DNA from: Squalus acanthias
Lineage: Eukaryota
Assembly: GCA_030390025.1 (NCBI GenBank)
Contig: JASTWF010000338.1
Span: 124,001-188,000 of the forward strand
Reading direction: 5' to 3'
DNA length: 64,000 nucleotides
Positions within the stretch are counted from its first letter, which is position 1, and each line of letters begins with the position of its first letter. Below are positions 1 through 64,000 of the stretch, one piece after another. The notes under the pieces are model-generated. The model was not told where the DNA came from. It saw only the letters and a list, made by a program, of their open reading frames with translations, and made no database searches. The position numbers and the translations under genes were made by a program.

Positions 1-3000
1 TAACCCGTGCTGTACCTGCCCTTGCAGTGTTTGATGGGACAGTGCAGAGGGAGCTTTACTCTGTATCTAACCCGTGCTGTACCTGCCCTGGGAGTGTTTG
101 ATGGGACAGTGCAGAGGGAGCTTTACTCTGTATCTAACCCGTGCTGTACCTGCCCTGGGAGTGTTTGATGGGACAGTGTAGAGGGAGCTTTACTCTGTAT
201 CTAACCCGTGCTGTACCTGCCCTGGGAGTGTTTGATGGGACAGTGTAGAGGGAGCTTTACTCTGTATCTGACCCGTGTTGTACCTGCCCTGGGACTGTTT
301 GATGGGACAGTGCAGAGGGAGCTTTACTCTGTATCTGATCCGTATTGTACCTGCCCTGGGACAGTGCAGAGGGAGCTTTACTCTGTATCTAACCCGTGCT
401 GTACCTGCCCTGGGAGTGTTTGATGGGACAGTGAAGAGGGAGCTTTGCTCTGTATCTAACCTGTGCTGTACCTGCCCTGGGAGTGTTTGATGGGACAGTG
501 TAGAGGGAGCTTTACTCTGTATCTAACCCGTGCTGTACCTGCCCTGGGAGTGTTTGATGGAACAGTGTAGAGGGAGCTTTACTCTGTATCTAAGCCATGC
601 TAAACTGCCCTGGGAGTGTTTGATGGGACAGCGTAGGGGGAGCTTTACCCTGTTTATAACCCGTGGTGTACCTGCCTGTGACTGTTTGATGGGACAGTGT
701 AGAGAGAGTTTTACGCTGTATCTAACCGGTGCTGTACCTGTCCTGGGAGTGTTTGATGGGACAGTTTCGAGAGGGCTTTACTCTGTATCTGACCCGTGCT
801 GTACCTGCCCTGGGAGTGTTTGATGGGACAGTGTAGAGGGAGCTTTACTCTGTATCTAACCCGTGCTGTACCTGCCCTGGGAGTGTTTGATGGGACAGTG
901 TAGAGGGAGCTTTACTCTGTATCTAACCAGTGCTGTACCTGCCCTGGGAGTGTTTGATGGGACAGTGCAGAGGAGCTTTACTCTGTATCTAACCCGTGCT
1001 GTACCTGACCTGGGAGTGTTTGATGGGACAGTTTAGAGGGAGCTTTACTCTGTATCTGACCCGTGCTGTACCTGCCCTGGAGTGTTTGATGGGACAGTGT
1101 AGAGGGAGCTTTACTCTGTATCTAACCCGTGCTGTACCTGCCCTGGGAGTGTTTGATGGGACAGTGTAGAGGGAGCTTTACTCTGTATCTAACCCGTGCT
1201 GTACCTGCCCTGGGAGTGTTTGATGGGACAGTGTAGAGGGAGCTTTACTCTGTATCTAACCCGTGCTGTACCTGCCCTGGGAGTGTTTGATGGGACAGTG
1301 TAGAGGGAGCTTTACTCTGTATCTAACCTGTGCTGTACCTGCCCTGGGAGTGTTTGATGGGACAGTATAGAGGGAGCTTTACTCTGTATCTAACCCGTGC
1401 TTTATCTGCCCTGGGAGTGTTAGATGGGACAGCATCGGAGGGAGCTTTACTCTGTATCTAACCAGTGCTGTACCTGCCCTGGGAGTGTTTGATGGGACAG
1501 TGTAGAGGGAGCTTTACTCTGTATCTAACCCGTGCTGTACCTGCCCTGGGAGTGTTTGATGGGACAGTGTAGAGGGAGCTTTACTCTGCATCTAACCCGT
1601 GCTGTACCTGCCCTGGCAGTGTTTGATGGGACAGTGCAGAGGGAGCTTTACTCTGTATCTAACCCATGCTGTACCTGCCCTGGGAGTGTTTGATGGGACA
1701 GTGTAGAGGGAGCTTTACTCTGTATCTAACCTGTGCTGTACCTGTCCTGGGAGTGTTTGATGGGACAGTATAGAGGGGGCTTTACTCTGTATCTAACCCG
1801 TGCTGTACCTGCCCTGGGAGTGTTTGATGGGACAGTGTAGAGGGAGCTTTACTCTGTATCTAACCTGTGCTGTACCTGCCCTGGGAGTGTTTGATGGGAC
1901 AGTGTAGAGGGAGCTTTACTCTGTATCTAACCCGTGCTGTACCTGCCCTGGGAGTGTTTGATGGGACAGTGTAGAGGGAGCTTTACTCTGTATCTAACCC
2001 GTGCTGTACCTGCCCTGGGAGTGTTTGATGGGACAGTGCAGAGGGAGCTTTACTCTGTATCTAACCCGTGCTGTACCTGCCCTGGAGTGTTTGATGGGAC
2101 AGTGTAGAGAGAGCTTTACTCTGTATCTAACCCGTGCTGTACCTGCCCTGGGAGTGTTTGATGGGACAGTGTAGAGGGAGCTTTACCCTGTTTATAACCC
2201 GTGATGTACCTGCCCTGGGACTGTTTGATGGGACAGTGTAGAGGGAGCTTTACGCTGTATCTAACCTGTGCTGTACCTGTCCTGGGAGTGTTTGATGGGA
2301 CAGTATAGAGGGGGCTTTACTCTGTATCTGACCCGTGCTGTACCTGCCCTGAGAGTGTTTGATGGGACACTGTAGAGGGAACTTTACTCTGTATCTAACC
2401 CGTGCTGAACCTGCCCTTGCAGTGTTTCATGGGACAGTGCAGAGAGAGCTTTACTCTGTATCTAACCCGTGCTGTACCTGCCCTGGGAGTGTTTGATGGG
2501 ACAGTGCAGAGGGAGCTTTGCTCTGTATATAACCCGTGCTGTACCTGCCCTGGTAGTGTTTCATGGGACAGTGCAGAGAGAGCTTTACTCTGTATCTAAC
2601 CCGTGCTGCAGCTGCCCTGGGAGTGTTTGATGGGACAGTGCAGAGGGAGCTTTACCCTGTTTATAACCCGTGATGTACCTGCCCTGGGACTGTTTGATGG
2701 GACAGTGTAGGGGGAGCTTTACTCTGTATCTAACCCATGCTGTACCTGCCCTGGGAGTGTTTGATGGGACAGTGTTGAGGGAGCTTTACTCTGTATCTGA
2801 CCAGTGCTGTCCCTGCCCTGGGAGTGTTTGATGGGACAGTGAAGAGGGAGCTTTGCTCTGTATCTGATCCGTATTGTACCTGCCCTGGGACAGTGCAGAG
2901 GGAGCTTTACTCTGTATCTAACCCGTGCTGTACCTGCCCTGGGAGTGTTTGATGGGACTGTGAAGAGGGAGCTTTGCTCTGTATCTAACCTGTGCTGTAC

Positions 3001-6000
3001 CTGCCCTGGGAGTGTTTGATGGGACAGTGTAGAGGGAGCTTTACTCTGTATCTAACCCGTGCTGTACCTGCCCTGGGAGTGTTTGAGGAACAGTGTAGAG
3101 GGAGCTTTACTCTGTATCTAAGCCATGCTAAACTGCCCTGGGAGTGTTTGATGGGACAGCGTAGGGGGAGCTTTACCCTGTTTATAACCCGTGGTGTACC
3201 TGCCTGTGACTGTTTGATGGGACAGTGTAGAGGGAGCTTTACGCTGTATCTAACCTGTGCTGTACCTGTCATGGGAGTGTTTGATGGGACAGTGTAGAGG
3301 GAGCTTTACTCTGTATCTAACCCGTGCTGTACCTGCCCTGGGAGTGTTTGATGGGACAGTGTAGAGGGAGCTTTACTCTGTATCTAACCCGTGCTGTACC
3401 TGCCGTGGGAGTGTTTGATGGGACAGTGTAGAGGGAGCTTTACTCTGTATCTAACGCTTGCTGTACCTGCCCTGGGAGTGTTTGATGGGACAGTGTAGAG
3501 GGAGCTTTACTCTGTATCTAACCCGTGCTGTACCTGCCCTTGCAGTGTTTGATAGGACAGTGTAGAGGGAGCTTTACTCTGTATCTAACCCCGTGCTGTA
3601 CCTGCCCTGGGAGTGTTTCATGGGACAATGTAGAGGGAGCTTTACTCTGTATCTGACCCGTGCTGTACCTGCCCTGGGAATGTTTGATGGGACACTGCAG
3701 AGGGAGCTTTGCTCTGTATCAAACCTGTGCTGTACCTGCCCTGGGAGTGTTTGATGGGACAGTGCAGAGGGAGCTTTGCTCTGTATCTCACCACTGCTGT
3801 ACCTGCCCTGGGAGTGTTTCATGGGACAGTGTAGAGGGAGCTTTACTCTGTATCTGACCCGTGCTGTACCTGCCCTGGGAGTGTTTGATGGGACAGTGTA
3901 AAGGGAGCTTTTCTCTGTATGTGACCCGTGCTGTACCTGCCCTGGGAATGTTTGATGGGACACTGCAGAGGCAACTTTGCTCTGCATCTAACCTGTGCTG
4001 TACCTGCCCTGGGATTGTTTGATGGGACTGTGCAGAGGGAGCTTTGCTCTGTATCAAACCTGTGCTGTACCTGCCCTGGGAGTGTTTGATGGGACAGTGC
4101 AGAGGGAGCTTTGCTCTGTATCTCACCACTGCTGTACCTGCCCTGGGAGTGTTTGATGGGACAGTGTAGAGGGAGCTTTTCTCTGTATCTAACCTGTGCT
4201 GTACCTGTCCTGGGAGTGTTTGATGGGACAGTGTAGAGGGAGCTTCACTCTGTATCTGACCCGTGTTGTACCTGCCCTGGGAGTGTTTGATGGGATAGTG
4301 CAGAGGGAACTTTACTCTGTATCTGACCCATGTTGTACCTGCCCAGGGAATGTTTGATGGGACAGTGTAGAGGGAGCTTTACTCTGTATCTAACCCGTGC
4401 TGTACCTGCCCTGGGAATGTTTGATGGGACAGTATAGAGGGAGCTTTTCTCTGTATCTAACCCGTGCTGTACCTGCCCTGGCAGTGTTTAATGGGACAGT
4501 GCAGAGGGAGCTTTACTCTGTATCTAACCTGTGCTGTACCTGCCCTGGGAGTGTTTGATGGGACAGTGTAAAGGGAGCTTTACTCTGTATCTAACCTGTG
4601 CTGTACCTGCCCTGGGAGTGTTTGATGGGACAGTGCAGAGGGAGCTTTTCTCTGCATCTAACCCATGCTGTACCTGCCCTGGGAGTGTTTGATGGGACAG
4701 TGTAGATGGAGCTTTACTGTGTTTCTAACCCGTGCTGTACCTGTCCTGGGAGTGTTTGATGGGACAGTGTAGAGAGAGCTTTACCCTGTTTATAACCCGT
4801 GCTGTACATGCCCTGTGACTGTTTGATGGGACAGTGAAGAGAGTATTTAATCTGTTTATAACCCGTGCTGTACCTGATCTTGCAGTGTTTGATGGGACAG
4901 TGTAGAGAGAGTTTACTCTGTCTCTAACCCGTACTGTAGCTGCCCTGAAGTGTTCGATGGGACACTGTAGAGGGAGCTTTACTCTGTATCTAACCCTTGC
5001 TGCACCTGCCCTGGGAGTGTTTGAATGGACAGTGTGGAGGGAGCTTTACTCTGTATCTAACCCATGCTGTCCCTGCCCTGGGAGTGTTTGATGGGTCAGT
5101 GTAGTGGAAGCTTTACTCTGTATCTAACCCGTGCTGTACCTGCCCTGGGAGTGTTTGATGGGACAGTGCAGAGGGAGCTTTACTCTGTATCTAACCCATG
5201 CTGTACCTGCCCTGGGAATGTTTGATGGGACACTATAGAGCAAGCTTTACTCTGTCTCTAACCCGTGCTGCACCTGCCCTGGGAGTGTTTGATGGGACAG
5301 TGTAGAGGGAGCTTTACTCTGTATCTAAACCGTGCTGTACCTGCCCTGGGACTGTTTGATGCGACAGTGTAGAGGGAGCTTTACTCTGTATCTAACCCGT
5401 GCTGTACCTGCCCTGGGAGTGTTTGATGGGACAGTGTAGAGAGAGTTTACTCTGTATCTAACCCGTGCTGTACCTGCCCTGGGACTGTTTGATGGGACAG
5501 TGTAGAGAGTATTTACTCTGTTTATAACCCGTGCTGTACCTGATGTTTCAGTGTTAGATGGGACAGTGTAGATAGAGTTTACTCTGTCTCTAACCCGTAC
5601 TGTACCTGCCCTGGGAGTGTTTGATGGGACAGTGTTGAGGGAGCTTTACTCTGTATTTAACCCGTGCTGTACCTTCCCTGGGAGTGTTTGATGGGACAGT
5701 GCAGAGGGAGCTTTACTCTGTATTTAACCCGTGCTGTACCTTCCCTGGGAGTGTTTGATGGGACAGTGTAGAGGGAGCTTTACTCTGTATTTAACCCGTG
5801 CTGTACCTTCCCTGGGAGTGTTTGATGGGACAGTGTAGAGGGAGCTTTACTCTGTATTTAACCCGTGCTGTACCTGCCCTGTGAGTGTTTGATGGGACTG
5901 TGTAGAGGGAGCTTTACTCTGTATCTAACCCCGTACTGTACCTTCCCTGGGAGTGTTTGATGGGACAGTGTAGTGGGAGCTTTACTCTGTATCTAACCCG

Positions 6001-8441
6001 TGCTGTACCTTCCCTGGGAGTGTTTGATGGGACACTGCAGAGGGAGCTTTACTCTGTATTTAACCCGTGCTGTACCTTCCCTTGGACTGTTTGATGGGAC
6101 AGTATAGAGGGAGCTTTACTCTGTATCTAACCCGTGCTGTGCCTTCCCTGGGAATGTTTGATGGGACAGTACAGAGGGAGCTTTACTCTGTATCTAACCC
6201 GTGCTGTACCTTCCCTGGGAGTGTTTGATGGGACAGTGTAGAGGGAGTTTTACTCTGTAGCTAACTCATGCTGTAACTGCCCTGGGAGAATTTGATGGGA
6301 CACTGCAGAGGGAGTTTTACTCTGTATCTAACCCGTGCTGTATCTGCCCTGGGAGTGTTTGATGGGACAGTACAGAGGGAGCTTTTCTCTGTATCTAACC
6401 CGTGCTGTACCTGCCCTGGGAGTGTTTGATGGGATAGTGTAAAGGGAGCTTTACTCTGTATGTAACCTGTGCTGTGTTTGATGGGACAGTATAGAGCGAG
6501 TTTTACTATGTATTTAACCCGTGCTGTACCTGCCCTGGGAGTTTTTGATGGGACAGTGTAGGGGGAGCTTTACTTTAAATCTAACCCATGCTGTACCTGC
6601 ACCAGGCGTGTTTGATGGGACAATGTAGAGGGAGCTTTACTCTGTATGTAACCCGTGCTGTACCTGCCCTGGGAGAGTTTGAAGGGACAGTGTGGAGGGA
6701 GCTTTACTCTGTATCTAACCCGTGCTGTACCTGCCCTAGGAGTGTTTGATGGGAGAGTACAGAAGGAGCTTTTCTCTGTATCTAACCCGTGCTGTACCTG
6801 CCCTGGGAGTGTTTGATGGGACACTGCAGAAGGAGCTTTACTCTGTATCTAACACGTGCTGTACCTGCCCTAGGAGTGTTTGATGGGACAGTGTAGAGCG
6901 AGCTTTACTCTGTATCTAACCCGTGCTGTCCCTGCCCTGGGAGTGATTGATGGGACAGTATAGAGCGAGTTTTACTATGTATCTAACCCGTGCTGTACCT
7001 GCCCTGGGAGTGTTTGATGGGACAGTGTCGAGGGAGCTTTACTCTGTATGTAACCCGCGCAGTACCTTCCCTGGGAGTGTTTGATGGGACAGTGTAGAGC
7101 GAGCTTTACTCTGTATCTAACCCATGCTGTACCTGCCCTGTGCGTGTTTGATGGGACAGTGTAGAGGGAGCTTTACTCTGTATTTAACCCGTGCTGTACC
7201 TACCCTGGGAGTGTTTGATGAGAGAGTGTAAAGGGAGCTTTACTCTGTATCTAACCCCGTACTGTACCTACCCTGGGAGTGTTTCATGGGACAGTGTAGA
7301 AGGAGCTTTACTCTGTATCTAACTCATGCTGCACCTGCCCTGGGAGTGTTTGATGGGACAGTGTAGACGAGCTTTACTCTGTATCTAACCCGTGCTGTAC
7401 CTGCCCTGGGAGTGTTTGATGGGACAGTGTAGACGGAGCTTTTCTTTGTATCTAACCTGTGCTTTACCTGCCCTGGGAGTGTTTGATGGGACAGTATAGA
7501 GCGAGTTTTACTATGTATCTAATCCGTGCTGTACCTGCCCTGGGAGTTTTTGATGGGACAGTGTAGGGAGAGCTTTACTTTAAATCTAACCCATGCTGTA
7601 CCTGCACCAGGTGTGTTTGATGGGACAGTGTAGAGGGAGCTTTACTCTGTATCTAACCCGTGCTGTACCTTCCCTGGGAGTGTTTGATGGGACAGTGTAG
7701 AGGGAGCTTTACTCTGTATCTAACCCGTGCTGTACCTTCCCTGGGAGTGTTTGATGGGACACTGCAGAGGGAGCTTTACTCTGTATCTAACCCGTGCTGT
7801 ACCTGCCCTAGAAGTGTTTGATGGGACAGTATAGAGCGAGCTTTACTCTGTATTTAACCCGTGCTGTGCCTGCCCTGGGAGTGTTTGATGGGACAGTGCA
7901 GAGGGAGCTTTACTCCGTATGTAACCCCGTACTGTACCTTTCCTGGGAGTGTTTGATGGGACAGTGTAGAGGGAGCTTTACTCTGTATCTAACCCCGTAC
8001 TGTACCTTCCCTGGGAGTGTTTGATGGGACAGTGTAGTGGGAGCTTTACTCTGTATCTAACCCACGCTGTACCTTCCCTGGGAGTGTTTGATGGGACAGT
8101 GCAGAGGGAGCTTTACTCTGTATTTAACCCGTGCTGCACCTGCCCTGGGACTGTTTGATGGGACAGTATAGAGGGAGCTTTACTCTGTATCTAACCCGTG
8201 CTGTTCCTTCCCTGGGAGTGTTTGATGGGACAATGTAGAGGGATCTTTACTCTGTAGCTAACCCGTGCTGTACCTGCCCTGGGAGAATTTGATGGGACAG
8301 TGTAGAGGGGGCTTTACTCTGTATCTAACCCGTGCTGTACCTGCCCTGGGAGTATTTGATGGGAAAGTGCAGAGGGAGCTTTACTCTGTATCTTACTCGT
8401 GCTGTACCTGCCCTGGATTTGTTTGATGGGATAGTACAGAG

Positions 8442-8800
8442 TGGGGTGTGTTTTGAGACAGGGTGTCTGCGCTCTCCTCTTTTCCCCCGGGGTGTGTCCA
8501 CACTCTGGGCCTTGGGCCTTGCCCGGGGATTCTCAGTATGAACAGGTGGGATGTGTTTTGAGACAGGGTGTCTCCGCTCTCCTCCTCTTTTCCCCGGGGT
8601 GTGTTCCACACTCTGGGCCTTGGGCCTTGCCCGGGGATTCTCACTATGAACAGGTGGGGTGTGTTTTGAGACAGGGTGTCTCCGCTCTCCACCTTTAAAG
8701 GGACAAGGAGACGACCAGCTGGGCTGAATGGCCCGGCTTTATGACATCACTGCAGTGCCCGGCAACCAACCTCCCTGAGCACTGCTCATTATGGGCTAGC
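8442..8800. repeat. Non-satellite insert, copy 1 (~2.3 x 105-108-bp subunit plus unique tail)
   Basis: TGGG(G/A)TGTGTTTTGAGACAGGGTGTCT recurs at 8442, 8547 and 8655; satellite resumes at 8801. Confidence 0.9.
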
Positions 8801-9159
8801 AGTGTTTGATGGGACAGTGCAGAGGGAGCTTTACTCTGTATTTAACCCGTGCTGCACCTGCCCTGGGACTGTTTGATGGGACAGTATAGAGGGAGCTTTA
8901 CTCTGTATCTAACCCGTGCTGTTCCTTCCCTGGGAGTGTTTGATGGGACAATGTAGAGGGAGCTTTACTCTGTAGCTAACCCGTGCTGTACCTGCCCTGG
9001 GAGAATTTGATGGGACAGTGTAGAGGGGGCTTTACTCTGTATCTAACCCGTGCTGTACCTGCCCTGGGAGTATTTGATGGGACAGTGCAGAGGGAGCTTT
9101 ACTCTGTATCTTACTCGTGCTGTACCTGCCCTGGATTTGTTTGATGGGATAGTACAGAG

Positions 9160-9517
9160 TGGGGTGTGTTTTGAGACAGGGTGTCTGCGCTCTCCTCTTT
9201 TCCCCCGGGGTGTGTCCACACTCTGGGCCTTGGGCCTTGCCCGGGGATTCTCAGTATGAACAGGTGGGATGTGTTTTGAGACAGGGTGTCTCCGCTCTCC
9301 TCCTCTTTTCCCCCGGGGTGTGTCCACACTCTGGGCCTTGGGCCTTCCCGGGGATTCTCAGTATGAACAGGTGGGGTGTGTTTTGAGACAGGGTGTCTCC
9401 GCTCTCCACCTTTAAAGGGACAAGGAGACGACCAGCTGGGCTGAATGGCCCGGCTTTATGACATCACTGCAGTGCCCGGCAACCAACCTCCCTGAGCACT
9501 GCTCATTATGGGCTAGC
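9160..9517. repeat. Non-satellite insert, copy 2 (part of a 718-bp tandem duplication)
   Basis: Near-identical to 8442-8800 at offset 718; the flanking satellite variants are duplicated with it. Confidence 0.9.
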
Positions 9518-10549
9518 AGTGTTTGATGGGACAGTGTAGAGGGAGCTTTACTCTGTATCTAACCCGTGCTGTACCTGCCCTGGGATTGTGGAGAGGTATG
9601 TCAGGTCCTGGTACAGTTTCATTTTTACCATCCCTTGCACCGACCAGCTCACACTGGAGGTTTATATCAGGAGCTTCTGTGTGATGGTGAGGTGATCACT
9701 GGACAATAAAGTGCAGAGACTGGTGGGTGGCTGCTCATTATCCTCGGTGTGATTTAATCCCCTTTCCCACTGAATACTGCGGACAGACAGGATCACCTTG
9801 GGAACGGAATGGTCATTGTGACATCACTTTCTAAACAAGAGCCCACAAGACAATGGGTTCTCAATAAATGTTAAAGGGATTCAACGCTCTGAAGTTACAC
9901 TGTGAATAAAGGAAATAAAATGCTGATCAGTAATGGCTGAAGATAATGATTTCTCTCTGTGGAATGTGCTTGCACACATTAAGAATGATGAGCTTTGTAC
10001 ACACACACACAGCAAACACTTTGTGAGGCTCTTTTCAGTTGTTGCTCTGAACCCGCTGAGAGCTGGTGCACCCAGTGGACATTAGGACCCTGCGGCCGCC
10101 CGTCCGGCGGTGTTGTGAGGTCACGGTTCCAGGCTCTGTCTCACCCAATCAGTGGGTCCCGCCAAAGCTCAATAGAAAATACTGCAGCAAAAACAATCCT
10201 GAACATTCACAAACTGGGAGCAATCGGCACAGCACAACACAAGTGTGAATTAGTAAACTTTAACACACAGAGTCTGTCACTAATTAGTACAAAGTGCAGG
10301 GCACTATTGCTCACCTTCAGTCCTGTCCCTCAATCCCAGCTAATCTCTGGGGATTGTTACAAGGTTCACCCCATCCTTTCAACACAGATATTACCCACAT
10401 AATCCCACATCAATTAGACATTGCACACAGCTTCTGACAGTTATTAACAAGACTAGACCGATGCTTCAAACCAAAAAAAGATTGCATCCTCCCACACACT
10501 CAACTATATATCTTTATTTATATTAATGTCTGTCTGTCTATCTATGAAT

Positions 10550-11241
10550 GAAAGACAGGCTCTAGTGCAGTAATAACTGAGACAGGGTCCAGTGTAATAT
10601 AAACAGAGACAGGGTCTAGTGTAATATAAACAGAGACAGAGTCTAGTGTAATATAAACAGAGACAGGGTCTAGTGTAATATAAACAGAGACAGGGTCAAG
10701 TGTAATATAAACAGAGACAGGGTCCAGTGTAATATAAACAGAGACAGGGTCTAGAGTAATATAAACAGAGACAGGGTCCAGTGTAATATAAACAGAGACA
10801 GGGTCCAGTGTAATATAAACAGAGACAGGGTCTAGTTTAATATAAACAGAGACAGGGTCTAGTGTAATATAAACAGAGACAGGGTCTAGTGTAATATAAA
10901 CAGAGACAGGGTCTCGTGTAAGAAAAACAGAGACAGGGTCTCGTGTAATATAAACAGAGACAGGGTCCAGTGTAATATAAACAGAGACAGGGTCCAGTGT
11001 AATATAAACAGAGACAGGGTCTAGTTTAATATAAACAGAGACAGGGTCTAGTGTAATATAAACAGAGACAGGGTCTAGTGTAATATAAACAGAGACAGGG
11101 TCTAGTGTAATATAAACTGAGACAGGGTCTAGTGTAATATAAACAGAGACAGGGTCTAGTGTAATATAAACAGAGACAGGGTCTAGTGCAATATAAACAG
11201 AGACAGGGTCTAGTGTAATATAAACAGAGACAGGGTCTAGT
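10550..11241. repeat. 27-bp minisatellite (~25 units)
   Basis: Unit AGAGACAGGGTCTAGTGTAATATAAAC; the array ends abruptly at the ERV LTR. Confidence 0.96.
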
Positions 11242-11813
11242 TGTCGAAGTTTTACATGCCGCGTAAGACTCTTAAAACATAGAATATCGTCAAAGAAAGG
11301 CTTTTACTAAAGTTTTACTTGTACAAGGGAAGGTTCTGACATAGTCAACTGCTATGTCAGAATGCTCCAAAATCTTACAGGATTTGAGCATACTTTGTAC
11401 AAAAAAACACAGAACAGGCCACATGACATAGTGTTAAACATATTGATTACTGAGGCACAAACTTGTAAGTTATTGCATAGGCTTTCATTAGAATAACGAG
11501 CAGAAATACCTTAAAGATCAGATAACTAGACCTTCCTTGTGGGATCCCTTTGTTCAATGTTCATTCTCTATGTAACTCTAGTCTGTGGGCTGATGTTTTA
11601 CCTTATCTCATCCTGAGCTTGTTAGAAACTAATTGATGCCTTGTTTTGCTAAGCTTTTCTTAGATAAGGAGTCCTGAGTTGTCTCCATCCTTGCAACTAA
11701 TTAGAATGATTTACTTATATAGAGACTCCTACTGTCGGCCATTTTGAATTCCTTTTATTCTTTTCTCAGAAAGCCATTTTGTTTGTGTCTAAAAAGTAAA
11801 CTGCACTTCTACA
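11242..11813 (-). repeat. 3' LTR (572 bp)
   Basis: Minus strand TGTAGAAG...CTTCGACA; homologous to 18910-19481; preceded by the PPT. Confidence 0.93.
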
Positions 11814-11825
11814 TTTTCCCCTTTT
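11814..11825 (-). promoter_or_regulatory. Polypurine tract
   Basis: Minus strand AAAAGGGGAAAA immediately before TGTAGAAG of the 3' LTR. Confidence 0.85.
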
Positions 11826-12516
11826 GTCCTTTCTAGGACAACATAGCTTTCTCCTATCGGTCCTTATACTAAATTAAAATCTAGTCAAGGATACCGACTT
11901 CTTTTCTGTTTGTAACCATCCTCGGGATTATACCTGTATTGGTGGTTGACCTTATCTAAGATCGTCCTTCTTCTCTGTCTATTCTCGGTGTTTGAGCGTA
12001 TGTTCTTGTAGGGGTTTTAGTTGTGTTTTGGTGACTGTGGCGTACTTTTGTGGTTCATTAGTCTGCTGTTCTCTAACTTTTCCTGCAGCTTATACTAGCC
12101 TGCAGTTCGGGTGTCGCTATACACCCTCTAAGGAGATAGGGTACAGCAGCTCATAGAGAAGTTCTAAGTCATGGCCCACACAGTTTATGCCTAACCTGTG
12201 GGGTTCTCCTCGGGAACTGCAGCTTATAGAGGAGGACTGATTCATGACCCATACAGTTTATACCTAACCTGTGGGGTTCTCCTAAGCACAAGTGCTTCTA
12301 CGTGAGCCTCCAGAGTGCGGACCAAGTGGTATACAAGGTCGACGTCACCGGCAGTTGAAAGGAGTCCTCTCTCTTTCCCTAGCCTGCAGATCCCATTTGG
12401 GTGGAAGAATATGTTTACCGAAAGTGGGGAGCATGCAAAATGTGTATATATATATATATATTTGTATATTTTGTCTAGGTTGTCTAATCCTTAAAATTGT
12501 ATTTTATTCAATCGCC

Positions 12517-12899
12517 TCAGTTCCTCCCCGAAGGGACCATACTTTTCTTCTTCGTCTCCTTAAACTCGTTTCTTCGGCTAGACCACTTTTGTTCCCATTC
12601 TTTCCTGAAGGTGGATAGGGTGGTATCTTTCTGTTTCGTATGATTTTTATTAATTATCCATTCTGCCATATCTGTGAGGTTCAAGGGTATCGGTCGCAGA
12701 GGTATTCCTCCTTTCACATGGGTAGGAATATGGCTACATACCCAACAGGCGTTTATCCCAGTTTTTTTGGCATACTTATATGACATATACAAAAAGGTGT
12801 TCATATGTAATTCTCGTTTCTTTCGGGGTTTTTTCCTTTCCTTTGGCAGGCTATACATATCAGTCCGATTAGTAGGTAAAACGTAAATAACAGCTTCAT
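12517..12899 (-). pseudogene. env: Truncated, frameshifted env (signal peptide plus SU N-terminus only)
   Basis: ATG at 12899 reads MKLLFTFYLLIGLICIAC (signal-peptide-like). A different frame (ORF 12517..12858) continues RKKR-ELHMNTFLYMSYKYAK...NACWVCSHIP with the class I SU CWxC motif. No TM domain seen before the PPT. Confidence 0.8.
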
Positions 12900-12924
12900 T
12901 GTTTAAGTCTTTTCAAATTCAAAT

Positions 12925-15900
12925 TCAACTGTCCTTATCTGATACTTTCTTGCAATGGGATGCGTGGATCCAGGTAGGTCTTTCCTTGACCTTTACAGCT
13001 GTATTTGTTGTCAAGAGTACTTGATATGGCCTTTCAAAGCGTGGCTGCAGACCGTTCTTCCTCTTAAAGACCTTTACGTAGACGTCATCTCCTGGTTCCA
13101 AGTTATGGCACTTTCCTTCGGCCGGTTCCGTTTGAGCTTCCTTTACCTGTTGGTGAAAGCTGGAAATACATCTAGTTAATGCAATGCAATAGTTTAGCAT
13201 ATTTTCATCCATTTTATGAATGTCCATTTGTTTAACCGTAAAGGGTGCTGAGAATGGCAGCCTTTGGGGTCGTCCCATAACAATCTCATGTGGCGACAGT
13301 CCAGTTGTCCTGTTAGTTGCTGCTCGCATTACCATCAATGCTAAGGGTAACAGTTCAACCCATTTTAGTCCAGTTTCATTGCAAAGTTTAGAAAGTTTAT
13401 TCTTCAGTACTCCGTTATATCTTTCTACCAGCCCTGCAGATTGTGGATGATAACTGCAGTGAAAATGCTGATTAATCTGCAAGGCTTTACATAGTTCTTT
13501 AACGATCATTCCAGTAAAGTGCGATCCATTGTCGCATGAGAGCTGCATAGGTATTCCAAACCTTGGTATGATTTCTTTTAGCAAACACTTCGCAACTGTT
13601 ACAGCATCATTCTTTTTACATGGAAAAGCTTCCACCCATCTTGAGAATGTGTCTATAATTACCAACACGTACTTGAATCCTAAACATACAGGTAATTCAA
13701 TAAAATCCATTTGCAAATTTACAAAAGGGCCTGATGGATTTGGGTGGGAGGCAGACTTTACTTCCTCTGTCTTGCCTGGATTCATTTCCTGGCAAATGGT
13801 GCACCTTTCACTAATTTGGTTTGCAATTGCCGAAATACCTGGTGCATACCATGTTTGATTAATATAGTCTGCCATCCCCCCTTTGCCCGCATGTGTGAAA
13901 ACATGAACGCAGCGGGCAATCCACGGGAGTAGAGATTTCGGGGCTACCATGCGGCCGTCATGGTGAACCCATATCCCTTCAGGCGTTTTAAAGCACGAAT
14001 CCCTTGCCCAACTTAACACTTCGTCCGAGTTAGCCTGTGACTGAAAGGTCAAAACATCATTAATAGAAGGTGGGTCATTGTCTGATTTTTGTTGACGCAA
14101 AACAAATGCTGAGACTTGTGGCCCTGTATCAGACAGAGCGGCTGATTTGGCAGCTCTATCTGACCGTTCGTTACCCAGTGCTATTTGATCCTGACCCCCG
14201 GTATGAGCCTGACATTTGATGACTGAAATTTTTGTGGGACACGCTAGGGCTTTTCAAAGGATACTAATTTGTTCAGCATTTTTAACAGTTGTTCCTGATG
14301 AAGTTAGAAACCCCCTTAATTTCCAGATCTGTCCGTAATCATGAGCAACCCCGAAGGCGTATCTGGAGTCGGTATAGATATTAACGGTTCGACCAGCAGC
14401 TAGTATGCAAGCCCTTGTAAGAGCGAAAAGTTCTGCTTGTTGCGCTGAAAAAGACTGAGGTAATGAGAGAGCTTCCACAACTGAATGATCATCTGAAATG
14501 GCATATCCAGCCCTAGGTGATCCCCTGTCATCCCGAAGAGCTGACCCGTCCACGTAGTATATTAAGTCACTATTAAAAATAGGAGTTTCAGATAGATCTG
14601 TTCGGGCCTTGGTAGCTAATTGGGTAACCGTCTCACAGCAATGTGGAATTCCGTCTTCTTCTGTTGGCAGCAGCGTGGCTGGATTCAAAACTGAACACCT
14701 TTGAATTAGGAGGTTGGAATTAGATAGCAATGCAACCTCATATTTGCTGCTACGGGCTGATGTCAGATGTTGGGTGGCGTATTTTGTCAGTAGTACTTCA
14801 ACTGAATGTGGCACAAATAAAACTGTTCGGTGATTAAGTGTGATGCCTTGAGCCTGTTCCACTGCGTAATAGGCAGCGGCTAGAATTGACAAGCACCCGG
14901 GCAAACCGCGTGCAACGGGATCTAATTGAGTACTGAAATACGCTAATGGTCTCTGTTTATCCCCATGGATTTGAGTCAGAACAGATTGAGCAAAGCCCGC
15001 TTTATGATGGACGAAAAGGTTAAACTGCTTCTGATAGTCTGGTAGCCCTAATGCTGGGGCTGATATAAGGGCTTGTTTAACATTTTCAAAGGCATCTTCA
15101 GCCTTTTCGTCCCAGGCGAGAGGATCTTCCGCTGTGGGTGCGGAAATATCCAGCAGTGGGCGTACCAGGTCAGAATATCCCACTATCCACTGTCTACAGT
15201 ATCCTGACATGCCGAGAAAATGTTTCAACTGCTGTTTAGTGCTAGGCAAAGGTGCCTCACAAATGGCTTTAACTCTTTCTTGCATCAAACGGCGGCTATT
15301 GCCATGGAGCTCATGTCCCAAATATTGTACTTTCTCTGACACAAACTGCAGCTTAGAACGTGATACTTTATGTCCTTTTGCCGCTAAAGCACGTAGCATA
15401 ATGAGCGAGTCGGTCTGGCATGATTGTACATCGGGTGAAGCTATCAGTAAATCATCGACATATTGGATAAGTGTGGATCCTCCGGTAAAGTGTATGTCTT
15501 CTAAATCACGTTTAAGGCTTTGCGAAAAGATTGTGGGGCTTTCTGTGTAACCCTGCGGGAGTCTTGTCCAAGTGAACTGTGTTCCTTTAAATGTAAAGGC
15601 GAAGAGGAACTGTGAATTTTGAGGGATAGGGATACTAAAGAAGGCTGAGCATAAGTCAATGACAGTGTAGAATTTCGATCCAGAGGGAATGCTAGTCAGG
15701 ATCGTGGCAGGATTTGGCACAACTGGGTAAACGGGTAATACTGATTCGTTCACTGCCCTTAGATCCTGCACAAGTCTCCACTTCCCACGCTCTTTCTTCT
15801 CGACCGGAAAAATCGGAGTGTTACATTGGCTCTGGGTTGGAACAATTATTCCTTGCTCCAACAAAGAGTTAATGACAGGCTGGATTCCTTGTTCGGCTGC

Positions 15901-16503
15901 TGTTGAGATCGGGTACTGCGGTCTACGGGGCAATCTGACAGATGGTTTTAATGTAACCTTGTATGGCTGAGCAGTTAACATTTTTCCAACCTCGTTTGAA
16001 TGGCTAGACCGTACTTGTGGTGGAATTTGATCGAGTAGTTGCTCTGTTTCCCGTGAGGTGTTGGCAATTGGAGGGGCGCATTCCTGCAAAGGATACATAG
16101 TGCATCTATCAGTAGGGATGTACACCTGTAGTCCTTTTTCTGAACAAATTATTGTAGCTTGCATTTTGCACAGCAAATCTCTCCCTAAAAGGTTCATAGG
16201 GGCATCGTCTGACAGAAGAAAAGCGAGCTGGCCAGAAAAATTGTCTGCTTGTATTTCTAATGGCTGTGACCACGTCATAGTCTGCGAGACGCCGGAAAGT
16301 CCTACACATGTAGCGCTCTTCTCTGTACACGGAGTTCCCTTAGCGTATTGCTTTGTTAATAGCGAGCTTGTGGCTCCTGTGTCAACAAGAAAAGGAACTC
16401 TCTTGCCCTGCATTTCTATGGATAAATATGGCTCATCTCTAGAATTTACTGATACTGAAGGTAATTGTAAAATGTGGGTAACGTTCGGGGCTGTTTCACT
16501 GCG
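12925..16503 (-). pseudogene. pol: pro-pol (PR-RT-RNaseH-IN) in one frame, with a single in-frame TGA at 14254-14256
   Basis: PR FLVDTGA/NLLGRDLL; RT LPQG/YVDD; RNaseH YVDGS, SAQQAEL, YTDSRY; IN H-H-C-C and QMDF/SCDNG/VERYN. ORFs 14254..16413 and 12925..14100 are in frame (153-nt gap reading [19 protein letters not shown]...[10 protein letters not shown]). Confidence 0.93.
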
Positions 16504-18168
16504 TCATGCTGAATAATTTTGTCCTGAGGGTCTGAATTGCCCCTCCATATATTGATTTCCCCAAGGGTTCCCTGTTGTAAAACCTGCCTGCGGACGAGTG
16601 TGAACCTGGGCTTGGGTATTTACATTGTTTTCTGCACATCCCCAGCTTTGATTTTGCTGGTTGGGGAACGGGCAGTTAGCCTTCCAGTGTCCAATCTGAC
16701 CACAATTATAACATGGAGAGTTTGTACCTCCTCCATTCCACTGGCCTCTGCCAGTCCCACCCCTATTTCTTCCTCTAAATCTCCCTTTGTTATACCCTCT
16801 GCCTCGTCCTCTGTAATGACCTTGATAATAAATAGTAGTCTGGTCAGTCGGGGCTGCAGAAGCTGCTTGCTCCATTAAGAGGGAAACCTTGTTCTTTTGA
16901 TCTCTATTTCTCTCCTGAATTTCTTTCAACATTTGTGTTAGTTCAGGAGTTGATTTATGCCTCCAATCTAGGCAGACCAAAGTCAATGGTTCCTTAAGTT
17001 CTGTTCTGAGACCATTTACGAGGGCATTGACTAAAGGAACCTGATCATTTTCTTTGGTCATTCCAGAATGTTGTCCCATAATTGCTTCTATCCTTTCTAT
17101 ATAATCCTCAACATCTTCGTCCTTTTTCTGAGTTGTCTCAATTATTTTTGTCCAATTAGTTCTATTTGGGAATTTAACATGCATTACTCGATACAATTCA
17201 GTCCAGAATGGTTCGTTTGGTAGTGTTTCTGGATTCCAGTCCTGGTCTGTTCTATGATTTTCAATTAATCTGAATTTATCTTCGCCTTCTGTTAAAAGGC
17301 GGTATTTGGAATCCTTTAACCAAGCTCTGAGTAGCTGGTCAACGTCCACAATAGTGGGCTGGTGGCAAATAATGACGCTTTTCAGCTCACCAATCGCTTT
17401 TTCTAAATCCTCTAAGGGGTCTGGTAGTTCGTGGATTATTGTCCGTAGCTCGGACGCTGTCCATGGGCGATGGACAACAACTGGAGCTCTGTTTGGCACG
17501 TGGACGTTGGGGAAACGTCTGAGCGGATGGATAGAGACATCTTCTTGGCCCTGTACTTGATCTGGCTGATGTGCATCCTGGGATCTGGTATGCTGACTGA
17601 CGTGATCTGGGTTGGGCCCCGGATTTCCATTTTGGGTTTCGGGTACTCCACTAACCGCTGCAACCTGTTGTTGCCCTGCATATGCGGGAGGTGGAGTTGG
17701 TCTTCCGTACCATCCCTGATCCTCGTCATCACTTGAGTGAGGCGTGGGTAAAGGAGGGTAAACGGAGGTAGGAGCGGTAGGCTTCAGGGTTTGTCTTAAA
17801 GCCATTTGTCTGACTTCATCTGGTTTAGCCAATTTATTCACTGGGTCTTTTCTCTTATTTTTAATGTCAGATCTACTGGCTTGTATACTACGGTCCTTAT
17901 GCCTTTCTGCTTCCTTTTTCCAGTCTGAAAAGGCTGACCAATTTACTGACTTTTTACCTTTTCTTTGTGGGTCTCTATTTGTGAGACAGTCCTCCAGACA
18001 TGTAATTCTATCCACGTTAAAGGTTCCGTCAATGGGGAACGGGTGTCTGCCATTCTTGGTCCATTTAGACCAATGAGGCAAATCCTTTGTGGACATCCAA
18101 CCACAGTTCTGGAAGATGTAAGAGGCTGGAGTTCCTTTTTCTGGGATTTTACTTTGTGAAGCTCCCAT
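16504..18168 (-). CDS. gag: Gag polyprotein, 554 aa, intact
   Basis: MGASQS myristoylation start; PTAP, YPPL and PPAY late motifs; MHR-like QKKDEDVEDYIERI; zinc knuckle CYNCGQIGHWKANC. Confidence 0.95.
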   Translation of the reverse strand: MGASQSKIPEKGTPASYIFQNCGWMSTKDLPHWSKWTKNGRHPFPIDGTFNVDRITCLEDCLTNRDPQRKGKKSVNWSAFSDWKKEAERHKDRSIQASRSDIKNKRKDPVNKLAKPDEVRQMALRQTLKPTAPTSVYPPLPTPHSSDDEDQGWYGRPTPPPAYAGQQQVAAVSGVPETQNGNPGPNPDHVSQHTRSQDAHQPDQVQGQEDVSIHPLRRFPNVHVPNRAPVVVHRPWTASELRTIIHELPDPLEDLEKAIGELKSVIICHQPTIVDVDQLLRAWLKDSKYRLLTEGEDKFRLIENHRTDQDWNPETLPNEPFWTELYRVMHVKFPNRTNWTKIIETTQKKDEDVEDYIERIEAIMGQHSGMTKENDQVPLVNALVNGLRTELKEPLTLVCLDWRHKSTPELTQMLKEIQERNRDQKNKVSLLMEQAASAAPTDQTTIYYQGHYRGRGRGYNKGRFRGRNRGGTGRGQWNGGGTNSPCYNCGQIGHWKANCPFPNQQNQSWGCAENNVNTQAQVHTRPQAGFTTGNPWGNQYMEGQFRPSGQNYSA

Positions 18169-18860
18169 CTTAGTAAAGTTTAATTATACTAGGCACTCTT
18201 CTTCCGGATCGCAAATTTCACCCTTTACCCCTTTACGATTATTATTAACCCTTCGGAGCTCCACAAGTGACAAACAATAACAAGAATTAACAACAATAAA
18301 GACAATGATAAGTAACGCAAAAGCCCAAACAGGCAAACAAATCAAGTAATCAGACATTAATCTTATACTTTAAACTAAACAAATAGTCAATTCTCAGCCT
18401 GCGTTGAACGCCACTACAAACTGAGTCCTTAACATTTAACTTATGCTTTATACATAACTTATATTCTAAGTGAAGGCTTCTCTCTAAACCTTTCTGCTGT
18501 GAGACTCTTTTCTCCGGCTCAAGGGACCCACCCTTGATACTGCAGTTGTAACCTTTTAGCGCTTTTTCACAACCTGGTACCTTTATTAGTCTGGGACGCA
18601 ACCCTGCCAACTCTCTTTCTTGCCTTCTTTGCCCGATAGTTTTGAGACTTGAGCCGTCAGAATTCTTCTCCTTTTAACGTTAAAATAAAAGAAGCAAAAG
18701 TTACAAGATTCAACTCAATTCTAAAACAGGATCGCAGTGCTCCTGTCGGAAGAAACAGACTTACACCAATTCAGTATCAAGTGAGAAATCCTTTTAGGTG
18801 ATAAAACATCACTTTGGCCATTTAGGATTTGTCACTAGAAATTCATAGTGTCCTTTGTCC

Positions 18861-18871
18861 GTTACTTACCG
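18861..18871 (-). promoter_or_regulatory. Putative major splice donor
   Basis: Minus strand CG|GTAAGTAAC about 15 nt downstream of the PBS, a usual retroviral donor position. Confidence 0.6.
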
Positions 18872-18885
18872 AGAGGTAGCAAGCG

Positions 18886-18903
18886 ATCTCGGTGGAACCT
18901 CCA
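18886..18903 (-). promoter_or_regulatory. Primer-binding site, tRNA-Gln
   Basis: TGGAGGTTCCACCGAGAT is complementary to the vertebrate tRNA-Gln 3' end (ATCTCGGTGGAACCTCCA); it lies 6 nt from the LTR. Confidence 0.92.
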
Positions 18904-18909
18904 AGAAAC

Positions 18910-19481
18910 TGTTGAAGTTTTACATGCCGAGTAGGACTCTTTTTTTAACATAGAATCGTGTCAAAGAAGGCTTTTTAATAAAGTTTACTTGTTACAAGGG
19001 AAGGTTCTGACACAGTCAAGTTGCTATGTCAGAATGCTTCGAATCTTACAAGATTTGAACATACTTTATACAAAAAGAACACAGAACAGGCCATATGACA
19101 TAGCATTAAACATACTGATTAATGATGCACAAACTTGTGAGTTATTGCATAGGTTTTCGTTATAATAACGAGCAGAAATTCCTTAAAGATCAGATAACCA
19201 GACCTTCCTTGTAGGATCCCTTTGTTCAATGTTCATTCTCTAATCTGTGGGTTGATGGCTTACCTTATCTCATCCTGAGCTGGTGAGAACTAATTGATGC
19301 CTTATTTTGCTAAGCTTTTCTTAGATAAGGAATTCTGAGTTGTCCCCATCCTTGTAGCTAATTAGAATGATTTACTTATTATGGTGACTCCTACTGTCGG
19401 CCATTTTGAATTCCCTTTTTTAAAATTCTTTTCTCAGAAAAGCCATTTTGTTTGTGTCTAGAAGTAAACTGCACTTCTACA
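18910..19481 (-). repeat. 5' LTR (572 bp)
   Basis: Minus strand TGTAGAAG...CTTCAACA; TATAAA at 19065-19070; ATTAAA near 18975; followed by the PBS. Confidence 0.93.
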
Positions 19482-19841
19482 GCTGAAAGAAGTGTGAAAT
19501 GCACTGGCAGAATGAAGGACAGCTGCCAGCTTCTGGGAGGGAAATAAAAAGGGGGGGCCAAACAAAAGGGTGGATGAAAAAATAAAATATAAATGTGATA
19601 GGGGCTGAGGTTATGATCTAAAATTGTTGAACTCGATATTGAGTCCAGAGGGCTGTAGGGTGCCTAAACGAAAGATGAGGTGCTGTTCCTCGAGCTTACG
19701 CTGAGCTTCCGTGGAACAGTGTAATAGGCCGAGGACGGTGAGGTCAGAGTGGGAGTGGAGCGGAGAATTAAAGTGACAGGCCACCGGGAGCTCGGGGTCC
19801 CCCTTACGGACTGAACGGAGGTGTTCCGCAAAGCGGTCACC
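19482..19841 (-). mobile_element. Penelope-like element 3' fragment (GIY-YIG C-terminus plus part of 3' UTR), a different family from the 58-64 kb copies
   Basis: Minus strand reads DRFAEHLRSVRKGDPELPVACHFNSPLHSHSDLTVLGLLHCSTEAQRKLEEQHLIFRLGTLQPSGLNIEFNNF. Confidence 0.85.
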
Positions 19842-20296
19842 ACAACTCTCTGTTTACTATCCCTTAGCCAATTTCGTACCCATGTTGCTACTGCCCCTTT
19901 TATCCCATGGGCTTCAATTTTGCTAACAAGCCTAGTAAGTGATACTTTATCAAATGCCTTTTGAAAGTCCATATACACAACCTCAACTACACTGCCCTCA
20001 TCCACCCTCTCTGTTAACTCATCAAAAACTCAAATCAAGTTAGTCAAACATGATTTGCCCTTAACAAATCCGTGCTGGCTCTCCTTTATTAGTCCATACT
20101 TGTCCAAGTGGCTGTTAATTTTCTCCCAGATTATTGATTCTAAAAGCTTCCCCATCACCAACGTTAAACTGGCTGGCCTGTAATTTCCAGATTTATCCTT
20201 CTCCCCGTTTTTGAACAAGGGTGTAAAATTTGCAATCCTCCAGTCCTTTGGAACCACCCCTGTATCTAAGGAGGATTGGACGATTGTGGCCAGCAC
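19842..20296 (-). mobile_element. CR1 LINE ORF2 (RT) fragment
   Basis: DWRIANFTPLFK...GNYRP...QHGFVKGKSCLTNL, then YMDFQKAFDKV. Confidence 0.9.
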
Positions 20297-20335
20297 CTGG
20301 GAAGTATATGAATGTGTCATTCAAAGTCAGTATAG

Positions 20336-20710
20336 TCAGGAGCCCACTGTTTGCTGCCACGTTTGTGCCAGCTCATTTTACTTTTGTCACTAAGAGACAG
20401 AAAGACATTTTGTCAGTGCTTGTTTGATGAACACGTTTGATTTTGTGTCTTGTGGAAATATTTGAGACGTGTTTTACTGAAGGGGGAAAAAACAGCTTTC
20501 AGAAATTATATTAAAATCTACCTCCTGTTCCAAAAAGATCTTTAAACTTCTTGATAAATACATTCCTGTTTGGCTATTAAAGGAGAGGCTTGATACAGTC
20601 CCATCATTAAATTACCTCAGCAATAATACGCAGAATTAGTGATGTGTGTCAGGAAATTGAAGTCCTTTTGCTTCATACGTTGACTTCTCAGGAATTTATG
20701 TTAAGTTGAT
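20336..20710 (+). repeat. ~350-bp dispersed block (also 27638-27975, 33415-33770, 53561-53900); possible decayed hAT (Charlie/Buster-type) transposase fragment
   Basis: Four copies with GTTTGCTGCC...TGTGCCAGCTCATTTTACTTTTGTCAC near their start. Broken frames read ERLDTVP..LSNNT / RISDVCQEIE, reminiscent of the hAT motif VPLSNNTVSRRI.DM..DIE. The repeat is certain; the hAT call is weak. Confidence 0.45.
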
Positions 20711-20784
20711 TTTTCTTTTTGGCCTGTTATGGGTAAATTAATGTGTCCTATGAAATACAGGAATGTGACCTGTGGACATAACAT

Positions 20785-21148
20785 AATTGAAGGCCATGGG
20801 ATTAAAGGGACAGTGGCAGCATGGAAACTGAAATTGTCTAAGGGACAGAAAGCAGAGAGAAGTGGTGAAGGGTTGTTTTCCAGTGATGTCCCCCTGGGGT
20901 GGGGATTCGGACCACTGCTCTCTTTGATATATTTTTTCACCTGGAATTGGATATACACGGCATGATTTCATATTTTGCATTTGTCAGGAAACTCAGAAAA
21001 GTAGTAAAGAGAGAGGAGGATAGTAGCTGACTTCAGGAGGATTAAGACAGACTGGTGAAATGGGCCGACACACGGAAGATGAAAATTAACACAGAGAAGT
21101 GTGAAGTGATGCATTTTGGAAGGAAGAATGAGGAGAGGCAATATAAAC
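20785..21148 (+). mobile_element. CR1 RT fragment
   Basis: GHGIKGTVAAW...EKCEVMHFGRKNEE; same left breakpoint as 31657 and 57580. Confidence 0.8.
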
Positions 21149-21474
21149 TAAAGTTTGACAGCTCCATTTTTGTTACATGACTGAAGAGCACTTTAACAAT
21201 TTACAACTGTAAAAATCAGCTCCACGTATTGCTCTGAAATGCAGACTCTGTAAATGTCGGGATGGACAATTGGAATTTGGCTTCAGATCTGCCTTTGGAG
21301 GTCGGCTTTACTTCAGTGAACTTTGGGTGGTCCAGATCTTACCGAAATTTACAATGACCCTGTTTTTGAGAGAGGTACCGAGCTGATTTTACTACTTTGC
21401 AATAGGAGACACGCAAGTCACCTCTTAGCCCCTCTTCTCAGTAACACTTACATGGGGCTTTTGCAAGAAATAGC

Positions 21475-23088
21475 TGTTAGATTCAAAGACGGATTTTAAT
21501 TCTCAGAACAGAGACTGACAACATGCAGCCGGGAACAGATAGCAGAAGTGCCAGCAATGTTGAATATCAAGCATCAAAAGACAAATAGAAGTGATAAGGG
21601 AATCGTACAATGCAAAACAACACAGGGTGGTGGGATAATAAACAAAAATGGAGCCGAAAAGTCATAAAATGTCCTTAAAGAAACATAACAAAACATTCCT
21701 CAGAAAGATAAGAGGGAGGCCTTGTCAGTCATGCAGAAAGGGACGGCGAGGGATGCCTTCCCACTTCACAATTGGACAATAGGATGGGGATCAAATGATT
21801 GACACCAGGTGATTACCAGCCCACTGAAATAACTATAAATATAGGCGACCGAGAGAGGAAATCAGGCAGTTAGGGGCGAAGGCTTCCCCGAGGTGGCGAC
21901 AGCCTAACACCTCCAACAGCTCGAGGAATGACCCAACGGAAGTGACCGCTGCAGCAGACTGCAGGAATCCACCCAATCCGAGACCACCGTACTGCCTCCC
22001 CGACCGTCCGATCGTGGCATTCCGCTCCGAGAGTCGTAGATTGCTCTCTACTGTCACGGGTTGTATGTCTATTATACTCGGCTTAAACCATATGTAATAT
22101 CTGATTATGCTTTAAAACTGTAGGGGGGAAAAATTCAGTTGGTTGCGCCTTCCGTTAGCGCCTTAAGAGGGCACTAATGGGGCGCAAATCATCTAGCGCC
22201 CAGGCGCGGCGATGTTTGCGCCGCTCACGAAATTAACTAGACATTTTGCGGTGGCGCTAAACACTACCACCACGATCTCCTGCGCCGGCAGATCGTGACG
22301 TCAGTCGAGTGCGCAACGCCCCGGTATCGCCCCGGAGCGGATATTGAGTGGCGCCCCCTGCCTTACCGCCTGACGCTAGCAACGACAGGTTGAGGGGAGC
22401 GTTTTGCAGTCATGAAGGGACTGGGGGAGCGCTATTTAAAGGCGACCGCTTCCTGCCTTTTATTGTTGGTGCCATTTTTGAACCACGCATTCTGAGAGAG
22501 GGAGAGAGACTTCTGGAGAGATTCAACGCTGTGTGAAGGAGTTTTGGGTACTCAGCAGCACTTTGCAGGTTCATTTTGATTTTCCATTCCTTGTATCGAT
22601 TTAGAAGAGACTGTGGGGGCTGCACTCTGAGCTCTTTCCCTGGTACTCTCCATTGTTCTTTCCAGCAGATTTGATGTGCAGGTCTCTCCAGGCCGAGATT
22701 CAAGGCTGCAATGAGCAGGATGTGGATGGAAAGCAAGATCAAACATCCCCTTTAAGAACTGGCCCGTGCCATTGTGTGTGTGTTCCATTGCTGACTGACA
22801 TCACATGAGCTTCGCCAGCGCTCTGAGGTAGCTCCTCGCTCCTCGGCATTTGCGCCTTAAGACAGGTGTGAAGCGTCTGATTTAGCACTCCAATCACTCC
22901 AGGGGCGATAAAAGTCAAGTTTGCAGTCGGTGGCGATAATTAGTGACAGGCGCGAATCTTTGCGCCCGGCTGATAATTGCGCCCCAAATGGGGCGATACT
23001 GAATTTCTCCCCCTAGATCTTTAATAAAAGCCTTAACTCCTAAAACCCTTTGGGTAATCTGTGTGTGCCCTGTGATCCTAATCTTACA
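21475..23088 (+). mobile_element. Probable solo LTR (~720 bp) interrupted by a MITE
   Basis: Ends TGTTAGATT...AATCTTACA (imperfect inverted repeat); TATAAATA at ~21833; AATAAA at ~23023; absent from duplication copy B. No clear TSD. Confidence 0.6.
22124..23013. mobile_element. Non-autonomous DNA transposon (MITE), PIF/Harbinger-like
   Basis: TIRs GGGGGAAAAATTCAG / CTGAATTTCTCCCCC; 3-bp TSD TAG on both sides; GC-rich subterminal regions. Confidence 0.8.
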
Positions 23089-23336
23089 CTTTACAACTTT
23101 CTATGTTGAACTAATGAGAGATGAAGAAAAACACTGTTACAATTCGTGAAGTGACCTCATCTGGACCTGTTCCTCTGGATATACCAAATACCTGAATTTT
23201 ACTAATTGTACATTGTATAACATGAGACACAAAATGTTCCTGCAATTCTCTCTGACTCTTTATTCTTGTCAGTCCTGGAAATTTACCAGCCATAAGCACA
23301 GACTCGACAACAACAGGGGCCCCACATGAATTAGAT

Positions 23337-23980
23337 TTGGTCACCCTGCAGGATTCATTTGGCCTTCACCGAGGAGTCAAGGAATGGTCCTCTAATGGGA
23401 CACCGTCACCTCCACCCACCGACTGGTTGGAGCAAACAGAAGTGATGGGGACAGAGCAGCCTCTGCTGTCTCACCGAGTACTGGGGGAGTCTGTACCAAT
23501 AGTGTGTGCCCCACCACAGCTGGCGGAGGATTTCTTTTACATTCCCATCCGACAGGGGGACACTATTCAGCTGAGGTTACGTCTCAAAATGTGTGTAAGG
23601 TTGTTTGGTGGCCCGGTATAAAAGATGAAATTACGAAATGCTGTCAATGATGTTTAGTTAGTTTACAACAGAACCTTTCCCTGCTCACTAATTGTGCTTT
23701 TCTCTGGTCTGCTCCACCCCCAGAGGGGCCGTGGACACATCTTCAAATCGGTTTTATTGGACCACTGCAAAGGTCCAGCGCAGGGCATCAATACTGCCTG
23801 GTGATTATCAACAAATTCACCAAGTGGATTGAGACCTTCCCTTGTAAAACTAACTCGGCAATTACTGCAGCGCGCTCGCTACTGAGTGAGGTGATCAGCA
23901 GGTGGGGATTGCCCACACAGGTAGATAGTGACCAAGTTACACACTTCACGGGACAAGATTTCATGGAATTGCAAAAATCG
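23337..23980 (+). pseudogene. Integrase relic of a second retrovirus-like lineage (copy A)
   Basis: HSHPTGGH...WWPGIKDEITKCCQ*CLV (HHCC domain), then PEGPWTHLQIGFIGPL...YCLVIINKFTKWIETFP...RWGLPTQVDSDQVTHFTG. Confidence 0.85.
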
Positions 23981-24206
23981 ATTTCCACCTCAATATTTAT
24001 GAGCATCAACCACTTGGGAACATTTATCGAAAACTTTGACTTGCCTGAGCACATTCATATATTATAACACATTGGTATGCTTCCCAGTACATAATCCTAG
24101 AATAGATTCATATACATTGCAGAATGCATTCTTATAGTTACCAGAACACTTTCATGTTCTTCCCAGAATGGATTCATACACTTCGCAGAGTGCATTCCTG
24201 TACTAA

Positions 24207-24609
24207 CCAGAGACTTGAGCACAAGAAACTACTAGGCTGACACACCAGTGTAGTACTGAGGGAGTGCTGCACTGTTGGAGGTGCTGTCTTTTGGGTTAGG
24301 CATTAAACCGAGGCCCCATCTGCCCACACAGTTGGATGTGAAAGATCACATGGCACTAATTTGAAGAAGAGCAGGGCAGTTCTCTCCGGTGTCCTGGCCA
24401 ATATTTATCCCTCAATCAACATCGCTAAAAACAGAATTATGGTCATTATCACATTGCTGTTTGTGGGAGCTTGCTGTGTGCAAATTGGCTGCCGCGTTTC
24501 CTACATTACAATAGTGATTAATCTTCAAAAGAACTTCATTGGTTGAAAAGCACTTTGGGACGTCCTGAGGTAATTTAAGGCGCTATATAAATGTCTTACT
24601 TTCTTTCTG
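24207..24609 (+). mobile_element. DeuSINE (SacSINE1/AmnSINE1-like), 5'-truncated
   Basis: TACTGAGGGAGTGCTGCACTG...GGCCAATATTTATCCCTCAA...GGCGCTATATAAATG matches the Deu-domain SINE consensus as I recall it. Confidence 0.8.
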
Positions 24610-24894
24610 TCAAAACACATGCATATACTTCCCAGATTGCAGTCAGATACTTCCCAGAACACATTTGCGATCCCATAACACATTCATGTATTTCCCAAAA
24701 CACATTCATACAGAACATCCCAGAAAAAATGATATACTTCCCAGATCACGTTCATGTACTTCACAGACCACATTCCTATACTTCCCATTTATATACTTCC
24801 CAGTATACATTCCTAGAACAGATTCATATACTTCCCTATACACATTAATGTATTTCCCAGAGCACTTTCATGTACCCAGAACCCATTCATCATA

Positions 24895-25712
24895 CTTAGA
24901 ATGTGGAACTCACTAACACAAGGAGCAGTTGTGGAGAATAACATAGATGAATTTCAGGGGATGCGACATAAACACATGAGGGAGAAAGGAGTAGAAGGTT
25001 ATGCTGATAGGGTTGGATGAAGAGGGGTGGGAGGAGGCTCGTGTGGAGGATAAACACTGACATAGACCTGTTGGGCCAAATGGCCTGTTTCTGTGCTGTA
25101 CATGTTGTGTGATTCTATGTAATGTAATAGAAACCTTTATAAATCACCAGATTCAGCCTCAGCTGCAGTATTGTCTCAAATTCTGGGCCCCACACTTTAG
25201 GAAGGATGTCACAGCCTTGGAAAGGGTGCAGAGGAGATTTACTAGAATGGTACCAGGAATGAGGGACTTCAGTTAGGTGGCGAGATTAGAGAAGCTGGAG
25301 TTGTTCATCTTAGAGCAGAGAAAGCTAAGGGGAGATTTAATGGAGGCCTTCAAAATCATGAAGGGTTTTGATAGAGGAAATCAGGAGCAACTGTTTCCAC
25401 TGGCAGAAGGGTCGATAACCAGAGGACACAAACTTAAGGAAATTGGCAAAAGAGTCAGAGGTTAGATTAGGAGAATTTTTTTTATGCAGCGAGTTATTAT
25501 GACCTGGAATGCACAGCCTGCAAGGATGGTGGAAGCAGATTTAATTGTAACTTTCAAAAAGAATTGGTTAAATACTTGAAGGGGAGAAAATTGCAAGGCT
25601 ATGTGGAAAGAGCAGGGCAGTGGGACTAATTGGATAGTTCTTTCAAAGAGCCGGCACAGGCACGATGGGCTGAATGGCCTCCTTCTGTGCTGGACGATTC
25701 TATGATTCTATA
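24895..25712 (+). mobile_element. CR1 LINE 3' fragments
   Basis: RLEKLELFILEQRKLRGDL...TRGHKLK; tail GGGCTGAATGGCCTCCTTCTGTGCTG...(ATTCTATG)n. Confidence 0.85.
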
Positions 25713-26358
25713 AGGGAATTCCTATAATAAGTAATCCTTCTTCAGTATTTGGCATTTACACAGCTGGTACCTTACCAAAGTTGTCTTTCGTAGTGTACTG
25801 TAACGCACCCAATGTTAAATCCTCATTGTAACTATCTGTGTCCTCCAGGATTATTTCCATGGCCTGGTGGCTGATAGAATAAGGGTGATTTTAAAATGCT
25901 ATTAAAGTGTTCAGAACTCAAATGTCAGAGCATTGGAATCACCATGGAACTCCATGGAACCATTCAGGTTTACAGCACAGAAGGAAGTCATTTGGACCTT
26001 GTGTCTGTGTCAGCTCTGGGCGAGATATGATTGAATCATAGAATCAGAGAAAGATTGGGAGTCCACCAGCAATAGAACAGAATTGCCCATGGAAAACCAA
26101 AAAAGTTACTTGAGAGATGGAAGAAAGAAAGAGAGCGACCTCATTTAAAGGCAGCCTAATTTAAGGAGAAGAGTCTGAACTGGACGTGGCAGAAACAAGT
26201 GAGAGGAAGAGAAGAGCAGCTCATTTCAAGGGTGTCTGACAGGGTGGGTGAAGATGTCGCTGGTAGGGCCGAGGTAGAAGACCACTTGTATCTTTCTTAA
26301 TCCTCCCCATAGCAGCAACTTATTTGGTTTATCTAGAGAAACAGAATATGAAGAGATT

Positions 26359-27048
26359 GGCCCGTATTTTCCGATCCCTACGGGTGTGTACGAGCTGTGT
26401 ATACACCCGTAGCGACCTCGCAAGTGCCGGTTTCAGGCATGTGAAGTGCATGGACTGAAAACTGGCACTCCCGATCGGTCAAGAATCCTCTTGACAGATC
26501 GCACGCCTGCCCTGGAGAAGGGCCTCTGCGGGTGGAGAGTTCCGCTTTCTGTAGAACCTCCGCCCGCTGAAATCACTTAAAAAATCTTACACCTGGTAAA
26601 AAAAAAATTTCACTCATTTATAATTTTAAAATACTTTTAGAAAAGGTAAGATTCATTTTAGCCCCGTAAAAAATTATTTTTTTGTTTAAAATATTTAATT
26701 TAATGTAATTTTAACTAATTTTAAAAACGTGATAAAAAAAATGTATTTAATGTTTTGATGTGTTTTTTGAGTGATCCCCATTCATACTTTTGACAGGTCT
26801 AAGCTGAGATTCCTGTCAAAGTGTGAAGGGGGATTCCCTTCTTTCATTAGTTCCCCATGGCCCACGTGATCCCAGGGATGCTGGTGAACCGCCTGCGCCC
26901 CTGGGATTCCTGGGCCCTGCGCATTTCGTAGAGCAGAGGCCCAGGAGCGGAAATGTCCGGACCTCCGGAGCCCTCAGGTAAGGGCGTAGATTTTTTCCAG
27001 ATCGGAGGCCTCCACACGCAGGAAGCCTCCAATGGGAAAATACGGGCC
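26359..27048. mobile_element. MITE, copy A
   Basis: Perfect 14-bp TIR GGCCCGTATTTTCC / GGAAAATACGGGCC; flanks ATT / GTT; AT-rich centre. Confidence 0.75.
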
Positions 27049-28231
27049 GTTGTATATTCGGCGGTTACCATGACGGTCCTCTGTAGTTTTTGTAGGTGCC
27101 TGATCGTGTTGTACCTTTGTTTGCGCTCCCAAACCTTTACACAGGCAAGCTGCAGATGATCCAGAAAAACCTGCAGCAGCCACTGGCCCTGGAATGCCTG
27201 TGTCCCCAACAGGTTCGGCTGCACGGCTGCTCAGGATCACTAAGTCTTCTTCCTCATGAGGGGTCAGCTGTCTGTTACCAGAGGGACCACAACTCATGAC
27301 CTGAGATTCTGGGTGGTTCTGGCTCACTTCCTCCTGTGAGAAAGAAGAGAAGAAGACATGAGTTCTGTAGTGAAGGCTGGACTGACATTCTGATTGAGGC
27401 ATGTGCCTCGCTGTATTTATATTCGGCTGCTTTTCCCGACCCAACACCATTGTGGGAGCACCAACAACACAAGGACTGCAGCAATTCAAGAAGAGGGCCC
27501 ACCACCACCTTCTGAGGGCTATTGGGGATGGGCAATAAATACGACTTTGCGCAAGCGCAAAATTTAACATTGGAAAAGCGGGTCCCGGGCTGGGCTGGAC
27601 CGGCAGAGAGCTGCGCGGCCGTTAGAGGGAGCATTGGTCAGGAGCCCACTGTTTGCTGCCATTTTTGTGCCAGCTCATTTTACTTTTGTCACTAAGAGAT
27701 GGAAAGACATTTTGTCAATGCTAGTTTGATGATCACGTTAGATTTTGTGTCTTGTGGAAACATTTGAGTCGTGTTTTGCAGAGAGTGAAAAACTTGCTTC
27801 AAGAAATTATGTTAAAATCTACCTTCTGATCCAAAAAAGATCTTTCATTTAATTGATAAATACATTACTGCTTGTCCATTAAATGAGAGGCTTGATACAG
27901 TCCCATCATTAAATTATCTCAGCAATAATTCCCATAATTAGTGATGTGTATCAGGAAATGGAAGTTTTATTGCCTCCGAAATAATGTCCCTTTGCTTGCA
28001 AGGCTTCCTGGCATAATACACCAATCCGAATCTTCGCACCTTACACCAAACCATATTCCCATTTGATTTCCAGATTTTCAATTGTTTGCCGAATATAAAA
28101 TTTGGGAACCAATTATTTAACCCCTTTTTGATCTGATTAATTAAAGACCTCCAATCATACTACACAGAATTTCCTTTGAGATCAATTGTTCCTTATAGTT
28201 TTTGTTGTTCCCACAATTAGTATTTCGATTA

Positions 28232-29035
28232 GGAAAGACAGTCACAAATGACATCCTGTGTGACTGTGACAAAGGCAAACTATCCCTCCTCGACCTTCTC
28301 GACCTGTCTGCAGCCTTTGACACGGTTGACCACTCCATCCTTCTCCAACACCTCTCCACCGTCGTCCAGCTGGGTGGGACTGCACGCGCCTGGTTCCATT
28401 ATTATCTGTCTAATAATCGTAGCCAGAGAATCACCTGCAATGGCTTCGCTTCCCGCTCCTGCATTGTTACCTCTGGTGTTCCCCAAGGATCTATTCTTGG
28501 CCCCCTCCAATATCTCATCTACATGCTGTCCCCTCGGTGACATCATCTGAAATCACAGCGTCAGTTTCCACATGTACGCTGATGACACCCAGCTCTAACT
28601 CACCACCACTCCTCTCGACCCCTCCACTGTCTGTAAGTTGTCAGACTGCTTGTCCGACATCCAGTACTGGATGAACAGAAATTTCCTCGAACTAAATATT
28701 GGGAAGACCAAAGGCATTGCCTTCGCCTCCACCACAAACTCTGCTCCCTAGCCAACAACTCCATCCCAATCTCTAGATTCTGTCTAATACTGAACCATAC
28801 TGTTCGCAACCTTGGTGTCATATTTGACCCTGAAATGAGCTTCTGACTACATATCCACACCATCACTAAGACCAACTATTTCCACCTCCGTAACATTGCC
28901 TGACTCACTCCTGCCTCAGCTCATCTCTGCTGAAACCCTCATCCATGTTTTTGTTACCTCTAGACTTGACTCTTCCAATGCACTCCTGGCTGGTCTCCCA
29001 CGTTCCACCCTACATAAACTGGAGGTCATCCAAAA
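28232..29035 (+). mobile_element. L2-type LINE RT fragment
   Basis: LDLSAAFDTVDH...GVPQGSILGP...YADDTQL. Confidence 0.88.
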
Positions 29036-29830
29036 CATAAGAACATAAGAAATAGGTGCAGGAGTCGGCCATTTGGCCCTTCGAGCCTGCTCCGCCATTC
29101 AATAAGATCATGGCTGATCTTCTACTTCATCTTCACTTTCCTGCACTATCCCCATATCCTTTGATTCCCTTAATATTCAAAAATCTATCGATCCCTGTCT
29201 TGAATATACTCAACGACTGAGCCTCCACAGCCTTCTGGGGTAGAGAATTCCAAAGATTCACCACCCTCTGAGTGAAGAAATTTCTCCTCATCTCAGTCCT
29301 AAATGGCCGACCCCTTATTCTGAGACTGTGACCCCTGGTTCTAGGCTCCCCAGCCAGGGGAAACGTCCTCCCTGCATCTACCCTGTCAAGGCCTGTAAGA
29401 ATTGTATATGTTTCAATGAGATCACCTCTCATTCTTCTAAACTCTAGAGAATATAGGCCTAGTCTACTCAATCTGTCCTCATAGGACAATCCCCCATCCC
29501 AGGTGAACCTTCGTTGCACTCCCTCTATGGCAAGTATATCCTTCCTTAGGTAAGGAGACCAAAACTGTACACAATACTCCAGCTGTGGTCTCACCAGGGC
29601 CCTATATAATTGCAGTAAGACGTCTTTGCTCTTATACTCAAATCCTCTTGTATTAAAGGCCAACATACCATTTGCTTTCCTAAATGATTGCTGTACCTGC
29701 ATGTTAACTTTCAGTGATTCGTGTATAAGGAGACCCAGGTCCCACTGAACACCAACATTTCCCAATCTCTCACCATTTAAAAAACTCTGCTTTTCTATTT
29801 TTCCTACCAAAGTGGATAACTTCACATAAC
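29036..29830 (-). mobile_element. CR1 LINE 3' end
   Basis: ORF 29133..29825 (LYRALVRPQLEYCVQFWSP...RRNFFTQRVVNLWNSLP); (TTCTTATG)n tail. Confidence 0.92.
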
Positions 29831-30839
29831 TTTCGCAGTAGTGAGCGTGGTGGTGTCACTCCGAGCTGAAACTTAAAAACCGAATACAGCTTGTCTTTCC
29901 ATTCAGCAATTCAATGTGGCAAATAGAAGTAAGGGGTTAATTACATGTTCACTGTGAAAAACCCTTGGGGGTGGGGAGGAGTCAGCCAGCACAATGGCAG
30001 TTTCAGACCTGCTGTTTAATCAATAAAAAAGTGCATTAAAAGTTCAAATTGTAACTTTGTAAATCTCCAAAGCTGCTTTTTATCCTCTTTAAAAAAAAGT
30101 CTTTGTGTGTTTCAACAGTGGAATAAAATAAATTTCATTCAGAATAAATCCACACCAGCGTCTTGAATTTAAAATGTCCAATTTTCATTAAAGGACAAGG
30201 GGGGAAAATTGAGTTGCGCCAACTTTGGGGCGCTAACTTCGCCGGGGCGGTCATTTTAGTGCCCCAAAAATAATTAGCGCCCCCACAGCCGAAATTGAAT
30301 GGTAGTGCCCCAAGAGGGAAGCGGGGTGCGACTGGAAGCGCCCCACCTCCCTCTTGGGGCACTGCGAGGGAATAGGACGCTAAAAGAGTGTGACATTAAT
30401 TTCAGCTTACCAACCATATTCACGCTCTCAGCGTCACACTCCAGGTACCTCAATCACACTCAATCACTGAATCCTTATTTGCTCTCATCCCCCTTAAAAA
30501 AATATATGAATTCCCTGTAAAGGTTCTGAACTCACAGGTCGTAGGCCCAAGGAACATCAACATAGTTTAAATAAGTAGATGTCTGTAGTGGCCCTCCACA
30601 GAAATCCGGTATTATAATTTGATAATTTGATCAGACACTCAGCCTGTCAACTTAAAAACTCATGTGAGAAAGACCTTTAGTCAGACTTGTATTGGCTCCT
30701 GTTTAAAAGTGTTCTCCTTCTCATCCGTTGCTGGAAGGACGGGGTGTAGTGAATGGAAAGGGGCTCCTGGGGAGTGTAAATTGTTGTTGCTGTTGTTGAA
30801 GTACATGAATGCATTCTGGGAAGTGTATGAATGTGTTCT

Positions 30840-31530
30840 CGAATCATTGAATCAAGCAGAACAGAAGGAGGCCGTTTGGCCCATCGAGCCGGTGCTGCCT
30901 CTGATCAATCTACCAATTAGGACCACTCTCCGCTCTTTCCCCATAGCCCTGCAAATTGTTCCTTTTTAACTCGCGATCCTATTCCCAATTTAAAAGTTAC
31001 GATTGAATCTGCTCCCACCACCCTTTCAGGCAAAGCATTCCGGATCAGAACAACTCTCAGGGTAAAAATAAATTCTCCTCATCTCCCCCCTGGCTTTTTT
31101 GACAATTATTTTAAATCTGTGTCCTCTGCTAACCGACTCTCCTGCCAGTGGAAACAGTTTCGCCCTATCGACTCGATCAAAACCCCTCACAAACACTTTT
31201 ATTAAATCTCCCCTTAACATTCTCTGCTCTAAGAAGAGCAATCCCAGCTTCTCTGGTCTATCCCGATAACTGAAACCCTTCATCGCTGGAACCATTCTAG
31301 TTAATGTCCTCTGCACCCTCTCCAAGGCCTTGACCCCTTTCTAAATTCTGGTGCCCAGATTTGTGAGCAATCCTCTAGCTGAGGTCTAAACATTGATTTA
31401 TTAAGGTTTAGCATAACATCCTTGCATTTGTACACTAAGCCGCTATTTATAAAACCAAGGATCCCTTCTGCTTTTTTAACAGCTTTATCAACTTTTTCTT
31501 CCATGTTCAAAGCTTTATGTATGTGAACAC
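30840..31530 (-). mobile_element. CR1 LINE 3' fragment
   Basis: KAVKKAEGILGFIN...RPQLEDCSQIW...LRGDLIKV...RGHRFK. Confidence 0.8.
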
Positions 31531-31656
31531 CCTGTATATCTGGAGAGTATCGGAATGTGTTCTGGGAAATACATGGATGTGTTTTGGGTCGATGAATGTG
31601 TGCTGGATATATAAATGTGTTTTGGGAGTATATGAATGTGTTCTGAGACATTACAT

Positions 31657-32180
31657 CATTGAAGGCCATGGGATTAAAGGGCCAGTGGCAGCGTGGATAC
31701 AAAATTGTCTGAGGGACAGAAAGCAGAGAGCAGTGGTGAACGGGTGTTTTCGAGTGATGAGCCCAGGGGTCGCTATTCAGACCACTGCTCATTTTGATAG
31801 ATATCAATGACCTGGAATTGGATATACAGGGCATCATTTCCTACTTTGCAGATGACACGAAACTCCTGTTTAGTGAGGAGGATAGTAGCAGACTTCAGGA
31901 GGACTTAGACAGACTGGTGAAATGGGCCGACACATGGCAGATGGAATTTAACGCAGAGAAGTGTGAAGTGATACATTTTGGAAGGAAGAATGAGGAAAGG
32001 CAACATAAACAAAATGGTCCAATGTTAAAGGGAGTTCAGGTACAGAGAGACCTGAGGGTTTAGGTACAAAAATCTTTGTAGCTGGACGAACCAGTTATTC
32101 AGATTGTGAAAAAGCAAACGGGATCCTTGACTTTATAAATTGAGGCAGAGTAAAAAAGAAAGGAAGTTATGTTAAAGTAT
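31657..32180 (+). mobile_element. CR1 RT fragment (empty pre-integration site of the Penelope tandem at ~32137-32144)
   Basis: FADDTKL...LQEDLDRLVKWADTWQMEFNAEKCEV. Confidence 0.85.
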
Positions 32181-32734
32181 TTACCAGGGAGACTAAGGTA
32201 TTTTGGGGTCAGATTTCATCGATAAATTTGGTGTAATTGTGGATTATGCGAATGATCTGTTGTGTTTGTGAAAGGACACTATCACGGCAGAGTGGTATCG
32301 GACACGCGTGCTGTTTCTGTGATTGAGGATCCCGAGACATACGAGTAGTTACACACAGACCCGGACACACAAGCTCTGTTAACTCAGTATCGGGCCGCGC
32401 TCGCTACTCACAAGCACGATGGCGGGCGCTGATAGAGGAGGAGGTGGTGAACGGGCCGGCCCATGTTAAAGTAAAACAGTTCCCCATTCCAGCTGAGAGT
32501 CCGTTAGCGCTACAAACCACCATAGACACATTGCTGCAGCAGGGCGTTATACGGCCGGACACTTTTACAACTAATTCACCAATTTGGCCAGTTAAGAAAC
32601 TAGATGGGAGTTGTTGACTCTCGGTCGATTACCGAACCTTAAGCATGGTAACGCCGGCACGTGTCCTCATAGAGCGAGAGACGCCCACATTACTGTCCCA
32701 AATACCAAGGAAAACCAGGTAGCTCTTCAACCTG

Positions 32735-33180
32735 AAGTCGCACAACACCAGGTTATAGTCCAACAGATTTATTTAATTTTACAAGCTTTCGGAGCTGTTC
32801 GCTCCTTCTTCAGGTAAGGTAGCTGTGAGAGAATCTCCCAGAATTCACAATATAAACACAGAAAAAATCTATTCAAATCTTTCCCTACATCAAAGACACA
32901 CTAAGAGCACAGCCAAGACAATGAGATGTGTCCCAGGGGGTCCAACGTGTCAAAACACCTGCTGGCTGCATATCCTCTCCATTTGTTGTGTTAGTCTTTT
33001 TAAAACAAAACCTGGAAAGACCGGCCATGATGTCAAGTCACGTTCTGTATCGTGACATGAACCCGATATCGCGATTGAGGCCATCCTCATGAGTGCGGAA
33101 CTTGGCTATCAGTTTCTGCTCTATGATTTTGCGCTGTCGTGTATCCCGAAGGCCGCCTTGGAGAATGCTTACCCGCAGAT
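32735..33180 (-). mobile_element. 5'-truncated Penelope-like element with a 12-bp TSD
   Basis: Homologous to 58068-58625 (KLIAKFRTHEDGLNRD). TSD CTCTTCAACCTG at 32723-32734 and 33181-33192. Confidence 0.9.
32779..32817 (-). ncRNA. Minimal type-I hammerhead ribozyme (older Penelope copy)
   Basis: UUAC-CUGAAGA-A-GGAGC gaaca GCUCC-GAAA-GCUU-GUAA. Confidence 0.75.
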
Positions 33181-34339
33181 CTCTTCAACCTGGACATTGT
33201 AAATGGTATTTGGAGCATTCCCATCTGGCAGAAAGTGCAGAGCACTGATCAGCACAAGGTGGACATTATTCAAAGACTTCCCCTACCAGTTTCAAAGACA
33301 GCCCTGAGGTCACTCCTCGGATTAGTGGGGTACCAGCGATCCTTTATTCCCCACTTCGCAGAGGGAGCAAAACCATTGTAGGAATTTTTGAACTTACCGA
33401 GTGACGAGATAAAGGCACACAGTTTGCTGCCGTGTTTGTGCCAGCTCATTTTACTTTTGTCACGAGGAGACAGAAGGACATTTTGTCAGTGCTTGTTTGA
33501 TGATCATGTTTGATTTTGTGTCTTGTGGAAACATTTGAGTTGTGTTTTATTGAAGGTTAAGAAATACCTGCTTTAAGAAATTTTAATAAAATTTACCTCA
33601 TGTGCCAAAAAGATCTTTAATCTTACATTCCTGTTGTCCATTAAAAAAGAGGCTTGATACAGTCCCATCATTAAATAATCTTCACAATGATTCCCATAAT
33701 CAGTGATGTGTATCTGGAAATTGAAGTCTTATTGCTTCATACATTGACTTCTCGGGGATTTATGTTCAGTTTACACGGTGTTTTTAAAGTGTCAGTCAGG
33801 GGAAGAGATGTCAGTGCTGGGGGCTGGAATGTTCTCCACATTTCAGATGACCCCCAGTCAGCATCAAGTACTCCTGGACCGAGTGTAGCACAGACAGCTG
33901 CAGAGTAAAGTCCCATATGGAACCTCAGCCCAAAGCTCACAAGAGCAATCACTCCTCCACCAGTTGGACACTTCCATTTCCCACACCACTTGATCTTTTC
34001 CCCACTCGGAGTCAGATTACCAATGAGCGGACAGTTACAGCCATCCTTTGAGATGAAAGGATCATTTCCTGTCCACTTTACCACCCGTCCCACAGCTGAT
34101 CTCACTCGTCTCAGGCAAGTCAAAGCTTCAACACTGTTCCCCAGTGGTTGATGCTCAGAAATATTGGGGTGGAAATTATTTATGGCCCGTTTTTGGGCCA
34201 TAACCAGCGGTGCACCGACAGCGCATGTCCGAAGCCTGAGGCCGGCCTGAAATTGGATGTGGGCATCACCGGCAAGGCCAGCATTTATTGCCAATCCCTA
34301 ATTGTCCTCGAGAAGGTGGTGGTGAGCCGCCTTCTTCAA

Positions 34340-34662
34340 TATAACTGAGTGGCTTGCTCGGCTCTTCAGAGGGCAGTTCAGAGTCAGCCACATTGCTGTG
34401 GGTCTGGAGTCACATCCAGGTAAGGACGGCAGATTTCCTTCCCTAAAGGACATTAGTGAACCAGATGGGTTTTTACAACAATCCGGTCGTTTCATGGTCA
34501 CCATTACTGATGCTAGCTTTTTATTCCAGATTTATTTATTTAATTAATTGAATTATAAATTCCACAGTTGCCGCGGTGGGATTATGAACTGATGTTACCG
34601 GGTGATTAGTCCAGACCTCTGGATTACTAGTCCAGTAACATAACCACGATGCTACCGTACCC
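34340..34662 (-). mobile_element. tRNA-derived SINE
   Basis: Minus-strand head GGTACGGTAGCATCGTGGTT (A-box-like) ... GTTCATAATCCC (B-box-like). Adjacent 34255-34338 is an inverted LINE 3' tail. Confidence 0.6.
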
Positions 34663-35024
34663 CATAAAGTACCAATCATTGCAGGAGCAGTCTCTGTACA
34701 CAATGCAAATCAATGACACATTGGTTTCATTGCCCTACATACAGATACAGTCAGATCTACGAGAACCATCGTCAAGTACACTATTGGACTCTTCAATCAA
34801 TAATCCTGATGTCTCGACAGATCTGTGGGCTTCCTCCAATACGGCCAGGCAGAATGTGACGCATCATCGTGATTTGTTCCAGCTTCACAGTTTTGTGGCT
34901 CAGTTGGTACGGAGTGGAGCTATATTCGGGGGTGATGCACAGCCAAATATAGAGGAAAAACAAGTCAGCCTGGAAGGCAGAGCAAATATGCAACGGCACA
35001 AGGGAGTATGGCAAGGCTGGATAG

Positions 35025-37257
35025 CAGTTATTTTAATGCAAGGATTCTTGCGAGTAAGGTAGATGAATTGAAGGTGTTGATGAACACATGGGAGTATGAT
35101 ATTGTTGCTATCACAGAGACATGGTTGAGGGAGGGGCAGGACTGGCAGCTCAATATTCCGGGGTATAGAATCTTCAGGTGAGACAGAGGGGGGTGTAAAA
35201 GAGGAGGGGGTGTCGCAATATTAATCAAGGAGTCAATTACTGCTGTAAGGAGGGATGATATCTTAGCAGGTTCCTCTAATGAGGCCATATGGGTAGAACT
35301 TAAAAACAAAAAGGGGGCAAGCACTTTGCTGGGAGTGTACTATAGGCCCCCAAACAGTCAGGGGGAGATAGAGGAACAGATATGTAGGCAACTCTCAGAG
35401 AAGTGTAGAAATAATAGGGTAATAATAGTAGGGGATTTCAACTTCCCCAATATTAACTGGGATAGTCAGAGTGTGAAAGGCTTAGAGGGCGCAGAATTCT
35501 TAAAGTGCATCCAGGAGAGCTTTTTGAGCCAGCATGTAGAAAGTTCTACAAGAGAGGGGGTGGTACTGGACCTAATTCTAGGGAATGTAGCCGGGCAAGT
35601 GGTAGAAGTGTCAGTAGGAGAGCATTTTGGTGACAGTGACCATAATTCGGTGAGATTTAAGGTAGTCATGGAAAAGGACAAAGATGGACCGGAAATAAAG
35701 GTTCTAAATTGGGGGAAGGCCGATTTTAATATGATAAGGCAGGATCTGGCCAAAGTGGACTGGGATCAGCTACTTGTAGGAAAATCCACATCAGAGCAGT
35801 GGGAGTCTTTCAGAAAGGAAATAGAGAGAGTACAACGCCAACATGCTCCTGTAAAGGTCAAGGGTGGGACCAACAAGCCCAGGGAACTCTGGATGTCAAG
35901 GGATATACAAGAATGGATTAGGAAAAAAAGGGAGGCTTTTGGCAGATACAAAGGACTAAAAACAGTGGAAGCCCTAGAGGAGTATAGTAAGTGCAGGGGG
36001 GTACTTAAAAACGAAATTAGGAGAGCGAAGAGGGGGCATGAAAAAACACTTGTGGGCAAAATAAAGGAAAATTCCAAGGTGTTTTATAAATATATTAAGG
36101 GCAAGAGGATAACCAGGGAAAGAGTAGGGCCCATTGGGGACCAAAGTGGCAATCTGTGTGTAGAGCCGGAAGATGTAGGTGAGGTTTTAAAATGAATATT
36201 TTGCATCTGTGTTCACTATGGAGAAGGACGATGTAGGCATAGAAATCAGGCAGGGGGATTGTGATATACTTGAACAAATTAGTATTGAGAGGGAGGAGAT
36301 ACTAGCAGTATTAGCGGGCTTAAAAGTGGATAAATCCCCAGGCCCAGACGAGATGTATCCCAGGCTGCTCTGTGAGGCAAGGGAGGAGATTGCAGGGGCT
36401 CTGACACAAATTTTCAGAACCGCTCTGGCCACAGGGGAGGTGCCAGAGGACTGGAGAACAGCTAACGTAGTACCATTATTCAAGAAGGGTAGTAGGGATA
36501 AACCAGGGAATTACAGGCCAGTGAGCCTAACATCAGTGGTAGGGAAATTCTAGGAAAAAATTCTGAGGGACAGAATTAGCAGGGATTAATCAGGGATAGT
36601 CAGCATGGCTTTGTCAGGGGGAGGTCATGTCTGACCAATTTGATTGAATTTTTCGAGGGGGTGACTGGATGTGTGGATGAGGGTAGTGCAGTTGATGTGG
36701 TCTACATGGACTTCAGTAAGGCTTTTGACAAATTCTCACATGGGAGACTGGTCAAGAAGGTCAGAGCCCATGGGATCCAGGGCAATTTGGCACATTGGAT
36801 CCAAAATTGGCTTAGTGGCAGGAGGCAGAGGGTGATGGTCGAAGGTTGTTTTTGTGACTGGAAGCCTGTGTCCAGTGGTGTACCGCAGGGATCGGTGCTG
36901 GGTCCTTTGCTGTTTGTAGTGTACATTAATGATTTAGATATGAATGTAGGAGGTATGATCAGTAAGTTCGCAGATGACACGAAAATTGGTGGAGTGGTAA
37001 ATAGCGAGGAGGGAAGCCTCAGGCTACATGACGATATAGACGGGATGGTTAGATGGGCAGAACAATGGCAAATGGAATTTAACCCTGAAAAGTGTGAGGT
37101 GATGCATTTTGGGAGGACTAACAAGGCAAGGGAATACACAATGAATGGTAGGACCCTAGGAAGGACAAAGGATCAGAGGGACCTTGGTGTGCATGTACAT
37201 AGATCCCTGAAGGCAGCAGGACAGGAAGATAAGGTGGTTAAGAAGGCGTATGGGATA
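35025..37257 (+). mobile_element. CR1 LINE ORF2 (APE endonuclease plus RT), degraded
   Basis: YDIVAITETWL; YYRPPNS; IVGDFNFP; LDLIL..SDHN; KSPGPD; DFSKAFDK; VPQGSVLGP; FADD. Frameshifts between the ORF pieces. Confidence 0.93.
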
Positions 37258-37640
37258 CAAAAATCTAGGCTGACACTCCAGTGCAGTGCTGAGGGAGTGC
37301 TGCTTTGTCGGAGGTGCCGTCCTTTGGATGAGACGTTAAACCGAGGCCACGTCTGCCCTCTCAGGGGGACGTAAAAGATCCCATGGCACTATTCGAAAGA
37401 GCAGGGGAGTTATCCCCGGGGTCCTAGCCAATATTTATCCCTCATTCAACATCACTAAAACAGATTATCTGGTCATTATCAGATTGCAGTTTGTGGGAGC
37501 TTGCTGTGCGCAATTTGGCTGCCGCATTTCCTACATTACAACAGTGACTACACTTCAAAAAGTATTTCATTGGCTGTAAAGCGCTTTGGGTCATCCGGTG
37601 GTCGTCAAAGGTGCCATAGAAATGCAAGACTTTCTTTTTA
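37258..37640 (+). mobile_element. DeuSINE (SacSINE1-like)
   Basis: Same family as 24207-24609. Confidence 0.8.
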
Positions 37641-38745
37641 CACACAGAATTGTCTATTCTTTACTGCCTTGGTGTCTGCCCCAGTGCCAGTATACTGTGC
37701 TCTGGTGCCTAATCTGGCGCTTCTATAAGGCGCTTCTCCAGTGACTGGGCCATTGGAGCTCAGGTCCTGTCATTAGCCGTGTTAGCTTTGCCTGACTCTA
37801 AAAATGGTCCTACATCGGCCAATCTCCAGTCCTCCGGCTCTCATCCACACTCAGTCGAGCTCTGAAATATATTATCTCGGGCCTGGGCCATTTCCTCCCT
37901 CATCCCACCTCCTTTTACCGTTGACCTCTGGCTCGGCTCACCCATGGAGCTGTCAGATTTTTGTCCCTCCCAGTTCGGTGAGCTACCCGTTAGCGCACAT
38001 TGAGCACAGGGCAGCTTGCTGACTGTATGTTAATGAGGTCTGAACTCAAAACTGGTTTGGGCCTCCCGCTCAATCTATTGAGGGGACGCACCACCGACTT
38101 CACTCCCGCTTTGGACAAAAATCACGCCCCTAATTTTATCCCACACTCCTGCTAATCCCGTTCTTACTTTAATATTCCACTTTATTCCAGCAATTAATTC
38201 TGTTTTAACAGGATTGATGGACTTTGCTTCAACACCGTGTTGTGGCAGAGAATTCCACATCCTAACCACACTCTGTAATGGAGGAGAAATTCAACTCACC
38301 GCCATCTGGTATGATGGTGAGGGAGGGGGTGGCCGGGAGAGTGGGCCACAATCGGCAGGATGGGGCTGAGCGGGAAGGAGGGGGAAACAATCGGATGGGA
38401 GGGAGGGGGCCGTGCGGGACTGAGGGCGGAAACAATGGTGAGGGAGGGTGGATGTGATCAGAGGGGAGGGAGTGGGCCGAGTGGAGGCCAGCAATGTTCT
38501 TTGGCACTGCAGTGGAGCCGGGAGGGGAGCTCCTGCACCTCGCCGTTCCACATTCAGCCAAGTATTTTTTTTAAATAACTTTTTGGTGACAGCCTCTAGT
38601 GGTCCCTTTAAGGACCACCGGCTAGGCCTCAGGTAGTCCATGTTTTCCTGAATGTAGCGGTGGGGTGAAGGATGTGGGGGATGCACAAGAGGCCAGAGTT
38701 GAATGAACATAGTGTTCTGGTGGGTTGTAGGGCTGGGGCAGGTTA

Positions 38746-40820
38746 CATAAGAACATAAGAATAGGAGCAGGAGGAGGCCATTTGGCCCCTCGAGCCTGCT
38801 CCGCCATTTAATGAGATCATGGCTGATCTGATCTTGGGCTCAGCTCCATTTCCCTGCCCGCTCCCCATAACCCATCACTCCCTTATTGTTCAAAAATCTG
38901 TCTATCTCCACCTTAAATATATTCAATGACCCAGCCTCCACAGCTCTCTGGGGCAGAGAATTCCACAGATTTACGACCCTCTGAGAGAAGAAATTCCTCC
39001 TCATCTCAGTTTTAAATGGGCGACCCCCTTATTCTGAAACTATGCCCCCTAGTTCTAGATTCCCCCATGAGGGGAAACATCTTCTCTGCATCTACCTTGT
39101 CGAGCCCCCTCAGTATCTTATATGTTTCAATAAGATCACATCTCATTCATCTAAACACCAATGAGTATCGGCCCAACCTGCTCAACCTTTCTTCATAAGT
39201 CAACCCCTTCATCTCAGGAATCAACCTCATGAACCTTCTCTGAACTGCCTCCAATGCAAGTATATCCCTCCTTCAATAAGGAGACCAAAACTGTAAGCAG
39301 TACTCCAGGTGTGGTCTCACCAATACCCTGTACAGTTGTAGCAGGACTTCCCTGCTTTTATACTCCATCCCCCTTGCAATAAAGGCCAACATTCCATTTG
39401 CCTTTTTGATTACTTGCTGTACCTGCATCCTAACATTTTGTGTTTCATGCACAAGGACCCCCAGGTCCCTCTGTACTGCAGCATTTTGTAATCACTCTCC
39501 ATTTAAAAAATAATTTGCTTTTTTATTTTTCTTACCAAAGTGGATAACCTCACACTTTCCCACACTATACTCCATCTGCCAAATGTTTCCCCACTCACTT
39601 AGCCTGTCTCTATCCCTTTGCAGATTCTTCACAACTTGCTTGCCCACCTATCTTTGTATCATTAGCAAATTTGTCTACATTACACTCGGTCCCTTCATCC
39701 AAGTCATTAATATAGATTGTAAATAGTTGAGGCCCCAGCACTGATCCCTGTGGCACCCCACTAGTTACCGTTTCCCAACCGGAAAATGAGCCATTTACCT
39801 CAACTCTCTGTTTTCTGTTAGTTAGCCAATCCTCTATCCATGCTAATATATTACCCCCAACCCCGTGAGCCCTTTTCTTGTGCAGTAACCTTTTATGTGG
39901 CACCTTATCGAATGCCTTCTGGAAATCCAAATACGCCACATCCACTGGTTCCTCTTTATGCACCCTGCGTCTTACATCCTCAAAGAACTCCAGCAAAATT
40001 GTCAAACATGATTTCCCTTTCATAAAACCATGTTGACTCTGCTTGACTGTATTATGATTTTCTAAATGTCCTGCTATTGTTTCCTTAATAATGGACTCCA
40101 GCATTTTTCCAATGACAGATGTTAGGCTAACTGGTCTATAGTTTCCTGCTTTCTGTCTCCCTCCCTTCTTAAATAGGGGCGTTACACTTGCGGTTTTCCA
40201 ATCTGCTGGGACCTTGCCAGAGTCCAGGGAATTTTGGTAGATTGCAACCAATGCATCCACTATCTCTGCAGCCACTTCTAGGATGCAGGCCATCAGGTCC
40301 AGGGGACTTGTCCACCTTTAGTCCCATTATTTTACCGAGTACTTTTTCTTTAGTGATAGTGATTATTTTAAGTTCCCCCCTCCCTATAGCCCCTTGATTA
40401 TGTGTTATTGGGATGGTTTTAGTGTCCTCTACCGTGAAGACTAATACAAAATATTTGTTCAAAGTCTTTGCCATTTCCCTATTCCCCATTATTAATTCCC
40501 CAGTCTCATCCTCTAAGGGACCAACGTTTACTTTAGCTACTCTCTTCCTTTTTATATACCTGTAGAAGCTCTTACTATCTGTTTTCATATTTCTTGCGAG
40601 TTTACTCTCATAATCCATCTTCTCTCTCTTTATTACTTTTTTAGTCATCCATTGCTGGTTTTTAAAAATGTCCCAATCCTCTGGCCTTCCACTAATCTTT
40701 GCAACATTGTATGCCTTTGTCTTCAACTTGATACCATCTTTTCTTACTTAGTTAACCACTGATGGTTCTCCCTTCTCTTAAAGTCTTTCCTTCTCACTGG
40801 AATATATTTTTGTTGAGAGT
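38746..40820 (-). mobile_element. CR1 LINE ORF2 3' half, degraded
   Basis: ORFs 40169..40726 and 39610..40293 (GNYRPVSLTS, DFQKAFDKVPH, VPQGSVLGP); (TTCTTATG)n tail at ~38746. Confidence 0.92.
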
Positions 40821-41075
40821 TATGAAATATCTCCTTAAATGTTATAGAGATAGAGAGGGGCGAGGACATGCTGGGATTTGAACACGAGGATCAGAATTTT
40901 GAATTTGAGCCGTTGTTGCAAAGTCCTGTGTATAGGCCATACTGTGGGACTTTTTATGCCCTCTAAATTATACAGCCATATATTGAAATCACTTATATAT
41001 AGTTTTACGGTGTGGTTTTACAATCTCCATTCATGCAGTTAAATAATTTTTAAAAGCAGTTTAAACACAAAATGA

Positions 41076-41460
41076 CATAAGAACATAAGAAATAGGAGCA
41101 GGAGTAGGCCATTCGGCCCATCGAGCCTGCTCCGCCATTAAATGAGATCATGGCTGATCTTCTGCCTCAACTCCATTCACCGGCCCTATCGCCATATCCC
41201 TTGATGCCCTTACTAGTCAGAAATCTATCGACTTCTGTTTTGAATATACCCAATGACTGAGCCTCCACAGCCCTCTGGGGTAGAGAATTCCAAAGATTCA
41301 CCACCCTCTGTGTGAAGAAATTTCTTCTCATCTCAGTCCTGAATGACCTACCCTTTATCCTGAGGCTGTGGCCCCTGGTTCTAGACTCCCAGCTAAGGGA
41401 AACATTCTCCCAACATCCACCCTATCAAGTCCTGTAATAATTTTGTATGCTTCAATTATG
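41076..41460 (-). mobile_element. CR1 LINE 3' end
   Basis: CATAAGAACATAAGAAATAGGAGCAGG tail shared with 29036 and 38746. Confidence 0.88.
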
Positions 41461-41691
41461 ACAATTGCATCAAGAGGGGAAAGATTTTATGCTGCGTGTG
41501 GAGGGCATGTGTAAACTAGCAGTTTAATCAGCCACTGCAGCCTTTATATTGAGCTCCTCGAGAATGACATCAACACGTCTTTCACATTGTTCATTCTGTC
41601 AAATATAACGAGTCACCGCCCTCTACTGGACTTCAATGGAACTTCCCACTCTGCACATTCACCTGTGGCACTGGCTTCAAACCTTTCTCTT

Positions 41692-44428
41692 TGGGGACCC
41701 CCTGCAAATATTGACCCACTCCCAGGGACCCCCTGCAAATATTGACTCACTCCCAGGGACCCCCTGCAAATATTGACTCACTCCCAGGGACCCCCTGCAA
41801 ATATTGACACACTCCCAGGGACCCCCTGCAAATACTGACACACTCCCAGGGACCCCCTGCAAATATTGACTCACTCCCGAAGACCCCCTGCAAATATTGA
41901 CCCACTCCCAGGGACCCCCTGCAAATATTGACCCACTCCCAGGGACCCCCTGCAAATATTGACTCACTCCCAGGGACCCCCTGCAAATATTGACTCACTC
42001 CCAGGGACCCCCTGCAAATATTGACACTCTCCCAGGGACCCCCTGCAAATACTGACACTCTCCCAGGGACCCCCTGCAAATACTGACACTCTCCCAGGGA
42101 CCCCCTGCAAATACTGACACTCTCCCAGGACCCCCTGCAAATACTGACACTCTCCCAGGGACCCCCTGCAAATATTCGAATTGACACTCTCCCAGGGACC
42201 CCCTGCAAATACTGACACTCTCCCAGGGTCCCCCCTGCAAATATTGACTCACTCCCAGGGACCCCCTGCAAATATTGACTCACTCCCAGGGACCCCCTGC
42301 AAATATTGACTCACTCCCAGGGACCCCCTGCAAATATTGACTCACTCCCAGGGACCCCCTGCAAATATTGACTCACTCCCAGGGACCCCCTGCAAATATT
42401 GACTCACTCCCAGGGACCCCCTGCAAATATTGACACTCTCCCAGGGACCCCCTGCAAATATTGACTCACTCCCAGGGACCCCCTGCAAATATTGACTCAC
42501 TCCCAGGGACCCCCTGCAAATATTGACTCACTCCCAGGGACCCCCTGCAAATATTGACTCACTCCCAGGGACCCCCTGCAAATACTGACCCACTCCCAGG
42601 GACCCCCTGCAAATATTGACACTCTCCCAGGGACCCCCTGCAAATACTGACCCACTCCCAGGGACCCCCTGCAAATATTGACACTCTCCCAGGGACCCCC
42701 TGCAAATATTGACACACTCCCAGGGACCCCCTGCAAATATTGACACTCTCCCAGGGACCCCCTGCAAATATTGACTCACTCCCAGGGACCCCCTGCAAAT
42801 ATTGACTCACTCCCAGGGACCCCCTGCAAATATTGACACTCTCCCAGGGACCCCCTGCAAATATTGACACTCTCCCAGGGACCCCCTGCAAATATTGACA
42901 CTCTCCCAGGGACCCCCTGCAAATACTGACACTCTCCCAGGGACCCCCTGCAAATATTGACACTCTCCCAGGGACCCCCTGCAAATATTGACTCACTCCC
43001 AGGGACCCCCTGCAAATATTGACACTCTCCCAGGGACCCCCTGCAAATATTGACTCACTCCCAGGGACCCCCTGCAAATATTGACTCACTCCCAGGGACC
43101 CCCTGCAAATATTGACACTCTCCCAGGGACCCCCTGCAAATACTGACCCACTCCCAGGGACCCCCTGCAAATATTGACACACTCCCAGGGACCCCCTGCA
43201 AATACTGACCCACTCCCGAGGACCCCCTGCAAATATTGACCCACTCCCAGGGACCCCCTGCAAATACTGACACTCTCCCAGGGACCCCCTGCAAATATTG
43301 ACCCACTCCCAGGGACCCCCGGCAAATATTGACCCACTCCCAGGGTCCCCCCTGCAAATATTGACACTCTCCCAGGGACCCCCTGCAAATATTGACACTC
43401 TCCCAGGGTCCCCCTGCAAATATTGACACTCTCCCAGGGACCCCCTGCAAATATTGACACTCTCCCAGGGACCCCCTGCAAATATTGACACTCTCCCAGG
43501 GACCCCCTGCAAATATTGACCCACTCCCAGGGACCCCCGGCAAATATTGACACACTCCCGAAGACCCCCTGCAAATATTGACCCACTCCCAGGGTCCCCC
43601 CTGCAAATATTGACACTCTCCCAGGGACCCCCTGCAAATATTGACTCACTCCCAGGGACCCCCTGCAAATATTGACCCACTCCCAGGGACCCCCTGCAAA
43701 TATTGACCCACTCCCAGGGTCCCCCTGCAAATACTGACACTCTCCCAGGGACCCCCTGCAAATATTGACTCACTCCCAGGGACCCCCTGCAAATATTGAC
43801 ACTCTCCCAGGGACCCCCTGCAAATACTGACCCACTCCCAGGGACCCCCTGCAAATATTGATTCACTCCCAGGGACCCCCTGCAAATATTGACACTCTCC
43901 CAGGGACCCCCTGCAAATACTGACACTCTCCCAGGGACCCCCTGCAAATATTGACTCACTCCCAGGGACCCCCTGCAAATATTGACACTCTCCCAGGGAC
44001 CCCCTGCAAATATTGACTCACTCCCAGGGACCCCTGCAAATATTGACCCACTCCCAGGGACCCCCTGCCAATATTGATTCACTCCCAGGGACCCCCTGCA
44101 AATACTGACACACTCCCAGGGACCCCCTGCAAATATTGACAGACTGCCAGGGACCCCCTGCAAATATTGACACTCTCCCAGGGACCCCCTGCAAATATTG
44201 ACCCACTCCCAGGGACCCCCTGCCAATATTGATTCACTCCCAGGGACCCCCTGCAAATACTGACACACTCCCAGGGACCCCCTGCAAATATTGACAGACT
44301 GCCAGGGACCCCCTGCAAATATTGACACTCTCCCAGGGACCCCCTGCAAATATTGACACACTCCCAGGGACCCCCTGCAAATATTGATTCACTCCCAGGG
44401 ACCCCCTGCAAATATTGACACTCTCCCA
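41692..44428. repeat. 31-bp minisatellite (~88 units)
   Basis: Unit CAGGGACCCCCTGCAAATATTGAC(TCA/ACT/CCA/ACA)CTCC. Confidence 0.97.
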
Positions 44429-44624
44429 GTGTAGGATACAGGATTGTTTTGGGTCATGAACTTTTGACGTTGGCTAATGGAAATCCGAGCTTTAAGTTAA
44501 CCACAAACTACAGACTTCATCTACTGCAAAGGAAAACGACAGAAAACAGACACAGAACAGAAAAGGGTAAAGGCCGCGACTTTGGTTACTACAACAATCA
44601 CGGGAGGCAGATAGGGAGATATCA

Positions 44625-44822
44625 GGGGGAAATCACGGGGGGAGATTGCAGGGGGAAATCACGGCGGTAGATTGCAGGGGGAAATCACGGGGGGAGATTG
44701 CAGGGGGGGAATCACGGGGGGAGATTGCAGGGGGGGAATCACGGGGGGAGATTGCAGGGGGGAAATCACGGGGGGAGATTGCAGGGGGGGAATCACGGGG
44801 GGAGATTGCAGGGGGGAAATCG
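44625..44822. repeat. G-rich tandem repeat, ~26-27-bp unit (~7 units)
   Basis: (GGGGGGAATCACGGGGGGAGATTGCAG)n. Confidence 0.88.
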
Positions 44823-45524
44823 TGGATCTGCCTGGAGATCGGGGGTTCAGCAGATCACAAGGGGGTGGGCGGATCATAGGGGAAGAGGCCGATGGCAGCA
44901 GGTTATCTTGGGCGGCCAGGGCGAAGCACTCCTGCTCCTCCGGGCCCACAAGCAGTGCTATAAAAAGCACCAAGTGCTGGATCCGGCTGTTCTCGCCTCC
45001 CTTTAGCTGCCGGGTTTCCCGAGCCCTGGGAAACCCGGTCCACAGCCGTTAAATCTAAAAGGAGGCTAAAATCTGAGGCCCTCAGCCTCATTAACATATT
45101 GAAATTACTGAGCTGCCTCTCGAGAGCAGCTACTCGCCCGACCCCAAACCTGCCCCCGTTAAACCGGAAGTAGACGCGGTCGCGGCGGGTTGGGGTCGGG
45201 TTTTAGGTTTTTAACAAGTTAACCTCCCACCCTCTTCCCCGCCTCAGTGTCCCATGTTGAATGTCAGAAAGATACAACAGCTCCAAGAACAGTTGAGAGT
45301 TAAGAGAGATATAATTTGTACAATGACCCAAGCGGGTGGCAGTGGAGATGAGGCAGACTGGGAAGGGTTGGCAGAGGAGGCTATGAACTATCGCTCCCCA
45401 GACAACACAGTGACACAAGGAGCTGATAATGAGAATAAAGTACATTGCGAAGGCTTGAATGAGGAATGCAAATGGAAGTCGCAGAGGTCAAAGACGCATT
45501 TATGCAAACACAAAGCTTGTTACA

Positions 45525-46080
45525 ACATTAACAACAACAACTTCCATTGATATCGTGTCTTTAACGTAGTAAAACGTCCCAAGGCGCTTCACAAACAAAA
45601 TTTGACACCGAGCCACATAAGGAGATATTAGGACAGATGACCAAAGACTTGGTTAAAGAACGTTTTAAGGAGCGTGTTAAAGGAGGAGAGCGAGGTAGAG
45701 GCGGTAAGAGTCTAAATGGGGTAGAGGAGCAAAGGGATCTCGGGGCACGGATACACAAATCACTAAAAGTAGCGACGCAGGTTAATAAGGCCATATAGAG
45801 AGCAAGCAAAGCACTGGGGTTCATTTTTAGAGGGATAGAATTGAAAGCAGAGAAGTTATGTTAAACTTGAAGAGAACCCTGTTTAGACCACTCTTGGAGC
45901 ACTGATCACAGTCCTGGTATCCACATTATAAAAAGGATATCGAGGCACTGGAGGAGTCATAAAAAAAGATTTACAAGGATGATACCAGAACTGAGAGGTT
46001 ATACCTATCAAGAAAGATTGAACAGGCTGGGGCGCTTTTCTCCAGAAAAGAGAAGGCTAAGGGGTGACCTGATAGAGGAC
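45525..46080. mobile_element. L2 3' tail (minus) followed by a CR1 fragment (plus)
   Basis: 45525-45705 is similar to 46085-46280; 45710-46080 reads LNGVEEQRDLG...RRLRGDLIE. Confidence 0.7.
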
Positions 46081-46084
46081 TTTA

Positions 46085-48500
46085 CAACAACAACTTCTAT
46101 TTATATAGCGTCTTTAACGTAGTAAAACGTCCCAAGGCACTTCACAGGAGCGTTACAAAACAAAATTTAACACCGAGCCACATAAGGAGATATTAGAGCA
46201 GATGACCAAATCCTTGGTCAGAGGTAGGTTATAAGGAAGTCTTAAAGAAGGAAAGAGAGGTTAGAGAGGCGGAGAGGTTTAGGGAGGGAATTCCAGAACT
46301 TAGGGCCTTGGCAGCTGAAGGCACAGACAGGAATGGTGCAGCGATTAAAATCAGGGAGGCTTAAGATGCCAGAATTAGAGGAGTGCAGATAACCCGGGGT
46401 GTTGTGGGGCTGGAGGAGATTACAGAGAGAGGGAGGGGCGAGGCCATGAAGGGATTTGAAAACAAGGATAACAATTTTAAAATCGAGGCATGGCTTAACC
46501 GGGAGCCAATGTAGGTCAGCGTGCACAGGGGTGCTGGGTGAACGGGACTTGGTGCAAGTTAGGACACAGGCAGCAGAGTTTTGGATGACCTCAAGTTTAC
46601 GGAGGGCAGAACCTGGGAGGCCGGCCAGGAGTGCATTGGAATAGTCAAATCTAGAGGTAGCAAAGGCATGGATGAGGGTTTCAGCAGCAGATGAGCTGAG
46701 GTAAGGGTGGAGTCGGGTGATGTTCCGGAGGTGGAAATAGGCGGTCTTAGTGAAGGCGGGGATATGTGGTCAGATGGTCATTTCGGGTCAAATGTGACAC
46801 CGAGGTTGCAAACAGTCTGGTTCAGCCTCAGACAGTTGCCAGGGAGAGGGATGGAGTCGGTGACTATGGAATAGAGTTTGTCGCGGGGACCGAAGACAAT
46901 GGCTTTGGTCTTCCCAATATTTAGTTGGAGGAAATTTCTGCTCATCCAGTAGTGGATGTCGGATAAGCAGCCTGAAAATTTGGAGACATGGAAGGGTTAA
47001 GAGAGGTGGTGGTGAGGTAGAGCTGGGTGTCATTAGCGTATATGTGGAAACTGACATTGTGTTTTTGGATGATGTCACCGAGGGACAGCATGTAGATGGG
47101 AAATAGGAGGAAGCCAAGGATAGATCCTTGGGAGACACCAGAGGTAACGGTGTGGGAGCCGGAAGAGAAGCCATTGGAGGTGATTCTCTGGCTACGATTA
47201 TGTAGATAAGAATGGAACCAGGCGAGTGCAGTCCCACCCAGCTGGATGCTGGTGGAGAGGCTTTGGAGGAGGATGGTGTGGTTAACCGTGTCAAATGCTG
47301 CAGACAGGTCGAGAAGGACGAGGAGGAATCATTTACCTTTGTCACAGTCACATAGGATGTCATTTGTGACTTTGATAAGAGCCTTTTCGGTACTGTGGCA
47401 GGGGGGGAAATCTGATTGGAGGGATTCAAACATGGAGTTCCGGGAAAGATGGGCACGGATTTGTGAGGTGACGATACGTTCAAAGACTTTGGAGAGGAAA
47501 GGGAGGTTGGAGATGGGTGGTCGTTTGCAAGGGCAGAGGGGTCAAGGGTTGGTTTTTTGAGAAGGGGGTAATGATGGCTGATTTGAAGGACAGGGGGACA
47601 GTACCTGAGGAGAGAGAACTGTTAACAATATCCACTAAAATAGGAGCCAGGAAAGGAAGTTTGGTGGTCAGCAGTTTAGTGGGAATAGGGTTGAGGGAGC
47701 AGGAAGTGGGTCTCAGGATGAGCTCAGAGAGAGCGTGAGGAGGGGTCGGAGAGAAACTGAGGTGAATTCAGGGCTAGGGCAGAGGGGAACCTTAGAGGAA
47801 GTTTGCCACGGTGGGCTAGGGGAAGGGAGGGAAGTGGCAGAGGCAGCTGATTGGATGGTCTCAATCTTAATGACAAAGAAGCCAATGAGCTCCTCGCATT
47901 TGTTGTTAGAGGTGAGGGTGGAAGAGATAGGGGAGAGGGGTTTAAGAAGATGGTTTGCAGTAGAGAAAAGAAGCCAGGGGTTAGCTATGCATTCCAGAAT
48001 GATCCTGGAATAGTGAGCAATTTTGGCAGACGAGAGCAGGACCTGATAGTGCTTTATGTGATCCAGCCAGATCTGGCGGTGAATGGCTAAACCAGTTGTC
48101 TGCCATATCCGTTCAAGTCTGCGTCCCTTGGACTTAAGGGAGTGGAGATGAGGGTCATACCAGGGGGAATGGCCAGGGTGAGAGAGAGTAATTGTTTTAA
48201 TGGGGACTAGGGCATGAAAGCTGGAGGTAAGGGTGTGGTTGAGCAGATTGGTATGCTGTGGTGAATGGACGACTAAAGGCTCGACAGTTGGGAGTTTGAA
48301 AGTGCAGTTGTAAGTGAATTGGGAGAGAGTTTTTTCCAGTGGCGGACACAGAAGGAAGTAGGGTTGGGAGGGGGAAGAGGGATGTGGGTGGAGAGTGATA
48401 CAAGGAAGCGATCAGAGATGGCCTTATCTGTGATTGACATGATGGGAGAACCAAGGCCATGTGAGATGGCAAGGTCAAGGGGATGGCCATGGATAAGTGT
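46085..48500 (-). mobile_element. L2-type LINE, degraded ORF2 plus 3' tail
   Basis: LHWLPV..LDFKI..VFKSLHGLAP; inverted homology to 28232-29035; (TTG)n tail at 46085. Confidence 0.88.
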
Positions 48501-48702
48501 TGGGAGTTTTCAAGTGGCGGGGGAGTGGGACTAGCTGAAGTGCTCTTGCAGAGAGCCGGCACGGGCTCGACGGGCCGAATGGCCTCCTTCTGTGCTGTAA
48601 CCATTCTATGATGCTAAGATTCTATCCTGGAACTTCCTACCGAACAGCAATGTGGGCGGACCTGCAGCACACGGACTGCAGCGGTTCAAGAAGAATGTTC
48701 AC

Positions 48703-48867
48703 TAATGTTCCCTGGAATCTGCACGGCTGCACAGCACTCCAGGGGTCCCGCGCAGCTGGCTTGCCGGCTTTTGAATAGGAAAACTGAGCATGTGCGGTAT
48801 TTTGAATGGGCTGCACAGTCCCTTAAAGGGGCCGCACGGACCGAGAAAAAAATTACAGGGAACATTG
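48703..48867. mobile_element. 165-bp hAT-like MITE inserted in a LINE 3' tail
   Basis: TIR TAATGTTCCCTGGAAT / ATTACAGGGAACATTG; imperfect 8-bp TSD ATGTTCAC / ATACTCAC. Confidence 0.7.
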
Positions 48868-49005
48868 ATACTCACCATCATCTTCTCAAGAGTACCTAGG
48901 GATGGGCAATAAATGCTGGCCGTGTCAGCGACACCCACATCCCAAGGATAAATAAAAAATATAGTGAGCTCAATGTGCAATGTCCCGGCTAAATATGTTG
49001 CTGGT

Positions 49006-52000
49006 TAAAGTTTGACAGCTCCATTTATGTTACATGACTGAAGAGCACTTTAACAATTTACAACTGTAAAAATCAGTTCCAAGTATTGCTCTGAAATGCA
49101 GACCCTGTAAATGTCGGGATGGACAATTGGAATTTGGCTTCAGATCTGCTTTTGGAGGTCGGCTTTACTTCAGTGAACTTTGGGTGGTCCAGATCACACC
49201 GACATTTACAATGACCCTGTTTTTGAGAGAGGTACCGAGCTGATTTTACTATTTGCAATAAGAGACATGCAAGTCATCTCTTGGCCCCTCTTCTCAGTGA
49301 CATTTACAAAGTGCTTTACATTTTTCTATGTTGAACGAATGAGAGATGAAGAAAAACATTGTTAAAATTTGTAAAGTGACCTCATCTGGACCTGTTCCTT
49401 TGGACAAACCAAATACCTGAATTTTACTAATTGGAGATTTTATAACATGAGACACAAAATGTTCCTGCAATTCTCTCTGACTCTTTATTCTTGTCAGGCC
49501 TGGAAAATTACCAGCCATAAGCACAGACTCGATAACAACAGGGGCCCCACATGAATTAGATTTGGTCACCCTGCAGGATTCATTTGGCCTTCACCGAGGA
49601 GTCAAGGAATGGTCCTCTAACGGGACACCGTCACCTTCACCCATCGACTGGTTGGAGCAAACAGAGGTGATGGGGACAGAGCAGCCTCTGCTGTCCCACC
49701 GAGTACTGGGGGAGTCTGTACCAATAGTGTGTGTCCCACCACAGCTGGCGGAGGATTTCTTTCACATTCCCATCCGACAGGGGGACACTATTCAGCTGAG
49801 GTTACGTCTCAAAATGTGTGTAAGGTTGTTTGGTGGCCCGGTATAAAAGATGAAATTACGAAACACTGTCAATGATGTTTAGTTAGTTTACAACAGAACC
49901 TTTCCCTGCTCACTAATTGTGCTTTTCTCTGGTCTGCTCCACCCCCAGAGGGGCCGTGGACACATCTTCAAATCGGTTTTATTGGACCACTGCAAAGGTC
50001 CAGCGCAGGGCATCAATACTGCCTGGTGATTATCAACAAATTCACCAAGTGGATTGAGACCTTCCCATGTAAAACTAACACGGCAATTACTGCAGTGCGC
50101 TCACTGCTGAGTGAGGTGATCAGCAGGTGGGGATTGCCCACACAGGTAGATAGTGACCAAGTTACACACTTCATGGGACAAGATTTCATGGAATTGCAAA
50201 AATCGATTTCCACCCCAATATTTCTGAGCATCAACCACTTGGGAACATTGTCGAAACTTTGACTTGCCTGAACACATTCATATATCATAACACATTGATA
50301 TGCTTCCCAGTACATAATCCTAGAATAGATTCATATACTTCGCAGAATGCATTCTTATAGTTACCAGAACACTTTCATGTTCTTCCCAGAATGGATTCAT
50401 ATACTTCGCAGAGTGCATTCCTGTACTAACCAGAGACTTGAGCACAAGAAACTACTAGGCTGACACTCTAGTGTAGTACTGAGGGAGTGCTGCACTGTTG
50501 GAGGTGCTGTCTTTTGGGTTAGGCATTAAACCGAGGCCCCATCTGCCCGCACAGTGGATGTGAAAGATCACATGGCACTAATTTGAAGAAGAGCAGGGGA
50601 GTTCTCTCCGGTGTCCTGGCCAATATTTATCCCTCAATCAACATCGCTAAAAACAGAATTATGGTCATTATCACATTGCTGTTTGTAGGAGCTTGCTGTG
50701 TGCAAATTGGCTGCCGCGTTTCCTACATTACAATAGTGATTAATCTTCAAAAGAACTTCATTGGTTGAAAAGCACTTTGGGACGTCCTGAGGTAATTTAA
50801 GGCGCTATATAAATGTCTTACTTTCTTTCTGTCAAAACACATGCATATACTTCCCAGATTGCAGTCAGATACTTCCCAGAACACATTTGCGATCCCATAA
50901 CACATTCATGTATTTCCCAAAACACATTCATACAGAACATCCCAGAAAAAATGATATACTTCCCAGATCACGTTCATGTACTTCACAGACCACATTCCTA
51001 TACTTCCCATTTATATACTTCCCAGTATACATTCCTAGAACAGATTCATATACTTCCCTATACACATTAATGTATTTCCCAGAGCACTTTCATGTACCCA
51101 GAACCCATTCATCATACTTAGAATGTGGAACTCACTAACACAAGGAGCAGTTGTGGAGAATAACATAGATGAATTTCAGGGGATGCGACATAAACACATG
51201 AGGGAGAAAGGAGTAGAAGGTTATGCTGATAGGGTTGGATGAAGAGGGGTGGGAGGAGGCTCGTGTGGAGGATAAACACTGACATAGACCTGTTGGGCCA
51301 AATGGCCTGTTTCTGTGCTGTACATGTTGTGTGATTCTATGTAATGTAATAGAAACCTTTATAAATCACCAGATTCAGCCTCAGCTGCAGTATTGTCTCA
51401 AATTCTGGGCCCCACACTTTAGGAAGGATGTCACAGCCTTGGAAAGGGTGCAGAGGAGATTTACTAGAATGGTACCAGGAATGAGGGACTTCAGTTAGGT
51501 GGCGAGATTAGAGAAGCTGGAGTTGTTCATCTTAGAGCAGAGAAAGCTAAGGGGAGATTTAATGGAGGCCTTCAAAATCATGAAGGGTTTTGATAGAGGA
51601 AATCAGGAGCAACTGTTTCCACTGGCAGAAGGGTCGATAACCAGAGGACACAAACTTAAGGAAATTGGCAAAAGAGTCAGAGGTTAGATGAGGAGAATTT
51701 TTTTTATGCAGCGAGTTATTATGACCTGGAATGCACAGCCTGCAAGGATGGTGGAAGCAGATTCAATTGTAACTTTCAAAAAGAATTGGTTAAATACTTG
51801 AAGGGGAGAAAATTGCAAGGCTATGTGGAAAAGTTCAGAACTCAAATGTCAGAGCATTGGAATCACCATGGTACTCCATGGAACCATTGAGGTTTACAGC
51901 ACAGAAGGAAGTCATTTGGACCTTGTGTCTGTGTCAGCTCTGGGCGAGATATGATTGAATCATAGAATCAGAGAAAGATTGGGAGTCCACCAGCAATAGA

Positions 52001-55000
52001 ACAGAATTGCCCATGGAAAACCAAAAAACTTACTTGAGAGATGGAAGAAAGAAAGAGAGCGACCTCATTTAAAGGCAGCCTAATTTAAGGAGAAGAGTCT
52101 GAACTGGACGTGGCAGAAACAAGTGAGAGGAAGAGAAGAGCAGCTCATTTCAAGGGTGTCTGACAGGGTGGGTGAAGATGTCGCTGGTAGGGCCGAGGTA
52201 GAAGACCACTTGTATCTTTCTTAATCCTCCCCATAGCAGCAACTTATTTGGTTTATCTAGAGAAACAGAATATGAAGAGATTGGCCCGTATTTTCCGATC
52301 CCTACGGGTGTGTACGAGCTGTGTATACACCCGTAGCGACCTCGCAAGTGCCGGTTTCAGGCATGTGAAGTGCATGGACTGAAAACTGGCACTCCCGATC
52401 GGTCAAGAATCCTCTTGACAGATCGCACGCCTGCCCTGGAGAAGGGCCTCTGCGGGTGGAGAGTTCCGCTTTCTGTAGAACCTCCGCCCGCTGAAATCAC
52501 TTAAAAAATCTTACACCTGGTAAAAAAAAAATTTCACTCATTTATAATTTTAAAATACTTTTAGAAAAGGTAAGATTCATTTTAGCCCCGTAAAAAATTA
52601 TTTTTTTGTTTAAAATATTTAATTTAATGTAATTTTAACTAATTTTAAAAACGTGATAAAAAAAATGTATTTAATGTTTTGATGTGTTTTTTGAGTGATC
52701 CCCATTCATACTTTTGACAGGTCTAAGCTGAGATTCCTGTCAAAGTGTGAAGGGGGATTCCCTTCTTTCATTAGTTCCCCATGGCCCACGTGATCCCAGG
52801 GATGCTGGTGAACCGCCTGCGCCCCTGGGATTCCTGGGCCCTGCGCATTTCGTAGAGCAGAGGCCCAGGAGCGGAAATGTCCGGACCTCCGGAGCCCTCA
52901 GGTAAGGGCGTAGATTTTTTCCAGATCGGAGGCCTCCACACGCAGGAAGCCTCCAATGGGAAAATACGGGCCGTTGTATATTCGGCGGTTACCATGACGG
53001 TCCTCTGTAGTTTTTGTAGGTGCCTGATCGTGTTGTACCTTTGTTTGCGCTCCCAAACCTTTACACAGGCAAGCTGCAGATGATCCAGAAAAACCTGCAG
53101 CAGCCACTGGCCCTGGAATGCCTGTGTCCCCAACAGGTTCGGCTGCACGGCTGCTCAGGATCACCAAGTCTTCTTCCTCATGAGGGGTCAGCTGTCTGTT
53201 ACCAGAGGGACCACAACTCATGACCTGAGATTCTGGGTGGTTCTGGCTCACTTCCTCCTGTGAGAAAGAAGAGAAGAAGACATGAGTTCTGTAGTGAAGG
53301 CTGGACTGACATTCTGATTGAGGCATGTGCCTCGCTGTATTTATATTCGGCTGCTTTTCCCGACCCAACACCATTGTGGGAGCACCAACAACACAAGGAC
53401 TGCAGCAATTCAAGAAGAGGGCCCACCACCACCTTCTGAGGGCTATTGGGGATGGGCAATAAATACGACTTTGCGCAAGCGCAAAATTTAACATTGGAAA
53501 AGCGGGTCCCGGGCTGGGCTGGACCGGCAGAGAGCTGCGCGGCCGTTAGAGGGAGCATTGGTCAGGAGCCCACTGTTTGCTGCCATTTTTGTGCCAGCTC
53601 ATTTTACTTTTGTCACTAAGAGATGGAAAGACATTTTGTCAATGCTAGTTTGATGATCACGTTAGATTTTGTGTCTTGTGGAAACATTTGAGTCGTGTTT
53701 TGCAGAGAGTGAAAAACTTGCTTCAAGAAATTATGTTAAAATCTACCTTCTGATCCAAAAAAGATCTTTCATTTAATTGATAAATACATTACTGCTTGTC
53801 CATTAAATGAGAGGCTTGATACAGTCCCATCATTAAATTATCTCAGCAATAATTCCCATAATTAGTGATGTGTATCAGGAAATGGAAGTTTTATTGCCTC
53901 CGAAATAATGTCCCTTTGCTTGCAAGGCTTCCTGGCATAATACACCAATCCGAATCTTCGCACCTTACACCAAACCATATTCCCATTTGATTTCCAGATT
54001 TTCAATTGTTTGCCGAATATAAAATTTGGGAACCAATTATTTAACCCCTTTTTGATCTGATTAATTAAAGACCTCCAATCATACTACACAGAATTTCCTT
54101 TGAGATCAATTGTTCCTTATAGTTTTTGTTGTTCCCACAATTAGTATTTCGATTAGGAAAGACAGTCACAAATGACATCCTGTGTGACTGTGACAAAGGC
54201 AAACTATCCCTCCTCGACCTTCTCGACCTGTCTGCAGCCTTTGACACGGTTGACCACTCCATCCTTCTCCAACACCTCTCCACCGTCGTCCAGCTGGGTG
54301 GGACTGCACGCGCCTGGTTCCATTATTATCTGTCTAATAATCGTAGCCAGAGAATCACCTGCAATGGCTTCGCTTCCCGCTCCTGCATTGTTACCTCTGG
54401 TGTTCCCCAAGGATCTATTCTTGGCCCCCTCCAATATCTCATCTACATGCTGTCCCTCGGTGACATCATCTGAAATCACAGCGTCAGTTTCCACATGTAC
54501 GCTGATGACACCCAGTTCTACCTCACCACCACTCCTCTCGACCCCTCCACTGTCTGTAAGTTGTCAGACTGCTTGTCCGACATCCAGTACTGGATGAACA
54601 GAAATTTCCTCGAACTAAATATTGGGAAGACCAAAGGCATTGCCTTCGCCTCCACCACAAACTCCGCTCCCTAGCCATCAACTCCATCCAAATCTCTAGC
54701 CTCTGTCTAATACTGAACCATACTGTTCGCAACCTTGGTGTCATATTTGACCCTGAAATGAGCTTCTGACTACATATCCACACCATCACTAAGACCAACT
54801 ATTTCCACCTCCGTAACATTGCCTGACTCACTCCTGCCTCAGCTCATCTCTGCTGAAACCCTCATCCATGTTTTTGTTACCTCTAGACTTGACTCTTCCA
54901 ATGCACTCCTGACTGGTCTCCCACGTTCCACCCTACATAAACTGGAGGTCATCCAAAACATAAGAACATAAGAAATAGGTGCAGGAGTCGGCCATTTGGC

Positions 55001-58000
55001 CCTTCGAGCCTGCTCCGCCATTCAATAAGATCATGGCTGATCTTCTACTTCATCTTCACTTTCCTGCACTATCCCCATATCCTTTGATTCCCTTAATATT
55101 CAAAAATCTATCGATCCCTGTCTTGAATATACTCAACGACTGAGCCTCCACAGCCTTCTGGGGTAGAGAATTCCAAAGATTCACCACCCTCTGAGTGAAG
55201 AAATTTCTCCTCATCTCAGTCCTAAATGGCCGACCCCTTATTCTGAGACTGTGACCCCTGGTTCTAGGCTCCCCAGCCAGGGGAAACGTCCTCCCTGCAT
55301 CTACCCTGTCAAGGCCTGTAAGAATTGTATATGTTTCAATGAGATCACCTCTCATTCTTCTAAACTCTAGAGAATATAGGCCTAGTCTACTCAATCTGTC
55401 CTCATAGGACAATCCCCCATCCCAGGTGAACCTTCGTTGCACTCCATCTATGGCAAGTATATCCTTCCTTAGGTAAGGAGACCAAAACTGTACACAATAC
55501 TCCAGCTGTGGTCTCACCAGGGCCCTATATAATTGCAGTAAGACGTCTTTGCTCTTATACTCAAATCCTCTTGTATTAAAGGCCAACATACCATTTGCTT
55601 TCCTAAATGATTGCTGTACCTGCATGTTAACTTTCAGTGATTCGTGTATAAGGAGACCCAGGTCCCACTGAACACCAACATTTCCCAATCTCTCACCATT
55701 TAAAAAACTCTGCTTTTCTATTTTTCCTACCAAAGTGGATAACTTCACATAACTTTCGCAGTAGTGAGCGTGGTGGTGTCACTCCGAGCTGAAACTTAAA
55801 AACCGAATACAGCTTGTCTTTCCATTCAGCAATTCAATGTGGCAAATAGAAGTAAGGGGTTAATTACATGTTCACTGTGAAAAACCCTTGGGGGTGGGGA
55901 GGAGTCAGCCAGCACAATGGCAGTTTCAGACCTGCTGTTTAATCAATAAAAAAGTGCATTAAAAGTTCAAATTGTAACTTTGTAAATCTCCAAAGCTGCT
56001 TTTTATCCTCTTTAAAAAAAAGTCTTTGTGTGTTTCAACAGTGGAATAAAATAAATTTCATTCAGAATAAATCCACACCAGCGTCTTGAATTTAAAATGT
56101 CCAATTTTCATTAAAGGACAAGGGGGGAAAATTGAGTTGCGCCAACTTTGGGGCGCTAACTTCGCCGGGGCGGTCATTTTAGTGCCCCAAAAATAATTAG
56201 CGCCCCCACAGCTGAAATTGAATGGTAGTGCCCCAAGAGGGAAGCGGGGTGCGACTGGAAGCGCCCCACCTCCCTCTTGGGGCACTGCGAGGGAATAGGA
56301 CGCTAAAAGAGTGTGACATTAATTTCAGCTTACCAACCATATTCACGCTCTCAGCGTCACACTCCAGGTACCTCAATCACACTCCATCACTGAATCCTTA
56401 TTTGCTCTCATCCCCCTTAAAAAAATATATGAATTCCCTGTAAAGGTTCTGAACTCACAGGTCGTAGGCCCAAGGAACATCAACATAGTTTAAATAAGTA
56501 GATGTCTGTAGTGGCCCTCCACAGAAATCCGGTATTATAATTTGATAATTTGATCAGACACTCAGCCTGACAACTTAAAAACTCATGTGAGAAAGACCTT
56601 TAGTCAGACTTGTATTGGCTCCTGTTTAAAAGTGTTCTCCTTCTCATCCGTTGCTGGAAGGACGGGGTGTAGTGAATGGAAAGGGGCTCCTGGGGAGTGT
56701 AAATTGTTGTTGCTGTTGTTGAAGTACATGAATGCATTCTGGGAAGTGTATGAATGTGTTCTCGAATCATTGAATCAAGCAGAACAGAAGGAGGCCGTTT
56801 GGCCCATCGAGCCGGTGCTGCCTCTGATCAATCTACCAATTAGGACCACTCTCCGCTCTTTCCCCATAGCCCTGCAAATTGTTCCTTTTTAACTTGCGAT
56901 CCTATTCCCAATTTAAAAGTTACGATTGAATCTGCTCCCACCACCCTTTCAGGCAAAGCATTCCGGATCAGAACAACTCTCAGGGTAAAAATAAATTCTC
57001 CTCATCTCCCCCCTGGCTTTTTTGACAATTATTTTAAATCTGTGTCCTCTGCTAACCGACTCTCCTGCCAGTGGAAACAGTTTCGCCCTATCGACTCGAT
57101 CAAAACCCCTCACAAACACTTTTATTAAATCTCCCCTTAACATTCTCTGCTCTAAGAAGAGCAATCCCAGCTTCTCTGGTCTATCCCGATAACTGAAACC
57201 CTTCATCGCTGGAACCATTCTAGTTAATGTCCTCTGCACCCTCTCCAAGGCCTTGACCCCTTTCTAAATTCTGGTGCCCAGATTTGTGAGCAATCCTCTA
57301 GCTGAGGTCTAAACATTGATTTATTAAGGTTTAGCATAACATCCTTGCATTTGTACACTAAGCCGCTATTTATAAAACCAAGGATCCCTTCTGCTTTTTT
57401 AACAGCTTTATCAACTTTTTCTTCCATGTTCAAAGCTTTATGTATGTGAACACCCTGTATATCTGGAGAGTATCGGAATGTGTTCTGGGAAATACATGGA
57501 TGTGTTTTGGGTCGATGAATGTGTGCTGGATATATAAATGTGTTTTGGGAGTATATGAATGTGTTCTGAGACATTACATCATTGAAGGCCATGGGATTAA
57601 AGGGCCAGTGGCAGCGTGGATACAAAATTGTCTGAGGGACAGAAAGCAGAGAGCAGTGGTGAACGGGTGTTTTCGAGTGATGAGCCCAGGGGTCGCTATT
57701 CAGACCACTGCTCATTTTGATAGATATCAATGACCTGGAATTGGATATACAGGGCATCATTTCCTACTTTGCAGATGACACGAAACTCCTGTTTAGTGAG
57801 GAGGATAGTAGCAGACTTCAGGAGGACTTAGACAGACTGGTGAAATGGGCCGACACATGGCAGATGGAATTTAACGCAGAGAAGTGTGAAGTGATACATT
57901 TTGGAAGGAAGAATGAGGAAAGGCAACATAAACAAAATGGTCCAATGTTAAAGGGAGTTCAGGTACAGAGAGACCTGAGGGTTTAGGTACAAAAATCTTT

Positions 58001-58067
58001 GTAGCTGGACGAACCAGTTATTCAGATTGTGAAAAAGCAAACGGGATCCTTGACTTTATAAATTGAG
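49006..58067 (+). repeat. Segmental duplication, copy B (IN relic ~49562-50200, DeuSINE ~50430-50831, MITE 52283-52972, L2 ~54156-54958, CR1 pieces)
   Basis: Collinear with 21149-32144. Lacks the solo LTR and ~298 bp (copy A ~25610-25908). Interrupted by Penelope at ~58067. Confidence 0.95.
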
Positions 58068-58111
58068 AGGTCGCACAACACCAGGTTATAGTCCAACAGT
58101 TTTATTTGAAA

Positions 58112-58149
58112 TCACAAGCTTTCGGAGCTATCACTCCTTCCTCAGGTGA
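58112..58149 (-). ncRNA. Minimal type-I hammerhead ribozyme in the Penelope pLTR
   Basis: UCAC-CUGAGGA-A-GGAG ugauag CUCC-GAAA-GCUU-GUGA, followed by AAUAAA. Confidence 0.75.
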
Positions 58150-58482
58150 AGTAAATTGGATACAGAATCGCCAGAGCATATATAGATGGAAAAAAAAGCA
58201 TGTGTACTTTACAATTGCAGACCAATAAATTAAATCATCCTGACTATCTGCCGAGGTGTGATAAAGTTAATTAAGTCAGCCAGGAAGGTACCACATCAAA
58301 AGACATAGCAAGATACAACTGAGACAATGAGGTGTAGTCGCAGGGGTTCCAACGTGTCAAAAGCTGCCGTCTGTATGTAAAACGAAAAGCTTTAAAAAAA
58401 ATTTACTTTTTTACTGGGAAAATTTTTACTTTTTTACTGGGAATCACATCTGTGAACAAGCTAACGACGACTCGAGTCCGGA

Positions 58483-61161
58483 TCACGTCATGTATCGTGA
58501 CATAAACCCAAGATCCCGATTGAGACCGTCTTCATGAGTTCGGAACTTGGCTATCAGTTTCTGCTCGATGATTTTGCGTTGTCGTGTGTTTCTAAGGTTG
58601 CCTTGGAGAACGCTTACCCGCAGATCCGAGGCTGAATGTCCTTGACTGCTGAAGTGTTCCCCGACTGGGAGGTAACAATCCTGCCTGGCGATTGTTGCGC
58701 GGTGCTCGTTCATACGTTGTCTCAGTGTCTGCATGGTCTCGCCGATGTACCATGCCGCGGTGCATTCTTTCCTGCAACGTATGAGGTAGACAACGTTGGC
58801 CGAGTCACATGAGTATGTACCATGTACCTGGTGGGTAGTGTCCTCACGTGTGATGGTGGTATCTGTGTTGATGATCTGGCATGTCTTGCAGAGTTTGCCA
58901 TGGCAGGGTTGTGTGGTGTCGTGGTCGCTGTTATCCTGAAAGCTGGGTAATTTGCTGCGAACGATGGTACTTCTGAGGTTAGGCGGCTGTTTGAAGGCAA
59001 GTAGTGGAGGCGTGGGGATGGCCTTAGCGAGGTGTTTGTCGTCATCGATGACATGTTGAAGGCTGCGAAGAACATGTCGTAGTTTCTCCGCTCCGGGGAA
59101 GTACTGGACGACGTAGGGTACCCTGTTGGTTGTGTCCCGTGTTTGCCTTCTGAGGAGGTCTATGCGATTTTTCGCTGTGGCCCGTCGGAACTGTCGATCG
59201 ATGAGTCGAGCGTCATATCCCGTTCTTACGAGGGCGTTTTTCAGCGTCCGTAGGTGTCCATCGCGTTCCTCCTCGTCTGAGCAGATCCTGTGTATTCGCA
59301 GGGCTTGTCCATAGGGGATGGCTTCTTTAACATGGTTAGGGTGGAAGCTGGAGAAGTGGAGCATCGTGAGGTTGTCCGTGGGCTTGCGGTAGAGTGAAGT
59401 GCTGAGGTGTCCGTCTTTGATGGAGATTCGTGTGTCCAGGAATGAGACCGATTCTGAGGAGTAGTCCATGGTGAGTTTGATGGTGGGATGGAACTTGTTT
59501 ATGTTATCGTGTAGTCTTTTCAGTGATCCTTCGCCATGGGTCCAAAGGAAGAAAATGTCGTCGATGTATCTGGTGTACAGCGTTGGCTGGAGGTCCTGTG
59601 CAGCGAAGAAGTCTTGCTCGAACTTGTGCATGAAGATGTTGGCGTATTGGGGTGCGAATTTGGTCCCCATGGCTGTTCCGTGTGTTTGGGTAAAAAAATG
59701 GTTGTCGAAGGTGAAGACATTGTGGTCAAGGATGAAGCGGATGAGTTGTAGGATGGCGTCTGGAGATTGGCTGTTGTTGATGTTGAGTACTGAGGCTGTT
59801 GCAGCGATGCCGTCATCGTGGGGGATACTGGTGTAGAGTGCCGATACGTCCATCGTGGCAAGGAGTGTTCCTGGTTCAACTGGTCCGTGGGTGCTGAGTT
59901 TCTGTAAGAAGTCTGTAGTGTCGCGACAGAAGCTGGGGGTTCCCTGTACGATGGGTTTCAGAATGCCCTCGACGTATCCAGAGAGGTTCTCACACAGGGT
60001 TCCATTGCCTGATACGATAGGACGTCCGGGTGTGTTGGCTTTGTGTATCTTTGGGAGGCAGTAGAAGTCTCCCACGCGGGGAGTACGTGGGATGAGAGCG
60101 CGTAGGATGTTTTGAAGGTCTGGATCGAAGGTCTTGATCAGTCTATTGAGTTGGCGGGTGTGTTCTTTGGTCGGATCTGCGGGTAGCTGTCTGTAGTGTT
60201 CCTGGTTGTCCAGTTGTCGGTATGCTTCTTTACAATAGTCCGTTCTGTTCTGTATGACGATGGCTCCTCCTTTGTCCGCTGGTTTGATGACAATGTTGCG
60301 GTTGGTCTTGAGAGCGTGGATGGCGTTGCGTTGTGCTCGGGTGACATTCTGGACTGTCTTGTGAGTGCGGCTGATGAATCTGGCGTTGATGCATTTCCTG
60401 ACAGCTTGAGCATACATGTCAAGCTTGGGGCAGCGACCCTCCGGAGGGGTCCAGTTTGACTCTTTTTTCTTCGGTTGCTGCACTGCGAGTCCCTCTGTCT
60501 GCTGTTCTGGATCATTGATTGTCTCATTGGGTTTGTTGCTGACATCTTGGGATTTGTGGAAGTATTCCCGGAGCCTCATTCTCCTGATGAATTCCTCCGT
60601 GTCTGCCGCGAGACCGATGGGGTCCATTTTGGTGGTTGGGCAGAACTTGAGCCCTAGGGCGAGAACTTCGATTTCGTCTGGTTGAAGGGTGTGGTCCGAC
60701 AGGTTGACGATGGACTTCCCTGTGGTTGCAACCATGGTACCGGGGGAGGCTTGGTTGCTGCTGGTGGTGATGCCGAGTTTCTCAAGCTTCCTGTTCTTGA
60801 TGCGCATGTAGGCAGCGTAGTTCCGTTGCCTCGTCTGTTTGGTGGTGTCTCGTAACTGGTCTGCTGTGTCCTGAGCACAGGCTGAGAGCATGGACTCTAT
60901 CTTGGTTTCGAGGTTGTGGCGTTTGCTGTAGAGCTGGTGTACGAGATGGTTGAGGAGTGTGCGAGAGGTACGACGGCAGAGTCTCTCAGCGTAGTCTGTG
61001 TTGTATGTCGACTTGAGTGGGTTCGTGATCTGTAGTCCTTTCGGGATCTTGTCTGCTTTCTTGCATCTCTGTAGATACTTGATGTCGGTGTCGATATGCG
61101 CGATCTTCTTGGCGATTCTCTCCACTTTGAGCCGGCAGTTTGTGGTGTCGATAGTGGTCAT
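58483..61161 (-). CDS. Penelope-like RT / GIY-YIG endonuclease, 892 aa from the ATG at 61161 (frame open to 61233), intact
   Basis: N-terminal YLQRC..IPKG; VIKPADKGG; PKIHK..PGRPIVS; DVSALYTSIP; GTAMG; YIDD; Cys linker CHGKLCKTC; VVYLIRC...YIGET; terminal GLN. Confidence 0.95.
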   Translation of the reverse strand: MTTIDTTNCRLKVERIAKKIAHIDTDIKYLQRCKKADKIPKGLQITNPLKSTYNTDYAERLCRRTSRTLLNHLVHQLYSKRHNLETKIESMLSACAQDTADQLRDTTKQTRQRNYAAYMRIKNRKLEKLGITTSSNQASPGTMVATTGKSIVNLSDHTLQPDEIEVLALGLKFCPTTKMDPIGLAADTEEFIRRMRLREYFHKSQDVSNKPNETINDPEQQTEGLAVQQPKKKESNWTPPEGRCPKLDMYAQAVRKCINARFISRTHKTVQNVTRAQRNAIHALKTNRNIVIKPADKGGAIVIQNRTDYCKEAYRQLDNQEHYRQLPADPTKEHTRQLNRLIKTFDPDLQNILRALIPRTPRVGDFYCLPKIHKANTPGRPIVSGNGTLCENLSGYVEGILKPIVQGTPSFCRDTTDFLQKLSTHGPVEPGTLLATMDVSALYTSIPHDDGIAATASVLNINNSQSPDAILQLIRFILDHNVFTFDNHFFTQTHGTAMGTKFAPQYANIFMHKFEQDFFAAQDLQPTLYTRYIDDIFFLWTHGEGSLKRLHDNINKFHPTIKLTMDYSSESVSFLDTRISIKDGHLSTSLYRKPTDNLTMLHFSSFHPNHVKEAIPYGQALRIHRICSDEEERDGHLRTLKNALVRTGYDARLIDRQFRRATAKNRIDLLRRQTRDTTNRVPYVVQYFPGAEKLRHVLRSLQHVIDDDKHLAKAIPTPPLLAFKQPPNLRSTIVRSKLPSFQDNSDHDTTQPCHGKLCKTCQIINTDTTITREDTTHQVHGTYSCDSANVVYLIRCRKECTAAWYIGETMQTLRQRMNEHRATIARQDCYLPVGEHFSSQGHSASDLRVSVLQGNLRNTRQRKIIEQKLIAKFRTHEDGLNRDLGFMSRYMT

Positions 61162-61248
61162 GATGCGGAGATGCCGGTGTTGGACTGGGGTGGACAAAAT
61201 TGAGAGGTCGCACAACACCAGGTTATAGTCCAACAGTTTTATTTGAAA

Positions 61249-61286
61249 TCACAAGCTTTCGGAGCTATCACTCCTTCCTCAGGTGA
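61249..61286 (-). ncRNA. Minimal type-I hammerhead ribozyme (between tandem units)
   Basis: Identical to 58112-58149; lies ~90 nt upstream of the ATG at 61161. Confidence 0.75.
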
Positions 61287-61619
61287 AGTAAATTGGATAC
61301 AGAATCGCCAGAGCATATATAGATGGAAAAAAAAGCATGTGTACTTTACAATTGCAGACCAATAAATTAAATCATCCTGACTATCTGCCGAGGTGTGATA
61401 AAGTTAATTAAGTCAGCCAGGAAGGTACCACATCAAAAGACATAGCAAGATACAACTGAGACAATGAGGTGTAGTCGCAGGGGTTCCAACGTGTCAAAAG
61501 CTGCCGTCTGTATGTAAAACGAAAAGCTTTAAAAAAAATTTACTTTTTTACTGGGAAAATTTTTACTTTTTTACTGGGAATCACATCTGTGAACAAGCTA
61601 ACGACGACTCGAGTCCGGA

Positions 61620-64000
61620 TCACGTCATGTATCGTGACATAAACCCAAGATCCCGATTGAGACCGTCTTCATGAGTTCGGAACTTGGCTATCAGTTTCTG
61701 CTCGATGATTTTGCGTTGTCGTGTGTTTCTAAGGTTGCCTTGGAGAACGCTTACCCGCAGATCCGAGGCTGAATGTCCTTGACTGCTGAAGTGTTCCCCG
61801 ACTGGGAGGTAACAATCCTGCCTGGCGATTGTTGCGCGGTGCTCGTTCATACGTTGTCTCAGTGTCTGCATGGTCTCGCCGATGTACCATGCCGCGGTGC
61901 ATTCTTTCCTGCAACGTATGAGGTAGACAACGTTGGCCGAGTCACATGAGTATGTACCATGTACCTGGTGGGTAGTGTCCTCACGTGTGATGGTGGTATC
62001 TGTGTTGATGATCTGGCATGTCTTGCAGAGTTTGCCATGGCAGGGTTGTGTGGTGTCGTGGTCGCTGTTATCCTGAAAGCTGGGTAATTTGCTGCGAACG
62101 ATGGTACTTCTGAGGTTAGGCGGCTGTTTGAAGGCAAGTAGTGGAGGCGTGGGGATGGCCTTAGCGAGGTGTTTGTCGTCATCGATGACATGTTGAAGGC
62201 TGCGAAGAACATGTCGTAGTTTCTCCGCTCCGGGGAAGTACTGGACGACGTAGGGTACCCTGTTGGTTGTGTCCCGTGTTTGCCTTCTGAGGAGGTCTAT
62301 GCGATTTTTCGCTGTGGCCCGTCGGAACTGTCGATCGATGAGTCGAGCGTCATATCCCGTTCTTACGAGGGCGTTTTTCAGCGTCCGTAGGTGTCCATCG
62401 CGTTCCTCCTCGTCTGAGCAGATCCTGTGTATTCGCAGGGCTTGTCCATAGGGGATGGCTTCTTTAACATGGTTAGGGTGGAAGCTGGAGAAGTGGAGCA
62501 TCGTGAGGTTGTCCGTGGGCTTGCGGTAGAGTGAAGTGCTGAGGTGTCCGTCTTTGATGGAGATTCGTGTGTCCAGGAATGAGACCGATTCTGAGGAGTA
62601 GTCCATGGTGAGTTTGATGGTGGGATGGAACTTGTTTATGTTATCGTGTAGTCTTTTCAGTGATCCTTCGCCATGGGTCCAAAGGAAGAAAATGTCGTCG
62701 ATGTATCTGGTGTACAGCGTTGGCTGGAGGTCCTGTGCAGCGAAGAAGTCTTGCTCGAACTTGTGCATGAAGATGTTGGCGTATTGGGGTGCGAATTTGG
62801 TCCCCATGGCTGTTCCGTGTGTTTGGGTAAAAAAATGGTTGTCGAAGGTGAAGACATTGTGGTCAAGGATGAAGCGGATGAGTTGTAGGATGGCGTCTGG
62901 AGATTGGCTGTTGTTGATGTTGAGTACTGAGGCTGTTGCAGCGATGCCGTCATCGTGGGGGATACTGGTGTAGAGTGCCGATACGTCCATCGTGGCAAGG
63001 AGTGTTCCTGGTTCAACTGGTCCGTGGGTGCTGAGTTTCTGTAAGAAGTCTGTAGTGTCGCGACAGAAGCTGGGGGTTCCCTGTACGATGGGTTTCAGAA
63101 TGCCCTCGACGTATCCAGAGAGGTTCTCACACAGGGTTCCATTGCCTGATACGATAGGACGTCCGGGTGTGTTGGCTTTGTGTATCTTTGGGAGGCAGTA
63201 GAAGTCTCCCACGCGGGGAGTACGTGGGATGAGAGCGCGTAGGATGTTTTGAAGGTCTGGATCAAAGGTCTTGATCAGTCTATTGAGTTGGCGGGTGTGT
63301 TCTTTGGTCGGATCTGCGGGTAGCTGTCTGTAGTGTTCCTGGTTGTCCAGTTGTCGGTATGCTTCTTTACAATAGTCCGTTCTGTTCTGTATGACGATGG
63401 CTCCTCCTTTGTCCGCTGGTTTGATGACAATGTTGCGGTTGGTCTTGAGAGCGTGGATGGCGTTGCGTTGTGCTCGGGTGACATTCTGGACTGTCTTGTG
63501 AGTGCGGCTGATGAATCTGGCGTTGATGCATTTCCTGACAGCTTGAGCATACATGTCAAGCTTGGGGCAGCGACCCTCCGGAGGGGTCCAGTTTGACTCT
63601 TTTTTCTTCGGTTGCTGCACTGCGAGTCCCTCTGTCTGCTGTTCTGGATCATTGATTGTCTCATTGGGTTTGTTGCTGACATCTTGGGATTTGTGGAAGT
63701 ATTCCCGGAGCCTCATTCTCCTGATGAATTCCTCCGTGTCTGCCGCGAGACCGATGGGGTCCATTTTGGTGGTTGGGCAGAACTTGAGCCCTAGGGCGAG
63801 AACTTCGATTTCGTCTGGTTGAAGGGTGTGGTCCGACAGGTTGACGATGGACTTCCCTGTGGTTGCAACCATGGTACCGGGGGAGGCTTGGTTGCTGCTG
63901 GTGGTGATGCCGAGTTTCTCAAGCTTCCTGTTCTTGATGCGCATGTAGGCAGCGTAGTTCCGTTGCCTCGTCTGTTTGGTGGTGTCTCGTAACTGGTCTG
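61620..64000 (-). CDS. Second Penelope-like RT / GIY-YIG ORF, 5' end beyond the window
   Basis: Translation identical to copy 1 over the visible 774 aa. Confidence 0.93.
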   Translation of the reverse strand, partial: DQLRDTTKQTRQRNYAAYMRIKNRKLEKLGITTSSNQASPGTMVATTGKSIVNLSDHTLQPDEIEVLALGLKFCPTTKMDPIGLAADTEEFIRRMRLREYFHKSQDVSNKPNETINDPEQQTEGLAVQQPKKKESNWTPPEGRCPKLDMYAQAVRKCINARFISRTHKTVQNVTRAQRNAIHALKTNRNIVIKPADKGGAIVIQNRTDYCKEAYRQLDNQEHYRQLPADPTKEHTRQLNRLIKTFDPDLQNILRALIPRTPRVGDFYCLPKIHKANTPGRPIVSGNGTLCENLSGYVEGILKPIVQGTPSFCRDTTDFLQKLSTHGPVEPGTLLATMDVSALYTSIPHDDGIAATASVLNINNSQSPDAILQLIRFILDHNVFTFDNHFFTQTHGTAMGTKFAPQYANIFMHKFEQDFFAAQDLQPTLYTRYIDDIFFLWTHGEGSLKRLHDNINKFHPTIKLTMDYSSESVSFLDTRISIKDGHLSTSLYRKPTDNLTMLHFSSFHPNHVKEAIPYGQALRIHRICSDEEERDGHLRTLKNALVRTGYDARLIDRQFRRATAKNRIDLLRRQTRDTTNRVPYVVQYFPGAEKLRHVLRSLQHVIDDDKHLAKAIPTPPLLAFKQPPNLRSTIVRSKLPSFQDNSDHDTTQPCHGKLCKTCQIINTDTTITREDTTHQVHGTYSCDSANVVYLIRCRKECTAAWYIGETMQTLRQRMNEHRATIARQDCYLPVGEHFSSQGHSASDLRVSVLQGNLRNTRQRKIIEQKLIAKFRTHEDGLNRDLGFMSRYMT

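Follow-up and report, generated by a model that had tools for sequence, protein, structure and literature searches.

A young tandem Penelope-like element with minimal hammerhead motifs in Squalus acanthias

Tandem architecture of the locus

The 64,000-nt stretch of Squalus acanthias DNA analysed here (the window) carries two head-to-tail units, each 3137 nt long, of a Penelope-like element (PLE) on the minus strand. Unit 1, the 3'-most one (58060..61196), is complete and consists of a leader, an ORF and a 3' UTR/pLTR, and the upstream unit 2 (61197..64000, minus strand) is cut by the window edge after 2804 nt. Comparison of 58060-60863 with 61197-64000 at an offset of 3137 identified one mismatch in the 2804 nt shared. 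This lone difference (60127 G versus 63264 A) is a CpG transition, the commonest germline change, and leaves codon 345 (TTC/TTT) encoding Phe in both units. The frame of unit 1 is free of stops from the ATG at 61161 to the stop at 58483, and in unit 2 the frame enters at the window edge and stays open until the stop at 61620 (63998-61620), with 792 aa in view. The initial annotation had described two near-identical units with open RT and GIY-YIG frames, separated by a single synonymous change, and both statements are confirmed. The term 'array', which it also used, refers to two hammerheads in view, 3137 nt apart, and means at least 1.89 units; a third hammerhead would lie past the window edge.

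The junction between the units is seamless and contains no target duplication, and the arrangement is the tandem or partial tandem forming pLTRs that is typical of EN+ PLEs. Furthermore, alleles uncommon in the family occur in both units, for example at 60734, where about 98-100% of the depth in runs X1 and X2 differs. The leader of unit 1 5' of the ATG (61160..61196, minus strand) is C/A-rich and equals the optional 'tail' of about 37-45 nt of the family, as indicated by a step in depth in the last bin and by family loose ends that have mixed flanks and lie at 61152-61160.

The encoded protein and its clade

The intact ORF of unit 1 (58483..61161, minus strand) encodes 892 aa with N-terminal helices, GLKF (170), DKG (296), RT motifs including D438 and YIDD (532-535), a thumb, a Zn linker and a GIY-YIG endonuclease. 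Its structure model reaches a pLDDT of 92.6, the top five Foldseek matches are telomerase RT (TERT) structures, and Pfam RVT_1 matches with E=1.4e-8; with DKG, GLKF and YIDD, this is the single ORF with a telomerase-related RT of EN+ PLEs. Sequence searches of the PDB returned no relative of the protein at E<=0.01. The C-terminal GIY-YIG domain with its CCHH residues (58519..58794, minus strand; VVY 790, C796, C800, YIG 805, R816, H820 and H836) was recognized by motifs and alignment; the Pfam GIY-YIG model gives no match to the 892-aa query itself and matches 7 of the 14 aligned members.

Between RT and endonuclease lies a CX4CxxC Zn-finger-like linker (58879..58905, minus strand; C753, C758 and C761), conserved at >=90% in 98 sequences. 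According to the available text of Craig et al. 2021 (PMC8557442), a CX2-5CxxC linker at this place is diagnostic of Neptune/Nematis and absent in Penelope/Poseidon, and C753-C761 fits this pattern. The element thus appears to be a Zn-linker, Neptune-like PLE, with a linker shared with Nematis and a clade read from motifs rather than from a tree of named references. A vertebrate survey reports Neptune and Poseidon and lists no Nematis. Of the earlier label Penelope (Neptune-type), the assignment to PLEs with a Zn linker of Neptune type stands, and Neptune rather than Nematis is a tentative choice, to which that survey speaks indirectly. Our literature search found no report on a shark Neptune-type Penelope retrotransposon.

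Among the family variants listed (40 of 114 variant rows), 19 of the 33 in the ORF leave the amino acid unchanged, where 33% would be expected of transitions (p=0.004), and the catalytic residues are conserved across the aligned family sequences. Because of this synonymous excess and this conservation, the ORF looks functional. Unit 1 is a young, intact PLE that is probably still mobile.

Minimal hammerhead motifs in the pLTRs

A hammerhead core had been claimed for each pLTR, and our descriptor matches both, with C3 at 58145 and 61282. Hammerhead 1 (58112..58149, minus strand; predicted cut between 58116 and 58115) is a minimal type-I motif composed of a 4-bp helix I, CUGAGGA, an extra A, a 5-bp helix II, GAAA, the palindrome AGCU and the triplet CUU. 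Hammerhead 2 (61249..61286, minus strand) is identical, and its predicted cut between 61253 and 61252 lies 91 nt before the ATG of unit 1. These parts reproduce the sequence features of PLE minimal type-I hammerheads, namely the CUGANGA and GAAA boxes, an extra base at 9/10.1, helices I and II, a palindromic 15.2-16.2 and an NUH triplet, which CUU obeys. The palindrome AAGCUU, proposed earlier as a reduced stem III, is present, but helix III of a dimer would be the 4-nt AGCU, the outer A and U being core A14 and the cleavage base U17.

A relaxed minimal-hammerhead descriptor finds three matches on both strands of the 64 kb, the two tandem motifs and an older related copy at 32813, and 0 of 1000 Markov-resampled units match. 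Rfam yields no match in the window at gathering score and no hammerhead family among its three matches at E<=10, so that the call rests on the descriptor and the variation between copies. The family variants listed (40 of 114) leave helix II intact and differ at N7 and in loop 2, and the older copy keeps all nine hammerhead pairs, with one pair changed on both sides and one on one side. Based on two distinct sequences, the pair count is not significant against shuffles (243/500), slid controls pair only 22-50%, and the z-scores for folding of the whole motif are near zero (0.35, -0.02 and 0.13). Since the helices are kept between subfamilies, the hammerhead presumably does something.

The predicted cut-to-cut distance is exactly one unit, 3137 nt, with the whole ORF inside, and the earlier arithmetic on this point is right. 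The accompanying claim that an upstream partner of at least 2.8 kb matters for supplying two ribozymes in cis does not hold, because the hammerhead lies within the last ~90 nt and any ~90-nt pLTR supplies one. Continuous reading of one frame round a circle was ruled out, because 3137 is not divisible by 3 and the ORF contains its stop. In a nearest-neighbour model, the cis double hammerhead has -759.3, against -785.4 for the free fold and -777.7 for two monomer folds, which places it 18-26 kcal/mol above the alternatives; the isolated dimer has -18.7, against -21.2 for two monomers. The model energies disfavour the cis double hammerhead, with the reservation that folding energies of 3-kb RNAs are unreliable and the model ignores Mg2+, protein and folding kinetics.

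Insertion site and older relative

The left flank (51833..58067) is a segmental duplicate (99.7%) of 25909-32144 and ends in a decayed LINE that holds the PLE insertion. At the paralogous site (32137..32144), the LINE runs on without a PLE, and this empty site shows that the insertion is very young. The flanking duplication has 18 differences in 6236 positions, versus 1 in 2804 between the units (Fisher p=0.012), and a wider young duplication surrounds the locus (23089-32144 versus 49314-58067). The older relative (32735..33181, minus strand) is 5'-truncated and retains the last 47 codons and the 3' UTR with its own hammerhead (C3 at 32813). It is flanked by a 12-bp target duplication (32723-32734 and 33181-33192), and its 3' end aligns to 58068; the far end of the young array lies beyond the window.

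At the 3' junction of the young array, 8 nt (58060..58067) are common to the target and the element's own sequence, placing the cDNA start between 58060 and 58068. This match hints at annealed priming. A 30-nt block (58070..58099, minus strand), identical in the young and the older copy, lies directly 5' of the first cDNA start site. Folding predicts a hairpin between this block and the tail that would place the 8 matched bases in the loop, but shuffled sequences do equally well (z -0.58, 0.42 and 0.04).

cDNA start sites relative to the predicted cut

Both insertions in the window (2/2) extend past the cut site and start at the equivalent of 58067/58068, 48 nt 3' of the cut. A second family end cluster lies ~93 nt 3' of the cut and corresponds to the PLE 'tail'. 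Contigs with mixed flanks end at 61152 (3), 61157 (6) and 61160 (15) in runs X8 and X12, among 24 of the 1946 loose-end rows, the subset on which the end map rests, as the variant test rests on 40 of 114. Summed depth, not taken as copy number, jumps 8- to 200-fold in the tail-holding bin in 4/4 runs. The optional 3' tail of 30-40 nt of EN+ PLEs is therefore found in the family, and it is absent at the 3' end of the young copy.

An AAUAAA just 3' of the predicted cut (58101..58106, minus strand), followed by a GU-rich stretch and kept in the older copy, may be a poly(A) signal. The pLTR and leader contain no GT[AG]AG donor, and no intron-like joint occurs among the joints listed (15 of 83). 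The 44 loose ends at 58060 in X1 were dropped as element ends, their consensus resembling the tail. Coverage in X8 and X12 was dropped as a sign of expression, these runs being only guessed to be RNA and the LINE flank being covered too.

From these start sites, a cut linear monomer could template only 48-93 nt. Because the starts lie 48 and ~93 nt 3' of the cut, the template was not a cut linear monomer; it would be either uncut RNA, which we favour as for the anole PLE in vitro, or a re-ligated circle.

Origin of the tandem

The account we prefer, tentatively and at slightly less than an even chance, is that this very young insertion of at least 1.9 units came from one run of target-primed reverse transcription, starting ~48 nt past the cut on a long uncut RNA. 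The GIY-YIG domain would nick the AT-rich site, and the RT would initiate internally on its own RNA, either 48 or ~93 nt 3' of the cut, at neighbouring sites whose spacing is the tail. It would then copy back across the uncut hammerhead and either continue along a multi-unit read-through transcript beyond the first unit or jump to a second RNA copy. The hammerhead may be under selection, likely cutting slowly, as a dimer and with assistance from protein; its role would be to trim or regulate transcripts and not a required step of integration. For the anole PLE, the available text of Frangieh et al. 2024 (PMC11167929) describes tail-forming internal initiation at two start sites, hammerhead mutants without effect on insertion, unprocessed RNA as the main substrate, and ribozyme cutting only with protein. 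The start sites and the tail found here agree with this pattern. The earlier proposal of a candidate active, self-processing element is retained as regards a young, intact and probably mobile element, whereas self-processing as the working route is disfavoured by the 18-26 kcal/mol and by the dispensable, protein-dependent anole hammerhead.

Several points weigh against initiation on uncut RNA. A linear template requires a source of at least three units or template jumping, neither of which is visible in the window, and a circle would yield more-than-unit cDNA from any pLTR-ORF-pLTR source in one step. Transcripts could terminate at the AAUAAA and GU-rich stretch 3' of each cut and so never reach the start sites, and the keeping of the motif's helices between subfamilies points to some function. 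The anole results were obtained in vitro with short RNAs and concern another clade (Poseidon), and unequal exchange between pLTRs would look alike.

It is unlikely, though a serious alternative, that the tandem was built after a first insertion, by such an exchange between the two pLTRs that flank the ORF of one copy, or by cDNA of the element going back into the element's end. The locus lies in a region of young duplications, 8 nt of the target match the end of the element, and joints such as 58094 to 61161 in X1 and X2 resemble copies inserted in the ends of other copies. PLEs tend to insert in or beside earlier copies (PMC6765202), and the anole enzyme nicks its own pLTR (available text of PMC11167929). 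Against this build-up, the junction is seamless without a target duplication, the shared family-rare alleles make insertion from another locus unlikely, and so young a tandem leaves little time for two steps.

Somewhat less probable still is the rolling-circle route of Cervera & de la Pena 2014 and of the initial annotation, in which the two hammerheads of a pLTR-ORF-pLTR transcript release the 3137-nt unit, a host ligase seals it into a circle, and the RT, beginning 48 nt beyond the ligation point, travels nearly twice or more around it. The one-unit cut-to-cut distance with the whole ORF inside, the near identity of the units and the cDNA start just 3' of the cut are compatible with a circle, whose junction would have the sequence found where the genomic units meet. 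Circle formation is known for small retrozymes that carry type-I hammerheads, of which those of the axolotl cut better as dimers (available text of PMC7229834). However, minimal PLE hammerheads in vitro are inactive as monomers and of low activity as dimers (Cervera & de la Pena 2014, available text of PMC4209133), and the cis dimer is costly in the folding model (18-26 kcal/mol). The accessible parts of PMC11167929 report no RNA reads of the anole PLE beginning or ending at the cut and a dispensable ribozyme, and those of PMC8557442 report the same tandems in Naiad PLEs without canonical hammerheads. Our literature search found no report of a unit-length PLE circle. A more specific version appears improbable: the family would replicate via a hammerhead-made, protein-coding circle of 3137 nt, the last 8 nt of the target would anneal to the loop of the block/tail hairpin 48 nt past the junction, and the RT would then roll out multi-unit arrays. 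If true, it would be a first among autonomous vertebrate retroelements, combining a circular template made by ribozymes with priming by base pairing, in contrast to the anole PLE.

That the second unit is an assembly duplication is very improbable. In favour of it, the units are nearly identical, the far end lies beyond the window, and no contig from the examined runs spans the locus. Among the joints listed, two contigs of X1 and eight of X2 carry the head-to-tail joint, but with a short side of 26-32 letters, which proves pLTR plus tail rather than two full units. Against it, the sole difference is a CpG transition and not an indel, the same assembly resolves the 6.2-kb duplicate at 99.7% and an 8.4-kb satellite, and the boundary is the natural pLTR-leader junction of the family, such tandems being common in PLEs.

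Relation to known systems

Minimal hammerheads ~3 kb apart around PLE ORFs, those of Neptune of fishes included, were published in 2014, and the available text of that paper proposes that they cut as dimers and that the products are ligated into circles and yield cDNA longer than one unit (Cervera & de la Pena 2014, PMC4209133). A 2019 review repeats the proposal of cutting, circularization and copying (PMC6765202). The tandem-hammerhead arrangement and its interpretation by circles are thus already known; new here are the common cDNA start 48 nt 3' of the cut in both window insertions and the second family end cluster at ~93 nt. The locus is a good example of an arrangement already described, from a cartilaginous fish and with a Neptune-like PLE that is young and intact, and it is of practical use. 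The field still asks by what means PLEs restore their tandems and what purpose their hammerheads serve, and in vitro work on a full-length PLE protein is limited to one Poseidon. For the other large vertebrate clade, the locus combines an intact ORF and mapped start sites with a known pre-insertion site and naturally occurring ribozyme variants. If unit-length circles proved to be the true template, the 2014 hypothesis would be settled and retrozymes would be linked to autonomous partners.

Animal non-LTR retrozymes (Cervera & de la Pena 2020, PMC7229834; Li et al. 2026, 10.64898/2026.07.22.740005) share with this locus head-to-tail units, each with a type-I hammerhead, and the available text of both papers proposes their derivation from PLE pLTRs. 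As described there, they are short, non-coding and non-autonomous, with circles known by experiment, whereas the unit here is 3137 nt long, encodes 892 aa, carries a minimal motif and is known from DNA. With the PLE minimal hammerheads, as far as they are presented in the available text of PMC4209133, the motifs share the type-I core, the extra nucleotide at 9/10.1, the G10.1-C11.1 pair, the palindromic 15.2-16.2 without loop 3, the 4-bp helix I and the tandem placement ~3 kb apart around an ORF. They differ in helix II, which has 5 bp here and 7-8 bp in Schistosoma, in the host, here likely a shark, which that text does not name, and in having both units in view with open frames.

Neptune-clade EN+ PLEs, in the available text of PMC8557442, have in common with this element the single ORF with RT and C-terminal GIY-YIG, DKG, GxKF, CCHH, the CX2-5CxxC linker, pLTRs, a tail and 5' truncation; the insertion here lies at AT-rich sequence within a decayed LINE and not in a (TA)n microsatellite. 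PAc, the Poseidon of Anolis carolinensis (Frangieh et al. 2024), shares the tandem locus, a hammerhead 5' of two neighbouring RT starts that bound the tail, AC-rich sequence at the start sites and an AT-rich target containing ATT. In the portion of PMC11167929 available, PAc belongs to the Penelope/Poseidon clade without a Zn linker, which the element here has, and is primed without homology, in contrast to the 8-nt match at this junction. The PAc hammerhead overlaps the start codon, and RT initiation in PAc falls within the ORF, whereas here both lie 5' of or at the ATG.

Two near-identical Penelope-like units in tandem

Self-comparison of the window revealed two head-to-tail units of a Penelope-like element (PLE) on the minus strand, in which 61197-64000 repeats 58060-60863 at an offset of 3137 nt with a single mismatch. 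This mismatch (63264 A versus 60127 G) is a CpG transition and is synonymous at Phe345. Unit 1 contains a frame without stops from the ATG at 61161 to 58483 (892 aa), and in unit 2 no stop interrupts the frame between the window edge and 61620. A hammerhead core begins at 58145 in unit 1 and at 61282 in unit 2, each within the pLTR, the repeat at the unit ends. Within the 1.89 units and two ribozymes visible in the window, the initial annotation was thus correct on the near identity and period of the units, their sole synonymous difference, the open reverse transcriptase (RT) plus GIY-YIG frames and the hammerhead core in each pLTR.

The RT domain of the ORF product was recognized by Pfam (E=1.4e-8). 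Motif inspection identified GLKF, DKG, the RT aspartates, a CX4CxxC linker, GIY-YIG boxes and CCHH, and conservation across the alignments reaches 90% or more for most of these residues. Pfam GIY-YIG matched 7 of 14 aligned members and gave no match on the query protein. The five best solved-structure matches of the ORF model (98-sequence alignment, mean pLDDT 92.6) are telomerase RTs, as expected of a PLE (PMC8557442). According to the same paper, a linker of the CX4CxxC type rules out Penelope/Poseidon and indicates Neptune or Nematis. A survey of vertebrates found Neptune and Poseidon and no others; of the Neptune-type assignment made initially, the exclusion of Penelope/Poseidon stands and Neptune itself is likely. 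The nearest named protein relatives are all from sharks (Heptranchias 92%, Scyliorhinus 86%, Mustelus 82%), which makes a shark the likely host. Synonymous changes make up 19 of the 33 ORF family variants listed, which were drawn from 40 of 114 variants and each classed singly; for transitions, 33% would be expected (p=0.004). Part of an epn2 isoform model from Heptranchias (protein P0013) matches 29% of the PLE ORF at 94% identity, representing either an exonised PLE or an annotation merge.

Insertion site and age of the element

The left flank (51833-58067) is a second copy of 25909-32144, with 99.7% identity (17 mismatches, 1 gap). Because the PLE is absent from this paralogous copy and a decayed LINE continues uninterrupted there, the paralog shows the site before insertion, assuming that homology resumes past the array, beyond the window. 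The units differ at 1 of 2804 positions versus 18 of 6236 for the flank duplicates (Fisher p=0.012), and CpG o/e is 0.86 in the element (not depleted) versus 0.46 in the flank. At the junction, 8 bases are assignable equally to element or target (chance about 2e-5 for one fixed register), therefore the cDNA start lies between 58060 and 58068. In an older relative, a 5'-truncated PLE copy, the target duplication is 12 bp long and the cDNA starts at the equivalent of 58068. The 30 nt immediately 5' of this point are identical in the young and older copies; by contrast, the region 5' of the ribozyme has diverged between them.

The older relative with its target duplication (32723-33192) is inserted in a decayed LTR-element protease/RT remnant, which we take from its motifs to be Gypsy-like and which follows the LINE of the empty site. 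The segmental duplication pairs 23089-32144 with 49314-58067 at a distance of about 26 kb. Its two blocks differ in age (2.5 kb at 98.0% and 6.2 kb at 99.7%), and about 300 nt between the blocks are present in the first copy alone, a pattern suggesting either gene conversion or duplication in two steps. A self-complementary 60-nt stretch (30304-30363 and 56227-56286) is common to both duplicates, and an integrase-core fragment (49876-50262, plus strand; Pfam rve, E=2.8e-7, under the curated cut-off) belongs to a broken LTR element within the duplicated block. Satellite arrays occupy 1-9407, 10553-11241, 41694-44429 and 44625-44821, with units of 67 bp (about 8.4 kb), 27/54 bp and 31 bp (88 copies) and a short 27-bp array. 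A remnant of a different PLE endonuclease lies at 19638-19835 (minus strand; 42% identity to residues 816-881).

The minimal hammerhead motif

In the hammerhead of unit 1 (58112-58149, minus strand), helix I has 4 bp and helix II has 5 bp, one of them a U-G pair. Between the helices, CUGAGGA is followed by one additional A; after helix II come GAAA, an AGCU palindrome and a CUU triplet, and cleavage is predicted between 58116 and 58115. This motif is the minimal hammerhead that Cervera & de la Pena described in 2014 (PMC4209133). Stem III had been described as AAGCUU; the palindrome is there, and in a dimer helix III would span 4 bp, with the outer A/U belonging to the core. The CUU triplet satisfies the NUH rule, and U17 is usually a slow cleavage base.

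The motif was not recognised in an Rfam search. A relaxed descriptor gave 3 matches in the 64 kb, each in a pLTR of the same PLE family, and 0 on 1000 resampled units. The third match is the older relative (32735-33181, minus strand), whose hammerhead differs in N7 and loop 2 and keeps 9 of 9 pairs (one changed on both sides, one on a single side), in a two-sequence test without statistical power whose value was reached by 243 of 500 shuffles. Further variants retaining helix II were found among the listed loose ends of X1 and X2, two of the sequencing runs described below. On the strength of the descriptor specificity, the pairs kept in the older relative and these variants, the motif is real and conserved.

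The folding model gives a probability of about 0.95 to helix II and only about 0.4 to helix I, and a rival hairpin covers GAAA. The isolated dimer reaches -18.7 versus -21.2 for two monomers; for a 3271-nt two-ribozyme RNA, the cis dimer, two monomer folds and the free fold reach -759.3, -777.7 and -785.4 kcal/mol. These energies, which leave out Mg2+, protein and kinetics, suggest only that the active form would be unfavoured without help. AAUAAA followed by a GU-rich stretch (58101-58106 and 61238-61243, minus strand) lies 9 nt 3' of the predicted cut and is retained in the older relative; if used, it would restrict read-through, which bears on every RNA route.

Family copies in sequencing runs

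Eighteen runs contain at least half of the words of the stretch; they fall under four organism labels, and one row has no label. Four of these runs (X1, X2, X8 and X12), all consisting of contigs, were aligned. The joint between pLTR and leader is present in X1 (2 contigs) and X2 (8 contigs), and its short side of 26-32 letters makes it evidence for a pLTR plus tail, not for two full units. Among the 24 of 1946 loose ends listed, mixed-flank contig ends fall at 61152 (at least 3), 61157 (at least 6) and 61160 (at least 15), and none at the predicted cut site. In the four runs, the ratio of summed depth in the bin with 61160-61196 to the neighbouring bin is 8, 18, about 200 and about 200, and depth declines steeply along the ORF from its 3' to its 5' end. 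In our reading, the family contains numerous 5'-truncated copies, and many of them carry a tail (about 37-45 nt) ending at the ATG. X8 and X12, guessed to be RNA, cover the flank too.

In one X2 contig (joint 58063 to 61162), the LINE ends 4 nt from the insertion point and a tail-bearing PLE end follows, which may mark another insertion into this AT-rich LINE motif, as seen in this single contig with a 27-letter short side. A near-identical element occurs in runs of four organism labels (0.58-0.89 of words), and an X12 contig of organism B is identical to unit 1 at 383 of 384 nt, reflecting either slow divergence between close relatives or horizontal transfer.

Origin of the tandem

The cDNA start sites lie 48 and about 93 nt 3' of the cut. 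A linear monomer cut at the ribozyme starts at the cut and would template those few bases only; therefore the template of a long insertion had either escaped cutting at the downstream ribozyme or been re-ligated. In the case of the anole PLE (PAc, a Poseidon element of Anolis carolinensis), PMC11167929 reports that two internal reverse transcription start sites delimit the tail, that unprocessed RNA is the main substrate and ribozyme mutants still insert normally, and that the ribozyme cleaves only with protein, with no RNA reads ending at the cut. Naiads form the same tandems without canonical hammerheads (PMC8557442). The start sites 3' of the cut, the anole results and the Naiad tandems together favour, at nearly an even chance, a single target-primed reverse transcription run on uncut multi-unit RNA, or one with a template jump. 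Such a run would pass the uncut ribozyme and cover more than one unit. Its weak point is that it calls for either a template jump or a longer source array.

Later duplication of the element, via pLTR exchange or self-insertion, is somewhat unlikely. A ribozyme-made circle serving as template would require neither a longer source array nor a jump, and we consider it improbable; no literature on unit-length PLE circles was found in a search that was thin on subscription papers. An assembly artefact is highly improbable.

Comparison with known elements

The upstream partner of at least 2.8 kb had been proposed as the source of two ribozymes in cis. This did not hold, since the ribozyme at 58112-58149 lies within 90 nt of the element end, and a pLTR of about 90 nt is already enough for a pLTR-ORF-pLTR copy to contain two ribozymes at a spacing of one unit. 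A 2014 paper (PMC4209133) and a 2019 review (PMC6765202) describe tandem motifs spaced by about 3 kb, their occurrence in fish Neptune elements, dimer cleavage and a cut-ligate-copy model. Tandems make up about 30% of Penelope copies in D. virilis, according to PMC2377424. For shark Neptune elements no literature was found in a search thin on subscription papers, with Repbase outside its scope. Self-cleaving ribozymes of viruses can promote cap-independent translation (2026; PMC13725137), and we speculate that a cut 91 nt upstream of the ATG could serve the same function here.

A hairpin is predicted whose loop holds the 8 matched junction bases, and its stability is no better than that of shuffles. 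Penelope microhomology is described at a 5' junction in PMC3846280. Unlike the anole result, this element displays an 8-nt primer match, seen at one junction.
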